Shown here: piece after piece, positions 1 to 64,000 of the stretch | Position numbering within the stretch: the first letter of the stretch is position 1 | Layout: every line of letters begins with the position of its first letter | Origin: Alphaproteobacteria bacterium | GTDB taxonomy: Bacteria; Pseudomonadota; Alphaproteobacteria; Rs-D84 | DNA: 64,000 nucleotides | Assembly: GCA_015062445.1 (NCBI GenBank) | Contig: SUUQ01000005.1 | Span: forward strand, 1,668 to 65,667 | Reading direction: 5' to 3' | Notes under the pieces: generated by a model | The model's database searches: none | What the model was told of the DNA's origin: nothing | What the model saw: only the letters and a program-made list of their open reading frames with translations | Translations under genes and position numbers: made by a program

Positions 1-8
1 TGGGCGAA

Positions 9-857
9 ATGCCGCCGCAGATTCGCGCAATGGCGCCCGATACAGATATTGCCCATGCGACATCTGAATTTATTTCGTTTATGACGACACTGGCCGCTGA
101 ATTTCATCGACAACTGGCGGATGGGCTGGATAAAGACAAGATTAAATTGACTGCCCCTGGCCAGTTATTTGGTCATGATGTAAAACTGGATTATGTTGCA
201 TCTGGTTCGGTTGGATCGGTCTATAAAATCCAAATTGGCGAACATGCATTTGCGTTCAAGATAAATCGCAATTCATCGCATGGCGAATTGACTGTTATGT
301 CCTTGCAGAAGCATGCCCGTGGTTTGGTAAACCGGATGCATATCGGTCATGTTTTTGAATATGGCGGGCGCAAGTATTCATGGGTGTTGTCGGATTTCAT
401 TGAAAACAATCGCACAGACAGTTTTGAATCAGCAATGGAAAAGATGTATTTTTTGTATCTGACCCGTGGCCTGACTGTCAAGGACGCACATCCCGGCAAT
501 TTCAAAGACGGTATGTTGATAGACACCCCATCACTGTCTGTGCGTAACGGCATGATTGATGATATAAAAAATCTGACCCGTATTCAGTTAGACATGGTTA
601 AAAAATTGGCATACTATATCAAGACTGACGATATGCCTGCATTTCGTGCTATGGTTGACCGTGCACTAAAATCGAACCCCAGTGTCATAGAGTATATGTT
701 CTTTGCGATGAAGTATGCACGTGGTGCCACTTTTCGTGTTGGCAAGACTGATGATTTTGCCATCCGCCTGCATAAATTCGAAGGCATCATAAATTCTGCC
801 TACAAGAATTTCAGACCTGTTGCCTTGGCACCCCAGCATTTACGACCAGGAAAATAA
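9..857 (+). CDS. Atypical kinase-like protein (aminoglycoside/choline-kinase-like fold); may be truncated at the window edge
   Basis: 282-aa ORF. It has a Gly-rich loop 'GSVGSVYK', a Lys in 'AFAFKI', a Brenner-type catalytic motif 'KDAHPGNF' (DxHPGN) and a downstream 'LIDT'. There is no signal peptide. The frame is open to the window start. Confidence 0.45.
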   Translation: MPPQIRAMAPDTDIAHATSEFISFMTTLAAEFHRQLADGLDKDKIKLTAPGQLFGHDVKLDYVASGSVGSVYKIQIGEHAFAFKINRNSSHGELTVMSLQKHARGLVNRMHIGHVFEYGGRKYSWVLSDFIENNRTDSFESAMEKMYFLYLTRGLTVKDAHPGNFKDGMLIDTPSLSVRNGMIDDIKNLTRIQLDMVKKLAYYIKTDDMPAFRAMVDRALKSNPSVIEYMFFAMKYARGATFRVGKTDDFAIRLHKFEGIINSAYKNFRPVALAPQHLRPGK

Positions 858-875
858 ACAAATTGATTTTTTTTG

Positions 876-903
876 TTGACAATTATACATATGCGTATAA
901 AAT
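876..903 (+). promoter_or_regulatory. Putative sigma70 promoter (-35 TTGACA, 16-nt spacer, -10 TAAAAT) upstream of the small ORF 937..1170
   Basis: TTGACA at 876-881 and TAAAAT at 898-903, in an AT-rich intergenic region. Confidence 0.3.
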
Positions 904-936
904 ACGTACCCCATAATTAATAACAAAGGCAATGTT

Positions 937-1170
937 ATGTCAATGACAGAACTGGATAAATTTGAATATAAACAATCGCGCGTTATATTGCATGCGGTTG
1001 ACGATGAGTATGTTGTATCCACTGCCCAGCGGATTCGTTTGGACGTAGTGTTGCGTTCAACAACCACGCACAAGGACTATCAAGATGCCCTGGACAAGTT
1101 TAATGCGCACCGTGCAACCATTCGTCAGCATCGCCGTTGTGCAGGTGCAACACTGGAAGTTCACCGTTAA
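937..1170 (+). CDS. Hypothetical small protein (77 aa)
   Basis: ORF preceded by a promoter-like sequence and an AT-rich RBS region. No recognisable motif. Confidence 0.3.
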   Translation: MSMTELDKFEYKQSRVILHAVDDEYVVSTAQRIRLDVVLRSTTTHKDYQDALDKFNAHRATIRQHRRCAGATLEVHR

Positions 1171-1251
1171 TATTATTCAATATATCGCCCTGTTTCGGGC
1201 GATATATTTGTTGAATAATGTTAATCATGAACGTAATAACAGGATGCAGAC

Positions 1252-1641
1252 ATGTATGCAATAAATCCAATGGATATATATTATCAGTCGATTGGTGCCA
1301 TAAAATGGTACGAACACGAAAACGGCTGTGTTACTTTAACTGGCACTGACGGTGTTTATGCTGTGAATATTGTCAAGCAAACCAGTTCATTCAGTGAACG
1401 GCATATCAGCCGTGGTCGTCTGGATGTATTGGCTGCAGATGAGTTTTATAACATTGCCTGTCGTTATCTGCGTGATGAAATCAAGTGGACCGAGCCAACA
1501 CGAAAATTCACCTGCAAATATAATCCGAACCGGTCCCGTGGCTGCACACCCCAGAATTGTCCCCGCTGTTTGGGTGGTTCTGCATACTGGGAAATATTTG
1601 CCAAAAGTTGTCCGCATCGCACAAATGGTCGCCAACGATAA
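1252..1641 (+). CDS. Hypothetical protein (129 aa, Cys-containing 'CPRC' motif)
   Basis: ORF with a plausible start after 'acaggatgcagac'. No family recognised. It overlaps the alternative-frame ORF 1370..1681, which is rejected. Confidence 0.35.
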   Translation: MYAINPMDIYYQSIGAIKWYEHENGCVTLTGTDGVYAVNIVKQTSSFSERHISRGRLDVLAADEFYNIACRYLRDEIKWTEPTRKFTCKYNPNRSRGCTPQNCPRCLGGSAYWEIFAKSCPHRTNGRQR

Positions 1642-1749
1642 TTTTTTAATTGCAATACAGATAAACACTTTGTTAAAGTAATAACCAGGACCAGGGTCCA
1701 GAAAGGAGAAAATCTACACGCCGTTTAATTGTCCTTTGCGGCGTGTTTT

Positions 1750-2244
1750 TTATATAATAATCCCCAGTGTATATTTTGCCAGCTCGCCAATTATAAACGA
1801 TATGATTGACACGCCTGTGCAGATAATCAGCATTTCGATTGCGTGTCGCCAAAATGGTTGTCTGTGCATATTTCTGATACACCAATTGCAACCGAAAATA
1901 ATAATTATTGCCATCCCAAACGATACCGCCAGTGCGACATGCGTATTTTTTATCAGAACAAATGGTGCGATTAAAAATGCACATGTTCCCAGGTATGACA
2001 TTCCTGTGGTTAATCCGGCCTGCAACGCAAATGGATTATCATTTGTTTTTTCTGCTAAATAGTTTGATGCCCCCATTGACAGTCCTGCTGCCACAGATGC
2101 AATGATTGCGGACAGTATAATCAGTTTTCGTTCTGCTAATGCGAATGTCAGTCCACCAATCATCCCCGTCAGTGAAACCAGTGCATCATGCATTCCCAAC
2201 ACGATTGCCCCTGCACAAGATTTATTTTTCATGCTGCACAACAT
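1750..2244 (-). CDS. VIT1/CCC1-family (vacuolar iron transporter-like) membrane protein
   Basis: Multi-TM 164-aa protein. Motifs 'GMHDALVSLTGMIGG' and 'FLIAPFVL' match the conserved TM signatures of the CCC1/VIT/nodulin-21 family. Confidence 0.5.
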   Translation of the reverse strand: MLCSMKNKSCAGAIVLGMHDALVSLTGMIGGLTFALAERKLIILSAIIASVAAGLSMGASNYLAEKTNDNPFALQAGLTTGMSYLGTCAFLIAPFVLIKNTHVALAVSFGMAIIIIFGCNWCIRNMHRQPFWRHAIEMLIICTGVSIISFIIGELAKYTLGIII

Positions 2245-2347
2245 ATCAGATATTTATACAGATCTTCCACAGGAATAAAAACAATTGACCCGACATGGTG
2301 AATTCTTTACTCTGTTTCACGCACAAGGTAAAAAGGGGATTATTATC

Positions 2348-2983
2348 ATGGCAAAAAATGCAGTTTTGAACGGTACCACTGAACGTCAGTTTTTAATAGA
2401 TGTTGCATGTATATTGCAACGCAGTGATTTATCAAATTTAGATTTGCGCACAACCGAAGGGCCAGAAAAATATCACAGAACCCACAATGCCTTGATTGAT
2501 AATTACGAGATTTCTATTTCTCGTACCCCTGTATACGGTTTCCAGACACCTTTGCACCAGTTGTTGGGGATTGGGGAATGGATGTTGTCTGCAGACCGAT
2601 ACGAACGTTTTGAGGTTTGTATTTGTGAAAACATGTACAGCATTCGTTTTCAAGAGACACCGTTTTCCAATATATTAAAAAACAATCGGAATGTGATAAT
2701 GCATCACGGTACCATGTCGAATTCCAGTGGATATTATCGTGCATCGGCCCATCAGAAACGTGGCTTAACATCGTCCATGCGAAATGATTTGTACCATGCT
2801 GCGAATTGCCATTTGTTCGAGCCGTGCCGGGATATTTATCAGTTGCTGGATGCCGAAAGTATGCGTCGCAGACTGGCAGCTACATGCAATCTGGCACCTG
2901 TGATACACAAATCAACCGACATCCCATCTGCCCAGCAACGCATGTTATCGTGTATAGAGCAGCATTTATTGAAAACCAAATAA
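2348..2983 (+). CDS. Hypothetical protein, paralog A of a tandem pair
   Basis: Start chosen at MAKNAVL with RBS 'aaaagggga'. Shares 'HNALIDNYEIxISRTPVY...P...LL..G.W....RYERFEV.I.EN' and 'YY' and 'NQHLF.P...YQLLD.E' with the next gene. Confidence 0.6.
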   Translation: MAKNAVLNGTTERQFLIDVACILQRSDLSNLDLRTTEGPEKYHRTHNALIDNYEISISRTPVYGFQTPLHQLLGIGEWMLSADRYERFEVCICENMYSIRFQETPFSNILKNNRNVIMHHGTMSNSSGYYRASAHQKRGLTSSMRNDLYHAANCHLFEPCRDIYQLLDAESMRRRLAATCNLAPVIHKSTDIPSAQQRMLSCIEQHLLKTK

Positions 2984-3040
2984 ATATTGAATTTTACATT
3001 TATTGGTCTATAGTGATTGCACACTAATAAAGGTAAAACG

Positions 3041-3673
3041 ATGTCAAAACGACATGATACACGATTGACACCTGCCCAACAGTCTCAACAGGAATTTATG
3101 ACAGGGCTGGTTAATGTTCTGGCGCACAGTGATTTGTCAAAAATGGATTTAAGTGCGCTGGTAAACGAACACAATGCATACAGTGCATTGATTGACAACT
3201 ATGAAATAATGATAACACGTACACCTGTGTATGCATACCCAACACCAATCAGACGTTTGTTGTGTTGCGGGAATTGGGTTTTTGAACCTGGTCTGTATGA
3301 ACGTTACGAAGTCAGAATTTTTGAAAATCCAAAAAACATGCGTCTGCACCAGTGTGTCAGCATGTTCGGTCGTGCCAACACGCACTTTAACACGGTACTG
3401 GAATACGGCACGATGTCGACAAACCGTGGGTATTATCTGTGCAATAAATATGAATGGCAAAATACAACAGACCCTGAAAATATGTACAATCGCCAGAACC
3501 AGCATTTGTTTGTTCCATCTAAGCAGTTATACAATATACTGGACAGTGAATACAACACCCGTGCATCTCGTGCGGTTGATTATAAATTATCAGACGCATC
3601 AGATTTTGGTGCGATGTATGGTCGTATGTTGCAAACTGTTCGTAATAAATATTTCGGCGAAAACAGCAAATAA
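3041..3673 (+). CDS. Hypothetical protein, paralog B of a tandem pair
   Basis: Start at MSKRHD with RBS 'aaaggtaaaacg'. Collinear similarity over its full length to 2348..2983. Confidence 0.6.
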   Translation: MSKRHDTRLTPAQQSQQEFMTGLVNVLAHSDLSKMDLSALVNEHNAYSALIDNYEIMITRTPVYAYPTPIRRLLCCGNWVFEPGLYERYEVRIFENPKNMRLHQCVSMFGRANTHFNTVLEYGTMSTNRGYYLCNKYEWQNTTDPENMYNRQNQHLFVPSKQLYNILDSEYNTRASRAVDYKLSDASDFGAMYGRMLQTVRNKYFGENSK

Positions 3674-3707
3674 AAATCTGCCACCAAATTTGGTGGTTTT
3701 TTTTTAT
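3672..3707 (+). terminator. Rho-independent terminator
   Basis: Perfect palindrome 'ccaccaaatttggtgg' (3681-3696) followed by a T10 run. Confidence 0.7.
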
Positions 3708-3712
3708 TTGCA

Positions 3713-4678
3713 TTGATTTATGAAAATATTCTATTCTGTACCCGCAATGTCCACAAGGGGGAAAAAGTGACACCTGAATTTGAACAGCGCTTATTATCCA
3801 TGCGCCCTGATGCGCCACGCACAGTTGCGTTGGCAAATGCGACCGATGTGCATGCGTTGGCATCATTAATTACAGCCCATAAAATGGGTTTTATAAATGC
3901 GATATTATGTGGGGATACGGCCGATGTTAAATCTGTCGCTGTGCGACATGACTTAGATATCTCGACATTTGAAATTGTGCACTGTGAATCCGATTTGGCC
4001 GCAGCGGATACGGCGGTATCCCTGGTTCGTGACGGTCATGCTGATATATTAATGAAGGGCCAAATTCATACCGCAGATATCCTAAGGGCGGTGTTAAATC
4101 GTGAAACAGGTATTCGTGGTGACGGGATATTGTCGCACGTTGCGGTTGTATATTCGCCTACATACCAGCGTCAGTTATTTATGACGGACATTGCGATGGT
4201 TATGTACCCCAGTTTAGAACAAAAGGTTGACCTGATAAGAAATGCGGTATCATTTGCCCGCCACATGGGTGTTGCGATGCCACGTGTTGCGCCCCTGTGT
4301 GCGGTTGAAACACTAAATCCGAAAATGCAGGCGACTGTTGATGCGGCGGCATTGCGCACGATGAATATTGATGGCAAAATCACAGATTGTATTGTATCTG
4401 GTCCGATTGCGTTTGACTTGGCGGTGTCCTCTGACGCTGTTCGTGCCAAGGGTTTTTCAGGGCCGGTTGCGGGTGATGCAGACATACTGCTGTTTCATAA
4501 TATCGAAGCGGGCAATAACACGATTAAGGCCATGGTAAATTTTGGCGATTGGTTTTTTGGTGGTGTTGTACTAGGGGCACGTGCACCGATTGTTATAAAT
4601 TCACGTTCTGATTCAGAACAATCGAAATTGTATTCAGTGTGCTGTGCATGTACGATGCGAAAATCACATGTTCGGTAA
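3713..4678 (+). CDS. Phosphate acetyl/butyryl-transferase family protein (Pta/Ptb)
   Basis: 'TVALANATDVHAL', 'DILMKGQIHTADILRAV' and 'GILSHVAVV' resemble the PTA_PTB family. The track start is TTG. A GTG at about 3766 with RBS 'aagggggaaaaa' is the more likely start. Confidence 0.65.
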   Translation: MIYENILFCTRNVHKGEKVTPEFEQRLLSMRPDAPRTVALANATDVHALASLITAHKMGFINAILCGDTADVKSVAVRHDLDISTFEIVHCESDLAAADTAVSLVRDGHADILMKGQIHTADILRAVLNRETGIRGDGILSHVAVVYSPTYQRQLFMTDIAMVMYPSLEQKVDLIRNAVSFARHMGVAMPRVAPLCAVETLNPKMQATVDAAALRTMNIDGKITDCIVSGPIAFDLAVSSDAVRAKGFSGPVAGDADILLFHNIEAGNNTIKAMVNFGDWFFGGVVLGARAPIVINSRSDSEQSKLYSVCCACTMRKSHVR

Positions 4679-5656
4679 TACGAATATTTCCATATTTGTA
4701 TCGCCATACAAAGAACTGCCTGTATACTTGTAAAATTTATCCAGCGGATTCACGACCGAGTATTGAACGTCATTATCCGTCTTGATTTGCAGTGTTCCAT
4801 TTTGTATGCGCGTTGTCATATCTGCATACCACACCCTGTTATCGTCTGATGTTTTTATATTCAGTGCTGGTGTTGTGTTTTTATATGGGTACAGTGTGAT
4901 TGCGACATCTGTTCCAGCATACAGTGTGCGTGTTGCTACACAGTCTGAAATATCATCTGCACAGTTTCCATATCCGCATGTTTGTGTGCCGGCTGGACAC
5001 GGGTATCGGGCCAGGTCGCCATCTGGTGACCAGTATCCATACCCAACAGGTTGACACGATTGATATGGTACGTATCCGGCCACCCATTTGCCGTTTCGTA
5101 CGTCATAAAATCCCGCATCGCACGTGACCAGTTGCAGTCCGTTGATGCAACCCTGTCCATTTAGTGATTCGGGGCCGTACACTGCATTGCCGTCTGTTCC
5201 ACTGATATAATAGCATGCTGTATAACCTGTGCCGTGCGAATTTGTTAACCTTGCCCCATTGTAATTTTCAGATGGTGGTTTGTACGGCCACACGGATATC
5301 CTGGTTAATATTTTGCTGCAATAACATTTTGTAATACTGTCATGTGCCCCAATTTTGGCATTGCTGGGATAGTCTATGATGCCAATGCATGCCGGCGAAG
5401 ACGGGCATCTTTTTAGATTGTTTCCTGATTGTTCGCCATAAACAACCGTATGTGTTTCTGAATAATATGCCCCAATAGAATCCGGTATTTGTTTACATGG
5501 TTGGCCGGCGGTGGATACAAAGTATCCTGCTTCACATACTGTTTTGCACAGACCGCTGTCATCAATTATTGAATATCCATCTGCGCAATCTGCGAACGCA
5601 TTTGATGTACACGTTCCCAATACCAGTACAAACATTAAAATTTTCATATGTATCAT
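4664..5656 (-). CDS. Secreted cysteine-rich protein (signal peptide MIHMKILMFVLVLGTCTSNAFA)
   Basis: The long ORF 4664..5815 is trimmed to the internal Met that begins a classic signal peptide. The mature part is very Cys/Gly/Tyr-rich with repeated 'C..GY' units. Confidence 0.6.
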   Translation of the reverse strand: MIHMKILMFVLVLGTCTSNAFADCADGYSIIDDSGLCKTVCEAGYFVSTAGQPCKQIPDSIGAYYSETHTVVYGEQSGNNLKRCPSSPACIGIIDYPSNAKIGAHDSITKCYCSKILTRISVWPYKPPSENYNGARLTNSHGTGYTACYYISGTDGNAVYGPESLNGQGCINGLQLVTCDAGFYDVRNGKWVAGYVPYQSCQPVGYGYWSPDGDLARYPCPAGTQTCGYGNCADDISDCVATRTLYAGTDVAITLYPYKNTTPALNIKTSDDNRVWYADMTTRIQNGTLQIKTDNDVQYSVVNPLDKFYKYTGSSLYGDTNMEIFVLPNM

Positions 5657-6048
5657 ATTGCCCCCCGTGCTAAGAATTAAAGAAAACCACCAAAAATTTG
5701 GTGGTCGGGAAGTTAGAAAAATCATAAACACGAATGACCCTGTGGCCTTTGGTAAAAACCTGTTGTATAGCCACAGCTTCCCGACACGCAATTGTCGGGA
5801 CAAAAACAACGGCACAAATGTGCCGACATTTTATGTCGGATTCAGTGCAATAAATCGCACTGCGTGTTTATGGGATTTTCTAAGTCCCGAATCCACATCC
5901 CTGCAGATTCAAAAAAATTATAGCACATTACCCCTTCAAACACAAGGTGAACCGATAAATATTAAAAAAGTGCCGATTTTTTTCTTGCAATTATGTGTAT
6001 CATGCCCCACAATCGTCTGGCCTTAAATTTTTATTAAAAGGAGAACTT

Positions 6049-8709
6049 ATGACTAATAAATGGGTATATACCTTTGGCAACGGCCAGGCCGAAGGCCAGG
6101 CAGATATGCGAAATCTGCTGGGTGGTAAAGGTGCAAATTTGGCTGAAATGAACTTGGTTGGTTTGCCTGTTCCTGCGGGTTTTACAGTAACGACCGATGT
6201 GTGTAAATATTACTATGATAACAATCAGACATATCCATCTGATTTAATGGACCAGGTACGTGCCGGTATTGCGCATGTTGAATCCATTATGGGTAAAAAG
6301 TTTGCAGACATGGAAAATCCATTATTGGTATCTGTGCGTTCTGGTGCACGTGTATCAATGCCTGGGATGATGGACACAGTTTTGAATTTGGGTTTGAATG
6401 ACGAAACAGTTTGTGCATTGGCGAAAATTTCTGGTAACGAACGTTTTGCATATGATTCATATCGCCGCTTTATTATGATGTTCAGCGAAGTTGTGATGGG
6501 TGCAGATATTGACCTGTTCGAACACACACTGGAACGTATGAAGGAAGACAAGGGCTATAAACTGGATACAGAATTGACAGCCGAAGATTTGAAAGAATTG
6601 GTTGAAAAATTCAAAGAAATCGGTGTCAAGATTGGCAAAGTATTCCCACAAGACCCATGGAAACAGTTGGAAATGGGTATCGGTGCGGTTTTCGGCTCGT
6701 GGATGAGTAAAAAGGCCATTACATATCGTAAATTGAACAATATCCCTGCTGATTGGGGTACCGCAGTTAACGTCCAGGCAATGGTATTTGGTAATTCTGG
6801 CGATGATTCTGCAACTGGCGTATGTTTCAGCCGTGACCCAGCCACAGGTGAAAATAAATACTATGGTGAATACTTGATTAATGCCCAGGGCGAAGACGTT
6901 GTTGCGGGTATTCGCACCCCACAACCGATGAGCAAGGATGATTCCGGCCGCCTGTCATTGGAAGAAGCAATGCCAGCGGTATATCAGGAACTGTGTGATG
7001 TTCGTGAAAAATTGGAACAGCACTATAAAGACATGCAGGACATGGAATTTACCATCGAACATGGGAAACTGTGGATGTTACAGTGCCGTAATGGTAAACG
7101 TACTGCGGCGGCTGCGGTCCGTATGGCGGTTGAAATGGTGTCCGAAGGCCTGTTGACCAAAGAAGAGGCAATCTTGCGTGTTGGTGCGGACCAACTGGAC
7201 CATTTGCTGCACCCAATGCTGGACCCCAAGGCGGAAAAGAAAGTTATCGCAACTGGTCTGCCTGCATCGCCTGGTGCGGCTGTAGGTATGGCTGTATTTA
7301 ATGCCGAAGACGCAGAAAAATGGGCGGCCGCCGGTAAAAAGGTTATGTTAATCCGTATCGAAACATCACCCGAAGACATCGCCGGTATGAACGCAGCCCA
7401 GGGTGTTATCACCGCCCGTGGTGGTATGACATCACATGCCGCTGTGGTTGCCCGTGGTATGGGTACACCATGCGTATCAGGTTCGCCTGACATCAAAATC
7501 GACTATGAATCCAAGACATTAAAGACAACATCTGGTGTTGTAATTAACGAAGGCGATTGGATTTCTATTGATGGTGCCAAGGGGCAAATTATCGAAGGAA
7601 AAATCCCAACAGTATCTGTTGAATTGACTGGTAACTTTGGCACATTGATGCAGTGGGTTGACGAAATCAAAACATTGACGGTCAAGGCCAATGCCGAAAC
7701 ACCAAAAGATGCCAAACAGGCACGTGACTTTGGCGCCGAAGGTATTGGTTTGGCACGTACAGAACACATGTTCTTTGACCCATCCCGTATCCAGGATATG
7801 CGTGAAATGATTCTGGCCGAAGACGAAACCGGGCGCCGTGCGGCATTGGCAAAATTGTTGCCATACCAGCGTGCTGACTTTATTGAACTGTTCAAGATTA
7901 TGGATGGTCTGCCGGTTACAGTTCGTCTGATTGACCCACCATTACATGAATTCTTGCCACACACCGATGCAGAAATCGAAGAATTGGCATCGCATATCGG
8001 CAAATCTGTTGAATTCATTAAACAGCGTGCAGAACAGTTGCATGAACAGAACCCGATGTTGGGTCATCGTGGTTGCCGTCTGGCGATTACATACCCAGAA
8101 ATCTGTGAAATGCAAACACGTGCGATTTTGTCTGCTGCATTAGAGGTTAAAAAGGCAGGCATTCGTGTATTCCCAGAAATCGAAGTTCCATTGGTTGGTT
8201 CGAAAAAAGAAGTCGATATTGTCAAGGCAGTTATCGATGCCACCGCCCAATCATTGTTTGCAGAAACTGGTGAATCCGTTGAATACACAGTGGGTTCTAT
8301 GATTGAATTGCCACGTGCAGCGGTTCTGGCAAATGAAATCGCAGAAAGTTGTGAATTCTTTGAATTCGGCACCAACGACCTGACCCAGACAACATTGGGT
8401 ATGTCCCGTGACGACACGGCCAAGATTTTGGATGAATACCGTGCACGTGGTGTTTATGTTGCTGATCCATTTGCATCTGTTGACCAGGCCGGTGTTGGTC
8501 TGTTGATAAAAGATGCTGTGAAAAAGGCACGTGATACCAAGGGCGAACACATCCATCTGGGTGTATGTGGTGAACACGGTGGTGATCCAGAATCCATTAT
8601 GTTCTTCCACCAGTGTGGATTTAATTCGGTGTCATGTTCACCGTTCCGTGTGCCAATTGCACGTCTTGCGGCGGCCCAGGCAGCGGTCAAATACCCACGC
8701 AAGAACTAA
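6049..8709 (+). CDS. ppdK: Pyruvate, phosphate dikinase
   Basis: 'GGKGANLAEM', the PEP-utilising His domain 'GGMTSHAAVVARGMG', and a C-terminal PEP/pyruvate-binding TIM barrel. RBS 'aaaggagaa' precedes the ATG at 6049. Confidence 0.95.
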   Translation: MTNKWVYTFGNGQAEGQADMRNLLGGKGANLAEMNLVGLPVPAGFTVTTDVCKYYYDNNQTYPSDLMDQVRAGIAHVESIMGKKFADMENPLLVSVRSGARVSMPGMMDTVLNLGLNDETVCALAKISGNERFAYDSYRRFIMMFSEVVMGADIDLFEHTLERMKEDKGYKLDTELTAEDLKELVEKFKEIGVKIGKVFPQDPWKQLEMGIGAVFGSWMSKKAITYRKLNNIPADWGTAVNVQAMVFGNSGDDSATGVCFSRDPATGENKYYGEYLINAQGEDVVAGIRTPQPMSKDDSGRLSLEEAMPAVYQELCDVREKLEQHYKDMQDMEFTIEHGKLWMLQCRNGKRTAAAAVRMAVEMVSEGLLTKEEAILRVGADQLDHLLHPMLDPKAEKKVIATGLPASPGAAVGMAVFNAEDAEKWAAAGKKVMLIRIETSPEDIAGMNAAQGVITARGGMTSHAAVVARGMGTPCVSGSPDIKIDYESKTLKTTSGVVINEGDWISIDGAKGQIIEGKIPTVSVELTGNFGTLMQWVDEIKTLTVKANAETPKDAKQARDFGAEGIGLARTEHMFFDPSRIQDMREMILAEDETGRRAALAKLLPYQRADFIELFKIMDGLPVTVRLIDPPLHEFLPHTDAEIEELASHIGKSVEFIKQRAEQLHEQNPMLGHRGCRLAITYPEICEMQTRAILSAALEVKKAGIRVFPEIEVPLVGSKKEVDIVKAVIDATAQSLFAETGESVEYTVGSMIELPRAAVLANEIAESCEFFEFGTNDLTQTTLGMSRDDTAKILDEYRARGVYVADPFASVDQAGVGLLIKDAVKKARDTKGEHIHLGVCGEHGGDPESIMFFHQCGFNSVSCSPFRVPIARLAAAQAAVKYPRKN

Positions 8710-8713
8710 AACA

Positions 8714-8739
8714 AATCCCCCAATCGGGGGATTTTTTAT
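8714..8739 (+). terminator. Rho-independent terminator after ppdK
   Basis: Hairpin 'atcccccaatcgggggat' followed by a T6 run. Confidence 0.75.
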
Positions 8740-9143
8740 CTGGAAAATTCAACAGGTTTAATTGTTCTGCTTTTCTTATCTATTTCTATTTTTTGAATTA
8801 TCCACCGGTTATCTATTTTCTTTTCCGTTATTTTCAGTGGTGTTCCAGGGAAAAAGTCTGTCTGCAAAATATTTGGTCCGATAATTTGTGTCAGTATTGT
8901 ATCTTCCAGTCCATCTTTATCTGTATCCAGATACCACATCATGTATTTATTTTCGGAATTTATGATATAAACATCTGATTCACGTTTTGCGATAAAGTTT
9001 CCAACAATTTGTCTGGTGTCTGAAATTTGAACTTCTTTTTTTATTGACTCAGCATTATTTTTTGCTGGGGTTTTTGCGGGTGTACCTGTGCTGATTGCGG
9101 CGATTCCGCCCATAATAATGGCTTTTTTAATTTTACTGACCAT
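8736..9143 (-). CDS. Hypothetical secreted protein (135 aa)
   Basis: N-terminal signal-like 'MVSKIKKAIIMGGIAAISTG' and a Lys-rich region. No family recognised. Confidence 0.45.
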   Translation of the reverse strand: MVSKIKKAIIMGGIAAISTGTPAKTPAKNNAESIKKEVQISDTRQIVGNFIAKRESDVYIINSENKYMMWYLDTDKDGLEDTILTQIIGPNILQTDFFPGTPLKITEKKIDNRWIIQKIEIDKKSRTIKPVEFSR

Positions 9144-9241
9144 ATGCTATCTCCGTGGTACCCGTCTGTTTTTCATTATATCAGATAAAAATAACTAAAC
9201 AATTGCAAACCTGGCTTTTTTAGCATAAAATATTACACATT

Positions 9242-11281
9242 ATGAAATTCAAGAAAATCATACGTATACTGTTAAACATAATCTTTTGGGCCTTTGTTGC
9301 GGGTATTGCATCTTTGGCGGTGCTGGTTTTGATATATGGTAACGATTTGCCTGATTATAAAAAGTTGGCGACCTATGCACCACCGGTTGCGACCCGTCTG
9401 TATGCGTCTGATGGTTCACTGTTGATTGAATATGCCGAAGAACGCCGTGTCTTTATTGATTATGCAGACATGCCGCCCCAGTTGGTAAATGCGTTTATTG
9501 CCGCCGAAGACCAAAACTTCTGGACGCATCCCGGTATTGACGTCCAGGGTATAATTCGTGCAGTTGCCAATAATGGGCTGCGAATGATGGGGTATGATAC
9601 AACATTGTCTGGCGCATCGACCATAACGCAACAGGTTGCCAAGAATTTCTTTTTAACATCCGAACGCACTATTTCCAGAAAGATAAAAGAAGCGATATTG
9701 GCCCTGCGTCTGGAACGTGCATTTTCCAAGCAGCATATTTTAACCCTGTATATGAATCAGATATTCTTGGGGGCCCGTGCATATGGTGTTGGGTCTGCTG
9801 CCTTGATGTATTTTAACAAGCCCGTATCAGAATTAACATTGGCAGAATGTGCATTTTTGGCATCATTGCCCAAGGCACCAAACAATCGTGACCGTGCAGT
9901 TGAACGTCGCAACTATGTGCTTCGCCGCATGCAGGAAGAAGGTTTTATCACACCGGACCAGGCGGCCGCTGCATCTGCAGAAGAGTTAAATATCAACAGC
10001 GGTTTTACTGCCCAGATGCAACCTGAATTTCAATATTTTGCCGAAGATGTTCGTCGTCAGTTATTGGGGACACTTGGTCGTGAAACATTGTATAACCAGG
10101 GGCTGTACATCAAGACGACAATCGTACCTGAATTGCAGATTGCGGCCTCGAACGCATTGAACAAAGAACTGGATGCGTATAATGCGGGGCGCAACGAAAA
10201 ATTACAAGGGGCGATTATCGCAATGAATCCGCACACGGGGCGCATTGTTGCGATGACTGGTGGTCGTTCATTTCGTGACAGTTCGTTTAACCGTGCCACC
10301 CAGGCATACCGACAAATTGGTTCAACGATAAAGCCATTTGTGTATCTGGCGGCATTGGAACGTGGGTACAGTCCACAAACAATGATATTGGATGCGCCGA
10401 TTGTTGGCTGGCGTGAAAATGACACATTATGGAAACCTGAAAATTATGACAAGAAATTTTTGGGTGATGTCCCACTGCGTCTGTCGTTGGAAACATCTCG
10501 CAATGTTCCGACCGTGCGCTTGGTCGAGCAAATTGGAACAGAAAACGCAATCGAGGCCGCCCAACGTTTTGGTGTATATCCATCAGACATGTCGAACATG
10601 AATTTATCAATGGCATTGGGTTCTGGTGAAACGACACTGGAAAAATTGGTTTTGGGTTATTCTGCCTTTATAAACGGTGGTCGTGTGATTCAGCCAAAAT
10701 TGGTTGACTATATCGCAGACAGATATGGTCGTGTTATTGATGGCACACCAACACAGATTATAGAATGGTCGCCTGATTTACTGCCACCTGAAACGGTGAT
10801 AGAGTCTGAACCCTTGTCTGACCCGCAAAGTCTGTATCAAATGGTTTCCATTTTACAGGGGGCGGTTGAACGTGGCACTGGCAAACAGGCCCGTGTTCCT
10901 GGCCACACCATTGCGGGCAAGACGGGCACTACAAACGATGTCAAAGATGTATGGTTTGTTGGTTTTTCCAAGAATTTAATTGCGGGTGTTTATCTGGGGT
11001 ATGACACACCAAAGTCATTGGGCCGTGGTGCGGGGTCGCACATGGCGGCACGTGTTTTTGCAGATTTTATGCGTGTTGCGCTGGCAAATGAAAAGAATCA
11101 GCCGTTTTCTGTGCCAGATGGTATGACGTTTATGCGTGTAAATCGCCGCAGTGGCGCATCTGCATCCTCAGACCCATCTGGCACGATTATACAAGAGGCA
11201 TTCAAACCAGGTCAAATGCCGAATCCTGCGCCGTCCCAGGCATCCAGTGCCCAGGGGCCGGTTGTTGGTGGTGTTTTCTAG
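9242..11281 (+). CDS. mrcA: Penicillin-binding protein 1A (bifunctional transglycosylase/transpeptidase)
   Basis: N-terminal TM; GT51 motif 'EDQNFWTHPGID'; transpeptidase motifs 'STIKP', 'SRN' and 'KTGT'. Confidence 0.9.
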   Translation: MKFKKIIRILLNIIFWAFVAGIASLAVLVLIYGNDLPDYKKLATYAPPVATRLYASDGSLLIEYAEERRVFIDYADMPPQLVNAFIAAEDQNFWTHPGIDVQGIIRAVANNGLRMMGYDTTLSGASTITQQVAKNFFLTSERTISRKIKEAILALRLERAFSKQHILTLYMNQIFLGARAYGVGSAALMYFNKPVSELTLAECAFLASLPKAPNNRDRAVERRNYVLRRMQEEGFITPDQAAAASAEELNINSGFTAQMQPEFQYFAEDVRRQLLGTLGRETLYNQGLYIKTTIVPELQIAASNALNKELDAYNAGRNEKLQGAIIAMNPHTGRIVAMTGGRSFRDSSFNRATQAYRQIGSTIKPFVYLAALERGYSPQTMILDAPIVGWRENDTLWKPENYDKKFLGDVPLRLSLETSRNVPTVRLVEQIGTENAIEAAQRFGVYPSDMSNMNLSMALGSGETTLEKLVLGYSAFINGGRVIQPKLVDYIADRYGRVIDGTPTQIIEWSPDLLPPETVIESEPLSDPQSLYQMVSILQGAVERGTGKQARVPGHTIAGKTGTTNDVKDVWFVGFSKNLIAGVYLGYDTPKSLGRGAGSHMAARVFADFMRVALANEKNQPFSVPDGMTFMRVNRRSGASASSDPSGTIIQEAFKPGQMPNPAPSQASSAQGPVVGGVF

Positions 11282-11305
11282 GTATAAAAAAAAGGGGGCG
11301 AAAGC

Positions 11306-11596
11306 ATGAAAAAAACAATCTTGTTCATTATTTTGGCTGTTTGCCTGTGTGCGTGTGGCAATGATGATTCCAGAATTCATTGTGGCGATTATCATGTGTC
11401 TGACATGACGTTCGGTGCAGATGGTGCGGTGTTGCATGCGGTTGTAAACGATGTGCCGGTTAATTTTTATCTGGTTGTGTCTGCATCTGGTGCCAAATAT
11501 GACGGTGTCATAGATGCGCATCATGCTGTTTTGTGGTCTCATGGTGATACCTGGACAATGTTTATTGACGAAGGTGCCGCCATTGAATGTAAATAA
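11306..11596 (+). CDS. Small lipoprotein (96 aa)
   Basis: Lipobox 'LAVCLCAC' right after the signal peptide. RBS 'aaaagggggcgaaagc'. Confidence 0.55.
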   Translation: MKKTILFIILAVCLCACGNDDSRIHCGDYHVSDMTFGADGAVLHAVVNDVPVNFYLVVSASGAKYDGVIDAHHAVLWSHGDTWTMFIDEGAAIECK

Positions 11597-11665
11597 TTCC
11601 CACAATAACATTTGTATCTGAAATCTTTTGTGATAGAATGTCAGCATACAGGGAAAGGATTTTGT

Positions 11666-12754
11666 ATGCTGACAGATTATTTTTATCAAACAGGATTATC
11701 TTTTTTTGCCAGTGGCTGGACTCAGTTTGCTGGTGGTTTTTTTGTTGCGTTTATGATAATGCTGATGTTTGGTCGTTCGTTTATTCGTGCGATGCATACG
11801 TTGCAGAAAAAGGGGCAACCCATCAGTGAAAATGTGCCAGAATCGCACCGTAAAAAGGCGGGTACTCCGACCATGGGGGGGATTCTGCTGATTGTTGCCA
11901 TTTTGATTGGCAGTTTATTGTTTATGCCGCTGTCAAATCCGACGGGTTGGATTGCTTTGTCTGCCCTGGTGATGTTTGGTGCATTGGGTTTTATTGATGA
12001 TTATAAAAAGGTTACATCTCAATCTAAAAAGGCATCAAACGGTCTGTCACCAATGACCCGGTTGATTGTCGAAGGCATCTTTGTTGTTATTTTGGCATAT
12101 TTGATAAATCAGACGATGCCACCATACATATCTGAATATTCATTGGCGATTGGTTCCGGGATAATATTGCCATTGGGGATATGGTATTATGTTTTTGGTT
12201 ACTTTGTAATCTGTGGCAGTGCCAATGCCACCAACATTACCGATGGTTTGGATGGTATGCTGGCCAAGTTATTTTTACCTGTGCTGGTTGTATTGGTTGT
12301 TGCGTTATACGGTGCGACCCGTATCGGGTTTATGGATACAGTAATGTTCCTGCCGATGGCCAGTGGTCTGTATGCGGTATTGGGTGCGGCATTTGGTGCT
12401 GTATTGGGATTTTTGTGGTTTAATTCCAAACCTGCATCTATTTTTATGGGGGACGTTGGTTCATTGGCATTGGGGGGCTTTATGGGAACGGTTGCCATGT
12501 TGTTAAAGTCTGAATTGATTATGGGGATTGCAGCGGGCATGATGGTACTGATATTGTTGTCATCATTTATTCAAACCATGTATTTCAAGGCGACTCGCAA
12601 AATTAGTGGCACTGGTCGTCGTGTGTTTTTGCGTGCCCCCCTGCATCATCATTTCGAAGAATTGGGCTGGACAGAAACCAAGATTGTTGAACGTTTCTTT
12701 ATTGTGTCGGTTCTGTTTTCTGGATTGGCATTGGTATTGTTAAAATTTGCCTAA
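11666..12754 (+). CDS. mraY: Phospho-N-acetylmuramoyl-pentapeptide transferase
   Basis: 'KKAGTPTMGGILLI', 'NATNITDGLDG' and a polytopic membrane profile. Start set at MLTDYFY with RBS 'cagggaaagga'. Confidence 0.92.
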   Translation: MLTDYFYQTGLSFFASGWTQFAGGFFVAFMIMLMFGRSFIRAMHTLQKKGQPISENVPESHRKKAGTPTMGGILLIVAILIGSLLFMPLSNPTGWIALSALVMFGALGFIDDYKKVTSQSKKASNGLSPMTRLIVEGIFVVILAYLINQTMPPYISEYSLAIGSGIILPLGIWYYVFGYFVICGSANATNITDGLDGMLAKLFLPVLVVLVVALYGATRIGFMDTVMFLPMASGLYAVLGAAFGAVLGFLWFNSKPASIFMGDVGSLALGGFMGTVAMLLKSELIMGIAAGMMVLILLSSFIQTMYFKATRKISGTGRRVFLRAPLHHHFEELGWTETKIVERFFIVSVLFSGLALVLLKFA

Positions 12755-12772
12755 GGGGATGGGGGCAGACAT

Positions 12773-13921
12773 ATGTTCAAGATAAGACGCAGCGAAGACA
12801 GTAAGTTAACCAGTTGGTATTTTGAAACAGATCGACGTTTGCTGGGGTGTATACTGCTGTTGATGTTGTTGTCTGTGATATTTGTTGTGTCTGCAGGTTC
12901 TGTTGCAGCAGAGCGCATTGGTCAGTCGTGGCATTTCTTTTTAGTCAAGGCGATACCGTTTTATATCCTGGGGTTGTTTCTGTTATTTGGGACCAGTTTT
13001 TTAACCAAGAAACAGGTATTGATATTGTCTGGATTGAATCTGGCATTTGGCCTGGCATTATTACCGTTAACGGTTATTGCGCCGCACATAATAAATAATT
13101 CTGCCCGATTTGTGTCGTTTGGATTTTTTAACATTATGCCATCAGATATTATGAAACCCGGTTTTATAATAATGACGGCATACTTTTTGTCATTGATGAA
13201 GGAACGATATGGTTCTGAAATATTTTTCAACAAAGATGCTTGGCGGTTTGATACATGGCTCAGTTGGGTGTATTATCTGTTGTTGTTTGCGATTGTTTTG
13301 TTTGTGATATTTAATCATCCAGATTTTGGAACGTCTGTACTGTATTTGGCGGTATTTTCTGCGATGATTTTTATTGCAGGATTGCCGTTGGTTTTAATAC
13401 CTGTACTGGCGGGTGTTGGTGTGTTAATGTTGATTGTTGGATTTTTCACATTTGGTCACATACATCGCCGTATCATTGCATTTTTTACAGGCACCGGTGA
13501 CACGTACCAGGTTGATAATTCTGTTGATGCGATACGCAATGGTGGTCTGCTGGGGGCGGGCGATGATGCATTTGTAAAACAATATCTGCCAGACGTGCAT
13601 ACAGACTTTATATTTGCAGCGATTGCCGAAGACATTGGTGCGATAATGTCGTGTGGTTTGTTATTGGTATTATTTTATGTTTTTCGCCGATTAGTATTAA
13701 ATGCGACCCGTGCCCGTGATTTATTTGTATTGTATGCAGTTGGTGGAACGGCGGCATTGTTTGGTACCCAGATATGCTTTAACATGTTAACGACATTGAA
13801 CCTGTTTGCGCCCAAGGGCATGACATTGCCGTTTATATCATACGGGGGCAGTTCTTTGTTGGCATATTGCTTTTTATTTGGTCTGATATTGGCGATTATA
13901 CGTGAAGACAAATGGAAATAA
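12773..13921 (+). CDS. ftsW: Peptidoglycan glycosyltransferase FtsW (SEDS family)
   Basis: SEDS motifs 'TDFIFAAIAEDIGAI' and 'GMTLPFISYGGSS'. Lies between mraY and murG. Confidence 0.88.
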   Translation: MFKIRRSEDSKLTSWYFETDRRLLGCILLLMLLSVIFVVSAGSVAAERIGQSWHFFLVKAIPFYILGLFLLFGTSFLTKKQVLILSGLNLAFGLALLPLTVIAPHIINNSARFVSFGFFNIMPSDIMKPGFIIMTAYFLSLMKERYGSEIFFNKDAWRFDTWLSWVYYLLLFAIVLFVIFNHPDFGTSVLYLAVFSAMIFIAGLPLVLIPVLAGVGVLMLIVGFFTFGHIHRRIIAFFTGTGDTYQVDNSVDAIRNGGLLGAGDDAFVKQYLPDVHTDFIFAAIAEDIGAIMSCGLLLVLFYVFRRLVLNATRARDLFVLYAVGGTAALFGTQICFNMLTTLNLFAPKGMTLPFISYGGSSLLAYCFLFGLILAIIREDKWK

Positions 13922-13938
13922 GAACAAAAGGGGATGTT

Positions 13939-14982
13939 ATGAAGATTTGGATTGCAACAGGTGGCACAGGCGGGCATGTTTATCCGGCACTCAGCGTTGC
14001 CCAGTGTTTGGCATCACGTGGTCACAAGATAACAATTTCGTGTGATGGTCGTGTTCGTGAAATGGTTCGCCGTGGTATGCCGTCTGGCGCGCGTTTGGTG
14101 CATGTTTGGGCATCTGGTGTTGGTGCGAAAAGTCGTATAAAACAGATTTTTGCATTGTCCAAGATTGCGGTGTCTGCGGCGGCATTAACATTGCGTTTTA
14201 TGTTGTTTCGCCCAGATCGTGTTGTTGCGTTTGGTGGGTATGCATCTGTGCCTGCGGTGTTTGCAGCACATGTGTGGGGTGTGCCGACATTTTTGCATGA
14301 ACAGAATGCTGCGATTGGACGTGCAAATCGTTTTTCGATGCGTTGGGTCCGGACATTGATGACCAGTTTTCCGAACGTGTCAGGCATTCCAAATTCGGAC
14401 ACCCGTGTTGTTTACACAGGGCTGCCTGTACGTAATGACTTTTTATCACATGCAGGTTCTGCGATACCAAATTCTTCACGTCTGTTGGTGACAGGCGGGT
14501 CGCTGGGGGCCCAGATTTTAGATGATGTTGTGCCGGTTGCGATTGCATCGATGAAGAACAAAAAGATATTTGTCACACACCAAACCCGTCCCCAAAACGT
14601 TGAACGTCTGCAGCAATTTTATGCAGACAATGGTATTCGTGCAAACGTTTTGTCGTTTATCCATGACATGGCGGGTGCGATTGCGGGTGCAGACCTGGTA
14701 ATTGGTCGCAGTGGTGCCAGCACTGTTGTAGAATTGCAAACGATTGGTCGTCCTGCGATATTGGTTCCGTTGGGGATTAACCCGGACCAGGCCGCCAATG
14801 CTGCCAGTTTTGCAAAAAATGGTGGTGGTTTTGCGATTGAACAGTCTAAATTCACGCCGAAATGGTTGTCTGCCACGTTAACAGAATTGTTTGACAATCC
14901 GTCTCGCCTGGAAAAAATGGCGACCAAGGCATTGGTAAAAAATGATGCGGTTGATTTAATTTGCGACCAGGTAACTAAATAG
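13939..14982 (+). CDS. murG: UDP-GlcNAc:lipid I N-acetylglucosamine transferase
   Basis: 'IATGGTGGHVYPALSVA' and C-terminal 'GRSGASTVVEL' (GT28 family). Start at MKIW with RBS 'aaaagggga'. Confidence 0.92.
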   Translation: MKIWIATGGTGGHVYPALSVAQCLASRGHKITISCDGRVREMVRRGMPSGARLVHVWASGVGAKSRIKQIFALSKIAVSAAALTLRFMLFRPDRVVAFGGYASVPAVFAAHVWGVPTFLHEQNAAIGRANRFSMRWVRTLMTSFPNVSGIPNSDTRVVYTGLPVRNDFLSHAGSAIPNSSRLLVTGGSLGAQILDDVVPVAIASMKNKKIFVTHQTRPQNVERLQQFYADNGIRANVLSFIHDMAGAIAGADLVIGRSGASTVVELQTIGRPAILVPLGINPDQAANAASFAKNGGGFAIEQSKFTPKWLSATLTELFDNPSRLEKMATKALVKNDAVDLICDQVTK

Positions 14983-14988
14983 ATAATC

Positions 14989-15019
14989 ATGGGGACGAAT
15001 TGCGTCCCCTTTTTTTTAT
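14989..15019. terminator. Bidirectional rho-independent terminator (murG / convergent OMP gene)
   Basis: Hairpin 'ggggacgaattgcgtcccc' followed by a T9 run, with an A-run on the other side. Confidence 0.7.
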
Positions 15020-15567
15020 CAGAAACTGTAATTTATCCCCATCCCCAGGAAGTTAAATCCCCGGTTTAGTTCTGTAAAATCACCATTGGAAAAGTGCAGG
15101 GTAAAAATCTCGGCATGCAGTTTGTCTGTGAGATTTTTTCCAACAAAAACCTTTTCACCGAACACCAGTCTGCTTTCCACATATTTATCGCCACTGTCAC
15201 GCATATATGGTCCGATTCCTGCACCGACATACCAACCGCACCACGATGCCAGGACGACATCCCATGATACCCCCATTGCGCCAAATGATGTCCCATCTGC
15301 GCTGCGGTATGCGATGTTTTGCAGCAAACTGATATTAACACGTGCCGGCAACCGCAGTAATTTTATTGGTTGGCTGTACTGCAGCATGGCCAATGTCATT
15401 GGGTTGATATTCCAATCCCAGGGCAGTATCAGATGTCCCAAATCGCCCTGGCCAGTACCCTGGGCAATCCAGATGCCGAAACTGTTTTGTGTATTGTTTG
15501 CAAACATTGGGTTTGCATTTGCCCTGGTTGCCAGCATGCATGCGCATAAAATCAGAAATTTTTTCAT
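15019..15567 (-). CDS. Small outer-membrane beta-barrel protein, PagL-like (possible lipid A deacylase)
   Basis: Signal peptide, alternating amphipathic strands, and a C-terminal '...GINYSF' (terminal Phe). 'LHFSNG...E' near the C-terminus resembles the His-x-Ser-Asn(Gly) active site of PagL. Confidence 0.45.
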   Translation of the reverse strand: MKKFLILCACMLATRANANPMFANNTQNSFGIWIAQGTGQGDLGHLILPWDWNINPMTLAMLQYSQPIKLLRLPARVNISLLQNIAYRSADGTSFGAMGVSWDVVLASWCGWYVGAGIGPYMRDSGDKYVESRLVFGEKVFVGKNLTDKLHAEIFTLHFSNGDFTELNRGFNFLGMGINYSF

Positions 15568-15651
15568 AGGGAAATTATATTCACAAAAATGAACATTATC
15601 TATCAGACAGAATTCTTAATATTTGTTTGTCTTTTGGGCTTTAATTATTGT

Positions 15652-15679
15652 TTACAGAAATAAAAAAAATTGATATAAT
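15652..15679 (+). promoter_or_regulatory. Strong sigma70 promoter with extended -10 (TTTACA, 16-nt spacer, TGaTATAAT)
   Basis: TTTACA at 15652-15657 and TGATATAAT at 15671-15679. The 87-nt leader that follows contains a stem-loop 'ttccgatatttttcggaa'. Confidence 0.5.
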
Positions 15680-15765
15680 TAAACAAACAAGACATGCGGC
15701 ATGCATGTTGTAACGTCACAGAAAGGTTGGATTTCCGATATTTTTCGGAATACAGGGAGAGTTTA

Positions 15766-17910
15766 ATGAAAAGTCAAAAAATTGCAGATTCTGTCAAGAA
15801 TGCGGTCAGTACAGTATTTTTACTGGCTGGTGCTTTTTTTGTATGTTCAACATTGTTATCTATGCGTTCTGTTTTGGCGGATCCGATTGCGCCGGTTGAT
15901 GCAAATATGTTGTTGGGCCCCCAGTCTGGGCGGCGGGATGCAGCAACGGCACGTGCGCCTGGTCGGACCAGTCCACGAAATTCAGTATCACGTACGACTG
16001 TTGCCCGTACGGCTGTGCCTGGTGGTGTTACAAATGTGGCGCCTGCGGCGGGTCGTGGTAATACTGTGACGTCACGTGCGGTTACATCTCGTGCTGCGAC
16101 AAATCGTGCTGATGCGGCGGCGGGGCGTGTAAATTCAAATGGTTCACGTAATGTTGTTTCACGTAAAAGTGCGGTGACGACCCGTGCCAACGCGGTTGCG
16201 AACCGCGCTGTACGTGCCCGTACTGCAACAACAGACATGGCAAGTAATGCCCGTATTTCCCTGCAGGGCAGTGCGATACGCGGTTCCAAGACATCGACCG
16301 GTTCGTCATATTCCTATTTGACAGGCAAATTATACACTGGCAATTACTCAAATATCATCGATTCAACAACAGGTTTGATTTCAACAGACGCATTTAATAA
16401 TTGTATGGAAAGTTATTATACATGTATGGATGAAATTTGTACTGCGCGAAATGCGGCCCAACGTCGTTGTGCCTGTGCAGGTCGTGTTCGCGACTTTGCC
16501 GAGGCGGAAACAGCCCTGGAAACCGCCAACGAAGAATTGATTAAGGTTTCAGGTGAATTGGCCCTGTTAATTGCGAACAAGGGTAAAGATGTATCCGAAG
16601 CGTTCCAATTAACCGATGCGGAAAAGGTTATGAACTGTGTTTCCTGGCAAGATGTAACGAAAAAATACGGCATGGATTCCAGCGAGGCAATAGATTGGTG
16701 CTATAACCATGGAATTTATGGCAGTGGCGGCGGTCGTGTGTCGTCCTGTGCCCAGCCATCATATTGTTCTGAATCTGGCAATGATTTTGGCTTTAACGTT
16801 TCCAGTTTGGATGGCAGTGGTTCGGACATATTGGCATCCTTACAGGCCTGGGCTGATGCCAAAGAGCAAACATTAACGATTATCACCGATAACACAGACA
16901 CATTGTTGTCTGCGTTTGATAACCTGTCATCGGTTGTCAGTGGCATGGCCGGGATTGGTGGTGCATTATCTGTATCAGATACCTTGTCAGACTCGCTGGC
17001 AGAAACATGGGGGTATGAATTGTTTGAATATGCCCACAACAACGTTTGTGCCCGCGTGCTGGATTCGTGCTTTAACGGTATATTTGAGGCCTGCGGTACC
17101 CCGCCATCTGGCACCAAGTGCAGCAATGGTGCGTCCCAGTGTCCATATAATTACAACAGTCACATAACTGTAAACAACACTGGTACATACGAATTGAACT
17201 TTGTTAATGCGTCCAGTGGTTACAGTGCATCAAATTCTGCAACATGCTTTGGTTATACATCTGCATCTGGCGATCCGTATTCCAGTCTGCGTGGTCCTGT
17301 TGCAGATGCGCGCCGCAGCATTATGCAAAAATATGCACTGGACGCGAACGCCGACTGTGATGCGTATGGCGAACAGTTGCGTGCCACCGCGCAAAACATT
17401 GGTTATCAAAAGGTTGCCGCCCAACAGGCGCTGCAACAAAAGCGTCTGGAATTTGCCCGCGAAGAATCTGATTCTATATTATCCGCGGCGATTCAGGCCG
17501 GTACAAACTTTAACGAATGTATCAGTGAAATTTATGACTGTTATGAAACACAGTTGACATCAAATCCATCATGGCCGGATGCGCGTATCAGAACATATTG
17601 TTCCCAGATTGCGAACGTTCCGCATTGCTATGAAGAAATGATTTGTAATCCATCGACATCCCAGTTCAAAGCCGTTATTGACCAAGCGGATTCGACAAAC
17701 TGTGATAACACCCAGGATTACACAACAAACACATGTCGCAATATTGTTACATTGAACGAAATCCTGAACGGAACAGGTGCTGGCAATATTGGTTCTGACT
17801 TTGACCCATACACCAGCAAGGATTCTGCCACCATCCGCGAAGACTGTTTGATTGACAGCGGGGTTGACAGTATCCGAAAATGGTTTGAAGAAAATCGTCA
17901 GAAACAATAA
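15766..17910 (+). CDS. Large secreted protein: disordered Arg/Thr/Ser/Ala-rich N-terminal region plus a Cys-rich C-terminal domain (paralog 1)
   Basis: Start at MKSQKI with RBS 'acagggagag' and a signal peptide. Low-complexity segment 'SRAVTSRAATNRADAAAGRV...'. More than 30 Cys in the C-terminal 500 aa. 'C..Y..CMD..C...........RC.C' is shared with the next gene. Confidence 0.75.
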   Translation: MKSQKIADSVKNAVSTVFLLAGAFFVCSTLLSMRSVLADPIAPVDANMLLGPQSGRRDAATARAPGRTSPRNSVSRTTVARTAVPGGVTNVAPAAGRGNTVTSRAVTSRAATNRADAAAGRVNSNGSRNVVSRKSAVTTRANAVANRAVRARTATTDMASNARISLQGSAIRGSKTSTGSSYSYLTGKLYTGNYSNIIDSTTGLISTDAFNNCMESYYTCMDEICTARNAAQRRCACAGRVRDFAEAETALETANEELIKVSGELALLIANKGKDVSEAFQLTDAEKVMNCVSWQDVTKKYGMDSSEAIDWCYNHGIYGSGGGRVSSCAQPSYCSESGNDFGFNVSSLDGSGSDILASLQAWADAKEQTLTIITDNTDTLLSAFDNLSSVVSGMAGIGGALSVSDTLSDSLAETWGYELFEYAHNNVCARVLDSCFNGIFEACGTPPSGTKCSNGASQCPYNYNSHITVNNTGTYELNFVNASSGYSASNSATCFGYTSASGDPYSSLRGPVADARRSIMQKYALDANADCDAYGEQLRATAQNIGYQKVAAQQALQQKRLEFAREESDSILSAAIQAGTNFNECISEIYDCYETQLTSNPSWPDARIRTYCSQIANVPHCYEEMICNPSTSQFKAVIDQADSTNCDNTQDYTTNTCRNIVTLNEILNGTGAGNIGSDFDPYTSKDSATIREDCLIDSGVDSIRKWFEENRQKQ

Positions 17911-17920
17911 GAATAAAAAA

Positions 17921-17948
17921 CCATCCCCCGATTGGGGGATTTTTTTAT
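17921..17948 (+). terminator. Rho-independent terminator
   Basis: Hairpin 'atcccccgattgggggat' followed by a T7 run. Confidence 0.75.
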
Positions 17949-17998
17949 GAAAACATTTTTAATCATCAATAAAATATGATATAATTACCCAAACGGAA

Positions 17999-20146
17999 AT
18001 GAGAAAGTTATTAACTTGTTTTATATCACTGCTGGTTGCGTCACCGTATGCGGTTGCGGCTGATTCTGCTGTGTCCCGTGCATTGCCTGGGGCGACTGTT
18101 GGCACGACAACACAATCCGGCACATCACGTGTGGCTACGCGTGGCACGATATCGCGCAGTATACCCACAAATTCATCTAATGCTAATACTGATAGTGCTG
18201 AGCCAACATCTTCAACCAGTCGCACTGGAAATATAACACGTGCGCTCAGTGCGAATACTGTATCTAATTCTGCCCGCAGCAGTTTAGACGACACTGTAAG
18301 TACCGTTGGTCGTAACAGTCGTGTATCGTCTGCCAGTATCAACAGTAATCCAGTTGTTCGGCGCGCAGGGTTGGTTTTGCGTCCCTCTACAGCCGAGGTT
18401 GGCGGCCGCGCCACCATTGACGAAACAGGAACACAAACCGGTTCCAACATGGACGAAGCCATCAGAAAAGTGTCATCACGTGCGGCTGCAACTGCCACCC
18501 GTGAATCGATTGCAGATGCCACGGCTCGCCTGGAACAGACGGCTGCACTGAACCAATCGTGCCAGCAACAGTATAATGATTGCATGGACCAGTTTTGTGC
18601 TGTTATTGATGCCAACCAGGGGCGCTGTTCTTGTTCTTCAAATTTGTCGCGGTACACACGTGTTGAATCTGCGGTCAAAGATGCCAATACCCAGTTGAAC
18701 GAAGTTGCCCAGCGTATTCGCTATGTTGGCCTGTCTGCGGATGAAATACGCGCCATCATGAACGAGACCGAAGCCGAACAGGCGCTAAGTGGTGCTGTCG
18801 ACACATCAACCAACCGCAACATGTTGGAAGAAATCGAAGATTTAATTCGTGATCCTGTCTCAAACACATCGTATTCGGCTGACACATATACCAGTCTGGA
18901 TTTAGACCTGGATTTTTCATCAGATGCATCGGATTTATTTAATCTGGACTTTTTATCCAGTGGCACCAGTGGCAGTTTTTCTAACCTGCGTGGCACAGAT
19001 TTGTACAACGCGGCCAAGCGGCGTTGTAATTCAATCTTGACCCGTTGCAAGGGGGCAGGTGCCACCGTACAGCAGATAACAGGTAATTATGACCTGGCGA
19101 TTGATAAAGACTGTATTGCATACGAACAGGGGTTGACCAAGATGAATGAAACCCTGGTGTCGAATGTCCGCAGTGCGAATTTAATGTTGCAAAAGGCACG
19201 CCTGGCGGTATTGCAGAACAAAAACCAATACGATGCCAAGGGGTGTGTTGCGGCGCTGGAAAACTGTATGAAGGATGATATGGTTTGTGGCGATGACTAT
19301 TTCAAGTGCGTTGACCCAACCAAAAAATATATCGATGAAAATGGCGAAGTTGTATTGGGGCAAAACATATCGAATATCACCGCATTTATGTCTGGGTACA
19401 ATAACGCAATGATATCAGAAGATGGATATTTGAAAAATGCATACAGTGTCCAAAAAATATCGGATGACTCATGCAAGGCGGCCCCCACGGGTGATAAGGT
19501 CAAGATGGGGGGGAATGACGGTTCTTGCATGGTAAAGTATTTGTTGCAAAAAATTGGAACTGGTCAAAAGGTCACAGACGAGGGGCTCTGTCGTGCTGTC
19601 CTGGACAAGTGTCAGCGTTACACATACGATGCCAATGGCAATTATATGCCATACAATGACATTGTTGAAAACTATGTCCAGCGTGCCATGGTGAACATCC
19701 GTGCGGCCCAGTACAATATAATCTCGGACTATGCATCCACATGCATGGTTGATATTGCCAACTGTTACAACCAGCAGGTGACCCAGGTAAACGCATGGTC
19801 ATCAAATGCCAGTGTGACAAACATATACAATGTTATGCGTGGTGCGTGTCGCAATGTTGCGCTGACCTGTGCCTATGCGGTATTTGCCGCTGATACAACA
19901 AGTTGTCCAGCCAACAATGCCGATAAATGCATCAACAGCATATCTGAAATGTTCTATCAGTCATTATTGTGTCCAGACAATTCGACCTATGTTGCAACTG
20001 CGGTGGGTGCAGAGAACGTTGGCAATGGCCGTGAATATGTCAACGTCAATTGCAAATGTAATAATGGCTACGAGGCCTGGGGTAATGCGTGTCTGTTAAA
20101 ATGTACGGACAATAAAACACGCAATGCCTATGGTACATGCGAATAG
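17999..20146 (+). CDS. Large secreted protein: disordered Ser/Thr/Arg-rich N-terminal region plus a Cys-rich C-terminal domain (paralog 2)
   Basis: Signal peptide 'MRKLLTCFISLLVASPYAVAAD'. Region 'QSCQQQYNDCMDQFCAVIDANQGRCSC' is collinear with 'NNCMESYYTCMDEICTARNAAQRRCAC' in paralog 1. Extended -10 'TGATATAAT' at 17977-17985. Confidence 0.75.
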   Translation: MRKLLTCFISLLVASPYAVAADSAVSRALPGATVGTTTQSGTSRVATRGTISRSIPTNSSNANTDSAEPTSSTSRTGNITRALSANTVSNSARSSLDDTVSTVGRNSRVSSASINSNPVVRRAGLVLRPSTAEVGGRATIDETGTQTGSNMDEAIRKVSSRAAATATRESIADATARLEQTAALNQSCQQQYNDCMDQFCAVIDANQGRCSCSSNLSRYTRVESAVKDANTQLNEVAQRIRYVGLSADEIRAIMNETEAEQALSGAVDTSTNRNMLEEIEDLIRDPVSNTSYSADTYTSLDLDLDFSSDASDLFNLDFLSSGTSGSFSNLRGTDLYNAAKRRCNSILTRCKGAGATVQQITGNYDLAIDKDCIAYEQGLTKMNETLVSNVRSANLMLQKARLAVLQNKNQYDAKGCVAALENCMKDDMVCGDDYFKCVDPTKKYIDENGEVVLGQNISNITAFMSGYNNAMISEDGYLKNAYSVQKISDDSCKAAPTGDKVKMGGNDGSCMVKYLLQKIGTGQKVTDEGLCRAVLDKCQRYTYDANGNYMPYNDIVENYVQRAMVNIRAAQYNIISDYASTCMVDIANCYNQQVTQVNAWSSNASVTNIYNVMRGACRNVALTCAYAVFAADTTSCPANNADKCINSISEMFYQSLLCPDNSTYVATAVGAENVGNGREYVNVNCKCNNGYEAWGNACLLKCTDNKTRNAYGTCE

Positions 20147-20151
20147 ACCTT

Positions 20152-20186
20152 AAAAAATCCCCACAAAAATGTGGGGGGTTTTATTT
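20152..20186. terminator. Bidirectional terminator between paralog 2 and dnaQ
   Basis: Hairpin 'ccccacaaaaatgtgggg' flanked by an A-run and a T-run. Confidence 0.7.
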
Positions 20187-20858
20187 GTTAATAATTTTCA
20201 TAAACTTTTCGTGATTTTCCAATTCATCTGGTTTTGGTTCAAACTTTCTGTATGGGAAATTTCCACCAACTTTTGGATGTGCCAGCATTGCCGCATGCTG
20301 TTTTGCGATAATGTCGTGAATATCTGGTGCGGGTTCTGTGTTTTCCAGTTCCAAATACACCTTGGCCAGAATTTCCGAGTCAATCAATGCCCCGTGTGCA
20401 TCTGCACGTGCCGTCAGTGAAATTCCATACCATTTTGCCAACGCATCCAGTGTATAACTTTTTGGCCCAAACACACGATTTCGTGCGATAACCAGTGTAT
20501 CCATCTGTTGTTCACGTGGAATTGTTTTCAGGTTCAGTCTTTGTAATTCCTGGTTAACAAATGGAAAGTCAAAGTCCAGTCCATTGTGTGCGACAATCGG
20601 GCTGTCCCCGATGTATTCCAAGAATCGTGGTGCGATTTCAGACATCTTTGGTTTATCTTCCAAAAATGCATTTGAAATTTTATGAACCATATATGTGTCA
20701 GGTGGGATAATTTTACCTTCTGGGTTAATGTATTCATGGAAAGAATTATCTGTAATTTTTCCGTCTAAAATTTCGACAGCCCCGATTTCGATAACACGGT
20801 CGCCGTGCATATAGTCAAAACCTGTTGTTTCAATGTCAAAGCAAATAACACGTTTCAT
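20181..20858 (-). CDS. dnaQ: DNA polymerase III epsilon subunit (3'-5' exonuclease)
   Basis: Exo I motif 'FDIETTGFD'; 'HNGLDFDFPFV'; Exo III 'HGALIDSEILAKVY'. Confidence 0.9.
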   Translation of the reverse strand: MKRVICFDIETTGFDYMHGDRVIEIGAVEILDGKITDNSFHEYINPEGKIIPPDTYMVHKISNAFLEDKPKMSEIAPRFLEYIGDSPIVAHNGLDFDFPFVNQELQRLNLKTIPREQQMDTLVIARNRVFGPKSYTLDALAKWYGISLTARADAHGALIDSEILAKVYLELENTEPAPDIHDIIAKQHAAMLAHPKVGGNFPYRKFEPKPDELENHEKFMKIINK

Positions 20859-20910
20859 TGTTAAAAATCCATTCCTTTATCATAAATGTTTGTGGTATTA
20901 TAATGAAACG

Positions 20911-23001
20911 ATGGACACAATGCTAGAAAATCTTAACAACGAACAGCGCCTGGCGGTTGAAACGACCGATGGTCCACTGTTGGTATTGTCTGGCGCCGGC
21001 ACGGGCAAGACACGTGTTCTAACAACTCGCATTGCATATATATTAAACAAACATCTGGCGATGCCGTGGCAGGTTTTATCCCTGACCTTTACGAACAAGG
21101 CCGCCCGTGAAATGCAGACTCGTCTGACAGATTTATCCGATGGCCTGTGGAATCCGCATGACATCTGGTGTGGTACGTTTCATTCAATGTGTCTGCGTAT
21201 ATTGCGTGCCAACGCACCATATGTTGGACTGAATCGTAACTTCATCATATATAACGAAGACGACCAAAAATCAGTCATAAAATCATTATTGTCAGAATCA
21301 ACGAAAAAGCCCGAAGACTATGTCGAAGAATTTTCACGTATCAAAGACAAGGGGCTGTCGGCATTGTCATATCACGACCGTATTTATGATGCCTATAACG
21401 CAGAATTGTTGCGTCTAAATGCGGTTGATTTTGGCGATATAATATTGCGTGTTTTGGAATTGTTTGAAAAAAATCCTGATATATTGTCCCGCTATCAAAA
21501 TCAGTTCAAATATATTCTGGTGGACGAATTTCAAGACACAAACAATGCCCAAATGGAATTTTTGCAGATGCTGACCCGTGGCCAAGACACACCAAATATT
21601 TGCTGTGTTGGTGATGATGACCAGTCTATTTATTCATGGCGTGGTGCCGAGATAAAACATATCTTGAATTTTGAAAAAACATTTCCCAATGCCCAGATAA
21701 TTCGTCTGGAAACAAACTATCGCAGTACATCGAATATCTTGAATGCCGCCAATTCATTAATTCGTCACAATCGTGGTCGCCTGGGCAAAGACCTGCGTTC
21801 TGTTCCCGGGGCCAACGGTGGTGCCGGTGAACCCGTGTATGTTTTGACATTGCCATCTGACCGGGACGAGGCACGCATAATCGCCGATGCGATTTCACGT
21901 GATGGCACCAATGATTTTACCCAGTATGTACTGTTAATTCGCAGCGGTGGTTTGTCCCGTGTATTCGAAGAAGAATTTGCCACCCGTGGCATACCATATC
22001 GTGTTATTGGTGCGACCAAGTTCTATGACCGTATGGAAATCCGTGATGTGATTGCATATCTGCGTTTATTGGTGTTTCCGTTTGACGATGTGTCTTTTCT
22101 GCGTGTGATTGGCAAGCCCCGTCGTGGTTTTGGCCCCCGTGCGATTGAAAATTTGCGTTCATCTGGCACACATTTAATGGGTGCATTGCGTACAGCCGCA
22201 TTGTCGCCCAAGATGCGTTCAGTTGCGGATGAATTTTTATCTGCATTTGATTTTCAGTGGCCATCTATGTCGCCACGTGATGCCGCCAATACATTGCTGG
22301 AACGCAGTGGTTATATGAACATGTGGGCCCAGTCTCGTGATTCTGATGCCCAGGACAGAATATCGAACATACGTGAATTGTTGTCATCTGTGATATCCAG
22401 GTATGATACATTGCCTGAATTCTTGGAACAGGCAGCCCTGATGATGACGGACGACGATGATACCAATGACACATCGCACAATAACAATAATGTTCGAATT
22501 ATGACAATCCACGCAGCCAAAGGGTTGGAATTTGATACGGTATTTTTACCCTGCTGGGAAGAGGGTATATTCCCCAACGACAAATCAATCGGTGACGGTT
22601 CGGTCGAAGAAGAACGTCGTCTGGCATATGTTGCAATAACCCGTGCAAGACATCGTTGCATAATATCGAATTCTATGTCACGTTTGATGTATGGTTCACG
22701 TCAGTATAATTCCCCCAGTCGCTTTATAACCGAAATGGACAATCGTTATTTGGATTTCCAGGGTGGTACCCCACGACCCATGTATTCGGATACGTATAAA
22801 ACTGTTCCACGTTCATATGATACGCAACGACGTCCTGCCCGAATAAAGTCTGCATCATACGTTGGCAAACTGGTATCGCATTCTGAATTGGGGGGCGGTG
22901 TTGTCATCGAAGACAATGGTTCGATATTAACAGTTGCATTCAAAACACGTGGCATTAAAAAGGTTGCCCGTGAATACATAACTGTTCTTGCCCAGGTATA
23001 A
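20911..23001 (+). CDS. uvrD: ATP-dependent DNA helicase, UvrD/Rep family
   Basis: Walker A 'SGAGTGKT', 'LTFTNKAAREM', 'VDEFQDTN' and 'TIHAAKGLEFD'. Start set at MDTMLEN to avoid overlap with dnaQ. Confidence 0.88.
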   Translation: MDTMLENLNNEQRLAVETTDGPLLVLSGAGTGKTRVLTTRIAYILNKHLAMPWQVLSLTFTNKAAREMQTRLTDLSDGLWNPHDIWCGTFHSMCLRILRANAPYVGLNRNFIIYNEDDQKSVIKSLLSESTKKPEDYVEEFSRIKDKGLSALSYHDRIYDAYNAELLRLNAVDFGDIILRVLELFEKNPDILSRYQNQFKYILVDEFQDTNNAQMEFLQMLTRGQDTPNICCVGDDDQSIYSWRGAEIKHILNFEKTFPNAQIIRLETNYRSTSNILNAANSLIRHNRGRLGKDLRSVPGANGGAGEPVYVLTLPSDRDEARIIADAISRDGTNDFTQYVLLIRSGGLSRVFEEEFATRGIPYRVIGATKFYDRMEIRDVIAYLRLLVFPFDDVSFLRVIGKPRRGFGPRAIENLRSSGTHLMGALRTAALSPKMRSVADEFLSAFDFQWPSMSPRDAANTLLERSGYMNMWAQSRDSDAQDRISNIRELLSSVISRYDTLPEFLEQAALMMTDDDDTNDTSHNNNNVRIMTIHAAKGLEFDTVFLPCWEEGIFPNDKSIGDGSVEEERRLAYVAITRARHRCIISNSMSRLMYGSRQYNSPSRFITEMDNRYLDFQGGTPRPMYSDTYKTVPRSYDTQRRPARIKSASYVGKLVSHSELGGGVVIEDNGSILTVAFKTRGIKKVAREYITVLAQV

Positions 23002-23030
23002 GACCATGCAGATACAATCTGGTACAGTTA

Positions 23031-24332
23031 TTATTTTTTACCACCAGATTTTATAATATTGTACCATGTTTTTGTTGTTGCTTTGGTTTTATTCCACAGT
23101 GTTTTTACATCGCTTTTCAGCATGTCGCCCATTTTTGTGTCGATTGTCCCACCCAGTTCACTGGCGATTTTCATTGCATTCTTGGCCAGGTACATTGCGA
23201 TTGCAACAATCAACAGTGTGACAAAGAATCCAGGGTTATCAAACTGGGGGATTGTGTCAGTTGTTCCAAAATCAACAATGTATCCCAACAGTGCCACGCA
23301 AATTGCGATAACGATACTTAACACTATAAAGTGCAGGGCCGCATTAATAAACCGTGAAATTTGCGATTGCAGTGATTCTGGTTTAAATATTCCCATAAAT
23401 CCGTTAAAAATATCACCTGCGATACCCTTGTACGATGTTTTTCCGATTGTTTCTGCCAGTGCAGTAAATGGCAACATAATAATTCCCAAGAATAAATCTG
23501 CAATCACACCGAACGCAATAAACGCAAATCGCCAGCTTAGCATTATAAAGCATATAATCAGTGTTACACCGGCGGCGAATCCAAAAACACTGTTTCCGAC
23601 TGACATGCCAATCCATTTCCACCCCAGTGCCACCACGGTATAGCAAAACCCAGCCAATCTGGTTGGTACGCACATAATATTTGCAGCATGTTCTGCATCA
23701 ATCAGGTTTTCTGGCAACGTGTGATTTGCGGCATATTCATGAATTGCCCCGCATGTATCTGGCAGGTTAATTCCCGCCGTCTGTGTAATTGCATTCAGAA
23801 TTGTATCTGAAATGATTGTTCCCATTTGCAGTATTGGTGACATAACAAACATAAAAGTTTTTGCTGGTCCAATCATCAGAATGCCTGTCCAGACTGCGAC
23901 CATAACACCCCTTTTTACGATTTCCTTGATTTTGTCTTCTGGTTTACTTTGACCTGTGATGATTGTGTATGCTTCGAACCCAATCCAGAACCCGTATGCA
24001 ATGATAATAAACAGTATCACAAAGCGCACCAGTGAAGTGTCCAGCACATGTGCTACAAATGAAAACGCATTCATAAATGCCAGTCCAATTTTTGCTTCGA
24101 CGGGGACAAAGTCTGCCACGATTTGTTTTTGTGCATTGTCTTGGAAGTATTGCACATCATTGCCCAGTGTTTCTACAAATCGCTGGTGATTATTTTCTGT
24201 TGCCCATGTGCCGTATTCGCCAACATCTGCCATCGGCAGGTTTGATTCTGCACAGACCCCTGGCGACATCAGACAGATTGCCATCGCAATGACAGGCACG
24301 ATTTTTGATAAAAAATTTTTTATCACATTCAT
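23031..24332 (-). CDS. Polytopic membrane protein, member A of a 5-gene paralog array (VirB6/TrbL-like?)
   Basis: Signal peptide, at least 6 TM segments, Cys pairs in loops, and a Lys-rich C-tail 'KTLWNKTKATTKTWYNIIKSGGKK'. Its start overlaps the stop of the upstream gene. Confidence 0.6.
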   Translation of the reverse strand: MNVIKNFLSKIVPVIAMAICLMSPGVCAESNLPMADVGEYGTWATENNHQRFVETLGNDVQYFQDNAQKQIVADFVPVEAKIGLAFMNAFSFVAHVLDTSLVRFVILFIIIAYGFWIGFEAYTIITGQSKPEDKIKEIVKRGVMVAVWTGILMIGPAKTFMFVMSPILQMGTIISDTILNAITQTAGINLPDTCGAIHEYAANHTLPENLIDAEHAANIMCVPTRLAGFCYTVVALGWKWIGMSVGNSVFGFAAGVTLIICFIMLSWRFAFIAFGVIADLFLGIIMLPFTALAETIGKTSYKGIAGDIFNGFMGIFKPESLQSQISRFINAALHFIVLSIVIAICVALLGYIVDFGTTDTIPQFDNPGFFVTLLIVAIAMYLAKNAMKIASELGGTIDTKMGDMLKSDVKTLWNKTKATTKTWYNIIKSGGKK

Positions 24333-25819
24333 TACTTTTTACCCATTGCCTTGGAAATTTTTTCTGTTATTTGCACAGGTACATGCCATATTTTTTGTCC
24401 CAGGTCATGTATCCATGCACCAAAGTCAAACTGTTCACCTGTCGCGACATTTGCATTTTCGCCTGGTATCGGCAGTTTCACACCGCCCGCCGGCAACAGT
24501 TTATCGATTTTCGGACTGATTGCATAATAGTACAAACAGAACAGGCACACCATCATCAGCAAGAAATTCCATCCGTCTTTCATAAAATCGAATGCCCCCG
24601 GGTATTTTCTTTCTACTTCGGCCCGCCGTGCTGTAAAGCAGTTTTTGAATGCATCTTTATCCATTTCACCATTTGCCAGTGCGACCTGTTCACAGGTTTT
24701 GAAAACATTCATGACACTTAACGTTTGTGCATCTGGATTTTCTGGAACCTGGCCCATCATTGGGGGCAGTATTGCGCTGTAGCCGTCATTTGGACCTGGC
24801 ATAAATGTGTCTGCAGTATATGATACAGTTGCGTATATGACCAGTACTTTCAATGTGATTGCCACGATTCTTACTGCAGACGATATCAGCATCTCTAATG
24901 CCTTGCTGACCAGTCCGCTGGCCTTGGCCCAGGTTCCTTCAAATGCACTTGCCGCCAGCAGCAGTGGCATAAAAATGATTAAGAAAATTAACTTGAACAC
25001 CACAGACAATATTTGAAAGAATAAATCAAATCCGATAATCATGAACATTATCACCAATACCAATCCTGCAATCCATGTGAATGCGCCCCCGCCCATCCCC
25101 ATCCATGCATAGTTCATCATTGCAAAACCACCTGCGGCCCCGGCCAGCATAACAGAGTTTATATTTCCCATCACGCACATAAAAGGGTTCATAACCGGGT
25201 TCAGTATATCTGACGATTCTGTATTATGACCTGATGCCAACGCATTGCATTGTGCCGCATCTGTCACCCCAGTTGCCGCCATTGACAGTTCGGCCCCGAC
25301 ATACAGCACGGGCGTGATGGTGATTTGTGAAACGGTCTTCAGTGCATCTGTGCCGCCCATTCCCAGCGCCCCCATCAGAACACCAACAAATATGATTCTG
25401 ATGCCTTGCTTCCATATTTTTTCGAACCATGGGTGGAATTCAATTTTATGTTCCTTAGGTTCCAGTGTTGCTGTCTGCTTTGCGTGATTAAATATGTATT
25501 GTACGGTGTGTATAAAGATAAAAATACCGAACCCGATAACCATCAAAATCCACAGGTTGTCCACCATCAACGTCCAGAATTTTTCTGTTGCGCTGCCCAG
25601 TACACCGAATAAATCTGCGATATATCGACACAGGAAACATCCGTTTGCCGTTGCAATGTCGCCATTTTCAACACCTGCTGCGACCAAGAAATTATCCATG
25701 CTGGTATATGTTATTGCTGCCCCACCAATTGACGAAGATACATACCAAATCCCCAGCCCCAGTGCAACCAGTCCCATAACTATTCTGACAGCGATTAAGA
25801 TTAATTGTGCTTTTAACAT
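24332..25819 (-). CDS. Polytopic membrane protein, member B of the array
   Basis: About 10 TM segments. Shares the 'P(L/F)xxLxxxxFxGxW' TM motif ('PLLLAASAFEGTW') and a Lys-rich tail with its paralogs. Coupled TAATG-type overlaps on both sides. Confidence 0.6.
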   Translation of the reverse strand: MLKAQLILIAVRIVMGLVALGLGIWYVSSSIGGAAITYTSMDNFLVAAGVENGDIATANGCFLCRYIADLFGVLGSATEKFWTLMVDNLWILMVIGFGIFIFIHTVQYIFNHAKQTATLEPKEHKIEFHPWFEKIWKQGIRIIFVGVLMGALGMGGTDALKTVSQITITPVLYVGAELSMAATGVTDAAQCNALASGHNTESSDILNPVMNPFMCVMGNINSVMLAGAAGGFAMMNYAWMGMGGGAFTWIAGLVLVIMFMIIGFDLFFQILSVVFKLIFLIIFMPLLLAASAFEGTWAKASGLVSKALEMLISSAVRIVAITLKVLVIYATVSYTADTFMPGPNDGYSAILPPMMGQVPENPDAQTLSVMNVFKTCEQVALANGEMDKDAFKNCFTARRAEVERKYPGAFDFMKDGWNFLLMMVCLFCLYYYAISPKIDKLLPAGGVKLPIPGENANVATGEQFDFGAWIHDLGQKIWHVPVQITEKISKAMGKK

Positions 25820-27009
25820 TATTTGCTGTCCTTTTTATCGCCACCTGACACGATTGTTTTTCCAATTTTAACAGTTGTGTCGACCGCATCTTTGACCAGT
25901 GTTATCATGTCGTTTGCCAGTTGTTCACCCATATCTTTTTTCTCGGACACATCAAATGCCGCCAGAATCATTTTTGTGATTTGTGGAATTTGTCCTTGGA
26001 TATAGTTTAGCACATATACCAACACAATCGCACTCATAAACGTCATTGCCTGCAGGTTTTCTGTATTCAAATCCGCTTCGAATATTTGTCCTGTGGTAAT
26101 TGCGTTCATCAAGTCGGCTGCCGACGCATCTGGCGCAGAAAAGAATTTTGCGATAATGACCATAATGACTGTGTATGTCAGTACCACTGACCCCAACGTG
26201 ACAATTGCATTAATCAGATTTTTAATTTGATTAACACCGACCCCTGACCCCAGTTTTCCAATCCATTCTGGCACATGTTCTGCGCCTTTGAATGCGAATG
26301 TCACCAGCGAGATTGGAAAGAAAAACGCAAAGAAAGCCATCGCCACAATTGCATCTGCGAAATAGCAACAATATCTAAAGAACAGCTTAAAGAATCCCCA
26401 TGCTAAATACAGTCCGATAAAGAACAAAATAATATGTTTAATCAAACTACCTGGTCCCAACAGTGCCTGCCATGAAAATGCCTGGTCCATCATTGCGATT
26501 CCCAGTTTTATGTATGCCTGGAATTGTGTGATTGTTTTTTTCATCAACAGTATAATTTTGTCCCGCAGTTGTGGTCTGAAAAAACCATCTTCGGTCATTT
26601 TTTCTGGTTGGTATGTTACTTTTTCTTCGACCGCATCTGTGTCCATTTGTGTGATTGTCTGGGTGTATGTCAATGTGATTTGTGCAACTGGCTCAAACGT
26701 AATAGTTGTTAAAATCCGTGGCAGCATAACCCCCATCCCCATCAGCGCAATTGCGACAATGCCATTTATAAAAACTTTTTGAATTGATTTTTCATACAGT
26801 GTATCTGCGAAATCATTTTGGAAATTTTTCCAAATTGCATTAACCATGAATACTGCAAACAGCATCACAAACAGTACAACACAAATTTGGCTGAATGTGC
26901 CGTATATTTCTGCAGCTGCAACAGATATGATTTGAAACAGTCTGTCAAACACCCCACAGCCCCAACACTGCACTGCATTTTCCACCAAAGATGATGCGAA
27001 ATTATTCAT
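25819..27009 (-). CDS. Polytopic membrane protein, member C of the array
   Basis: Multi-TM; 'PISLVTFAFKGAEHVPEW' motif; Lys/Asp tail 'GGDKKDSK'. Overlaps its neighbours by 1 nt. Confidence 0.6.
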   Translation of the reverse strand: MNNFASSLVENAVQCWGCGVFDRLFQIISVAAAEIYGTFSQICVVLFVMLFAVFMVNAIWKNFQNDFADTLYEKSIQKVFINGIVAIALMGMGVMLPRILTTITFEPVAQITLTYTQTITQMDTDAVEEKVTYQPEKMTEDGFFRPQLRDKIILLMKKTITQFQAYIKLGIAMMDQAFSWQALLGPGSLIKHIILFFIGLYLAWGFFKLFFRYCCYFADAIVAMAFFAFFFPISLVTFAFKGAEHVPEWIGKLGSGVGVNQIKNLINAIVTLGSVVLTYTVIMVIIAKFFSAPDASAADLMNAITTGQIFEADLNTENLQAMTFMSAIVLVYVLNYIQGQIPQITKMILAAFDVSEKKDMGEQLANDMITLVKDAVDTTVKIGKTIVSGGDKKDSK

Positions 27010-28274
27010 TATTTTTTAATCCATCCTGCGGCGGTTCCGATTGCTTTTCCTGTTTTTTTGATGTTTCCCCAAATTGTGCCTGCGTCAGATTTTACACTGT
27101 TGTACAGTCCATCCATTCCGCCGCCGATATATTTCTTTAATTGTTCTTGTGTCTTGTCATAAATTTTGAACATCAAATACAGTGTTAATATTGCCGACAT
27201 CCATATCAAAGAATGTTGTCCAAAACCTGCGCCAGAATTTGCGATTTGTGGAACATTGCTGGCTGCACTGCCACCTGCGGCGACGACAAAAGTTGATACA
27301 TTTTCCATAAACAGTGCCCGTATAACTGCCAGATTTATACACAGCATAAATGCACACGCAATCATTGTCACGATTAATTGTTGCAGTGCCTTGGTAATGC
27401 CGCTGAATGCGGGCCAAACATCGAACCATTTATCACTGGGTTTTACAACATATGTCAGTACATAGAATGGATACAGAATTAATTGCATCCCGAAATTAAA
27501 TATCCCCTGGATAATCAGCAGTGCCATAAACAGATTGCTGCTGACGAATGTCAGTATTAAGATAATTCCTGTCACGATATTCATAAAATCTTGTCCGCCG
27601 TGCGGTATCAGTGTCATCAAACCTTTCAGTCCCTGGGTCAGACTATCAAATCCCCGCTTGATAATTTGATTGTTTGCATGTGACAGTTCTGATACGGGCT
27701 GTACCAGAAATTCACACGATTCCTGTGAAATCCAATCGTGTGCCAGAATGTCCGGTGGGCACTCAACTTTTGGTGGCTGTGCACCTGCTGCGTTAATTTG
27801 TTCTGTGATGTGACTGGTGTAAATCGCCCCCAGTTCCAAGAATGGATTAACCAACCACTGTGTTAAAAACACTGGTTTCATCTGCAACAAAAACAGTGCG
27901 GCAATAATTGCCCGCCCGCCTGATTTTAATGTGTTTTCGACAATCTGTGTCCCGGTAATTTTTCCATCGTAAATTTCGCCGCCCCCTGATATTCCCAGAA
28001 ATGACAGCCACTGTTTTGGAAAGTACATTTTTACCAGCGAAATCGTAATTGTAATCCCCAAGAATATCCAAACAAACGCATAGATAAAACCATTGCCGTT
28101 TCCGACAAAGAAATCATAAATTCCGGTTGCTACCAACATCATCGCATCCAGTACCATTGGAACGAACGGCGCCAGGTTCAGTGAATCGATGATATTTCCT
28201 GCATATGCCAAATCTGGGCACAGCATTGCCACCGCCAAACACAACCCAAAAAAAACTTTTTTCAGTAAATACAT
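27009..28274 (-). CDS. Polytopic membrane protein, member D (first gene of the 4-gene operon)
   Basis: Signal peptide 'MYLLKKVFFGLCLAVAMLCPDLAYA'; 'PFYVLTYVVKPSDKWFDVW' motif; tail 'KKTGKAIGTAAGWIKK'. Confidence 0.6.
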   Translation of the reverse strand: MYLLKKVFFGLCLAVAMLCPDLAYAGNIIDSLNLAPFVPMVLDAMMLVATGIYDFFVGNGNGFIYAFVWIFLGITITISLVKMYFPKQWLSFLGISGGGEIYDGKITGTQIVENTLKSGGRAIIAALFLLQMKPVFLTQWLVNPFLELGAIYTSHITEQINAAGAQPPKVECPPDILAHDWISQESCEFLVQPVSELSHANNQIIKRGFDSLTQGLKGLMTLIPHGGQDFMNIVTGIILILTFVSSNLFMALLIIQGIFNFGMQLILYPFYVLTYVVKPSDKWFDVWPAFSGITKALQQLIVTMIACAFMLCINLAVIRALFMENVSTFVVAAGGSAASNVPQIANSGAGFGQHSLIWMSAILTLYLMFKIYDKTQEQLKKYIGGGMDGLYNSVKSDAGTIWGNIKKTGKAIGTAAGWIKK

Positions 28275-28342
28275 TCTCTGTTTTTATTTTTATCTTTTCA
28301 ATTATATCACATTTTGTGCAAAATATGATATACTTAAAAACG

Positions 28343-29632
28343 ATGAACCGATTAAAAAAATTTTGGATTGTATTTTTATCGTTCTTGCCATGGGCGGCGG
28401 GTGCGGCTGTTCCGTTATTGGTTGGCGGCATTGCAGGTGTCGGGGTTTTGGCGGGATTTTCGATATATCGCACAGCGGTTCCGGTCAGTCCAACAGATGC
28501 GTATCAGTTTTTTTCCAGTTGTTGGACATGCCAAATGTTTTCTGACATCATGGCAACAATGTCTGGTATATTGCCCCGCATTTATCATGCCTTGGGTGAA
28601 ACGATTGTTCCGTTCACAATAATGTTAACGGCGATATGGCTGGCCTGGAAATTGGTCAGCAATTTGATGAACGGGAAAATGGAAGATGGTTGGTCATTGA
28701 CCAGTACATTTGTGAATCACATGGTGCGACTGGGGATTGTTTGCATATTTTTATTGGCACCCCTGCCACGGTTGATATCAGATGTTGCGATTACACCGAT
28801 TTTCAATATTGGCATGTCGCTAAATCGTGTGGTTGTACATGACGATAATTTTGACATGTGTGTTATATCTACTGCGTTGGCAGATCCTGTGTCTGTTGAT
28901 TCGGCTGCGGCGGATTCTGGTGCATTTTCACCGACCATGCGTCATAATCTGGCATGTGAATTGGCGGGCATTCATCAAATGACAGGTATGGGCATGACAG
29001 TTGGCTGGACGATGCTGAATATGGCATTTGATGCAGATTATATGCACAAGATTTTATGGGATGTTCCTATTTTTCCAAACATCATATTGTTTTTTTCGGG
29101 TTTATTGATAATGGTGCTGTTTTTTGCGGCATTGCTGCCCATACCGATATACTTTTTAGAAATTTTTATCACATTATCACTGGATTTGGTAATGTTGCCG
29201 TTTATGTTGTTGGCATGGTTGTTTCAGGGCTGGCAGATATCTTTGGCGGGTGCGGGCAAAACGATTCGTGGGATTATTGACGATGTAATAAATGCGACCT
29301 TTGCGTTGGCGATAACAGGTGTGTTTGTCACGTTTGCGATAATGTTCCTGGATGCGATATTTGGCGATTGGAATGGGGTATCTGTTTTATCGACTGCCTT
29401 AACTCAAAACGATTCGAAATTTATGATGGATGCCTTGATGATGCGCAATGACAGTTTGGTAACCATTATATTGATGGGTATATTTATTGCGATGTTTATG
29501 ATAATGATACCTGCATTATCCAAGACCTTGTTCAACGTACAAATGTCGACCCGATTCTATGACACGACCAAAAAGAACATTGAAATTGTATGGGAAAACC
29601 TGAAAAAGTGGTACTCCGCAATAAAAAAATAA
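28343..29632 (+). CDS. Polytopic membrane protein, member E (divergently transcribed paralog)
   Basis: Start chosen at MNRLKKFW (signal peptide). The track ORF 28205.. overlaps member D. 'PFMLLAWLFQGW' motif; tail 'ENLKKWYSAIKK'. Confidence 0.6.
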   Translation: MNRLKKFWIVFLSFLPWAAGAAVPLLVGGIAGVGVLAGFSIYRTAVPVSPTDAYQFFSSCWTCQMFSDIMATMSGILPRIYHALGETIVPFTIMLTAIWLAWKLVSNLMNGKMEDGWSLTSTFVNHMVRLGIVCIFLLAPLPRLISDVAITPIFNIGMSLNRVVVHDDNFDMCVISTALADPVSVDSAAADSGAFSPTMRHNLACELAGIHQMTGMGMTVGWTMLNMAFDADYMHKILWDVPIFPNIILFFSGLLIMVLFFAALLPIPIYFLEIFITLSLDLVMLPFMLLAWLFQGWQISLAGAGKTIRGIIDDVINATFALAITGVFVTFAIMFLDAIFGDWNGVSVLSTALTQNDSKFMMDALMMRNDSLVTIILMGIFIAMFMIMIPALSKTLFNVQMSTRFYDTTKKNIEIVWENLKKWYSAIKK

Positions 29633-29700
29633 AAAATCAAGTGGTTTATTTAACCTGACCCCCTTTTTTGTATCATCCGAATCTGATATAATTCATACCA

Positions 29701-30210
29701 ATGACAAAGTTTCCGATTCTTTATTGGCCTCGCCGTACGACTGGTGACAATGAATACCAGTTGGCACGCAAAGTGATAAACAACACGACTGGTGTTATGC
29801 CGGACGTATTGACCGAAGATGTCAATATTGCGGTATTTTTACAGGACAATCCTGGTGCGGTTATATATTATCCTGTATTTTGTGGTTCGACGGGGTGGTG
29901 GGGTGAATTATTGGGTGGTGATGCGGTTGTGTGTGACAAACTGATAATATCGCCAGAATGCCAGTTAATGGTTATCGAGCCGGGTAAAACGGCCCGTCCA
30001 CGTGGCACGACCCAGTTATTAGCAGCAGAGATTTATCCAACCAGTGGCTTTTTCAAAAAGATGAACTCTGGCATTGCAACGGTTGCAGATATGCTGGCAA
30101 CGGATGCGGGCACGATATTGGCGCTGTTTTCTGGTCGCAACCAGGGGCAGTTTATAAATATTTTGGAATCGACTGGCAATTCGTATTTGGGATGCATTGG
30201 TCGTTATTAA
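29701..30210 (+). CDS. Hypothetical protein (169 aa)
   Basis: ORF with a TATAAT box at 29687-29692 just upstream (possibly a leaderless transcript). No recognisable family. Confidence 0.4.
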   Translation: MTKFPILYWPRRTTGDNEYQLARKVINNTTGVMPDVLTEDVNIAVFLQDNPGAVIYYPVFCGSTGWWGELLGGDAVVCDKLIISPECQLMVIEPGKTARPRGTTQLLAAEIYPTSGFFKKMNSGIATVADMLATDAGTILALFSGRNQGQFINILESTGNSYLGCIGRY

Positions 30211-30214
30211 ATTC

Positions 30215-30242
30215 TTGCTTTCTGTAAAAATACCTGTATAAT
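30215..30242 (+). promoter_or_regulatory. Putative sigma70 promoter of rpmE (-35 TTGCTT, 16-nt spacer, -10 TATAAT)
   Basis: TTGCTT at 30215-30220 and TATAAT at 30237-30242. RBS 'aaaggtaaaaatc' lies before the ATG at 30278. Confidence 0.4.
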
Positions 30243-30277
30243 TCACTGGCTAAAATTCTAAAACAAAGGTAAAAATC

Positions 30278-30490
30278 ATGAAAAAAGGAATTCATCCTGA
30301 ATATCACGAAATCAATGTCACACGTACAGATGGCAAAACGGTCAAGATGTATTCATCTGTCAAGAAAGACTTGGTTTTATCAACAGATAACTTGAACCAT
30401 TCCGCCTGGACTGGCCAACGTTCAAATGCCGGTGAAAAGGGCCAGCGTGCCAGCCAATTCAAAACAAAATTTGCTGGATTTAAATTTTAA
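30278..30490 (+). CDS. rpmE: 50S ribosomal protein L31
   Basis: 'MKKGIHPEYHEINVT..DG' is the canonical L31 N-terminus. 70 aa. Confidence 0.9.
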   Translation: MKKGIHPEYHEINVTRTDGKTVKMYSSVKKDLVLSTDNLNHSAWTGQRSNAGEKGQRASQFKTKFAGFKF

Positions 30491-30519
30491 TGTAAATTTC
30501 GTCTGACGGGGGCGGCGAT

Positions 30520-31224
30520 ATGGAACATGTAATCAAAGGTTCAACAGAATTAAACAAGATGTTTGCTGCGTTGCAGCGCACGACTGCTGGTTTGCGTCGT
30601 GATTTTGGCGAAGTTGAAAACTTGCAACAATCGCTTCGCAGTGCGCGTGACTTTGTGCACAAGGCGGCGAATCGTATCGAAGAGAGCATTTTGTCTGATT
30701 TGTTGTTGGTTCGTCCGTCTGCGGGCATCCTGACACCAAACATGTCACGTCCTGGTGATGGCCGTGACGAATTTGTGTTGGCATTGTCTGGCGCCCAGAA
30801 TTTTGTTCGTGGCAATCCGCATTTTGCGATATCTTTGGCCCTGCGTTCAAACGACGAAACCAAGATTGCATTAATTTATTCGCCAATTGACGATCGTTTG
30901 TATTATGCAGAATCTGGCAACGGTGCGTATGTATTTTCTGCATATCATTCCACCCGCATCAGTGTTTCATCTTTATCAGATGTATCTGAAATAACAGTTG
31001 GCTATAATGTTTCTGATGGTCGTCCGATGGTTGGTGATTTTCGTTGCACGGGCTGTCCTGCGTTGGATTTGGCATGGGTTGCATCCGGCAAGTTGGATGC
31101 ATATATATCAGACCCGTTGGACTATGCAGAAATTGCAGCTGGTGATTTAATTATTCGCGAGTCTGGCGGTCGCATAGAAATGCTGGCTGATTTGGTTGCA
31201 ACCAATGGTCGTGTTGAAATGTAA
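30520..31224 (+). CDS. Inositol monophosphatase-family protein (degenerate metal-binding motif)
   Basis: 'GAQNFVRGNPHFAISLAL', 'ALDLAWVASGKLDAYIS' and 'DYAEIAAGDLIIRESGG' align to SuhB/IMPase. The expected 'DP(I/L)DGT' is replaced by 'RPGDGRDE'. Confidence 0.55.
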   Translation: MEHVIKGSTELNKMFAALQRTTAGLRRDFGEVENLQQSLRSARDFVHKAANRIEESILSDLLLVRPSAGILTPNMSRPGDGRDEFVLALSGAQNFVRGNPHFAISLALRSNDETKIALIYSPIDDRLYYAESGNGAYVFSAYHSTRISVSSLSDVSEITVGYNVSDGRPMVGDFRCTGCPALDLAWVASGKLDAYISDPLDYAEIAAGDLIIRESGGRIEMLADLVATNGRVEM

Positions 31225-31230
31225 GATATA

Positions 31231-31258
31231 TTCCCCCAAATGGGGGGATTTTTTTTGT
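31231..31258 (+). terminator. Rho-independent terminator
   Basis: Hairpin 'cccccaaatggggg' followed by a T8 run. Confidence 0.75.
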
Positions 31259-31326
31259 TGATATATTTTTCTGCTTGCGTGCGATTCGTGATTTGTTCTA
31301 TGATTGCATCAGGAAGGAAAGGAATT

Positions 31327-32640
31327 ATGCGTCATTTAACATTCAGTATATTGGCTGTACTGTTGATTGTGCCTGGTATTGCATCGGCACGAATGCCGGT
31401 TGTAAATGTATCATCTGGTGGTGTGTCTGCACGTTCTGCATTTGGCGAAGATGTCAGTGCATCTGTATCTGGCGGTACATTGCCATCTGTTGCGTCGCCG
31501 TCGGTATCGACACGTACACGTTCGGTTGTTTCACGTCCTGTGACTGCATCGGTTGCACCGGCCAGGACCGTGGACCGTGGGGAACAGTTTGTTGCATCGA
31601 ATGATGTTTTGGTTCCTCGCCGCCCCAGCAACGATTTATGGGCGAAAAGCGATGGTGCCTTGCGTATGCCCAGCCCCAGTGAATTTTCTGTTATTCGTTC
31701 TGACGGTGTTTTGCCCGAAGAAAGCTTAGATAACGCATATGTTGCGTCTGTTTCGGCACGTCCGGCTGCGCCTGTTGCATCGATTTCTGAGTCTGTGTCG
31801 GAACTGGATAATCAAATTGCACGTTTGATTGAGTTGCAAAAGCATGCCAATGATAATGCACGTTCTGTATCGCCCCGTGTTGCGCCTGTGGCACCGGCGA
31901 TGCCGGCTGCACCTGTTGTTGCAGCTGTGGAACCTGCTGTGCCGGCTGTGGTTGATTTGCCTGCGTCGCCCCGTGTTGCAGATTCTGATGTATCGCTGCG
32001 TCGATTGGTTGTTCCGATGTCAGATGATGTTGTTGTTCGCAGTGTTGAAAAAAATATTTCGCCACGTATTGCTGCGGTTCGTGATGATATGACCAAGATG
32101 AGTCCTGCAGAACTTCGTCGTGCATTCAGAAAGACGTTTTTATCAGAAAACAAACATCTGTCCACATATTCGATTGATGATGGCTTTGATGTTGCCAGTG
32201 ATATGTCTGCATCTATCGAAGGTTTTACAGCCCGTCGTGATTTGTCTGAAACTGGTGGCATTCGTCCGTTGGAAATCAAGATTAAATTTCGCAACGAAGA
32301 TTCTGCATTATCACGTGAAAACTATAATTTGTTAACTGAATATGCCGGCATTGTGGTCAGCAAACCAACCCGTGCCATCCAGGTTGCCATCCCCCAGGTA
32401 ATGACCACTAACAAGGATGCTCGCAAATTGGCGGCCCGCCGCCTGGCGATTGTTGAACAGGTTTTAACCGACAACGGTGTGTCCCAGCAGCGAATTGTGC
32501 CGGTTTTATCCAGTCGTGACGAACAGGGATTTGTATTGCGTATAATCTCTGGTGATCAGTATGAAACCCTGACCCAGCAACAACGTGATATATTTGGTGA
32601 TACGATTAATAAAAAGACCTATAAAAGTATGTCGTGGTAA
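31327..32640 (+). CDS. OmpA-family protein with a long Pro/Ala/Val-rich linker
   Basis: Signal peptide 'MRHLTFSILAVLLIVPGIASA'; PAV-rich repeats; the C-terminal 'ARKLAARRLAIVEQVLTDNGVSQQRI' resembles the OmpA_C peptidoglycan-binding motif. RBS 'ggaaggaaagg'. Confidence 0.55.
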   Translation: MRHLTFSILAVLLIVPGIASARMPVVNVSSGGVSARSAFGEDVSASVSGGTLPSVASPSVSTRTRSVVSRPVTASVAPARTVDRGEQFVASNDVLVPRRPSNDLWAKSDGALRMPSPSEFSVIRSDGVLPEESLDNAYVASVSARPAAPVASISESVSELDNQIARLIELQKHANDNARSVSPRVAPVAPAMPAAPVVAAVEPAVPAVVDLPASPRVADSDVSLRRLVVPMSDDVVVRSVEKNISPRIAAVRDDMTKMSPAELRRAFRKTFLSENKHLSTYSIDDGFDVASDMSASIEGFTARRDLSETGGIRPLEIKIKFRNEDSALSRENYNLLTEYAGIVVSKPTRAIQVAIPQVMTTNKDARKLAARRLAIVEQVLTDNGVSQQRIVPVLSSRDEQGFVLRIISGDQYETLTQQQRDIFGDTINKKTYKSMSW

Positions 32641-32654
32641 ATTTTTGGAATCAT

Positions 32655-33356
32655 ATGATTGGATTTTTATTTCCGCCGGCGTGTCCATTGTGTGATACTC
32701 CGGTATCCACACATGGTCAGTTGTGTGGTACATGTTGGGCGGCGATAAATTGGATTGATAATCCAAAGTGTTACCGTTGTGGTTATCCGTTTCCTGCGAA
32801 TTTGGATTTAGATGACCGTCCAATGTGTCCTGTATGTGCGGCTGGCAAATGTGAACTGGATTGGATACGGTCTGCGTGTGTATATGATGATGCGTCACGT
32901 TCTGCGATGTTGCCGTTCAAGCATGGTGGTCGCATACGTTATGCCCGTTTTATGTCGCATGCGATGATATGGGCATTGCGTGATATTGATGTTGATGCAG
33001 ATATTGTTATGCCTGTGCCGTTGGCATCCCGTCGTTTGTTTCATCGTGGCTATAACCAGGCGGCATTGTTGGCACGTCCGATTTCACGTGCACTGGGTGT
33101 GCCGATGGATTTAGATTCTGTTCGCCGCAAATATCGTCCAGATATGGGGCATAAAAATTCCCGGGAACGTGCTGTGAATATTCACGGGGTATTCAGTGTG
33201 TTATCACCGGACAAGATTCGTGGCAAAAAGATTTTATTGGTTGACGATGTTATGACAACGGGCGCAACGTTTGCCGAGTTGCGCCGTATATTGATTGCCT
33301 CTGGTGCTGTGGCTGTATACGGCGTATCGTTTTGTCGTGTTGTTCGTGCGATTTAG
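32655..33356 (+). CDS. comF: ComF-family phosphoribosyltransferase-domain protein
   Basis: N-terminal double zinc ribbon 'CPLCD...CGTCW...CYRCG' and a C-terminal PRTase motif 'ILLVDDVMTTGAT'. Confidence 0.8.
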   Translation: MIGFLFPPACPLCDTPVSTHGQLCGTCWAAINWIDNPKCYRCGYPFPANLDLDDRPMCPVCAAGKCELDWIRSACVYDDASRSAMLPFKHGGRIRYARFMSHAMIWALRDIDVDADIVMPVPLASRRLFHRGYNQAALLARPISRALGVPMDLDSVRRKYRPDMGHKNSRERAVNIHGVFSVLSPDKIRGKKILLVDDVMTTGATFAELRRILIASGAVAVYGVSFCRVVRAI

Positions 33357-33360
33357 TTTA

Positions 33361-33741
33361 TTATGCCTGATAGATTTTTGTTTTTGCGCCGCCAAAAATA
33401 TTTTGCAGTTGATTTTTTGTTTCTTGCCATATCAGTTTGTCTGAACACATTTTAATCAGGTTCAAAATACTTTGTTCTTCTGGCAGATATATTGTGCGTC
33501 CCGCAGGGATTATCACGGTTGACACGGTGTTTTCGTTCAGTGTGACACTGTATTCATAGGCCAACATATTTTTGTTGTTCGTTGTACGCATGCATGCGCA
33601 TGTCAGCAACACCCCATCGTGTGTTATAACGCTGTATTCCTTCATGATTCCATCTGGGTCTATAAACACCGAAACGGTTCCTGCGGATATGATTTTCTGC
33701 AACAAAGTTTGCAGTTCTTGATCTGATGAAATTACGTTCAT
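33361..33741 (-). CDS. Hypothetical protein (126 aa)
   Basis: ORF only. No motif recognised. Confidence 0.35.
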   Translation of the reverse strand: MNVISSDQELQTLLQKIISAGTVSVFIDPDGIMKEYSVITHDGVLLTCACMRTTNNKNMLAYEYSVTLNENTVSTVIIPAGRTIYLPEEQSILNLIKMCSDKLIWQETKNQLQNIFGGAKTKIYQA

Positions 33742-33966
33742 TTTGTATTACTTTTGCTGTTGCATTTATGTATATCACAATATGTTGCTTTGTCAAGGTT
33801 TGTTCGTCTGTCGTTTGGCAAGATGTTCCAACGATATTGCATGTTCGTGGCAAGATTGGGCCATTTGGTTGCACCCAGAATTGGAATGTGCTGGATGCAT
33901 CGGGACTGCCATCGGATATCCAGGGGCCAGATACCACCACATGGTCACCGGTTATTGTAAAATAAC

Positions 33967-33995
33967 AGAATGCCCGTTCGGGCATTCTTTTTTTA
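33967..33995. terminator. Hairpin + T-run terminator (T-run on the + strand)
   Basis: 'agaatgcccgttcgggcattct' followed by a T7 run. It lies at the 3' end of the minus-strand gene 33993..34526 and after the 79-aa + ORF 33726..33965. Confidence 0.55.
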
Positions 33996-34526
33996 TCTGA
34001 TTTTATTTTCTTTCAAGATATTTTTTATTCCGGTGATTTGAATCGGGTGCATTTTGTTTGATTTTGTAATACATAAATCCAGTATCTTGTCCAGTGTTTG
34101 TTGTGTTTCGGACTGTAGTATATTGTTTCTGATTCCAACAGGTCGATAATTGTGTTTGAACTTGTCGAAATTATATGCCTGAATTTGGTCGACATAGATT
34201 GATAGATTATATGATTGCGGGTTGTGTTTTATTTGCAGCACCGGAATTGCATCGCATTTAACAGCTTCTTTTTCTGCTTTCTTGCGTTTTTCGCCAGATT
34301 CCTGACTGTTATTTGTCTTCTTTGATTTTCTTGGTTTTATTTCCTGGAAATAGAACACGGAATATGTGTCAGTCAAAGATGTTTGTTCGCCGCTGGCATC
34401 CCGTGATGTTTCGATTGTATGGTACACATCATTTTGCTTCAGAATGTTTGTAACTTCGTTCAGAAATTTTTGCATTACTAACCTCTTGGCTTTGTAATAT
34501 GCTATCACAAATGTTTTGGTTGTCAA
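33993..34526 (-). CDS. Hypothetical basic, Lys-rich protein (177 aa)
   Basis: ORF with a charged 'KPRKSKKTNNSQESGEKRKKAEKEAVK' segment. No family recognised. Confidence 0.4.
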   Translation of the reverse strand: MTTKTFVIAYYKAKRLVMQKFLNEVTNILKQNDVYHTIETSRDASGEQTSLTDTYSVFYFQEIKPRKSKKTNNSQESGEKRKKAEKEAVKCDAIPVLQIKHNPQSYNLSIYVDQIQAYNFDKFKHNYRPVGIRNNILQSETQQTLDKILDLCITKSNKMHPIQITGIKNILKENKIR

Positions 34527-34620
34527 TAATTTGGTTGTTCATGCGGTCTTTTTCTTGAAATTTGATTTTAATCTGATACGATTTTACACAGGTTATTTTT
34601 TTACAAACAGGATAGATAAA

Positions 34621-37017
34621 ATGAACATAGAACTTGGCAAGAATATCAGCCCACGTGAAATAGAAACCAGAATTCAAGAATTTTGGGATAAAAACACATT
34701 TTGGAACAATGATGTTAATTCGGATAAACCATCATTTTGCATTATGATGCCGCCGCCAAATGTGACGGGGTCTTTGCATATGGGGCATGCGATGAATAAT
34801 GTTCTGACAGATATTGTTTGTCGGTATAAACGTATGTCTGGCTATGACGTTTTATGGCAGCCCGGAACCGATCATGCATCTATTGCGACCCAGTTGCTGG
34901 TTGAACGTGATTTGTCCAAACGTGGTATTAATCCACATTCACTATCGTTGTCTGACAAGTTGAATGCCGCCTGGGCATGGCGTGCTGACAAAGGTGGCCA
35001 GATTATGAACCAGTTGCATATTCTGGGTGTGACCCCTGTTTGGCATCGTGAACGTTTTACTATGGACGATGGGCTGTCCAGTGCGGTTACAAAACTGTTT
35101 GTGAAAATGTATAACGAAGGTTTAATCTATCGTGAAAAACGTCTGGTTAATTGGTGCCCAAAACAGCAAACCTCTGTATCGGATTTAGAGGTTGAAACCC
35201 GTGAAGAACACGGCAAGTTTTATTACTTTAACTATCCATTGGTCGGCGGTGGTTTTGTCGAGATTGCAACCACACGTCCCGAAACATTATTTGGTGACCA
35301 GGCAATTGCGGTACACCCTGAAAATGAAAAATTAAAACACCTGATTGGCAAACATGCGATTATTCCATTAACTGATATTGAAATTCCAATTGTTGGTGAT
35401 GAACATGCAGATCCAGACAAGGGGACAGGTGCTGTAAAGATTACACCGGCGCATGACTTTGATGACTGGGAGGTTGGCATTCGTCACAACCTGACACCGG
35501 TCTGCATTCTGACACCAGATGCGAAATTAAATGATAATCCAGTGGTACCGACCAAATATCGTGGCATGGACCGGTATGCGGCACGTGCGGCTGTTGTTGA
35601 AGATATTGAAGCGGCGGGGCTGTTGGTCCGGGTTGAAGACAAGGTTATTCCGACCCCATATTCTGAACGTGGCCAGGTTCCTGTAGAGCCATATCTGACG
35701 GACCAGTGGTTTGTTGATGCGGAAAAATTAGCAATCCCTGCAATTGCGGCGGTAGAAAGCGGCAAGATTAAGTTTATGCCAGAACATCGTTATAACCTGT
35801 TTATGTCGTGGATGAAGAATATTCGTCCATGGACAATTTCGCGTCAATTGTGGTGGGGGCATCATATACCTGCCTGGTATGATGCGGATGGCAATGTCTA
35901 TGTTGCAGAAACGGAAAGCGCAGCAATTGAAATGTCGGGGGGCAAGGCATTGACCCGTGATCCTGATGTTTTGGACACGTGGTTTTCGTCTGGGTTGTGG
36001 CCATTTTCAACATTGGGCTGGCCTGAACAGACATTGGAATTGTCTAAATATTATCCAACAGATTTGCTGTACACAGCGGCGGATATTATATTCTTTTGGG
36101 TTGCCCGTATGATTATGATGGGGATTTATGTGATGGGTGATGTTCCGTTCCATACCGTAAATTTCCACGGCATTATTCGTGACAGCAAAGGGCAAAAGAT
36201 GTCCAAGACCAAGGGTAACGGTACAGATCCGCTGGATGCGGTTGATAAATTTGGTGCAGATGCCCTGCGTTATTGGATTTCCACAGCGCCAATTGGTACA
36301 GATATTCGTTATTCCGATGACGAGGTTAAACGTGGTTCAAAACTGCTGACCAAGTTATGGAATGCATCAAAATATGTCTTGATGAATTTGTCTGATTTTG
36401 AACCGGCAACAGCCACGCAGGTTCCGGTGTCTGAACGTTTTATCGAAGACAGATGGGTTTTGTCTGAATTGAACAAGACAATCGCCGAAACACGCAAGCA
36501 TTTGGATAAATATGATAACTATAATTCACGTGCTGCAATCGATAGCTTCTTATGGGATATTTTCTGTGACCAGTATTTGGAATTTATCAAAGACCGATTC
36601 TGGGCACCGGAAAAATACAGCGCCCAATCAAAATTATCTGCCCAGTGGACATTGTACACCGTCCTGCGTGCGATAATTGGTTTGTATGCACCATTTATTC
36701 CATTCTTGACCGAAGAATTATGGCAAAAGATTTATCGTGATATCGAAGGTGGCGAAACATTACATCTGACCCAATATCCGTTGGTAAAACCAGAATATGA
36801 CACAGACGTATCGAAAATGGATGTTGCGCTGGAATTGTTAAAAAATATCCGTGGTTTGCGCACCGAACGCAAAATTGGAAACGGTGCCAAGCTGGAAACA
36901 TTGACAATTCCATCCGATACACCGACCGAGTTGCATGGTTTGATTAAATCTGCGGCACGTGCCAATAATATCGAATTGGGTGATGCGCTGGATTTTGTTG
37001 TTGCCCAGCAGAACTAG
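34621..37017 (+). CDS. valS: Valyl-tRNA synthetase (short form lacking the C-terminal coiled coil)
   Basis: HIGH motif 'GSLHMGHA', 'KMSKTKGN' and editing-domain signatures. Start MNIELGK at 34621 with RBS 'acaggatag'. 798 aa. Confidence 0.93.
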   Translation: MNIELGKNISPREIETRIQEFWDKNTFWNNDVNSDKPSFCIMMPPPNVTGSLHMGHAMNNVLTDIVCRYKRMSGYDVLWQPGTDHASIATQLLVERDLSKRGINPHSLSLSDKLNAAWAWRADKGGQIMNQLHILGVTPVWHRERFTMDDGLSSAVTKLFVKMYNEGLIYREKRLVNWCPKQQTSVSDLEVETREEHGKFYYFNYPLVGGGFVEIATTRPETLFGDQAIAVHPENEKLKHLIGKHAIIPLTDIEIPIVGDEHADPDKGTGAVKITPAHDFDDWEVGIRHNLTPVCILTPDAKLNDNPVVPTKYRGMDRYAARAAVVEDIEAAGLLVRVEDKVIPTPYSERGQVPVEPYLTDQWFVDAEKLAIPAIAAVESGKIKFMPEHRYNLFMSWMKNIRPWTISRQLWWGHHIPAWYDADGNVYVAETESAAIEMSGGKALTRDPDVLDTWFSSGLWPFSTLGWPEQTLELSKYYPTDLLYTAADIIFFWVARMIMMGIYVMGDVPFHTVNFHGIIRDSKGQKMSKTKGNGTDPLDAVDKFGADALRYWISTAPIGTDIRYSDDEVKRGSKLLTKLWNASKYVLMNLSDFEPATATQVPVSERFIEDRWVLSELNKTIAETRKHLDKYDNYNSRAAIDSFLWDIFCDQYLEFIKDRFWAPEKYSAQSKLSAQWTLYTVLRAIIGLYAPFIPFLTEELWQKIYRDIEGGETLHLTQYPLVKPEYDTDVSKMDVALELLKNIRGLRTERKIGNGAKLETLTIPSDTPTELHGLIKSAARANNIELGDALDFVVAQQN

Positions 37018-37038
37018 GGAAAAAAAACGGGGGCGGTT

Positions 37039-37776
37039 ATGGCAGATAAATTAACAGAACGGCGTGTGCTTCAGGCATATCAGTGCGACAGGTTTGGAAA
37101 TGTTCGTCCACTGATTTTGATGAATGAACTGCAATCGATTGCAGACCGTCATGCCGAAGTTTTGGGCTGTGGTCGCACGTATTGTCTGGAAAATAATGTT
37201 GGCTGGGTTGTGATGTATTACCTGGTTGACATTATTGAACTGCCCCGTGAATCCGAAGAGTTAACATTTACCACCTGGCCGTCATGCCAAGATGCCTTGC
37301 GTGCGACCCGTGACTTTGAAATTCGTGGGGCCGATGGTCGGTTAATGGTTCGTGCCACATCCCAATGGATATTGATTGACATGTCGTCACGTCGTCCGTT
37401 GCCGTTGGCGAATCATTTGTCGCCTGATGTTGTTGTGCCACACCGTGCATACGGGTGTGCATTTGAAAAGTTCCCAGATTTTGAAACAAACAAAACGCAT
37501 GTTATGAAGTGTCGCTTTGATGATATTGATGTAAACCAGCATATAAACAATGCGGTTTATGCGGTCTGGGCGACCGAAAGTGTGGGTTATAAATATCGCA
37601 GCAATCACACATTGCGTAAAATCGATATTAATTTTAAGAAAGAAGTCAGCCCGGACACCCCTGAAATACGAATTGATGTTGCGATTGATGGTCTGGTGTC
37701 ACGTCATAAAATTTGTTCTGGCGATACGGTTCATGCGGTTGTTATTTGCCATTGGGATGAAATTAGCTGTTGCTAA
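37039..37776 (+). CDS. Acyl-ACP thioesterase-family protein
   Basis: Double hot-dog organisation. 'NVGWVVMYYLVDI' and the second-half 'NQHINNAVYAVWATES' resemble Acyl-ACP_TE (PF01643). Confidence 0.6.
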   Translation: MADKLTERRVLQAYQCDRFGNVRPLILMNELQSIADRHAEVLGCGRTYCLENNVGWVVMYYLVDIIELPRESEELTFTTWPSCQDALRATRDFEIRGADGRLMVRATSQWILIDMSSRRPLPLANHLSPDVVVPHRAYGCAFEKFPDFETNKTHVMKCRFDDIDVNQHINNAVYAVWATESVGYKYRSNHTLRKIDINFKKEVSPDTPEIRIDVAIDGLVSRHKICSGDTVHAVVICHWDEISCC

Positions 37777-37820
37777 ATATTCTATAATTTGCCATAATAA
37801 AACCAAGTTGGTTACAACAT

Positions 37821-38183
37821 GTGCAAACTGTGGAGGGTGTTGTGCATAGAATCTTGTTAGTTTTACTGTGTTTTATGTGCTCGCATGCGTATGCTGGTGT
37901 GGCCAGTTCTGGGTATGTTGGGGCTGCGATTGCTACACATAAATCTGATGTTGAAAACCCGCACTCTGTCACTGCGGCCCAGGTTGGTTTGGGCAGTGTG
38001 AAAAATGTCGACACAACCAATGCAGAAAATATTACCAGCGGCAAATTAAATACCGAACGTTTATCTGTTGGTACTGCGACTGGTACTGTTGCGGCTGGTG
38101 ATGATGCGCGGTTTAATACGATTGCTACATATCGTCCGTCTGGCATACCACCTGCTGGCATGGTGTGGGTCTGGTTTGAATAA
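37821..38183 (+). CDS. Small secreted hypothetical protein (120 aa)
   Basis: Signal peptide 'ILLVLLCFMCSHAYAGVA'. Gly/Ala/Thr-rich. Confidence 0.4.
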   Translation: MQTVEGVVHRILLVLLCFMCSHAYAGVASSGYVGAAIATHKSDVENPHSVTAAQVGLGSVKNVDTTNAENITSGKLNTERLSVGTATGTVAAGDDARFNTIATYRPSGIPPAGMVWVWFE

Positions 38184-38194
38184 GGAAATAAAAT

Positions 38195-38224
38195 AAAAAA
38201 ACCGCCAATTGGCGGTTTTTTATT
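38195..38224. terminator. Bidirectional terminator (small secreted gene / rpmH)
   Basis: 'aaaaaaaccgccaattggcggtttttta'. Confidence 0.75.
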
Positions 38225-38426
38225 AGTTTGCTGCATTCACAGCCAGCCGTTTACGACCTGTTGCGCGGCGGCGATTTAATACGTCACGACCGCCGGCGGT
38301 TGCCATACGTGCACGGAATCCGTGTGTGCGAACACGGCGTGTTTTAGATGGCTGATATGTACGTTTTGTTGCCATGGTTTTTATCCTTACTTTTTTTACT
38401 TTTTCTTTCCTTGTCCCAAAGTACAC
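38223..38426 (-). CDS. rpmH: 50S ribosomal protein L34
   Basis: '[37 protein letters not shown]' is canonical L34. Confidence 0.9.
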
Positions 38427-38614
38427 CGAGCAGCATCATCAGTACCCTGGAAAAAATCCGTTTGTGCGTATATTTAATCATACGTTTTAATAAAACGCAA
38501 CCTTTTTATTTAGATTTTATTAAACCCATCTTTTTCATCCCTTCTAACATCAGGTGATAAACAAAGATTGCGACAAACAGTCTGTAAAATGGTAGAAACA
38601 TGATTTGTTTTTCC

Positions 38615-38800
38615 TTACTTTTGTTTGGTGTTAATGTTTTTTGCCAGTTTTTCGATTGTAGCCACGAACTGGATAATCTGTTTTATGTTCCAGTTTTGAC
38701 ATGCATACATCAACCGTTCAGATTCGGTTAATCCGGTTCTGTTTTTCAGGTTGCCTGTATGTTCGTATGCTTCTTTCAGTGCGTTTTTGAATATGCTCAT
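38615..38800 (-). CDS. Hypothetical small protein (61 aa)
   Basis: ORF in an otherwise empty intergenic region upstream of gyrA. Weak support. Confidence 0.2.
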   Translation of the reverse strand: MSIFKNALKEAYEHTGNLKNRTGLTESERLMYACQNWNIKQIIQFVATIEKLAKNINTKQK

Positions 38801-38946
38801 GTTTAATTATTTTATGTTATTTTGTTGTTTTGGGATAGTATATCACAAAACCGTGTTTTGTCAATGTGTTTTTTTGGTATTAATTCTTGACCAAAAGTGC
38901 AAAAATCTGCTATATTTCGTATGTAAATAACACAGGGAAAGGTAGT

Positions 38947-41679
38947 ATGTCAGAAAATACAAATGAAGTAATTGAAACACGTGTTCCCCAGTCTTCATTG
39001 GAACACGAAATGCGAACCAGTTTTTTGGACTATGCGATGTCGGTTATTGTTGATCGTGCATTGCCTGATGTTCGTGACGGGTGCAAGCCTGTGCATCGCA
39101 GGATTCTGTATGTTATGAACGATGTTGCGCCTGCGACCAAACCGACTGTCAAGTCTGCCCGTATTGTCGGTGATGTTATGGGTAAGTACCACCCACATGG
39201 CGACAGTTCTATTTACGAAGCGATGGTTCGTATGGGTCAGGATTTTTCTATGGGTGAAATGTTGGTTCAGGGCCAGGGTAACTTTGGTTCTCGTGACGGG
39301 GACAAGGCGGCGGCTATGCGCTATACCGAGGCACGTTTATCCAAACTGGGTGCGTCATTAATGGATGATATGGACAAAGACACGGTTGATTGGATGCCGA
39401 ACTTTGACGGCAGCTTGCAAGAGCCAGTTGTTCTGCCGACCAAGTTTCCAAACTTTTTGGTAAACGGTGGTTCTGGTATTGCGGTTGGTATGGCAACAAA
39501 CGTTCCGACCTATAACTTGGGCGAGGTGTGCAATGGTATCCTGGCGGTATTGGACAATCGTGATATATCTGATGACGAATTGTTTACGATTATCCCTGGG
39601 CCCGATTTTCCGACTGGTGCGATGATTATGGGGCATGCCGGTGCGTACAAAGCACACACCACAGGTCGTGGTTCTATTATAATTCGTTCAAAAACACACG
39701 TCGAAGATTTTCGTGATCACCAGGCGATTATTGTTGATGAAATTCCATACCAGGTGAACAAAGCGCAGATGATTATCAAAATCGCCGAATTGATTAAAGA
39801 CAAGCGAATCGAAGGCATATCTGAAATTCGTGACGAATCATCCAAAGAAGGTCTGCGAATTGTAATTGAATTAAAACGTGATGCGATTGCAGATGTTGTG
39901 CTGAATCATTTGTTTCAGTATACAGAAATGCAGACCAGTTTTCCGGTTAATATGATGGCATTGAATCGTGGTCGACCGATGTTGTTTAATGTTCGTGGTG
40001 TGCTGGATGCCTTTATAGAATTCCGTGCCGAAGTTATTCGTCGTCGCACCATCTTTGATTTGAACAAGGCACGCAATCGTGCGCATACGTTATTGGGGTT
40101 GTCTGTTGCTGTTGGTAATCTGGACGAAGTTATTGAATTGATTAAATCCAGTGCCAATCCAGAAGATGCGCGTACCGCCCTGGTGTCCCGTGGTTGGCGT
40201 GCGTCGGACATTGAATCATATATCCAATTGATTGATGATCCAAACACAGAGTATAAAGATGGCATGTTCTATATGTCCGAAGACCAGGCCCGTGCAATAT
40301 TGGAATTGCAACTGCATCGCCTGACGGGACTGGAACGTGACAAGATTCATGATGATTTGACATCGTTGGGTGCGACAATTCGTGATTTGTTAGAAATATT
40401 GGGCAGTCACGAACGTATTATTCAAATTATCCGCGATGAAACAACAATGGTTCGTGATAATTGGGCATCGCCCCGTCGGACTGAAATTTCCGATGCGGAA
40501 ATCGATATTGATATTGAAGACTTGATTGCTCGTGAAGACATGGTTGTAACGGTTTCCAACACTGGATATATCAAACGTGTTGCACTGGATACGTACCGTG
40601 CCCAGAAACGTGGTGGCAAGGGGCGCAATGCCATGACCACCAAAGACGATGACTATGTGGTCCAGGTATTTGTTGCGAACACGCATACACCGCTGTTGTT
40701 CTTCAGTTCACGTGGTTTGTGCTATAAATTAAAAACCTATAAATTGCCCGAGGCGGCGGCCGCTGCCAAGGGGCGTCCATTGGTAAATCTGTTGCCATTG
40801 GAACAGGGCGAAACAATCACTGCGATTTTACCTGTGCCGGACGAAGATGTTGCACGTGTTGCAGAATCTGGTATTGAACACTTCTTGATGTTTGTGACTG
40901 CATCTGGCACGGTTCGCCGCAACCGGATGAGTGACTTTGACTCCATCCGTGCCAACGGTAAAATTGCGATGAAATTAGACGAAGGTGACAGCTTGATATC
41001 TGTGTTGCCGTGCAACGAAGACCAGGATGTATTCTTGTCCACATATCGTGGCCGTGCCATACGATTCCCTGTGCCTGAAATTCGTGTGTTTGCAGGCCGC
41101 AATTCGACAGGTGTTCGTGGTATCACATTGGGGCCAGACGACAAGATTATCGGCATGGCAATGTTAAACCGTGGCGAATCTGATTCGGCGGTTCGTGCGG
41201 CCTATATCAAGCAATCACGTGCGGCACGTCGTGCTGCCACTGGTATCGAAGAAGAGGTCTCTGCCGACGAAGAAGAAACAACACTGGTTCTGGACGATGC
41301 CAAGATGGCACAAATGGCTGCGGCAGAACAGTTTATCTTGACTATATCTGAAAACGGCTTTGGCAAACGTACCAGTTCGTATGAATATCGTCTGACGCAT
41401 CGTGGTGGTGGCGGCTTTACAAATATCAAACTGGGGGGCAAGAATACGGCCGTTGCAGGTTCGTTCCCTGTATCTGATGACCAAGATATCATCATGGTTA
41501 CAGACGGTGGCAAGATTATCCGTACACCTGTGTCTGATGTTCGTATTGCGGGTCGTTCGACTGCGGGGGTTACATTGTTCCGTACGGCGGATAATGAACG
41601 TGTTGTATCTGCAATTGCAATCGAAGGTGCAGGCGAAGAAGAGTCTGCTGGGGCTGCAACCGATGCAGTGTCTGAATAA
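38947..41679 (+). CDS. gyrA: DNA gyrase subunit A
   Basis: '[16 protein letters not shown]', QRDR '[20 protein letters not shown]', active-site Tyr region '[10 protein letters not shown]', and C-terminal beta-pinwheel repeats. Start at MSENTNE. Confidence 0.95.
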
Positions 41680-41691
41680 AATGGGGGCGGC

Positions 41692-42078
41692 ATGGAAAAT
41701 ACAAATGAATATTTTGCATCAATAAACGATGTTTCAAAACGTTTGAACGTGCCGGCCCATACCTTGCGCTATTGGGAAAAACAGTTTCCTGTTGCCATCC
41801 GTCCCACGACGGGGGCAGGGGGGCGCCGTTATTATCGCACGGAAACGGTTGCAAAATTGATTGTAATTCGTGACCTGTTGTATACGCATGGTTTAACCAT
41901 TGCAGGGGTCAAGAAATTGCTGCGTGACGGCAATTTGCCGTCAAGTGCGGATGAATTGTTAATGAATCCGCCAGTTGTGCAAGACATGACAAATGTGGTG
42001 GCTGCGCCATCTGTGGATATATCGGATTTGAATCTGGCAATCAGTTTACTGGAAACCGCCAAGAATATTTTGCAATAA
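41692..42078 (+). CDS. MerR-family transcriptional regulator
   Basis: N-terminal HTH 'INDVSKRLNVPAHTLRYWEKQF'. Confidence 0.8.
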   Translation: MENTNEYFASINDVSKRLNVPAHTLRYWEKQFPVAIRPTTGAGGRRYYRTETVAKLIVIRDLLYTHGLTIAGVKKLLRDGNLPSSADELLMNPPVVQDMTNVVAAPSVDISDLNLAISLLETAKNILQ

Positions 42079-42107
42079 AAAAACCGCCGTTTGGCGGTTT
42101 TTTTAAT
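42077..42107. terminator. Bidirectional terminator
   Basis: 'aaaaaaaccgccgtttggcggttttttt'. Confidence 0.75.
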
Positions 42108-42669
42108 GACGTTCATTTTGCAGTTTTTGTAATTGCAATGTGTGCTGCTTGATTTGCGTGTTGTGGTATTCCTGGCGCATTTTATTCCAGTTGCTGCTGA
42201 AACGCATGGACAGCGGTACTTTTGCCAGCGAGTCTGCACGCACACTATCGCGTTGCAACTGTGCGACACGGTCTTGTGCGATTTTCATATCGTCTGCCGC
42301 CTTTATCAGTTCTTTATTTTTGCTGATATGCTGCGACTGCAAGTCTTCTGCCAGTTTTTCCATTTTTTCGGTCAATTCAAAGTATTTACAAGCCGATTTT
42401 GTGGTCGACTTCGTAAATTCCTTGTTGCTTTCCGCCTTCAGTTTCAGATACTGTTCGTCCTGTGCCAGTGTGTCAGAACTGATTAAAATTGCGCGTCTCT
42501 GCGCGGCTTCGTATTTTGCTTCGGCCCAATCCAGATGTTTTTTTGCGCTGTCCATCTTGGTATCGTCATAGTTTGGTGAATCGTACCTCAGAACACAAAT
42601 CGAAAACATCAGCCCTGCCAAACCTGCGGCACTCAATGTACCAATAAAAATATCTTTCATCTTTGTCAT
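42103..42669 (-). CDS. N-terminally membrane-anchored coiled-coil protein (188 aa)
   Basis: One TM 'IFIGTLSAAGLAGLMFSICVL' followed by a heptad-rich, charged sequence. Confidence 0.5.
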   Translation of the reverse strand: MTKMKDIFIGTLSAAGLAGLMFSICVLRYDSPNYDDTKMDSAKKHLDWAEAKYEAAQRRAILISSDTLAQDEQYLKLKAESNKEFTKSTTKSACKYFELTEKMEKLAEDLQSQHISKNKELIKAADDMKIAQDRVAQLQRDSVRADSLAKVPLSMRFSSNWNKMRQEYHNTQIKQHTLQLQKLQNERH

Positions 42670-42753
42670 ATCGTCTCCTTTTTTTGTCTAATATGCACTT
42701 CTTACACAATATATAATAGTACAAAAAATCACATTGTCAAGTGTTGGGTGCAG

Positions 42754-43353
42754 TTACCTAGACTTTTTATTTATCAGACTGTCTCTTTGTGATTCCAGCA
42801 TTTTTAATTTTTGCATCTGCACAGCGACTTTTGCATTTGTTGTGCTGTCAAAGTGTTTTTGTATACTGCTGGACAGATTTTCCAGTTTTTGTTTTTGTTT
42901 ATCAAATTCTTCGATTTTTTTTTCGTTCATATAAATCTGCCAGTATGCATTTTTAACCGCCGGCAGGTGATAAAAGTCATAGAACATTTTTTTATTTCTG
43001 CGAATTTTTGCATCAGGTGCATCTGCACGTGCTGCGAAAAAGGCCTCGTCAGTCAAGACGCGATTTTTGTATTTCAGATCATCGATTGCATGCTGGTTTT
43101 TCATGACCCAGTCATTTTCTGGGTGTTTGTTCAGTGAATCTCTGACCAGCAACGGCACGACAGACCGCAAACTGTCCACAGATTTACGTGTTTTCAAAAT
43201 TTGGTTTTCTGTATTGGCCAGTTTTTCCTGTATTTGCTTTTCTTTTTCGCCATACTGCACAATCAGTGTTGTGATTGTTGCCATAACTGCAAAGAACACA
43301 ACGACTTCGAAAATACCACTCAGCGATTTTTTAAAGTTTTCATATTTATCCAT
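42754..43353 (-). CDS. N-terminally membrane-anchored coiled-coil protein (199 aa)
   Basis: TM 'VVVFFAVMATITTLIV' followed by a Lys/Glu/Gln-rich coiled coil. Same architecture as the neighbour. Confidence 0.5.
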   Translation of the reverse strand: MDKYENFKKSLSGIFEVVVFFAVMATITTLIVQYGEKEKQIQEKLANTENQILKTRKSVDSLRSVVPLLVRDSLNKHPENDWVMKNQHAIDDLKYKNRVLTDEAFFAARADAPDAKIRRNKKMFYDFYHLPAVKNAYWQIYMNEKKIEEFDKQKQKLENLSSSIQKHFDSTTNAKVAVQMQKLKMLESQRDSLINKKSR

Positions 43354-43394
43354 AATTCACACCCAAAAAATATAATATCTGTATGTAAGGTTTA

Positions 43395-43575
43395 CGTCAC
43401 GAGATATCCCGTTTCACCCCGTGCCAAAAGGTTGATTCTTGGCACCCCCAACGGGAAACCGAGTGAATAAAAACCGCATGAGTTGCGTTATTAGCAACGA
43501 ATGACTGGTTTGCGTCACAAGGTTCGCCGTTTCACCCCGTGCCAATTGTTTGATTCTTGGCACCCCCAACGGGAA
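43395..43575. repeat. Two ~63-nt direct repeats (43395-43457 and 43513-43575) comprising the 3' 18 nt of tRNA-Glu plus 45 nt of its 3' flank
   Basis: 'cgtcac..gtttcaccccgtgccaa..ttgattcttggcacccccaacgggaa' occurs twice with a 118-bp period. The second copy is the genuine tRNA 3' end. Confidence 0.85.
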
Positions 43576-43632
43576 TCGAACCCGTGTTGCCAGAATGAGA
43601 ATCTGATGTCCTGACCGCTAGACGATGGGGGC
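43558..43632 (-). tRNA. tRNA-Glu (anticodon read as CTC)
   Basis: A 75-nt cloverleaf on the minus strand: GCCCCCA acceptor, GTCT/GGAC D-stem, anticodon loop TTCTCAT, T-loop TTCGATT, terminal CCA encoded. Confidence 0.8.
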
Positions 43633-43669
43633 AAATTTTTAACTGTTTCTGTACATAATATACAAAATC

Positions 43670-44500
43670 TTGCGATTTTCAAATGAAACTTTTCCCTTGC
43701 AGCATATTTTTTTATGTCCTAGGATAATTGTCGTTATGGCTATTTCTATACGCAGTTTTTTTACAAACATCATTTGTGGTTTGATACCTTCGCGCGATTT
43801 GCGACATCGTGTTCGTGTGTTTTTGAATAATCCGTCTTGTCGATTGTACATCAGATTTGTTCGTGAATGGGCGGAAAAAAACCGTGGTGGTGTACGCAAG
43901 ATAAAGATATCGTTGGGTTGTGGATGTCAAAACTTGGTTGTTTTGTTAAACGATTCAGATGTGTTTAAATTTCCATTGCATTCTGGTGGTAACGAACTTG
44001 CCCAGCGCGAGTTGCGAATTTATTCTGCATTGCGCACGATAACGCCAATTCCGATGCCGTCCATGGAAATTATCCATTGGCGCGGTCTGGTCGTTCGCAG
44101 ATATGAATTTATTCGTGGTAAATTATTGTGTGATTTTCCCACAGACAGTGTGTTGGTGCATCGTGAACATTTGGCGAAACAGTTGGCAAATTTCATGTAT
44201 ATCATTGGTTGCGCTGACCCGACCCAGATACGCGATATCAAGCCGTCAAAAACATCGCGTCCGGGGTTCATGTATGGGTGGTTTCACAATGATATTGGTC
44301 AGAATTTTCTGATGGATGACGACATGAACATTATTTGTTTTCTGGATTGGGAAAATACCCAGTTTTGTGATTTTCGTGAATCCTTGCGCCATGCCGAGCG
44401 CTTTTGGAACAAGAACGGCTATCGTGGTCTGATGACGGATGTTTTGTCGCAGTATTCCAGGTTGTACTATTCGTCTCAGGGGCAGTTTTTAGGTGAATAA
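43670..44500 (+). CDS. Aminoglycoside/choline-kinase-like phosphotransferase-family protein
   Basis: Brenner motif 'HNDIGQNFL' and Mg-binding 'LDWENTQF' (ID[F/W]E). A likely alternative start is MAISIRS at 43736. Sits between two tRNA genes. Confidence 0.5.
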   Translation: MRFSNETFPLQHIFLCPRIIVVMAISIRSFFTNIICGLIPSRDLRHRVRVFLNNPSCRLYIRFVREWAEKNRGGVRKIKISLGCGCQNLVVLLNDSDVFKFPLHSGGNELAQRELRIYSALRTITPIPMPSMEIIHWRGLVVRRYEFIRGKLLCDFPTDSVLVHREHLAKQLANFMYIIGCADPTQIRDIKPSKTSRPGFMYGWFHNDIGQNFLMDDDMNIICFLDWENTQFCDFRESLRHAERFWNKNGYRGLMTDVLSQYSRLYYSSQGQFLGE

Positions 44501-44542
44501 ATGCCTTAATTGCTGTAAAATACCCACAAACAAACACAGGAG

Positions 44543-44926
44543 ATGCAGATGACAGATATAGTAAATGAACTTGTAAACATTGCACAACAAGAATTGGTAA
44601 AACATGCACAAAGATTGGATCGTTTGGTTGCGTCAATGAATGCGGTCGATTTTGACCCTGGTGTAGAATCGGTCCAATCGGTCCGTGAAATGATAGAAAA
44701 TCAATCGAAACTGTATGATGTTGTTTTTGATATGCTAAAAACCGCATTGGAACAGCATCGTAATTTAATGTTGGCCATGGGCACCATGAATCAGTCTGTC
44801 CAACAGGATATCAATGCCACTACCGATTCAATTGATGCGATGTTGCATGCACTTGAACAAATGTCCAAGGCCGCTATCGAATCAATTGATTTGACGTTGA
44901 GTACACTTGAAAAAATGTCGCGTTAA
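44543..44926 (+). CDS. Hypothetical protein (127 aa, helical)
   Basis: ORF with RBS 'acaggagatgcag'. No family recognised. Confidence 0.4.
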   Translation: MQMTDIVNELVNIAQQELVKHAQRLDRLVASMNAVDFDPGVESVQSVREMIENQSKLYDVVFDMLKTALEQHRNLMLAMGTMNQSVQQDINATTDSIDAMLHALEQMSKAAIESIDLTLSTLEKMSR

Positions 44927-44929
44927 AAA

Positions 44930-44960
44930 ATATCCACCGCCCCCACGGGCGGTTTTTATT
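44930..44960 (+). terminator. Rho-independent terminator
   Basis: 'ccgcccccacgggcgg' followed by a T5 run. Confidence 0.65.
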
Positions 44961-44967
44961 TACACAA

Positions 44968-45210
44968 TCCGTGACGTATACCAAATAAAAAATGCCCCCT
45001 GTGGGCATTATTTATTTTGGTTGGGGCGCACACAGGGGAGTGGGGATGTTCCCCACTAGTGTTTTGGGAAATCTGTGATTTTTCGAAACACGTACAAAAC
45101 ATTGATAATGTTTTGGTGTACAATCACTGTAACTGATTGTACAAATCGTGACGAATAGCAAAATAAAAAATGCCCCTTGTGGGCATTGTTTTATTTTGGT
45201 TGGGGCGCAC
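44968..45210. repeat. Two ~65-nt direct repeats (44968-45031 and 45145-45210): the tRNA-Gln terminator hairpin plus the tRNA 3' 14 nt
   Basis: '..cgtgacg..aaataaaaaatgcccc(c/t)tgtgggcatt.ttttattttggttggggcgcac' occurs twice. Only the second copy continues into the full tRNA. Confidence 0.85.
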
Positions 45211-45270
45211 GGATTCGAACCATGATAAAGAGAACCAAAATCTCTTGTCCTACCATTAGACGACACCCCA
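45197..45270 (-). tRNA. tRNA-Gln (anticodon TTG)
   Basis: A 74-nt cloverleaf on the minus strand: TGGGGTG/CGCCCCA acceptor, anticodon stem AGAGA/TCTCT with loop TTTTGGT, T-loop TTCGAAT, CCA encoded. Resembles E. coli tRNA-Gln. Confidence 0.8.
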
Positions 45271-45506
45271 AAAGCAACATTGATTATAATTATCTTTTGT
45301 AAATTTGCAATAACAAATTTTTGTTTGGCTAAAACCGTGATAGGTTTCTGGTTATGTCGCACAAAAACGGTGGTCAAAAAACGACATTGTTCCTGGTGGG
45401 TATTTTATCACAAATCTGGCAAAAATCACAGAAGAAAAATGTCGTTTTTTGACCACCGTCAAAAATCGACATTGGCAAAGGTATATAAAACCCAGGGAGG
45501 ACAAGG

Positions 45507-46445
45507 GTGAGGGCTCTTTTTTACAGTGCAATTTTTTCGATTTTATGCACACCGTGTTTTGCAGACGTATTGCCATTGGATGATGCGTTGCGTTCCACAT
45601 ATCGTGCGTGTGTTGGTATTGACGACCAGTTAAACGATTTGCGTCGCATGGCGGGCATCAACACTGCGATAACTGCGGCTGGTACTGCGGCAGGGGCTGG
45701 TGCGACTGTGGTTGGTATTGTTAAAACGTCCAAGGATAAAAAGGCAGAATCGCTAGAGGCCATATTAAATGAAATCAAAGAAATGACACAAAATTCTGCC
45801 CCGATGACCACAGATGAAATTGACAGATTTATGTTTGAATTTAATGCGTACTATGAAACTGCGCTGAAAAGCACTGATTCCATACAATCAGAACTGGACA
45901 AGACGGTTGCCCAGTCTAAAAAGTTGGGTAATTGGCGAACAGGTTTACTGGCGGGCGGCACAGCCACCAACATTGCCGGTGCGGTTATTGCCAGTTCGAA
46001 CAAGGTTGACGGTGATATTTTTGTTCAAATAGAGCTGTGTAAAACATCTGTTGCGAATTTGCGCAACTCGATTATCCAGGCCCGTCTGAACGGCCAAGAC
46101 ATAACCGAGGCCGAGGAAATCATCCGTTTATGTGGCGAATATGATTATGCAGATTTGTCGAAAATTAATACCAAGGCCCGTGGTGCGACAATTTCGTCTG
46201 CGATTGGTGCGACCACTGGTGCGGTTGGTACGGTACTGTCGGCCAGTGCGAATTCCCAGAAAGTGCGTGACGATAATACAGACACGGGCAAACATCGTGA
46301 AAAGAATCTGAACACGGCATCGAATATAATGGCGGGTGCGACGACTGCGGCCTCTGCGACGGCGACCATATTTAATGCGACCCAAATTGGTGCGATACGT
46401 CGTGTATCAGACATTGCAGAAAAATGCACGGAGGTATTGAAATGA
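45507..46445 (+). CDS. Secreted helical Ala/Gly/Thr-rich protein (312 aa)
   Basis: Signal peptide 'MRALFYSAIFSILCTPCFA'. Repeated 'AGTAAGAGATVVGIV'-type segments. Its stop overlaps the next start (ATGA). Confidence 0.6.
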   Translation: MRALFYSAIFSILCTPCFADVLPLDDALRSTYRACVGIDDQLNDLRRMAGINTAITAAGTAAGAGATVVGIVKTSKDKKAESLEAILNEIKEMTQNSAPMTTDEIDRFMFEFNAYYETALKSTDSIQSELDKTVAQSKKLGNWRTGLLAGGTATNIAGAVIASSNKVDGDIFVQIELCKTSVANLRNSIIQARLNGQDITEAEEIIRLCGEYDYADLSKINTKARGATISSAIGATTGAVGTVLSASANSQKVRDDNTDTGKHREKNLNTASNIMAGATTAASATATIFNATQIGAIRRVSDIAEKCTEVLK

Positions 46446-49400
46446 AGAAAGTAATAACGACATTAATATGTTTTTTACTGACATTTTCTGCAAACGCAGC
46501 TGATGTTTTGTTGAAACTGAATTCTGAAACATTGGGTGCATCTATCAGCAGTCATTTTTCCGCAGAAGATGCAGTAAATGTAGCCATTCGTGTTCGAGAT
46601 TTGTTGGAAAAATCACCAGATGGCATTTCTGCTGTTGATATGTGGTCTGTTTGCACGGCCGGTGGCATAAAAATAGAAGAAAACTCGGGCAAGGCCAGAT
46701 GTCAGGCATTTTTACAATCGCTGGTTACATTTTCTGACAAAAATTATGTTCGTGTATGCAATGCGAATGAATTCAAGAAAATCTTGGATACAAATATTCG
46801 TGACATATCAAAATGCGAGCGGGAATTCTTTAACAAAACAAATGTTCAGTTGGTCCAAGCGGTTGAATTGGCCAAGATGTATGCGCGTGTAAAATGGAAC
46901 GATGACGGTGTTGTTTGCAGCAATACATACAACCAGGCCGAAAATGATGATTGGTTATCATGTAAATCGCTAAAAACTGGTGCGTTTTACGAATTTAAAT
47001 TTGACGATGTAAAAGAGTCGATTGACAACAGGATTCAAGATGATGTTCGTGACAGTGTGTGCAGACTGTACGATGGTTCCTGGTCTGCGGGTGATTACTG
47101 TGCATCTGTAACACCAGAAACCTGTGATAAAATATCTGATGGTTCCAAGACACTTGGTGTCCAGGTCGAATGGAAATCTGACAAATGTTATCTGTTGTTC
47201 CACCAGATAAGTGATTTCAGTGAAATCAAACAGGGCTGTGGTATTGATCCGTTAACGTTCTGTCGCAAACGTGACTTGCAGTTGCAATCTAATTTGGGGT
47301 TATATGATTTGTTGCAACAGCATGTATCTGACAAGTGTGGAACCCCCATGCACGATGTTCGTTGTGACGCAACATTTAAAACATTTCGTGGAACCAGTGG
47401 TGGTTGCAACCTGGGGATATTTGCACAAAAAGATGATATTATTTCATGCTATGCGGGCAATCAGCAGATAGATTTCTTGATTGACGATGTTAATGAATGG
47501 AGTGATAGCCGTGCCCAAGCAGGTCAACAGGGGGTGATGTGTATCACAGAAAACGGTACATTTGACGGCAAAAATTGTGTTGCCCTGAACGAGCAGGCGT
47601 GCACTGCATTGCAACAAGAAAACGCAACAGTTTGTCCAGAATGTAAAGAGGTTGAATGGGACCCAGGGCTGGGGTTGTGTGTTTTGAAATCTGCCCGTGC
47701 CATGACCAGAATCGACAAAGCCGTTGAATTTACTACGGCGGCTGGTGTTGTTGTTGCAGGTGTTGCCGTTGGTGTGTTGACTGGTGGTGCGGCGGCGCCA
47801 GGGGTTTGGGCAATTGTGGCCAAAACAGGAAGTGTATTGTTATACGCAGGTGGCGCAGCCGTTGTTGGGTCTGAAGCGGTTATGACATATGGAATATGGG
47901 ATCCGTTTGTAAAAGCTGCAAATAAATGTATTTTAGAAAATGATGCCAAATGTGCAGAAGATTTGGTTGTTCGCGAACTGAATTCTATGCAAAGTTATTC
48001 CGAAGATTTGACAGATAACGAAGCGGCTGCACTGGATGAAACATTCAAACATCTGATACAGATGATACCAGAAGATTCTGAATTCTGGACAGATTTCTTT
48101 GGAAATCCTGAATTCTTTGATTGCACTGTTCCTACCGATCCACAAACATGCGTTGTCAAAGAAAGTGCACAGTTCTGGCAGGTTGCAAGAACTGCTGGAA
48201 ACACCATGATGATTGCGGGTGGCGCACTAAAGATGCTGTCCAATATGGGGACGATATTCAAACAATCCAGGGAACTTCTGCGTCTAAGGGTTGAAGCAAT
48301 GCCACGGCATAAAAATATCGGGGTTTTGGCCCAGGTTAATGCATGGGGAACGCGTGGGATATCAATGCCCAATCGGATAATTCCAGAAGTTGCTGCAAAG
48401 CTGGGGTTGAACAATGTCACAACGAATTCGGAACTTGTAAAGGCGATGGGCTGGAAAGTTGGCCAAGAATTGATGTGGAATCCTACTACGCAAACAATCG
48501 TCCAGGGTGCGGCTATGAATCCATATGGTTTGGTGCCAATCGGTATTGGCACAGGTGGCTTGATTATGGTTCCAGACGATACTGATTTTATTGTTCAGCG
48601 TTCTTGGGCACAGGAATCAAACGAAATCCCAGAACCCGAGGTTATTCTTGATGACATTGTCATTGATGATACGATTGAACCACTGCCAACGGATATTGTG
48701 TTCGATGACACAGTGATTGTTGTGCCGCCGCGTAAGGTTCCAACGGTAAAACCTGGGGCAGACGAAATTCCAGAACCCGAGGTTATTCTTGATGACATTA
48801 TCATTGATGATACGATTGAACCGGTTCCCAATAATTCTGATTTCAATTCAGATCAGATCTATGTCTCGCCGATTCCGGTGTCTGCCGATGCGGGGCGTAA
48901 TGTTCAACCGTATTCTGTTGAACGTTCTGGCGGACGTGGTTGGATTGCCGCGGCAACTGTTGCGGGGCTGGTCGGAACAGGTGTACTGGTCGGTACATTG
49001 GTTGGCAAAGATCGCAATGATTCCAATAAATCAAATACCAACACATCAGGCAATTCTGCACTGGAATCGCTGATGGTTGTGGCAGGTGGGGTATTGGGAT
49101 ATGTAGACAACAATGAAATTACATTAATACCACTGCCAACTGTATTAAATACATACGCACCAATCGTGGATATAAACAATCGTGCAGTGGTTGTGGTGTT
49201 GTATCGTGGGTATAATCTGCCGTATTATCTGGATGCATCGGCTGGCACATGGGTTCCATTGCTGGGGATTGGTGCAAATGGCGGCTGGTTTAATACGTAT
49301 CCACAAACACCAACAACCGGTATATCTAAATTGGATGATATTACCCAGCTGTTAAATCGCATGCTGATGCCACGCACGGTTTCGCCATATGTTGGCCAAA

Positions 49401-49564
49401 ATGCGTCCGGGGTCCAGTTCCCATCAGCATCGACATTGGCATATTCGACAATAAATGCCATGTTCCCATTAGGTGTTGTAACTTCGTACAATGGCACGTT
49501 CAGCCCATCTGACCAGAAATTGTATGACAACAATTATCAAAAGATGCGAAATCTGTTTAACTAG
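46442..49564 (+). CDS. Large (1041 aa) secreted/membrane-anchored Cys-rich protein with an internal 47-aa tandem repeat
   Basis: Signal peptide 'MKKVITTLICFLLTFSANAADV'; more than 35 Cys in the N-terminal 420 aa; hydrophobic segments 'AAGVVVAGVAVGVLTGG' and 'WIAAATVAGLVGTGVLVGTLVG'; acidic repeat 'EIPEPEVILDDI(V/I)IDDTIEP' occurs twice. Confidence 0.7.
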   Translation: MKKVITTLICFLLTFSANAADVLLKLNSETLGASISSHFSAEDAVNVAIRVRDLLEKSPDGISAVDMWSVCTAGGIKIEENSGKARCQAFLQSLVTFSDKNYVRVCNANEFKKILDTNIRDISKCEREFFNKTNVQLVQAVELAKMYARVKWNDDGVVCSNTYNQAENDDWLSCKSLKTGAFYEFKFDDVKESIDNRIQDDVRDSVCRLYDGSWSAGDYCASVTPETCDKISDGSKTLGVQVEWKSDKCYLLFHQISDFSEIKQGCGIDPLTFCRKRDLQLQSNLGLYDLLQQHVSDKCGTPMHDVRCDATFKTFRGTSGGCNLGIFAQKDDIISCYAGNQQIDFLIDDVNEWSDSRAQAGQQGVMCITENGTFDGKNCVALNEQACTALQQENATVCPECKEVEWDPGLGLCVLKSARAMTRIDKAVEFTTAAGVVVAGVAVGVLTGGAAAPGVWAIVAKTGSVLLYAGGAAVVGSEAVMTYGIWDPFVKAANKCILENDAKCAEDLVVRELNSMQSYSEDLTDNEAAALDETFKHLIQMIPEDSEFWTDFFGNPEFFDCTVPTDPQTCVVKESAQFWQVARTAGNTMMIAGGALKMLSNMGTIFKQSRELLRLRVEAMPRHKNIGVLAQVNAWGTRGISMPNRIIPEVAAKLGLNNVTTNSELVKAMGWKVGQELMWNPTTQTIVQGAAMNPYGLVPIGIGTGGLIMVPDDTDFIVQRSWAQESNEIPEPEVILDDIVIDDTIEPLPTDIVFDDTVIVVPPRKVPTVKPGADEIPEPEVILDDIIIDDTIEPVPNNSDFNSDQIYVSPIPVSADAGRNVQPYSVERSGGRGWIAAATVAGLVGTGVLVGTLVGKDRNDSNKSNTNTSGNSALESLMVVAGGVLGYVDNNEITLIPLPTVLNTYAPIVDINNRAVVVVLYRGYNLPYYLDASAGTWVPLLGIGANGGWFNTYPQTPTTGISKLDDITQLLNRMLMPRTVSPYVGQNASGVQFPSASTLAYSTINAMFPLGVVTSYNGTFSPSDQKLYDNNYQKMRNLFN
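48623..48822 (+). repeat. Intragenic near-identical 59-nt direct repeat (48623-48681 and 48764-48822)
   Basis: 'gaaat(c/t)ccagaacccgaggttattcttgatgacatt(g/a)tcattgatgatacgattgaacc' occurs twice with a 141-nt period. Confidence 0.9.
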
Positions 49565-49569
49565 CTATA

Positions 49570-49599
49570 AAAGTGCCACATCCGTGGCATTTTTTTTGC
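49570..49599 (+). terminator. Rho-independent terminator
   Basis: 'gccacatccgtggc' followed by a T8 run. Confidence 0.7.
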
Positions 49600-49718
49600 A
49601 TCAGAAAGAATTGTTGCAAAAAAATACAAATTTTTACTTGAAAAAAAATTATTAAAACATATAATAATTAAGAAATTTAATAAATTTCCAACACGGACCC
49701 ATTATACAGGAGTTTACA

Positions 49719-50168
49719 TTGGCACGCAAGGAATTTGTTCGTCTTATGGAAGAAAACATTTGGACACTGGACAAAATCGCAGACAAACTGCGACTGGACC
49801 GTGTTGATACAACTGGATATCCACGTCAGCTGATGTCGATTTTGGTGCGCCTGCACAATGGCGGTCGTGCCCGGCTAAAGGATATTGCCCGTCGTGAACA
49901 TGTTTCGGCACCGAATCTGTGTGCGGCATTTCGCAAACTGGAACGTGATGGTATGGTTGTTCGCACCATTGACGAAGACGATCGCCGTAACACATGGTAC
50001 TGTGTATCGGAACGTGGTTCTGAATTGGCGGTTGTTGCGATGGACCTGTTTCGCAGCGGTATTGAACGTGTTTTTGCAAACGTGTCCCGTGAAGACGAAG
50101 CACGTCTGACTGATGCCCTGCGTACAATGCATGATGTATTAAAAAAGGTGGAGTTAAATAATGATTAA
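49719..50168 (+). CDS. MarR-family transcriptional regulator
   Basis: Winged-helix region 'QLMSILVRLHNGGRARLKDIARREHVSAPNLCAAFRKLERDGMVVR'. TTG start with RBS 'acaggag'. Confidence 0.75.
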   Translation: MARKEFVRLMEENIWTLDKIADKLRLDRVDTTGYPRQLMSILVRLHNGGRARLKDIARREHVSAPNLCAAFRKLERDGMVVRTIDEDDRRNTWYCVSERGSELAVVAMDLFRSGIERVFANVSREDEARLTDALRTMHDVLKKVELNND

Positions 50169-51492
50169 TCGTATCTGCACAGTGCCATTACTTGTGGCAT
50201 TGTTCGCCGGTGTTTCGATGCCGGCTTATTCTTTGGACTTGTCTTTATCAGATGCACTTGGCATGATAGAACGTGAATCACACGATATTAAAAAGGCAAA
50301 TGCCAACCTGGCCCGTGCCCAGGCATCATTGGATGCGGCCAATGCAAATCGTTGGTTTAAATTAGATGGTTCTATGTCATACATGAACATGGTGAATATT
50401 AAAAATCCAACAGAATCACAAAAGATTGAATTGCCGCCTGAAATGGGTGGTCTGATTTCTGAATCATTAAAGGATCAATCTGTTGTTATTGAAATCCCAG
50501 ATAATATTTTACAGGCGGGTTTGACCCTGACTCAGCCGATTTACACATTTGGTAAAATTGGCAATGCGGTCAAATCTGTTAAATCTGCAATCAAGATGGC
50601 GGAAAGTTCCAGTGAACTGACCCGTCGCCAGGTACGTTATGCTGCGGCTGATTTGTATTGGACGGCCCGCATGACAGATGACATTGTAAAATTGGCAGAA
50701 AACGATTTGAAAAATGCCCGTGATGCCCGGCGTAAATTAACAGCTGCGGGCCGTGCCCATCGCAGCAATTTGCTAAAGATTGAATCAGACATTGCATCCA
50801 AGGAAATAAATGTATCTGATGCATACTTCAATCGTGACACTGCCCATCGCATGTTAAAAATAATGGCGGGGATAGATGTGGACGAAGAACTGACATTGAC
50901 GGACAGTTTTCCATCTGAATTTGGTCCATTAAATGCGGGTGAATTGCAGACAACACCCCAATGGGACATACTGTCAGAACAGGTAAACATGTACGAACGT
51001 CTGGCCCGCAGCCAACGTGCCAACGGATATCCGACATTGGCGGCCACTGCATCGTATTCATATTCGACAATGGCGGGCGACATTGGTCATTTGTTTGATA
51101 AATCCGGGGGCCAGTCAACATATTGGGGATTGGCATTGCAGATGCCGATTTTCAGTGGTGGTCTGAACCGTGCCAATGCCACGATAGAGGCAATGAATGC
51201 CGCCGCCGCCCGTGAAGACCTGGCCCAGGCCAAGAAGATGATTACCGAAGAATATAACACTGCGGTCCAGCGATATGAACATCTGCGTGGCAATTTATCG
51301 ACATTGCAAAACGCACGTGATTTGGCGGCCAAGACATATACTTTGTCCCAGAATCGATTTGCATCTGGCCAGACATCTGCGGTTGAATTGGCGGATGTGT
51401 CTGCTGGCTTGTATCAGTTGGATTTGGCATTGTTAAATACACGATACAATATTTTAATGTCTGCAGAAACGGTAAAAAAATTGGGGGAATAA
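50161..51492 (+). CDS. TolC-like outer-membrane efflux protein
   Basis: Signal peptide plus two repeats of the OEP helical/beta pattern (e.g. 'LTLTQPIYTFGKI', 'ALQMPIFSGGL'). Overlaps the marR stop. Confidence 0.8.
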   Translation: MINRICTVPLLVALFAGVSMPAYSLDLSLSDALGMIERESHDIKKANANLARAQASLDAANANRWFKLDGSMSYMNMVNIKNPTESQKIELPPEMGGLISESLKDQSVVIEIPDNILQAGLTLTQPIYTFGKIGNAVKSVKSAIKMAESSSELTRRQVRYAAADLYWTARMTDDIVKLAENDLKNARDARRKLTAAGRAHRSNLLKIESDIASKEINVSDAYFNRDTAHRMLKIMAGIDVDEELTLTDSFPSEFGPLNAGELQTTPQWDILSEQVNMYERLARSQRANGYPTLAATASYSYSTMAGDIGHLFDKSGGQSTYWGLALQMPIFSGGLNRANATIEAMNAAAAREDLAQAKKMITEEYNTAVQRYEHLRGNLSTLQNARDLAAKTYTLSQNRFASGQTSAVELADVSAGLYQLDLALLNTRYNILMSAETVKKLGE

Positions 51493-51496
51493 GAAA

Positions 51497-52084
51497 ATGC
51501 AAAAGATAAAGAAAACAAAATTAAAACATATTTTATACGTTGCGCTGGTTGTGCTGATGGCAGGGTGGGTTGTGTTTCGCTTTGCGGCGGTTGCGTCTGA
51601 AAATGCCCGTTATGTATTTAATGCGGCCCGTGTTGCTGCAGATTCTGGTGCACCAATTCAGACCCTGGATGTTGCAACGCAATCTGGCACATTGTATTTA
51701 CCACTGTCGGTTCAGAACAATCGTGCATACGTATCTGGCGATGTTGCTGCCAATCTGAAGGCGGGCCAGCGTATTGGCAATGGCCAGATTGTATCTGTGT
51801 CACGTAATTTGGATTTAGATACTGGCCGTTTTGTTGTTCGTACATCTGGTGTATCTGACGGTTTGCAATTTGCCCAGTTTACGACCACGGGTCATTTTAT
51901 TCCGCTGTATGCGATAAATAATGGCACTGTTATGGTTGCCCAAGATGGTGTTGCAGTTTCTCGTGACATAACTGTTGCCCGCCAAGATGCAGAAAATGCC
52001 TATGTAACATCTGGGTTAAATGATGGTGATGTTGTTATATTGTCATCTGTATCTGCCGGAACCAAGGTTCGTGTGATTGAATAA
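51497..52084 (+). CDS. Short periplasmic adaptor (membrane-fusion-protein-like) subunit
   Basis: N-terminal TM, then a beta-rich region 'YVSGDVAANLKAGQRI' typical of barrel-sandwich/MP domains. It lacks the long alpha-hairpin. Lies between the OMP and the RND pump. Confidence 0.5.
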   Translation: MQKIKKTKLKHILYVALVVLMAGWVVFRFAAVASENARYVFNAARVAADSGAPIQTLDVATQSGTLYLPLSVQNNRAYVSGDVAANLKAGQRIGNGQIVSVSRNLDLDTGRFVVRTSGVSDGLQFAQFTTTGHFIPLYAINNGTVMVAQDGVAVSRDITVARQDAENAYVTSGLNDGDVVILSSVSAGTKVRVIE

Positions 52085-52117
52085 GTGTATGTATGAAAAA
52101 ATAAAAGGGGACATAAC

Positions 52118-55100
52118 ATGTTGAAATTTTTTGTTCGCAGACCGATTACAACATTAATGTTTGTTTTGGTATGGGTTGTATTGGGATTGGTATCATTTCC
52201 GAATATGAATATCGAGCGTACACCATCGGTTGATTTTCCAATGGTAACATCAACGTTTATATATCCTGGGGCATCGCCTGCCGAATTGGAATCCCAGGTT
52301 GTAAAACGTGCCGAAGATGCGATATCCGAAGTATCTGAATTAAAAAAGATAACATCATACATTTATGAAAACAGTGCCATGGTAATGGCGGAATTTAATC
52401 TGGGTGTAAACGTTAATGACAAGGCCTCAGAGGTAAAAACGAAACTGGATGCATTAACGTCCGAGTTTCCATCAGACATGGAACAACCTGTTGTTGAAAA
52501 GTTAAATGTATTACAGGAATCTGTGGTTGATATTGTTTTACGTGGTGCAGATGCCCGTGACCTGGAAGAATATGTTGACGATCATTTGTCGACCAAGATA
52601 ACAGGTATTTCTGGTGTGGCCAGTGTATCGGTATTTGGTGGTCGTGAACGTGCGATACGCATTGCGATGAATCCAGATGCGATGGCGGCCCATGGTGTAA
52701 CAATTATGGATGTTGTATCTGCATTGGGGGCGCATAACCTGAATGTACCTGGGGGTAAAATTGAAACATCGGTCAGTTCATCGAACGTTCGTTTTATTGG
52801 TGAATTTGCATCTGTTTCCCAGATTGCAGATCTGCAGATTACCACCGCCGAAGGTGACCAGTTTAAATTATCAGAAATTGCCACCATTACAGATTCTGCC
52901 CGTGATATTGAAACGGGGGCCCGTTATAATGGTGAACCTGTTGTTATTGCGTCTGTGGTCAAATCATCAGACGGTAATGCGATAAACATATCGCGTGAAA
53001 TACAAAAACGTATGCCTGAATTTGAATCAGACCTGCGTGCGACATTTCCAAATGCAGAAATATTAATTGCTGCGGATTCGTCGATTGCAGTATCTGACGA
53101 AACGGACAGCACGATTAACGGTATTATTTTGGGGGTAATATTCACTGTCTTGGTATTATTGGCATTTACCCGCAACTGGCGTTCGACAGTTATTGCCGGT
53201 GTTGTAATTCCTGCATCATTGATTGCTGGATTCTTCTTTATGGACGGTTCTGGCTTTACAATTAATGCGATGACATTGTTGGCATATTCATCTGCGTTGG
53301 GAACATTGGTATCGAATGCGATTATTCTGATTGAATCTGCACTGCAGGAAATGCATTCTGGCAAGAACCCAATCGATGCAGCGATTGATGGTACGAAAAA
53401 GGTTGCTGTATCCGTATTGGCGGGTGTTGGTACAAACGTAGTTGTGTTCCTGCCATTGGCATTTATGGGTGGAATTGTTGGCCAGTTCATGGTTCAGTTT
53501 GGTATGACGGTTGTATATTTAACATTGTTGTCATTAATGTTCTCGTTTACATTAACACCAATGATGATTGCCCAGTTTTTGCGATTGACTGGTGGGAAAA
53601 AGCGTTCCAAATCGGAACAGACTCCATCTGCAACATCACACAGCGATAACAACAGTTGGCTGTACCGCTGGTATAAATACCAGTCTGCCCATCCATGGCG
53701 TGTTATTGGTTTGGTTGCTGTGATATTTGTTGCATCTACAATGTTGATGCGTTTTGTCGGGAACGAATTTTCACCCACGACCGATGCAAATGAAATCACT
53801 ATAACTGCCCGTGCCCCAATGGGTGCGACCTTTGAAAAATCTGAATCCATCGCCCAGCAGTTGGAACAACGTTTATCCCAGTTCCCCGAAGTATCTGCAA
53901 CCACTGTGAAAATCGGCGACCAAGGATTGCAGAACATTGACATTACGGTTGAATTGGTTGACGTTTCCGACCGTGACATATCTGATAAAATGTTGGCACA
54001 AAAAATGTTGCCTGTGATATCAGATATTGCCGATGCAGAAATTCAGATTCGTGCGGGCGAAGCGCACTCGGCTGGCTCGACATCTGACCTGGTGTTGAAT
54101 GTTTTTGGTGATGACGATGCCCTGCGTGAATCCTATGCATCTAAAATCATTGACATAATCAATCAGATACCCGAAGTGCAATCTGCCGTTCGTGCCCAAC
54201 AGACACCTGCACTGGAAACCCAGTTTGTCCCCGACCAGGACAAGATGAATTTCTGGGGTGTTCAGAACGCATATGCCGGTACGATACTGCGTACTGCACT
54301 GTACGGGAACGATGATTACAAGTACAAAGAAAACGGCGAAGAATATCCGATAATTTTGGAATTTGCCAAACCGTTCAAAACTGCATCGTTCTTTGATAAC
54401 GTCTATGTAAATTCGCAAAAAGGCATGATACCATTATCTGCCCTGGGGGAAATCAAGATGGAACGTGCGACCCCTGATATTCGCCGTGAAAATAAAAATC
54501 GTCTGACAGAAATCGACATTAACATTGGTAAGTCCACAATGGGGCCGGTTCAGATGAAGATTCAGTCCGAACTGGATAAAATCGACTGGGAATATGGCTA
54601 TCATGCTGAATTTGGTGGTATGTCCGAACACCAGGCCGAAAGCAGCAGTGAAATTGGCAAAGCATTCTTGCTGGCAACCATCTTAACGTTTATGTTGTTG
54701 GCGGCGATAATGAATTCCTTGGCGCATCCATTTACAATTGTGACATCAATTTTGACCAGTTTTACAGGTGTGTTTGTGTTGATGTTCTTGTCTGGTGCAA
54801 CGATGAATATTGGTGCGATGTTGGCGTTTGTTATGTTGGTTGGATTGGTTGTTAATAATAACATCTTGGTATTGGAACCAACGATTAACCGGATTAATAA
54901 TGGCGAAGACATGCACACCGCCCTGTGGACAGAATTAAAAGACAAACGTAACATGGTTTTAATGACGTCCATCGCAGTTATTGCAGGTATGGTGCCCCAG
55001 TTATGGTCGATTGACGGCATGAAGGTTGCCATGGGTGCTGTTATGATTGGTGGTATGTTTGCCAGTTTGGTATTTACATTTACATTGACACCTGCATTGT

Positions 55101-55150
55101 TCTTTTTAATTGAACGTGCCCGTCATTGGCGACCAAAATTCCGCAAATAA
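52118..55150 (+). CDS. RND-family (HAE1/AcrB-like) efflux transporter
   Basis: 1010 aa, 12-TM architecture with two large periplasmic loops. The N-terminal 'RRPITTLMFVLVWVVLGLVSF' is typical of AcrB/CzcA. Confidence 0.9.
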   Translation: MLKFFVRRPITTLMFVLVWVVLGLVSFPNMNIERTPSVDFPMVTSTFIYPGASPAELESQVVKRAEDAISEVSELKKITSYIYENSAMVMAEFNLGVNVNDKASEVKTKLDALTSEFPSDMEQPVVEKLNVLQESVVDIVLRGADARDLEEYVDDHLSTKITGISGVASVSVFGGRERAIRIAMNPDAMAAHGVTIMDVVSALGAHNLNVPGGKIETSVSSSNVRFIGEFASVSQIADLQITTAEGDQFKLSEIATITDSARDIETGARYNGEPVVIASVVKSSDGNAINISREIQKRMPEFESDLRATFPNAEILIAADSSIAVSDETDSTINGIILGVIFTVLVLLAFTRNWRSTVIAGVVIPASLIAGFFFMDGSGFTINAMTLLAYSSALGTLVSNAIILIESALQEMHSGKNPIDAAIDGTKKVAVSVLAGVGTNVVVFLPLAFMGGIVGQFMVQFGMTVVYLTLLSLMFSFTLTPMMIAQFLRLTGGKKRSKSEQTPSATSHSDNNSWLYRWYKYQSAHPWRVIGLVAVIFVASTMLMRFVGNEFSPTTDANEITITARAPMGATFEKSESIAQQLEQRLSQFPEVSATTVKIGDQGLQNIDITVELVDVSDRDISDKMLAQKMLPVISDIADAEIQIRAGEAHSAGSTSDLVLNVFGDDDALRESYASKIIDIINQIPEVQSAVRAQQTPALETQFVPDQDKMNFWGVQNAYAGTILRTALYGNDDYKYKENGEEYPIILEFAKPFKTASFFDNVYVNSQKGMIPLSALGEIKMERATPDIRRENKNRLTEIDINIGKSTMGPVQMKIQSELDKIDWEYGYHAEFGGMSEHQAESSSEIGKAFLLATILTFMLLAAIMNSLAHPFTIVTSILTSFTGVFVLMFLSGATMNIGAMLAFVMLVGLVVNNNILVLEPTINRINNGEDMHTALWTELKDKRNMVLMTSIAVIAGMVPQLWSIDGMKVAMGAVMIGGMFASLVFTFTLTPALFFLIERARHWRPKFRK

Positions 55151-55180
55151 AAAAATCCCCGTTTGGGGATTTTTTATTTT
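55149..55180. terminator. Bidirectional terminator (RND pump / pyk)
   Basis: 'aaaaaaatccccgtttggggatttttta'. Confidence 0.75.
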
Positions 55181-55192
55181 ATTTTTTTAGTA

Positions 55193-56563
55193 TCAGTCCA
55201 TAGTTCTTAAACTGATTTTTTCTTCATCAACGATAACCAGTTTTCCCATATTGATATGGCATTGCCGTGCGGCATTAAATCCATCCCGCATACCGAACAG
55301 TTCTGTATCAAACATTGGGAACACACCCCGCAACAGGCACAGTTGATTTGCAATCATTGAATCGTTGCAAACTGCGATAACTGGGATATCTGGTTTTCTG
55401 CATGCGATTTGTGTTGTGGCAATTGTATCCCGTGCAAAGACAACGATTGCCGATGCCCGGTTCAGATATGCCATTGATGCGACCGACCGTGACCAGTCGT
55501 TTTCTGGGATATTTTCGACCCGTGACCAGTCATATGGATTTGCGATTGCGTCTGCGTCTGCATGCGACAGAATATTTGCCATTGTTTTGATGACGTTCAC
55601 AGGATTGATTCCGATTGTTGTTTCTTCGCTGGTCATGGTTGAATCTGCCCGCAAATACGCAGTGTTTGCCACGTCTGTAATTTCGGCCCGTGTTGGGAAT
55701 TCGCTGCACACCATCGACCCCAGCATTTGTGTTGCAACGATAACAGGTTTATTCATCTTTCTGCATTCACGAATTATGTGTCGTGAAATTGCAGGTACTT
55801 CAGCATACGGTACTTCGACCGCCAGGTCGCCCCGTGCAATCATAATACCGTCTGCAGCGGCGGCAATATCGGTTATACGTTCGACTGCGTTTGGTCGTTC
55901 AATTTTTGCGATGATTTTAATTGGTGCGCTGCTGCGTTGTGTTATAAAGTCGCGCACTTCTGCAACGTCTTCTGGTTTTTGCACAAAAGAAATTGCGACA
56001 TAGTCTGGTTTTTTTGTGATTGCATATTCCAGGTCTGCCCTGTCTTTGCCGGTCAGCACAGACGTATTAATTTCTGTATCAGGCAGGTTAAAACCCCGTC
56101 TGGACCAGATTTCGTTTCCACGAACAACTGTTGCATCAACCTTGCCATGTTCAGTATTGGTCACCTGCATTTCGATTTTGCCGTCGTTCAACAGAATTCT
56201 GTCGCCAACATTCAGTGAATCCAGCACATCCACATCGGGCAAATGCACACGTTTTTCATTACCTGGTGTTGGGTCTGAATCAAATGTGAACGTCTGCCCA
56301 ATTACCAGTGGATATTTATTTTCTGTTTCAAAGTTTCCAATGCGATGTTTTGGCCCCTGCAGGTCAATCATAATTGCCACAGGCATATTCAGTTCACTTG
56401 ATATTTCACGAATCATATCAATTTTTTTACCTTGGACATCACCTGTATCGTGGCTAAAGTTCAGTCGGCACATATTAACCCCGGCCAAAATCATTTGCGT
56501 CAGTGTTTCACGATCTTCGCAGTTTGGTCCGATTGATGCGGTAATTTTTGTAAACTTATTCAT
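55193..56563 (-). CDS. pyk: Pyruvate kinase
   Basis: 'KITASIGPN', 'NFSHD', 'DLQGPKHRIG' and 'MVARGDLAVEV' motifs. Confidence 0.93.
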   Translation of the reverse strand: MNKFTKITASIGPNCEDRETLTQMILAGVNMCRLNFSHDTGDVQGKKIDMIREISSELNMPVAIMIDLQGPKHRIGNFETENKYPLVIGQTFTFDSDPTPGNEKRVHLPDVDVLDSLNVGDRILLNDGKIEMQVTNTEHGKVDATVVRGNEIWSRRGFNLPDTEINTSVLTGKDRADLEYAITKKPDYVAISFVQKPEDVAEVRDFITQRSSAPIKIIAKIERPNAVERITDIAAAADGIMIARGDLAVEVPYAEVPAISRHIIRECRKMNKPVIVATQMLGSMVCSEFPTRAEITDVANTAYLRADSTMTSEETTIGINPVNVIKTMANILSHADADAIANPYDWSRVENIPENDWSRSVASMAYLNRASAIVVFARDTIATTQIACRKPDIPVIAVCNDSMIANQLCLLRGVFPMFDTELFGMRDGFNAARQCHINMGKLVIVDEEKISLRTMD

Positions 56564-56655
56564 AATAATTCCTTCCTGATTTCGATTTTGTTTTTCTTGA
56601 TTTTTTCGAATAATGATATATCATAAATGGCATAAATAAACAAGGGGAAAACAGA

Positions 56656-56904
56656 ATGAAGCAAGCAAATCACGGTGCCATTGACAACGAACAGTTGTTA
56701 AGTGTTATTCAAAGAATTGAAAAATTAAACGAAGATGCCGCAGCCATTGCCGCCGACATCAAAGAAATTTACAGCGAAGCGAAATCTGCTGGTTTTGATC
56801 CAAAGTATATCCGTCAAATGATACGTCTGCGTAAAATGGATCCAGATGAATTGGATGAAACCGATGAATTAACCCAGATGTATCGCAACGCATTGGGCAT
56901 ATAA
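56656..56904 (+). CDS. gapR: GapR-like DUF2312 nucleoid-associated protein
   Basis: 'LLSVIQRIEKLNED...DIKEIYSEAKSAGFDPKYIRQMIRLRKMD' matches the alphaproteobacteria-specific GapR/DUF2312 consensus. Confidence 0.85.
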   Translation: MKQANHGAIDNEQLLSVIQRIEKLNEDAAAIAADIKEIYSEAKSAGFDPKYIRQMIRLRKMDPDELDETDELTQMYRNALGI

Positions 56905-57218
56905 TGAAAACGTTCACAAAAACGGTCGAAGATTTCAGCTGCACCCATTGTGGTGCAGTTGTGCATGGTAATGGCTATACGAACCATTGTCCGCATTGTC
57001 TGTGGTCGTGTCATGTCGATAATAACCCTGGCGACCGTGCATCCACCTGTCGTGGTATGATGGAACCTGTGTCGGTTGAATCTGCGGGGGCACGATTTGT
57101 GATAACGCATCGTTGTACGGTCTGTGGACATACCCGCCGCCAGCATACGTCAGATGATGACAGCATGGATGCGATAATAGAATTATCAAAAAACACTGCC
57201 TTTATTTATGGAAAATAA
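56904..57218 (+). CDS. RNHCP-domain zinc-ribbon protein
   Basis: 'FSCTHCGAVVHGNGYTNHCPHCLWSCHVD' contains the family-defining (R/T)NHCP motif. The second ribbon is 'CTVCGH'. Confidence 0.5.
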   Translation: MKTFTKTVEDFSCTHCGAVVHGNGYTNHCPHCLWSCHVDNNPGDRASTCRGMMEPVSVESAGARFVITHRCTVCGHTRRQHTSDDDSMDAIIELSKNTAFIYGK

Positions 57219-57247
57219 AACTGCCCTGCATGGGGCATTTTTTTAAT
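57219..57247 (+). terminator. Rho-independent terminator
   Basis: 'gccctgcatggggc' followed by a T8 run. Confidence 0.65.
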
Positions 57248-57286
57248 GATTGACCCGCATACAGATTTTTTACTAACATAGATTGC

Positions 57287-58492
57287 ATGAGAAGAATGTT
57301 CGTTTTTTTAATCGCATGTATACTGTGCAACACTGCCTATGGTGCCCAGTATCGTGCCGCCCTGGTTGCAGACATGGACACCGGTCGTGTCCTGTACCAG
57401 GAAAATGCCACCCAGTTAAATTATCCGGCCAGTTTGACCAAGATTATGACACTGTATTTAACGTTTGATGCGCTGGAGCATGGTCGTCTGGCATTGGACG
57501 ATTATTTGATTGTGTCTGCGGCGGCTGCGAATGCAGAACCTGTAAAATTGGGACTGGCGGCGGGGTCAAAAATCCGTGTCGAAGACGCGATTAAGGCATT
57601 GGCGGTCTACAGTGCCAATGACGTTGCACGTGTTTTGGCGGAAAATCTAAAAGGGGGCCAGGAAGAATCCTTTGCAGATTTAATGACCCGTGTCGCCCAG
57701 CAGATTGGTCTGACCAATACCAACTTTGAAAATTCATCTGGTCTGCCAAATGACGACCATCTGTCTACGGCCCGTGACATTGCATTGTTGTCCATGGCGG
57801 TATATAAACATTTTCCCCAGTACTGGCACTTTTTCGGGATTAAATCCTGGACATATAATGGCAAGACCTATACCAACGGCAACCGTTTGCTGACATCATT
57901 TAACGGCTGTGATGGGATGAAGACCGGGTATACAAAAAAATCCAAGTATTCATTGGTTGCGACTGCGCATCGTGGCAATACGCATCTGATGTCTGTTGTT
58001 TTGGGGGCTGAAAACAAAGACGTTCGTGCAAATGTTGCCGCCCAGATGTTAAACCGTGGTTTTACAATGTTGGGCGATGGCAGTGCCCCTGTGGTTCGAA
58101 CAACCCCGGTACCCCCAATTGACAGCACCCACGGCCAGCCGATTTTATCGGACAATGTTGTTGATGCGGCTTCTGTATCTGATACGGCACCTGTTTCATC
58201 ATTTTCGTCTGCGTATAATGCGGCGACATCGAATGCGATGCCAAAATACACTGGTGCCGCTGTGTCGGGTGGTTCAGGTGGGGCAGGTGTCCAGTTTGGT
58301 GCATTTTCATCAGAATCTGCAGCCCGCACCCAGGTTGCAAATGTCAAAAATAAATTGGGTGTAAATGCCGTTGTTGAACCTACTGGCACTGGATTATACC
58401 GTGTACGTGTATATGGTCTGTCAGAATCTGCGGCGGGGCAACTAAAATCATCTGCGACGGCAAACGGTATTGACAGTTATGTTTTTCACTAG
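57287..58492 (+). CDS. D-alanyl-D-alanine carboxypeptidase (PBP5/6-type S11 peptidase) with a C-terminal SPOR domain
   Basis: 'SLTK' (SxxK), 'SAND' (SxN), 'KTGYT' (KTG), and the C-terminal 'VQFGAFSSESAART...YRVRVYGL' SPOR-like fold. Confidence 0.85.
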   Translation: MRRMFVFLIACILCNTAYGAQYRAALVADMDTGRVLYQENATQLNYPASLTKIMTLYLTFDALEHGRLALDDYLIVSAAAANAEPVKLGLAAGSKIRVEDAIKALAVYSANDVARVLAENLKGGQEESFADLMTRVAQQIGLTNTNFENSSGLPNDDHLSTARDIALLSMAVYKHFPQYWHFFGIKSWTYNGKTYTNGNRLLTSFNGCDGMKTGYTKKSKYSLVATAHRGNTHLMSVVLGAENKDVRANVAAQMLNRGFTMLGDGSAPVVRTTPVPPIDSTHGQPILSDNVVDAASVSDTAPVSSFSSAYNAATSNAMPKYTGAAVSGGSGGAGVQFGAFSSESAARTQVANVKNKLGVNAVVEPTGTGLYRVRVYGLSESAAGQLKSSATANGIDSYVFH

Positions 58493-58507
58493 TATTTTAT
58501 ATCTGCG

Positions 58508-59107
58508 ATGAATCCGAAAATAGAAAAGTTAATTAAGTTATTTGCAAAGTTGCCCCGTGTTGGCACCCGTGGTGGCCAGCGTATTGCCCTGTGTTTGTTG
58601 CAGGATAAAACAGGCCGTGGCGCATCGTTGGCAAATGCGATTGTTGATGCGTGTGAAAATATTGCACCATGTCCCAATTGTGGCATTTTGACTGATCGTG
58701 GGGCAGGGACATGTGAATATTGCCGTGACACATCACGTCGCAATGGCCAGTTATGTATTGTACGTGACCTGTCAGACGTTTGGACATTGGAAAAGTCATC
58801 TGTCTTTCATGGTCGTTATCATGTGATTGGTGGTGTTATATCTGGTGCATCTGGGACATTGCCAGATGATTTGAATCTGTTAACATTGCCTGGTCGCATT
58901 TCATCTGAAAATATTACCGAGGTTATATTTGCATTACCCAACACAGTCGAAGGTAAAACAACCCAGCATTATATCATGTCGATTATTGGTGATGCGTCTG
59001 GTGTATCATTTTCAGAATTGGCATCTGGTGTTCCGCTGGGGGGTGATTTAGATTATTTGGACGATGGAACACTGTCATTGGCATTTGGGGGACGTAAAGC
59101 ATTATGA
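58508..59107 (+). CDS. recR: Recombination protein RecR
   Basis: 'LPRVGTRGGQRIALCLL' HhH, a C4 zinc finger 'CPNCGILTDRGAGTCEYC', and a Toprim domain. Confidence 0.92.
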   Translation: MNPKIEKLIKLFAKLPRVGTRGGQRIALCLLQDKTGRGASLANAIVDACENIAPCPNCGILTDRGAGTCEYCRDTSRRNGQLCIVRDLSDVWTLEKSSVFHGRYHVIGGVISGASGTLPDDLNLLTLPGRISSENITEVIFALPNTVEGKTTQHYIMSIIGDASGVSFSELASGVPLGGDLDYLDDGTLSLAFGGRKAL

Positions 59108-59928
59108 CAGACATGATATCATCTTTGCCGCCTGTATCTGCGATGATGCGTGAATGTGGTCTGGAACCGAAAAAGCAGTTTGGTCAAAACTTTTTATTTG
59201 ATTTGAATTTGACGGGGCGCATTGCGAACAGTGTTCCCGATATTCATGATATTCCCGTGGTGGAAGTTGGTCCGGGCCCTGGTGGTCTGACCCGTGCAAT
59301 TTTGTTGGCGGGTGCCCCCCGTGTTATTGCGGTGGAAAAAGATGTGACGACCCGTCCGATATTATCCCAGATTGAATCCGCATCGAACGGTCGTTTGTCT
59401 GTTGTTTATGGTGATGCGCTGCGTGTTAATTTTGCAGACTTTGGATTGGGTCGGTATGCGATATGTGCGAATTTGCCGTATAATGTTGGCACAGAATTAT
59501 TAATTGGCTGGTTACAGAAAATTGCAAGTGGTGAACCGATTGCTTCATTAACATTGATGTTTCAACGTGAAGTTGCCCTGCGTATTACATCACGTCCTGG
59601 GGACGAGCATTATGGTCGCCTGGCGGTATTAACATCGTTAATTGCGGACGCACGCATATTATTTGATGTTCCAAATACTGCGTTTGTCCCCCGTCCACGT
59701 GTGCAAAGTGCAGTTGTTCAAATTATGCCCAACCCGGACAAGATTGCCCGCCTGGACGATATATCAAAATTGGAACAGATAACTGCGAAATTATTTGGCC
59801 AGCGCCGCAAGATGATACGTTCGATCATGCCGAACGTTGATTGGTCAGTTTACGGATTGACTGGGACCGAACGTGCCGAAGTTTTGTCCCCAGAAACATT
59901 TGCACTGTTGGCAAAGAATCTGATATAA
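59104..59928 (+). CDS. rsmA: 16S rRNA (adenine1518/1519-N6)-dimethyltransferase
   Basis: 'FGQNFLFD', SAM motif 'VVEVGPGPGGLT' and 'NLPYNVGT'. Overlaps the recR stop by 4 nt. Confidence 0.92.
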   Translation: MTDMISSLPPVSAMMRECGLEPKKQFGQNFLFDLNLTGRIANSVPDIHDIPVVEVGPGPGGLTRAILLAGAPRVIAVEKDVTTRPILSQIESASNGRLSVVYGDALRVNFADFGLGRYAICANLPYNVGTELLIGWLQKIASGEPIASLTLMFQREVALRITSRPGDEHYGRLAVLTSLIADARILFDVPNTAFVPRPRVQSAVVQIMPNPDKIARLDDISKLEQITAKLFGQRRKMIRSIMPNVDWSVYGLTGTERAEVLSPETFALLAKNLI

Positions 59929-59965
59929 TTATTTCGTCTTGAAATAAAATAACAAGAGAGAGAAT

Positions 59966-61675
59966 ATGTCCCTATCGCTGCTTGCATTTTTTGCAATAAT
60001 ATTTGTATTGGTTTATATGTTGCGTGTTGCCCGCATTGGTGCGCTGGTTGCGTTTTTATTGGCAGGTGTATTATCAGGACCATACGTTTTTAATTTTTTT
60101 CAGTTATCAGACACCTGGACATTTTTGGGTGATTTAGGGATATTATTCTTATGGTTTAATATTGGTCTGGAAATAAACATGCGTCGTCTGTGGCGCATGC
60201 GTCGAACGATATTTGGTTTTGGTGCGACCCAGGTTTTAATGGTTGCGATAATGTTGTTTCCGTTTTTGTTTGGATTTACCCAGTGGACGGTAACGGGCTG
60301 CATCATGGTTGCGTTAATGTTGGCGATGTCCAGTACATCTGCTGATTTACAGTTGTTAACAGACCGCAACCAGTTAAACACAGAAATGGGCCGCAAGACA
60401 TTTTCCATATTATTATTCCAAGACCTGTTATCAATTCCATTATTGGCAATGCTGCCGGCATTTTCTGGCGCATCAATCAGTCTGGGTGCCACAGCGATTG
60501 ACGTCGTTGTGATATCTGTTGCATTGGTGTTGTCTGTAATTGTGATTGGTCGATTTGTGATGACACCTATATTTCGTCATGTTGGCAAACTAAAATCCAA
60601 AGAGGCCTTTTTACTGGCCATCATGCTGAATATTATAATTTGGGCGGCCCTGGTTGAATTCATGGGGTTGCCTGCAGGTCTTGGGGCATTTTTGGCGGGT
60701 ATGTTGATGTCAGAAACAGTATACCGTCATCAAATCACGGCAGAAATTTCACCTTATGCGACATTGTTTTTGGCATTTTTCTTTATTTCGTTGGGCATGG
60801 GATTAAATCTGCCTATGTTGGGTGCGAATTGGCATATTGTACTGTTTGGTCTGATTGGTTTTATGGTGATAAAGTTTTTTGCGATATTTATTGTATCACG
60901 TGTTCGTGGTGTAAATTTTCCCGACAGCATGATGATTGCCCTGATATTGTCCCAGGGTGGCGAATTTGCATTGTTGATGTTGCAAACCATGAAGACCAGT
61001 GGTATTCGTGCAATACCATCTGGCCACGAAGAGATTTTAACAGCGATAATAATCCTGTCTATTATGGCGACACCATTATTGTTGTGGCTGCATGATTATT
61101 TGCAACGCAGTGGTCGGATATCGTTTGGTCGTACTGCACGCAGTCTAGAGCATCCAGAATCATCGATACAACCTGATGTAATTGTTTGTGGTTTTGGTCG
61201 TGTTGGTCAAACTGTATGTCAAATGCTGGATGCGCAGCATGTATCATACCTGGCGATTGATTTAGACATTGGTGCGGTGATGATGGGACGTGAAATGGGT
61301 TTTAATGTTGCCTATGGTAATACGACCAATCGTGATGTCTTGACAGATTTAGGGTTGCGACCCCGACGTGTAAAGTCTGTTGTTGTTGCGCTGGATAATG
61401 CATCCACCGCCCGCCAGACGATACAGACCATAAAATCGATTGCCCCACGCATGCGCATATTTGCCCGTGCCCGCAACTTGGCCGATGCCAAGATGTTAAT
61501 GTCATTGGGGGTTGCGGCTGCGATGCCTGAAACGATTGAATCATCATTTTTCCTGGGGTACAGTGTCCTGGATTATTTGGGTGTGCCTGAACAGGGAATT
61601 GAACAAATGTTAACAGATATGCGTGCAGATGACTATGCGTGTCTGTCAACTGTCATATCAGATAAGAAAGATTAA
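59966..61675 (+). CDS. Kef-type K+/H+ antiporter (CPA2) with a C-terminal TrkA-N domain
   Basis: 12-13 TM N-terminal domain and a Rossmann motif 'VIVCGFGRVGQTV'. Confidence 0.82.
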   Translation: MSLSLLAFFAIIFVLVYMLRVARIGALVAFLLAGVLSGPYVFNFFQLSDTWTFLGDLGILFLWFNIGLEINMRRLWRMRRTIFGFGATQVLMVAIMLFPFLFGFTQWTVTGCIMVALMLAMSSTSADLQLLTDRNQLNTEMGRKTFSILLFQDLLSIPLLAMLPAFSGASISLGATAIDVVVISVALVLSVIVIGRFVMTPIFRHVGKLKSKEAFLLAIMLNIIIWAALVEFMGLPAGLGAFLAGMLMSETVYRHQITAEISPYATLFLAFFFISLGMGLNLPMLGANWHIVLFGLIGFMVIKFFAIFIVSRVRGVNFPDSMMIALILSQGGEFALLMLQTMKTSGIRAIPSGHEEILTAIIILSIMATPLLLWLHDYLQRSGRISFGRTARSLEHPESSIQPDVIVCGFGRVGQTVCQMLDAQHVSYLAIDLDIGAVMMGREMGFNVAYGNTTNRDVLTDLGLRPRRVKSVVVALDNASTARQTIQTIKSIAPRMRIFARARNLADAKMLMSLGVAAAMPETIESSFFLGYSVLDYLGVPEQGIEQMLTDMRADDYACLSTVISDKKD

Positions 61676-61677
61676 CA

Positions 61678-61704
61678 AAATCCCCCGATGTGGGGATTTT
61701 TAAT
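61678..61704 (+). terminator. Rho-independent terminator
   Basis: 'atcccccgatgtggggat' followed by a T5 run. Confidence 0.7.
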
Positions 61705-61760
61705 TGCAATTGCACTTGTATCTTGTTATATTTTTGACTATCTAGAATTGGAAAGAAGAT

Positions 61761-62297
61761 ATGAAAAAAATATCAATGATTTTATCTGTAATATTTGGTG
61801 CGATAATCCTGGACCAATTGTCCAAGGGTATATTGTTGTATTTAATCACTGGCGGTGTACCGTTATATGGTCCTGCGTGGGAAATTGTTCCTGTTCCGTA
61901 TTTGATGGCCCATGTATGTGATATATTTAATTTTGTATTTACATGGAATCCTGGCACATCGTTTTCATTGTTTCGGACATTGGGTGAATCTGCGCCATTG
62001 GTTATTGTGATACTGACTGGTTTTGTGATTGGTTTTATATTGCACTATTTATTTTACCGTTCGAAATCGTTTGAACGTGTTCCATTGGCATTGATTGCAG
62101 GTGGTGCGATTGGCAACTTGATTGACCGCATACGCTTTGGTGCAGTTATTGATTTTCTAGATTTTCATATTGGTGGCTGGCATTGGCCTGCGTTTAACAT
62201 TGCGGACATATGCATTGTTGTTGGTGTTGGTCTGTATATATTGAACATGTACCTGGCACGTTGTCGCTGCATTAAACAAACAAAGGATGGTAAATAA
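61761..62297 (+). CDS. lspA: Lipoprotein signal peptidase II
   Basis: 'LDQLSK', 'GGAIGNLIDR', 'VIDFLDF' and 'FNIADICI' conserved blocks. Confidence 0.92.
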   Translation: MKKISMILSVIFGAIILDQLSKGILLYLITGGVPLYGPAWEIVPVPYLMAHVCDIFNFVFTWNPGTSFSLFRTLGESAPLVIVILTGFVIGFILHYLFYRSKSFERVPLALIAGGAIGNLIDRIRFGAVIDFLDFHIGGWHWPAFNIADICIVVGVGLYILNMYLARCRCIKQTKDGK

Positions 62298-63867
62298 AAT
62301 GGTTCGTTATATGGATAATAAAAATTCTGGGTTTAACATGTGGAATGCCAATCGTGCGGCGGCCCAGTCAAAACGGTCACCATTATCTGGTTTTTTATGG
62401 TGGACTGTTATATTTATTGCGTGTTGGTGGGCGATTGGTGCGATAATGGGGCCTCGTCAAACGGTTGATGTGGCTGACACATCTGTTACAGAATCTGATT
62501 TATCTGCGGTACCTGTATCAAATTTTTCATCAGATTTAATCAGTATTTCTGTCCAGGGACTGCGGATATCCGATATTGGTCTGTCTGAATACCAGTTATC
62601 CCCTGATGGCACAGAAAATGTTGTATTATTTGGCAGTGATGGTAATTATATTGAATCTGGTCTGATTGCAACTGGCACGACATCGCCTGTGGCTGAAACC
62701 GTCTGGACAGATCAGGGCAACATATACACCTGGACGAATTCAGATGGTGTTGTGTTCACCCGTTCTATAACGATTGACGGATATGTGACAACTGTTTTAG
62801 ACACGGTTCAGAACAATTCTGGGCATGACATATCTGTTGCACCATATGTGCGAATTGTGCGTGCGAACGACATGAAATCTGCATCTGGTATATCGACTGG
62901 TGCGATTGCATATGTCAATTCAGACACAGAACAAACTGCCTGGACGAAACTGGATAACCAGTCATATGCATATTCGACCACAAATGGTTTTGCGGGCTTC
63001 GCAGACCAGTACTGGGAAACAGTTGCGTCCATATCATCGCCTGACCAAACGATTCGGATAAAACGCAGTGGTGAAAACTATGTATCTGACACAGCGGCGG
63101 CGGCAACACCGATTGCAAATGACGGCACAGCAACATTTACCACCACCATATTCACCGGTCCCCGTGATCAAACAATTTTGGACACAGTCGAATCGAAAAT
63201 CCCAGGCATTTCCGAAACGATTGACTATGGGTGGTTTTGGTTTTTGGCACGTCCAATGTTGTGGTTATTAAATGCGATACATCACGTTGTGATGAACTAT
63301 GGCATTGCGATAATTATCATGACAATATTGTTGCGTTTATTGATGTGGCCATTGACACGAAAATCCTATGTATCGATGGCTGCGATGCAGAAAATGCAGC
63401 CCGAAATGCAACGTATCCAGAAACTGTACGCAAACGACAAGATGCGCCTGCAGATGGAAATGATGAAACTGTATCAAACGCACAAGACATCCCCAATGTC
63501 TGGGTGCTTGCCGATGTTGATTCAGATTCCGATATTCTTTGCATTGTACAAGGCCTTGTTGGTATCTGTTGCGATGCGTAACGCACACTTTTTATGGATA
63601 TCAGATTTATCTGCGATGGACCCATACTTTATATTGCCTATAATGATGGGGCTGACAATGTATATTCAACAACGTTTTCAGTCGCCATCGTCTGCGACTG
63701 GCACCGGCAATGATGCTGTTGCCCAGACACAACGCATGATGCGTTGGATGCCACTGTTATTTACAGTAATGTTTGCCTGGATGCCGGCGGGTTTGGTTTT
63801 ATATTGGACGGTATCGAACATATTTGGCATTATCCAGATGCAGATAATCAAACGTCAGTCGAAATAA
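62287..63867 (+). CDS. yidC: Membrane protein insertase YidC
   Basis: 'GWFWFLARPMLWLLN', 'GIAIIIMTILLRLLMWPL' and 'MQKMQPEMQRIQKLY' conserved region. The periplasmic P1 domain is present. Overlaps lspA by 11 nt. Confidence 0.93.
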   Translation: MVNKMVRYMDNKNSGFNMWNANRAAAQSKRSPLSGFLWWTVIFIACWWAIGAIMGPRQTVDVADTSVTESDLSAVPVSNFSSDLISISVQGLRISDIGLSEYQLSPDGTENVVLFGSDGNYIESGLIATGTTSPVAETVWTDQGNIYTWTNSDGVVFTRSITIDGYVTTVLDTVQNNSGHDISVAPYVRIVRANDMKSASGISTGAIAYVNSDTEQTAWTKLDNQSYAYSTTNGFAGFADQYWETVASISSPDQTIRIKRSGENYVSDTAAAATPIANDGTATFTTTIFTGPRDQTILDTVESKIPGISETIDYGWFWFLARPMLWLLNAIHHVVMNYGIAIIIMTILLRLLMWPLTRKSYVSMAAMQKMQPEMQRIQKLYANDKMRLQMEMMKLYQTHKTSPMSGCLPMLIQIPIFFALYKALLVSVAMRNAHFLWISDLSAMDPYFILPIMMGLTMYIQQRFQSPSSATGTGNDAVAQTQRMMRWMPLLFTVMFAWMPAGLVLYWTVSNIFGIIQMQIIKRQSK

Positions 63868-63869
63868 AA

Positions 63870-63899
63870 AAGTTCCGCCCACTGGGCGGATTTTTTTTA
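63870..63899 (+). terminator. Rho-independent terminator after yidC
   Basis: 'tccgcccactgggcgga' followed by a T8 run. Confidence 0.75.
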
Positions 63900-64000
63900 C
63901 TTTTCGAATTGTGATTTATCTGGAAACATTCGATTCAAGAAATCCCAGTTTTGTTTTCTGACATCATCTGTTATATTTGGTGTATCGTTGATACAAAACA

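Follow-up and report, generated by a model that had tools for sequence, protein, structure and literature searches.

In Mollicutes, tandem MIB–MIP gene pairs encode an immunoglobulin binder and a serine protease in small, host-dependent genomes. The operon described here lies in a 64,000-nucleotide stretch of DNA (the window) from an alphaproteobacterium of the order Rs-D84 and consists of two genes, ORF1 and ORF2. It resembles MIB–MIP as a two-gene surface or envelope module present in several copies in a very small, host-dependent genome, and one class of partners encoded next to ORF1 in its paralogous cassettes is also a serine protease. The likeness is one of description only: instead of an immunoglobulin binder, the upstream gene of the cassette encodes a 312-aa helical protein, its partner is in most cases Cys-rich and polytopic and not a protease, and the hosts have an outer membrane. 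The PE/PPE pairs of mycobacteria, which are thought to act at the envelope, lack a Sec signal peptide and require type VII secretion. Like them, the cassettes are many paralogous, co-transcribed pairs that join a conserved helical part to highly variable, sometimes enzymatic parts, whereas the conserved and variable parts of the cassettes are separate coupled proteins, each with a signal peptide and without homology to PE/PPE.

Holin–endolysin modules and type 10 secretion systems, which derive from them, likewise have an upstream gene for a protein with several hydrophobic helices that overlaps the gene for a secreted protein, and the downstream protein has an endolysin-like domain in some paralogous cassettes (L056, L058 and L062). 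However, ORF1 has 312 aa, a cleavable signal peptide and four conserved Cys residues and matches no PHROGs holin family, and the partner in the window is a 1,040-aa membrane protein and not a lysin. TraN is also an exported, Cys-rich protein with a variable centre, and VirB5/VirB6 (TrbJ/TrbL) also comprise a small exported helical protein encoded beside a polytopic membrane protein. Neither cassette protein, however, matches TraN, TrbL/VirB6 or VirB5 in Pfam, Foldseek gives no PDB match, and the cassette has no further type IV secretion genes in its vicinity. Lastly, the ORF2 linker, a low-complexity stretch rich in Pro, Glu, Asp and Val, of variable length and placed between folded domains, recalls TonB-type, proline-rich and acidic spacers; PDB sequence matches of the ORF2 family profile fall only in this linker. 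The resemblance is compositional, with no TonB C-terminal domain, and the ORF2 linker, perhaps cytoplasmic, has a membrane segment on either side.

The two-gene cassette and its distribution

The initial annotation described two coupled genes adjoining tRNA-Gln, which is borne out by ARAGORN, Rfam and the ORF coordinates (Table 1), and the ATGA overlap (46442–46445) is real as read at the junction. The second product, given there as 1,041 aa, is indeed a large Cys-rich protein but has 1,040 aa when read from the ATG at 46442, and the end coordinate of 49599 includes the intrinsic terminator downstream of the ORF2 stop. The translational coupling suggests that the ORF1 and ORF2 proteins may interact physically. 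The promoter-like site of the tRNA gene is kept in orthologous loci. The inverted repeat upstream of ORF1 (22/22 perfect arms by blastn) is partially conserved in the closest relative (L003) only and may serve as an operator or as a structure in the 5' leader. TolC and RND are encoded in the window, which indicates a bacterium with an outer membrane. Envelope genes are abundant in the core neighbourhood of the window (PBP1a, a D-Ala-D-Ala carboxypeptidase with a SPOR domain, and YidC).

Table 1. Features of the locus, in positions of the window
Feature	Position	Strand	Description
Att-like direct repeats	44983–45031 and 45161–45210		50 nt, 94% identity
tRNA-Gln(UUG)	45197–45270	-	ARAGORN and Rfam; divergent from ORF1
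Promoter-like site of tRNA-Gln(UUG)	45283–45310	-	
Inverted repeat	45367–45459		Upstream of ORF1; 26-nt arms, 96% complementary, 41-nt spacer (repeat search)
ORF1 Shine-Dalgarno	45495–45500		GGGAGG
ORF1	45507–46445	+	GTG start, 312 aa; conserved cassette subunit; secreted, all-helical
Translational-coupling junction	46430–46445	+	GGAGG 46430–46434, 7 nt, ORF2 ATG 46442, ORF1 TGA 46443–46445
ORF2	46442–49564	+	1,040 aa; modular Cys-rich polytopic envelope protein; variable cassette subunit
ORF2 signal peptide (residues 1–22)	46442–46507	+	MKKVITTLICFLLTFSANA/AD (...FSANA/AD); sequence and hydropathy
d0, N-terminal helical module (24–118)	46511–46795	+	Domain HMM scan of 86 partners; AlphaFold pLDDT 73–97
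Cys-rich alpha/beta modules A (119–262) and B (263–420)	46796–47701	+	hhalign, pLDDT > 90
Ala/Val/Gly-rich helical hairpin (425–479)	47714–47878	+	Hydropathy 1.6–1.95, charge analysis, low pLDDT
Conserved helical region with 2–4 Cys (480–578) and weakly hydrophobic segment (579–603)	47879–48250	+	
Cys-free variable region and hypervariable low-complexity linker (604–832)	48251–48937	+	Holds the duplicated acidic module
Two 141-nt (47-aa) units	48618–48758 and 48759–48899	+	EIPEPEVILDDI(V/I)IDDTIEP; repeat search
Last TM helix (833–856)	48938–49009	+	Basic residues before, acidic after
C-terminal alpha/beta domain (861–1040)	49022–49561	+	pLDDT 85–97, domain scan
ORF2 stop	49562–49564	+	TAG
Intrinsic terminator	49573–49598	+	GTGCCACATCCGTGGCATTTTTTTT; closes the two-gene transcription unit
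MarR promoter-like site	49638–49665		3' of the intrinsic terminator

ORF1 has 375 relatives in GTDB species representatives. Nearly all of the best 80 of these come from Enterousia or from MAGs of uncultured gut Alphaproteobacteria (two records are labelled otherwise), and several genomes contribute two to four loci to these best 80, which gives at least two to four cassette copies per genome. The cassette is so far known only from reduced-genome, partner-dependent gut Alphaproteobacteria of the order Rs-D84 (Ca. Enterousia and relatives). Genomes of this order are smaller than 1 Mb, lack amino-acid, nucleotide and lipid biosynthesis, have none of the standard importers for sugars, amino acids and peptides, encode many membrane proteins that are unexplained and have been proposed to depend on partner cells (PMC12306168).

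The second gene is a variable, Sec-exported partner that is always translationally coupled to ORF1. In 86 of 88 ORF1 homologues, the next ORF has a signal peptide and in most cases is Cys-rich, and nearly all of these 86 cassettes, which come from other genomes, have the 4-nt overlap. The pair is not accompanied by any third gene family, the next commonest neighbour being present in 11 of 82 loci. In the usual partner, the one in the window included, d0 is followed by two Cys-rich modules, a hairpin, a spacer, the last TM helix and the C-terminal domain. Other ORF1 paralogues are coupled to trypsin-like peptidases (24–42 bits for Pfam Trypsin, with a cut-off of 20.6 bits) or to the endolysin-like partners, which carry d0 (phrog_873, E = 2e-12). 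One large family member has a weak, sub-threshold SPOR match.

Architecture and divergence of the two proteins

ORF1 is a strongly conserved, Sec-exported, disulfide-containing helical protein. Besides a signal peptide (residues 1–19) and four invariant Cys residues (35, 178, 209 and 307), it has four uncharged segments of 22–24 residues (49–72, 143–164, 226–248 and 270–293), which are of membrane-spanning length, consist of 64–78% Gly/Ala/Ser/Thr and are the best-conserved parts of the protein; residues 73–136 form a variable stretch. The structure model has low confidence (pLDDT 54), and no match to ORF1 was found in Pfam, NCBIfam, PHROGs, PADLOC or PDB sequences.

Signal peptides are seen on both proteins, as annotated initially, and ORF2 does contain the reported Cys-rich region (~400 aa), Gly/Ala/Val-rich hydrophobic segments (residues 424–483 and 831–856) and duplicated acidic module. 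An N-terminus equivalent to its signal peptide is present in every partner protein examined, and d0 invariably comes first after it, also in short partners with unrelated domains. Modules A and B are homologous to each other (hhalign probability 97.5%, E = 5.8e-12), have the signature [YI][ED]FxFDDVxE and contain ~15 Cys residues that are at least 90% conserved among 85 family members. Together they are the core of the ORF2 ectodomain, a duplicated Cys-rich ectodomain; 22 Cys residues lie between residues 71 and 413 and four further ones at 496–570. In the hairpin, TM1 and TM2 are linked through an uncharged 6-residue loop, and the low pLDDT is what a membrane segment would give when modelled on its own. 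Segment 579–603 contains an invariant Arg and could either span the membrane as a third TM helix or be re-entrant, and residues 604–832 are probably cytoplasmic by the positive-inside rule. The C-terminal region, annotated as Asn/Tyr/Gly-rich, has 11% Asn but is a conserved, confidently folded alpha/beta domain and not low-complexity sequence; it is carried by only a subset of family members and has no PDB sequence relative. With signal peptides on both proteins, ~20 conserved Cys residues in the ectodomain, none in residues 604–832, and a charge pattern compatible with four TM helices, both cassette proteins probably reside at the envelope. Although the AlphaFold model of ORF2 is confident (pLDDT > 90 for the N, M and C domains), Foldseek with this model found no match in PDB or BFVD, and searches of Pfam, NCBIfam, PHROGs and PADLOC gave none. 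ORF2 is unlike any known family, and neither cassette protein is recognised by any profile library searched.

The ORF2 family falls into 310 clusters at 50% identity (E <= 1e-30). Pairwise identity averages 61.5% for ORF1, 29% for the ORF2 N-domain and 22% for the C-domain; identities of ORF1 and the N-domain have a Spearman correlation of 0.15, and 45 pairs combine at least 75% identity in ORF1 with less than 45% in the N-domain. At the syntenic locus, the window groups with L003 by ORF1 and C-domain and is closest to L001 by N-domain, and the L003 N-domain has no match above 36%. The ORF2 ectodomain appears from these comparisons to be fast-evolving and mosaic, and the fast divergence could come from relaxed constraint instead of diversifying selection. 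The idea that d0 is a docking handle for ORF1 is weak, because its co-variation with ORF1 is only slightly higher than that of the other modules (rho 0.25 vs 0.09–0.20) and two protease partners lack d0.

Candidate roles of the cassette

The preferred reading, which is held tentatively, is that ORF1 is the common scaffold or carrier of an envelope complex whose interchangeable partners contact partner cells. ORF1, membrane-associated and common to the cassettes, and its partner would be made in fixed proportion and assembled as one envelope complex, with the partner providing the specific activity; here the fast-evolving, disulfide-rich ectodomain would act as a recognition or contact module toward cells or surfaces on which the bacterium depends. 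The surface or effector system proposed initially is kept as the best functional reading, on grounds other than those first given: it survives because of the several copies per genome, the fast-evolving mosaic ectodomain and the enzyme partners in paralogous cassettes. Surface contact is countered by topology, since an ORF2 ectodomain anchored in the inner membrane of a bacterium with an outer membrane (TolC and RND in the window) would face the periplasm and not the cell surface, and the analysis identified no path by which it would cross the outer membrane.

The predicted periplasmic location of the ORF2 domains also fits a rather unlikely alternative, envelope maintenance, in which ORF1 would serve, in the periplasm or the membrane, as an adaptor for proteins that remodel the envelope (a lysin-like hydrolase, a protease and membrane proteins of the ORF2 type) and would position or regulate them. 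Their targets would be the bacterium's own wall and membranes, for instance in growth or division, and the multiple copies would reflect sub-functionalisation. Peptidoglycan hydrolases and trypsin/HtrA-like proteases commonly work in a bacterium's own periplasm, and a peptidoglycan-hydrolase-like domain and proteases of this type are found among the partners; the neighbouring PBP1a, D-Ala-D-Ala carboxypeptidase (SPOR) and YidC genes and the sub-threshold SPOR match in one large family member are in line with this role. Conversely, housekeeping envelope machines are normally single-copy, slow-evolving and widespread, whereas the cassette is found in several copies per genome, has a mosaic ectodomain with ~29% identity and is known so far from one order. 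Several 4-kb paralogous cassettes would also be unexpected for one task in a genome below 1 Mb.

A toxin-like or translocon-like two-component system is unlikely. Here the ORF1 helices and the ORF2 hairpin would insert in a target membrane as a pore or conduit that kills competitors or extracts nutrients, with the Cys-rich ectodomain as the receptor-binding part. The conserved Gly/Ala/Ser/Thr-rich helices of ORF1 are compatible with such activity, as is the Ala/Val/Gly-rich ORF2 hairpin, which we take to resemble the hairpins of pore-forming domains; lysin-like and protease partners are typical envelope-attacking activities, and lipid and nucleotide synthesis are missing from the host, as are standard importers. 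However, there is no sequence or fold similarity to pore-forming toxin families (the alpha-pore-former matches MakA and AhlB have E ~0.6–1.4 and TM < 0.2, with a low-confidence model), the hydrophobic segments of ORF2 would normally halt its transfer at the inner membrane of the producer, and neither an export route nor an immunity gene is evident.

The missing sugar, amino-acid and peptide importers and many unexplained membrane proteins of Rs-D84 also bear on a role in nutrient uptake, which is very unlikely: the cassettes would replace standard transporters lost by the lineage, the Cys-rich periplasmic modules binding substrates and the ORF2 TM segments and ORF1 helices forming the conduit. 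The multiple diversified copies in each genome and the polytopic nature of ORF2 (3–4 TM helices) agree with this, but soluble protease and lysin-like partners on the same ORF1 do not suit a transporter, and the TM helices are too few, with no energising component and no transporter-family similarity.

Inheritance of the locus and length of the linker

The operon had been proposed to be an island acquired horizontally at tRNA-Gln and to encode a surface or effector system variable in length through repeat slippage. It does adjoin tRNA-Gln, 50-nt duplications lie close by, some relatives have a rearranged gyrA–MarR interval (with an inversion in L002, extra genes in L001 and cassettes on the opposite side of the tRNAs in L058) and the linker is repeat-prone throughout the ORF2 family. 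The att-like scars are real direct repeats, but they duplicate the 3' end of the tRNA plus its terminator, on the far side from the operon, which faces the tRNA 5' end. No repeat brackets the operon, the sequence upstream of ORF1 not being repeated downstream of ORF2 (blastn), and the neighbouring ORFs scanned contain no integrase or mobility domain. The deviation in GC and codon usage sought at 45.5–49.6 kb is absent: ORF1, ORF2 and every sub-region of ORF2 lie within ~1.5 SD of 38 other window genes in GC, GC3 and synonymous-codon likelihood and in this resemble core genes. Homologues are present beside tRNA-Gln in relatives, and the order tRNA-Gln(UUG)(-), ORF1, ORF2, MarR, TolC, MFP, RND is kept in at least four other species (L001, L003, L004 and L010), where ORF1 lies 150–300 bp from the upstream tRNA gene and its identity spans 82% down to 61%; the tRNA thus reads as a conserved syntenic landmark and not as the integration site. 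Relatives of ORF1 and ORF2 are absent from 72,556 plasmids, 50,697 phage genomes and IMG/VR, and the family is known so far from one bacterial order. Core-like codon usage and conserved synteny, named beforehand as what would speak against acquisition, refute it; the locus is a vertically inherited chromosomal cassette copy, and an island is barely credible.

The 47-aa tandem repeat is a duplicated acidic module, as annotated, with only two copies and near-identity limited to the first 64 nt. Since these agree at 61 of 64 positions, far above chance, and the remainder is ~44% identical, the repeat is an old two-copy duplication in which the first 22 codons are nearly identical, rather than a tandem array of many copies, and it goes uncalled by Tandem Repeats Finder (48618–48899). 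Strain-level slippage is not supported: 15 near-identical contigs with three sequence variants all encode 1,040 aa and show no copy-number variation, and the only two copies are one-third diverged. Across the ORF2 family, the linker ranges from 36 to 263 aa and many members have in-frame repeats of their own, which points to a length-variable, repeat-prone spacer shaped by duplication over evolutionary time; the acidic module would be one lineage's version of this spacer and not a phase-variation device.

Layout of the operon and anatomy of ORF2

ORF1, which encodes the helical exported protein, and ORF2, which encodes its Cys-rich polytopic partner, form their own transcription unit, because an intrinsic terminator follows ORF2 and a promoter-like site of the MarR gene (scoring 11/12) lies beyond it. 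At the junction of the two genes, an ATGA overlap is preceded by GGAGG before the ORF2 ATG; this is the classic arrangement for translational coupling and bears out the coupled gene pair proposed in the initial annotation. Both products carry Sec-type signal peptides, that of ORF2 being canonical. The near-perfect inverted repeat upstream of ORF1 is conserved only in L003, the locus of the closest relative, and may represent an operator or leader structure for the two-gene cassette. The related words AAAACGACATTG and AAATCGACATTG occur near this repeat.

Features of the cassette and its surroundings (window positions unless marked as ORF2 residues or as positions in other loci)
Feature	Position	Strand	Remarks
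ORF1	45507-46445	+	GTG start, 312 aa
GGGAGG upstream of ORF1	45495-45500
ORF2	ATG 46442 to TAG 49562-49564	+	1,040 aa
ORF1/ORF2 junction	GGAGG 46430-46434		7 nt, then ATG; overlaps ORF1 TGA 46443-46445
Intrinsic terminator 3' of ORF2	49573-49598
tRNA-Gln(UUG)	45197-45270	-	Strand opposite to ORF1/ORF2
Near-perfect inverted repeat	45367-45392 / 45434-45459		26-nt arms, 41-nt spacer; 50-140 nt upstream of ORF1
141-nt units in ORF2	48618-48758 and 48759-48899
Att-like pair at tRNA-Gln	44983-45031 / 45161-45210		50 nt, 94% identity
Duplication at tRNA-Glu(CUC)	43409-43457 / 43527-43575		About 50 nt, 94% identity
d0, helical module	ORF2 residues 24-118		After signal peptide
Modules A / B	ORF2 residues 119-262 / 263-420		Mutually homologous (hhalign probability 97.5%, E = 6e-12)
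Ala/Val/Gly hairpin	ORF2 residues 425-479		Within hydrophobic segment 424-483
Conserved helical region	ORF2 residues 480-578		2-4 Cys
Weakly hydrophobic segment	ORF2 residues 579-603		Invariant Arg
Cys-free variable region and spacer	ORF2 residues 604-832
Last TM helix	ORF2 residues 833-856		Hydrophobic segment 831-856
C-terminal alpha/beta domain	ORF2 residues 861-1040		In only some family members
Lysin/protease-partner cassettes	L056:3833-7114, L058:8001-11774, L062:8001-9814, L060:8001-10108		Deeper-branching group, same order

The order of modules in ORF2 was derived from domain-level comparison across the family. The Cys-rich region, the signal peptide and the hydrophobic Ala/Val/Gly-rich segments described initially can all be recognized in the sequence, with 22 Cys in residues 71-413 and a further four in 496-570. 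Modules A and B have in common the signature [YI][ED]FxFDDVxE and about 15 near-invariant Cys, and an AlphaFold model built on an 85-sequence alignment reaches pLDDT >90 in three parts: d0-A-B, residues 480-560 and the C-domain (residues 861-1040). Basic residues follow the third segment of ORF2 and precede its last helix, and acidic residues follow that helix. A topology with four TM segments would fit these charge and Cys distributions, and would make the spacer cytoplasmic and both large domains extracytoplasmic; an arrangement with three TM segments and a cytoplasmic C-domain is also possible.

A word-indexed search returned only 16-17 homologs of ORF2, a count that is too low because low-complexity matches filled the candidate list. 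By exhaustive profile search, the family comprises at least 310 clusters (50% identity) at E <= 1e-30, with members from 250 to 2,546 aa and a common core at about residues 100-620. In the locus L017 (5566-8992), an ORF2-type gene breaks off behind the first hydrophobic helix in an unusual tail rich in Cys, Trp and Tyr, yet further downstream the locus still shows similarity to the M- and C-domains. A frameshift, a pseudogene or a split gene could account for this, as could faulty assembly.

The duplicated acidic module of the spacer was confirmed as two 141-nt (47-aa) units that are identical at 95/141 positions. Their first 64 nt match at 61/64 positions, identity in the rest has fallen to about 44%, and Tandem Repeats Finder made no call at the two units. 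Change of length by repeat slippage, which had been suggested for this module, left no sign: there are only two diverged copies, and the three variants in the 90% cluster of ORF2, found on 15 contigs (a small sample of short-read assemblies), are each exactly 1,040 aa. Among the eleven substitutions in these variants, only P732H lies inside the conserved part of a repeat unit. The two-copy module of the window is probably not a contingency locus. Across the family, the spacer is the one truly hypervariable part, ranging from 36 to 263 aa, and some relatives have a similar acidic motif (DDDIEIPDDD) there. Many members have in-frame spacer repeats of their own (for example EARKA arrays, PVPTPT arrays, two copies of PGGGTTPGGNEN), and the spacer has therefore been shaped repeatedly by duplication over evolutionary time.

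Chromosomal setting of the cassette

The window is core chromosome, with genes for PPDK, PBP1a, UvrD, ValS, GyrA, an RND efflux operon, pyruvate kinase, D-Ala-D-Ala carboxypeptidase and YidC. The initial annotation had proposed horizontal acquisition of the operon at tRNA-Gln, and an island origin now seems scarcely credible. When ORF1, ORF2 and four sub-regions of ORF2 were compared with 38 window genes for synonymous-codon likelihood, GC3 and GC, z-scores ran from -1.45 to +0.98, every value thus lying within about 1.5 SD, and the GC profile along the window is flat, with no step. Patchy presence is contradicted by synteny: tRNA-Gln (on the minus strand), ORF1, ORF2, MarR, TolC, MFP and RND follow in the same order in four loci of other genomes (L001, L003, L004 and L010), with ORF1 identity from 82% down to 61%. 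Searches of 72,556 plasmids, 50,697 phage genomes and IMG/VR found no relatives of ORF1 or ORF2. The neighbouring ORFs scanned (Pfam, NCBIfam, PHROGs) contain no integrase or other mobility domain, and no sequence upstream of ORF1 was found to recur downstream of ORF2.

The att-like scars taken to favour integration are real repeats, but they lie away from the operon and do not bracket it. The pair duplicates the 3' end of tRNA-Gln and its terminator and encloses only ~130 nt 3' of the tRNA, the operon being on the 5' side. A matching duplication is present at tRNA-Glu(CUC); the duplicates of both tRNAs sit 118-178 nt further downstream, and the syntenic relatives L001, L003, L004 and L010 have neither. 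Decay of tandem tRNA copies could have left these duplicates behind, as could integration and excision in the past.

The gyrA-MarR interval is somewhat plastic, being inverted in L002, holding extra genes in L001 and carrying cassettes on the far side of the tRNAs in L058; this is local rearrangement inside one lineage, not import. The plastic region lies upstream of the tRNA, because three genes more than in the window sit there in L001 (2566-6936, between an APH-like gene and tRNA-Gln), encoding an autotransporter with Chlamydia-PMP-like repeats, a DUF7424 protein and a GIY-YIG nuclease.

Several smaller features of the window were recorded as well. A hairpin, AATGCCC-N5-GGGCATT with AT-rich flanks, occurs at three intergenic sites (44991-45009, 45169-45187 and 55144-55180) and resembles a bidirectional terminator motif common to these sites. 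Between the two tRNAs, an ORF for a 127-aa helical protein (44543-44926) contains an in-frame 54-nt tandem duplication (44812-44865 / 44866-44919, 80% identity) and has a weak PHROGs match to a tail tape-measure family (E = 0.0011). Four further large ORFs (466-738 aa) lack a Pfam match at E <= 1e-5: 15694-17910, 17999-20146, 28205-29632 and 31240-32640; they add to the uncharacterized proteins of this very small genome.

Distribution of the cassette and its interchangeable partners

The host is an uncultured gut Alphaproteobacterium, and both proteins are labelled 'hypothetical protein' by NCBI, from a MAG. A scan with one genome per species yielded 375 relatives of ORF1. The best 80 of these 375 come almost all from Ca. 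Enterousia or gut Alphaproteobacteria MAGs of ruminants, horses, chickens and humans (two records are labelled otherwise), so that the cassette, as sampled, is confined to one lineage. Several genomes hold 2-4 ORF1 loci apiece. Enterousia belongs to the order Rs-D84, whose members have genomes of <1 Mb, are without amino-acid, nucleotide and lipid biosynthesis or standard importers, and have been proposed to depend on partner cells (PMC12306168).

The coupling of ORF1 to a partner is obligate. Directly downstream of 86 of 88 ORF1 homologs lies an ORF that encodes a signal peptide and is in most cases Cys-rich, and the two genes nearly always share the ATGA overlap; no third gene family accompanying the pair was found. 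The partners range from 234 to 1,819 aa and are modular. Trypsin-like peptidases above the Pfam cut-off are coupled to ORF1 paralogs in L056, L058 and L060, and d0 is joined to a phage endolysin/tail-lysin-like domain (phrog_873, E = 2e-12) in L056, L058 and L062; in L058, two cassettes of this lysin/protease type stand in tandem in the gyrA to tRNA-Glu interval. Several other partners are small Cys-containing proteins. Short partner types with no recognizable domain are found at L012:338-1858 (-), L078:8960-10153, L074:8933-9760, L039:6454-7158 and L020:378-1241 (-); those of L012 and L078 have at their end an FxFDD(I/V)CN motif, flanked by Cys and reminiscent of the signature of modules A and B. 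Since different secreted partners stand behind ORF1 paralogs, ORF1 is the constant element and the downstream gene is interchangeable.

Within ORF1, conservation is highest in four uncharged segments, each 22-24 residues long (64-78% Gly/Ala/Ser/Thr), and variation is concentrated in residues 73-136. AlphaFold predicts an all-helical protein at low confidence (pLDDT 54), the confident parts of which hold four invariant Cys. A Pfam scan of 31 diverse ORF1 members revealed no recurring family.

The ectodomain of ORF2 is a mosaic. Mean pairwise identity across 62 complete cassettes is 61.5% for ORF1, 29% for the N-domain (the ectodomain part) and 22% for the C-domain, and identities of ORF1 and N-domain correlate at only 0.15. 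The window and the syntenic locus L003 group together by ORF1 (84% identity) and the C-domain (64%) but share only 29% identity in the N-domain; the nearest N-domain to that of the window is found in L001 (63%), and the N-domain of L003 has no match above 36%. The ectodomain is therefore either swapped between cassettes or alleles, or diverging very fast.

Relation to known systems and possible roles

The cassette is undescribed and, as sampled, restricted to one lineage, and its two protein families lack recognizable relatives. Pfam, NCBIfam, PHROGs and PADLOC searches of ORF1 and ORF2 gave nothing above noise, and extensions of the largest ORF2-family members gave only sub-threshold Pfam matches (SPOR, DUF6782, TraI_middle). 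Sequence profiles of the N-domain, the C-domain and ORF1 had no match in PDB; the matches of the full-length ORF2 profile are compositional, because they are confined to the Pro-rich linker. The confident ORF2 model had no Foldseek match in PDB or BFVD. ORF1 was also compared with the alpha-helical pore-forming toxins (ClyA, Hbl, MakA, AhlB): the 31 diverse members gave no Pfam hit, and Foldseek hits of the ORF1 model were MakA and AhlB (E 0.6-1.4, TM <=0.2) and otherwise generic helical bundles, which carry no weight, because of these scores and of the pLDDT-54 model. Profile-profile comparison found no relationship between ORF1 and ORF2.

Conceptual likenesses exist with the MIB-MIP pairs of Mollicutes, the PE/PPE pairs of mycobacteria, holin-endolysin/type 10 secretion cassettes, TraN or VirB5/VirB6, and TonB-like spacers, but none of these systems includes the cassette by the features compared. 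A holin-endolysin cassette pairs a small holin that has no cleavable signal peptide with a peptidoglycan hydrolase; ORF1 has 312 aa, a signal peptide and no holin PHROG, ORF2 of the window has no hydrolase domain, and a lysin-like partner occurs only in the paralogous L056, L058 and L062 cassettes. Two-partner secretion (type Vb) combines a beta-barrel TpsB transporter bearing POTRA domains with a TpsA cargo bearing a TPS domain; ORF1 is predicted to be all-helical, and neither protein has a Pfam match to the relevant families. TrbL/VirB6, VirB5/TrbJ and TraN were rejected for lack of Pfam or NCBIfam matches and of PDB matches by sequence profile or Foldseek, and an anti-phage defence system for lack of a PADLOC match to ORF1 or ORF2. 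A toxin-immunity pair was rejected because ORF1 is not the variable but the conserved member.

That the cassette is a surface or effector system, as first supposed, is still plausible, on grounds other than horizontal transfer and slippage, which are unsupported. The reading preferred here, tentatively and at somewhat less than even confidence, is that ORF1 and its partner form one envelope complex, in which ORF1 would be a membrane-associated scaffold or carrier common to the cassettes and its partner would give specificity or activity. The partner in the window would then contribute a disulfide-rich recognition ectodomain that targets whatever the bacterium is living on. A route through the outer membrane was not found, and d0 was rejected as a docking handle, co-variation support for it being weak.

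A role in envelope remodelling, with the cassette as a housekeeping adaptor, is unlikely. A membrane-active toxin or translocon is somewhat less likely again, and an uptake channel, in bacteria that lack standard importers, is very improbable.

Beyond the envelope complex, the cassette is a prime candidate for machinery of the dependent lifestyle, because several 4-kb copies are kept in a genome of <1 Mb, the families have no recognizable relatives and the ectodomain evolves or recombines fast. Specifically, it could be an unrecognized two-component contact/delivery system of ultra-small, partner-dependent gut Alphaproteobacteria, through which they attach to the cells they live on and breach the envelope of those cells, with inter-cassette recombination diversifying target specificity; this is a speculative reading and an unlikely one. 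ORF1, exported by Sec and inserting into the membrane, would present or translocate interchangeable cargo that includes proteases and lysin-like proteins as well as giant Cys-rich recognition proteins with a double-module fold that is new. If the cassette does serve the dependent lifestyle, its protein fold and its type of modular envelope system would both be new, and it would offer a concrete molecular handle on the partner organism, to find it, and for enrichment or co-culture; candidate tools are the ectodomain, usable as bait, the conserved ORF1, usable as a marker, and the activities of the lysin and protease partners. Rs-D84 and Enterousia are widespread in human and livestock guts. If the cassette is a housekeeping module instead, it still comprises two large uncharacterized families, with at least 310 clusters (50% identity) for ORF2 and >1,400 relatives for ORF1.
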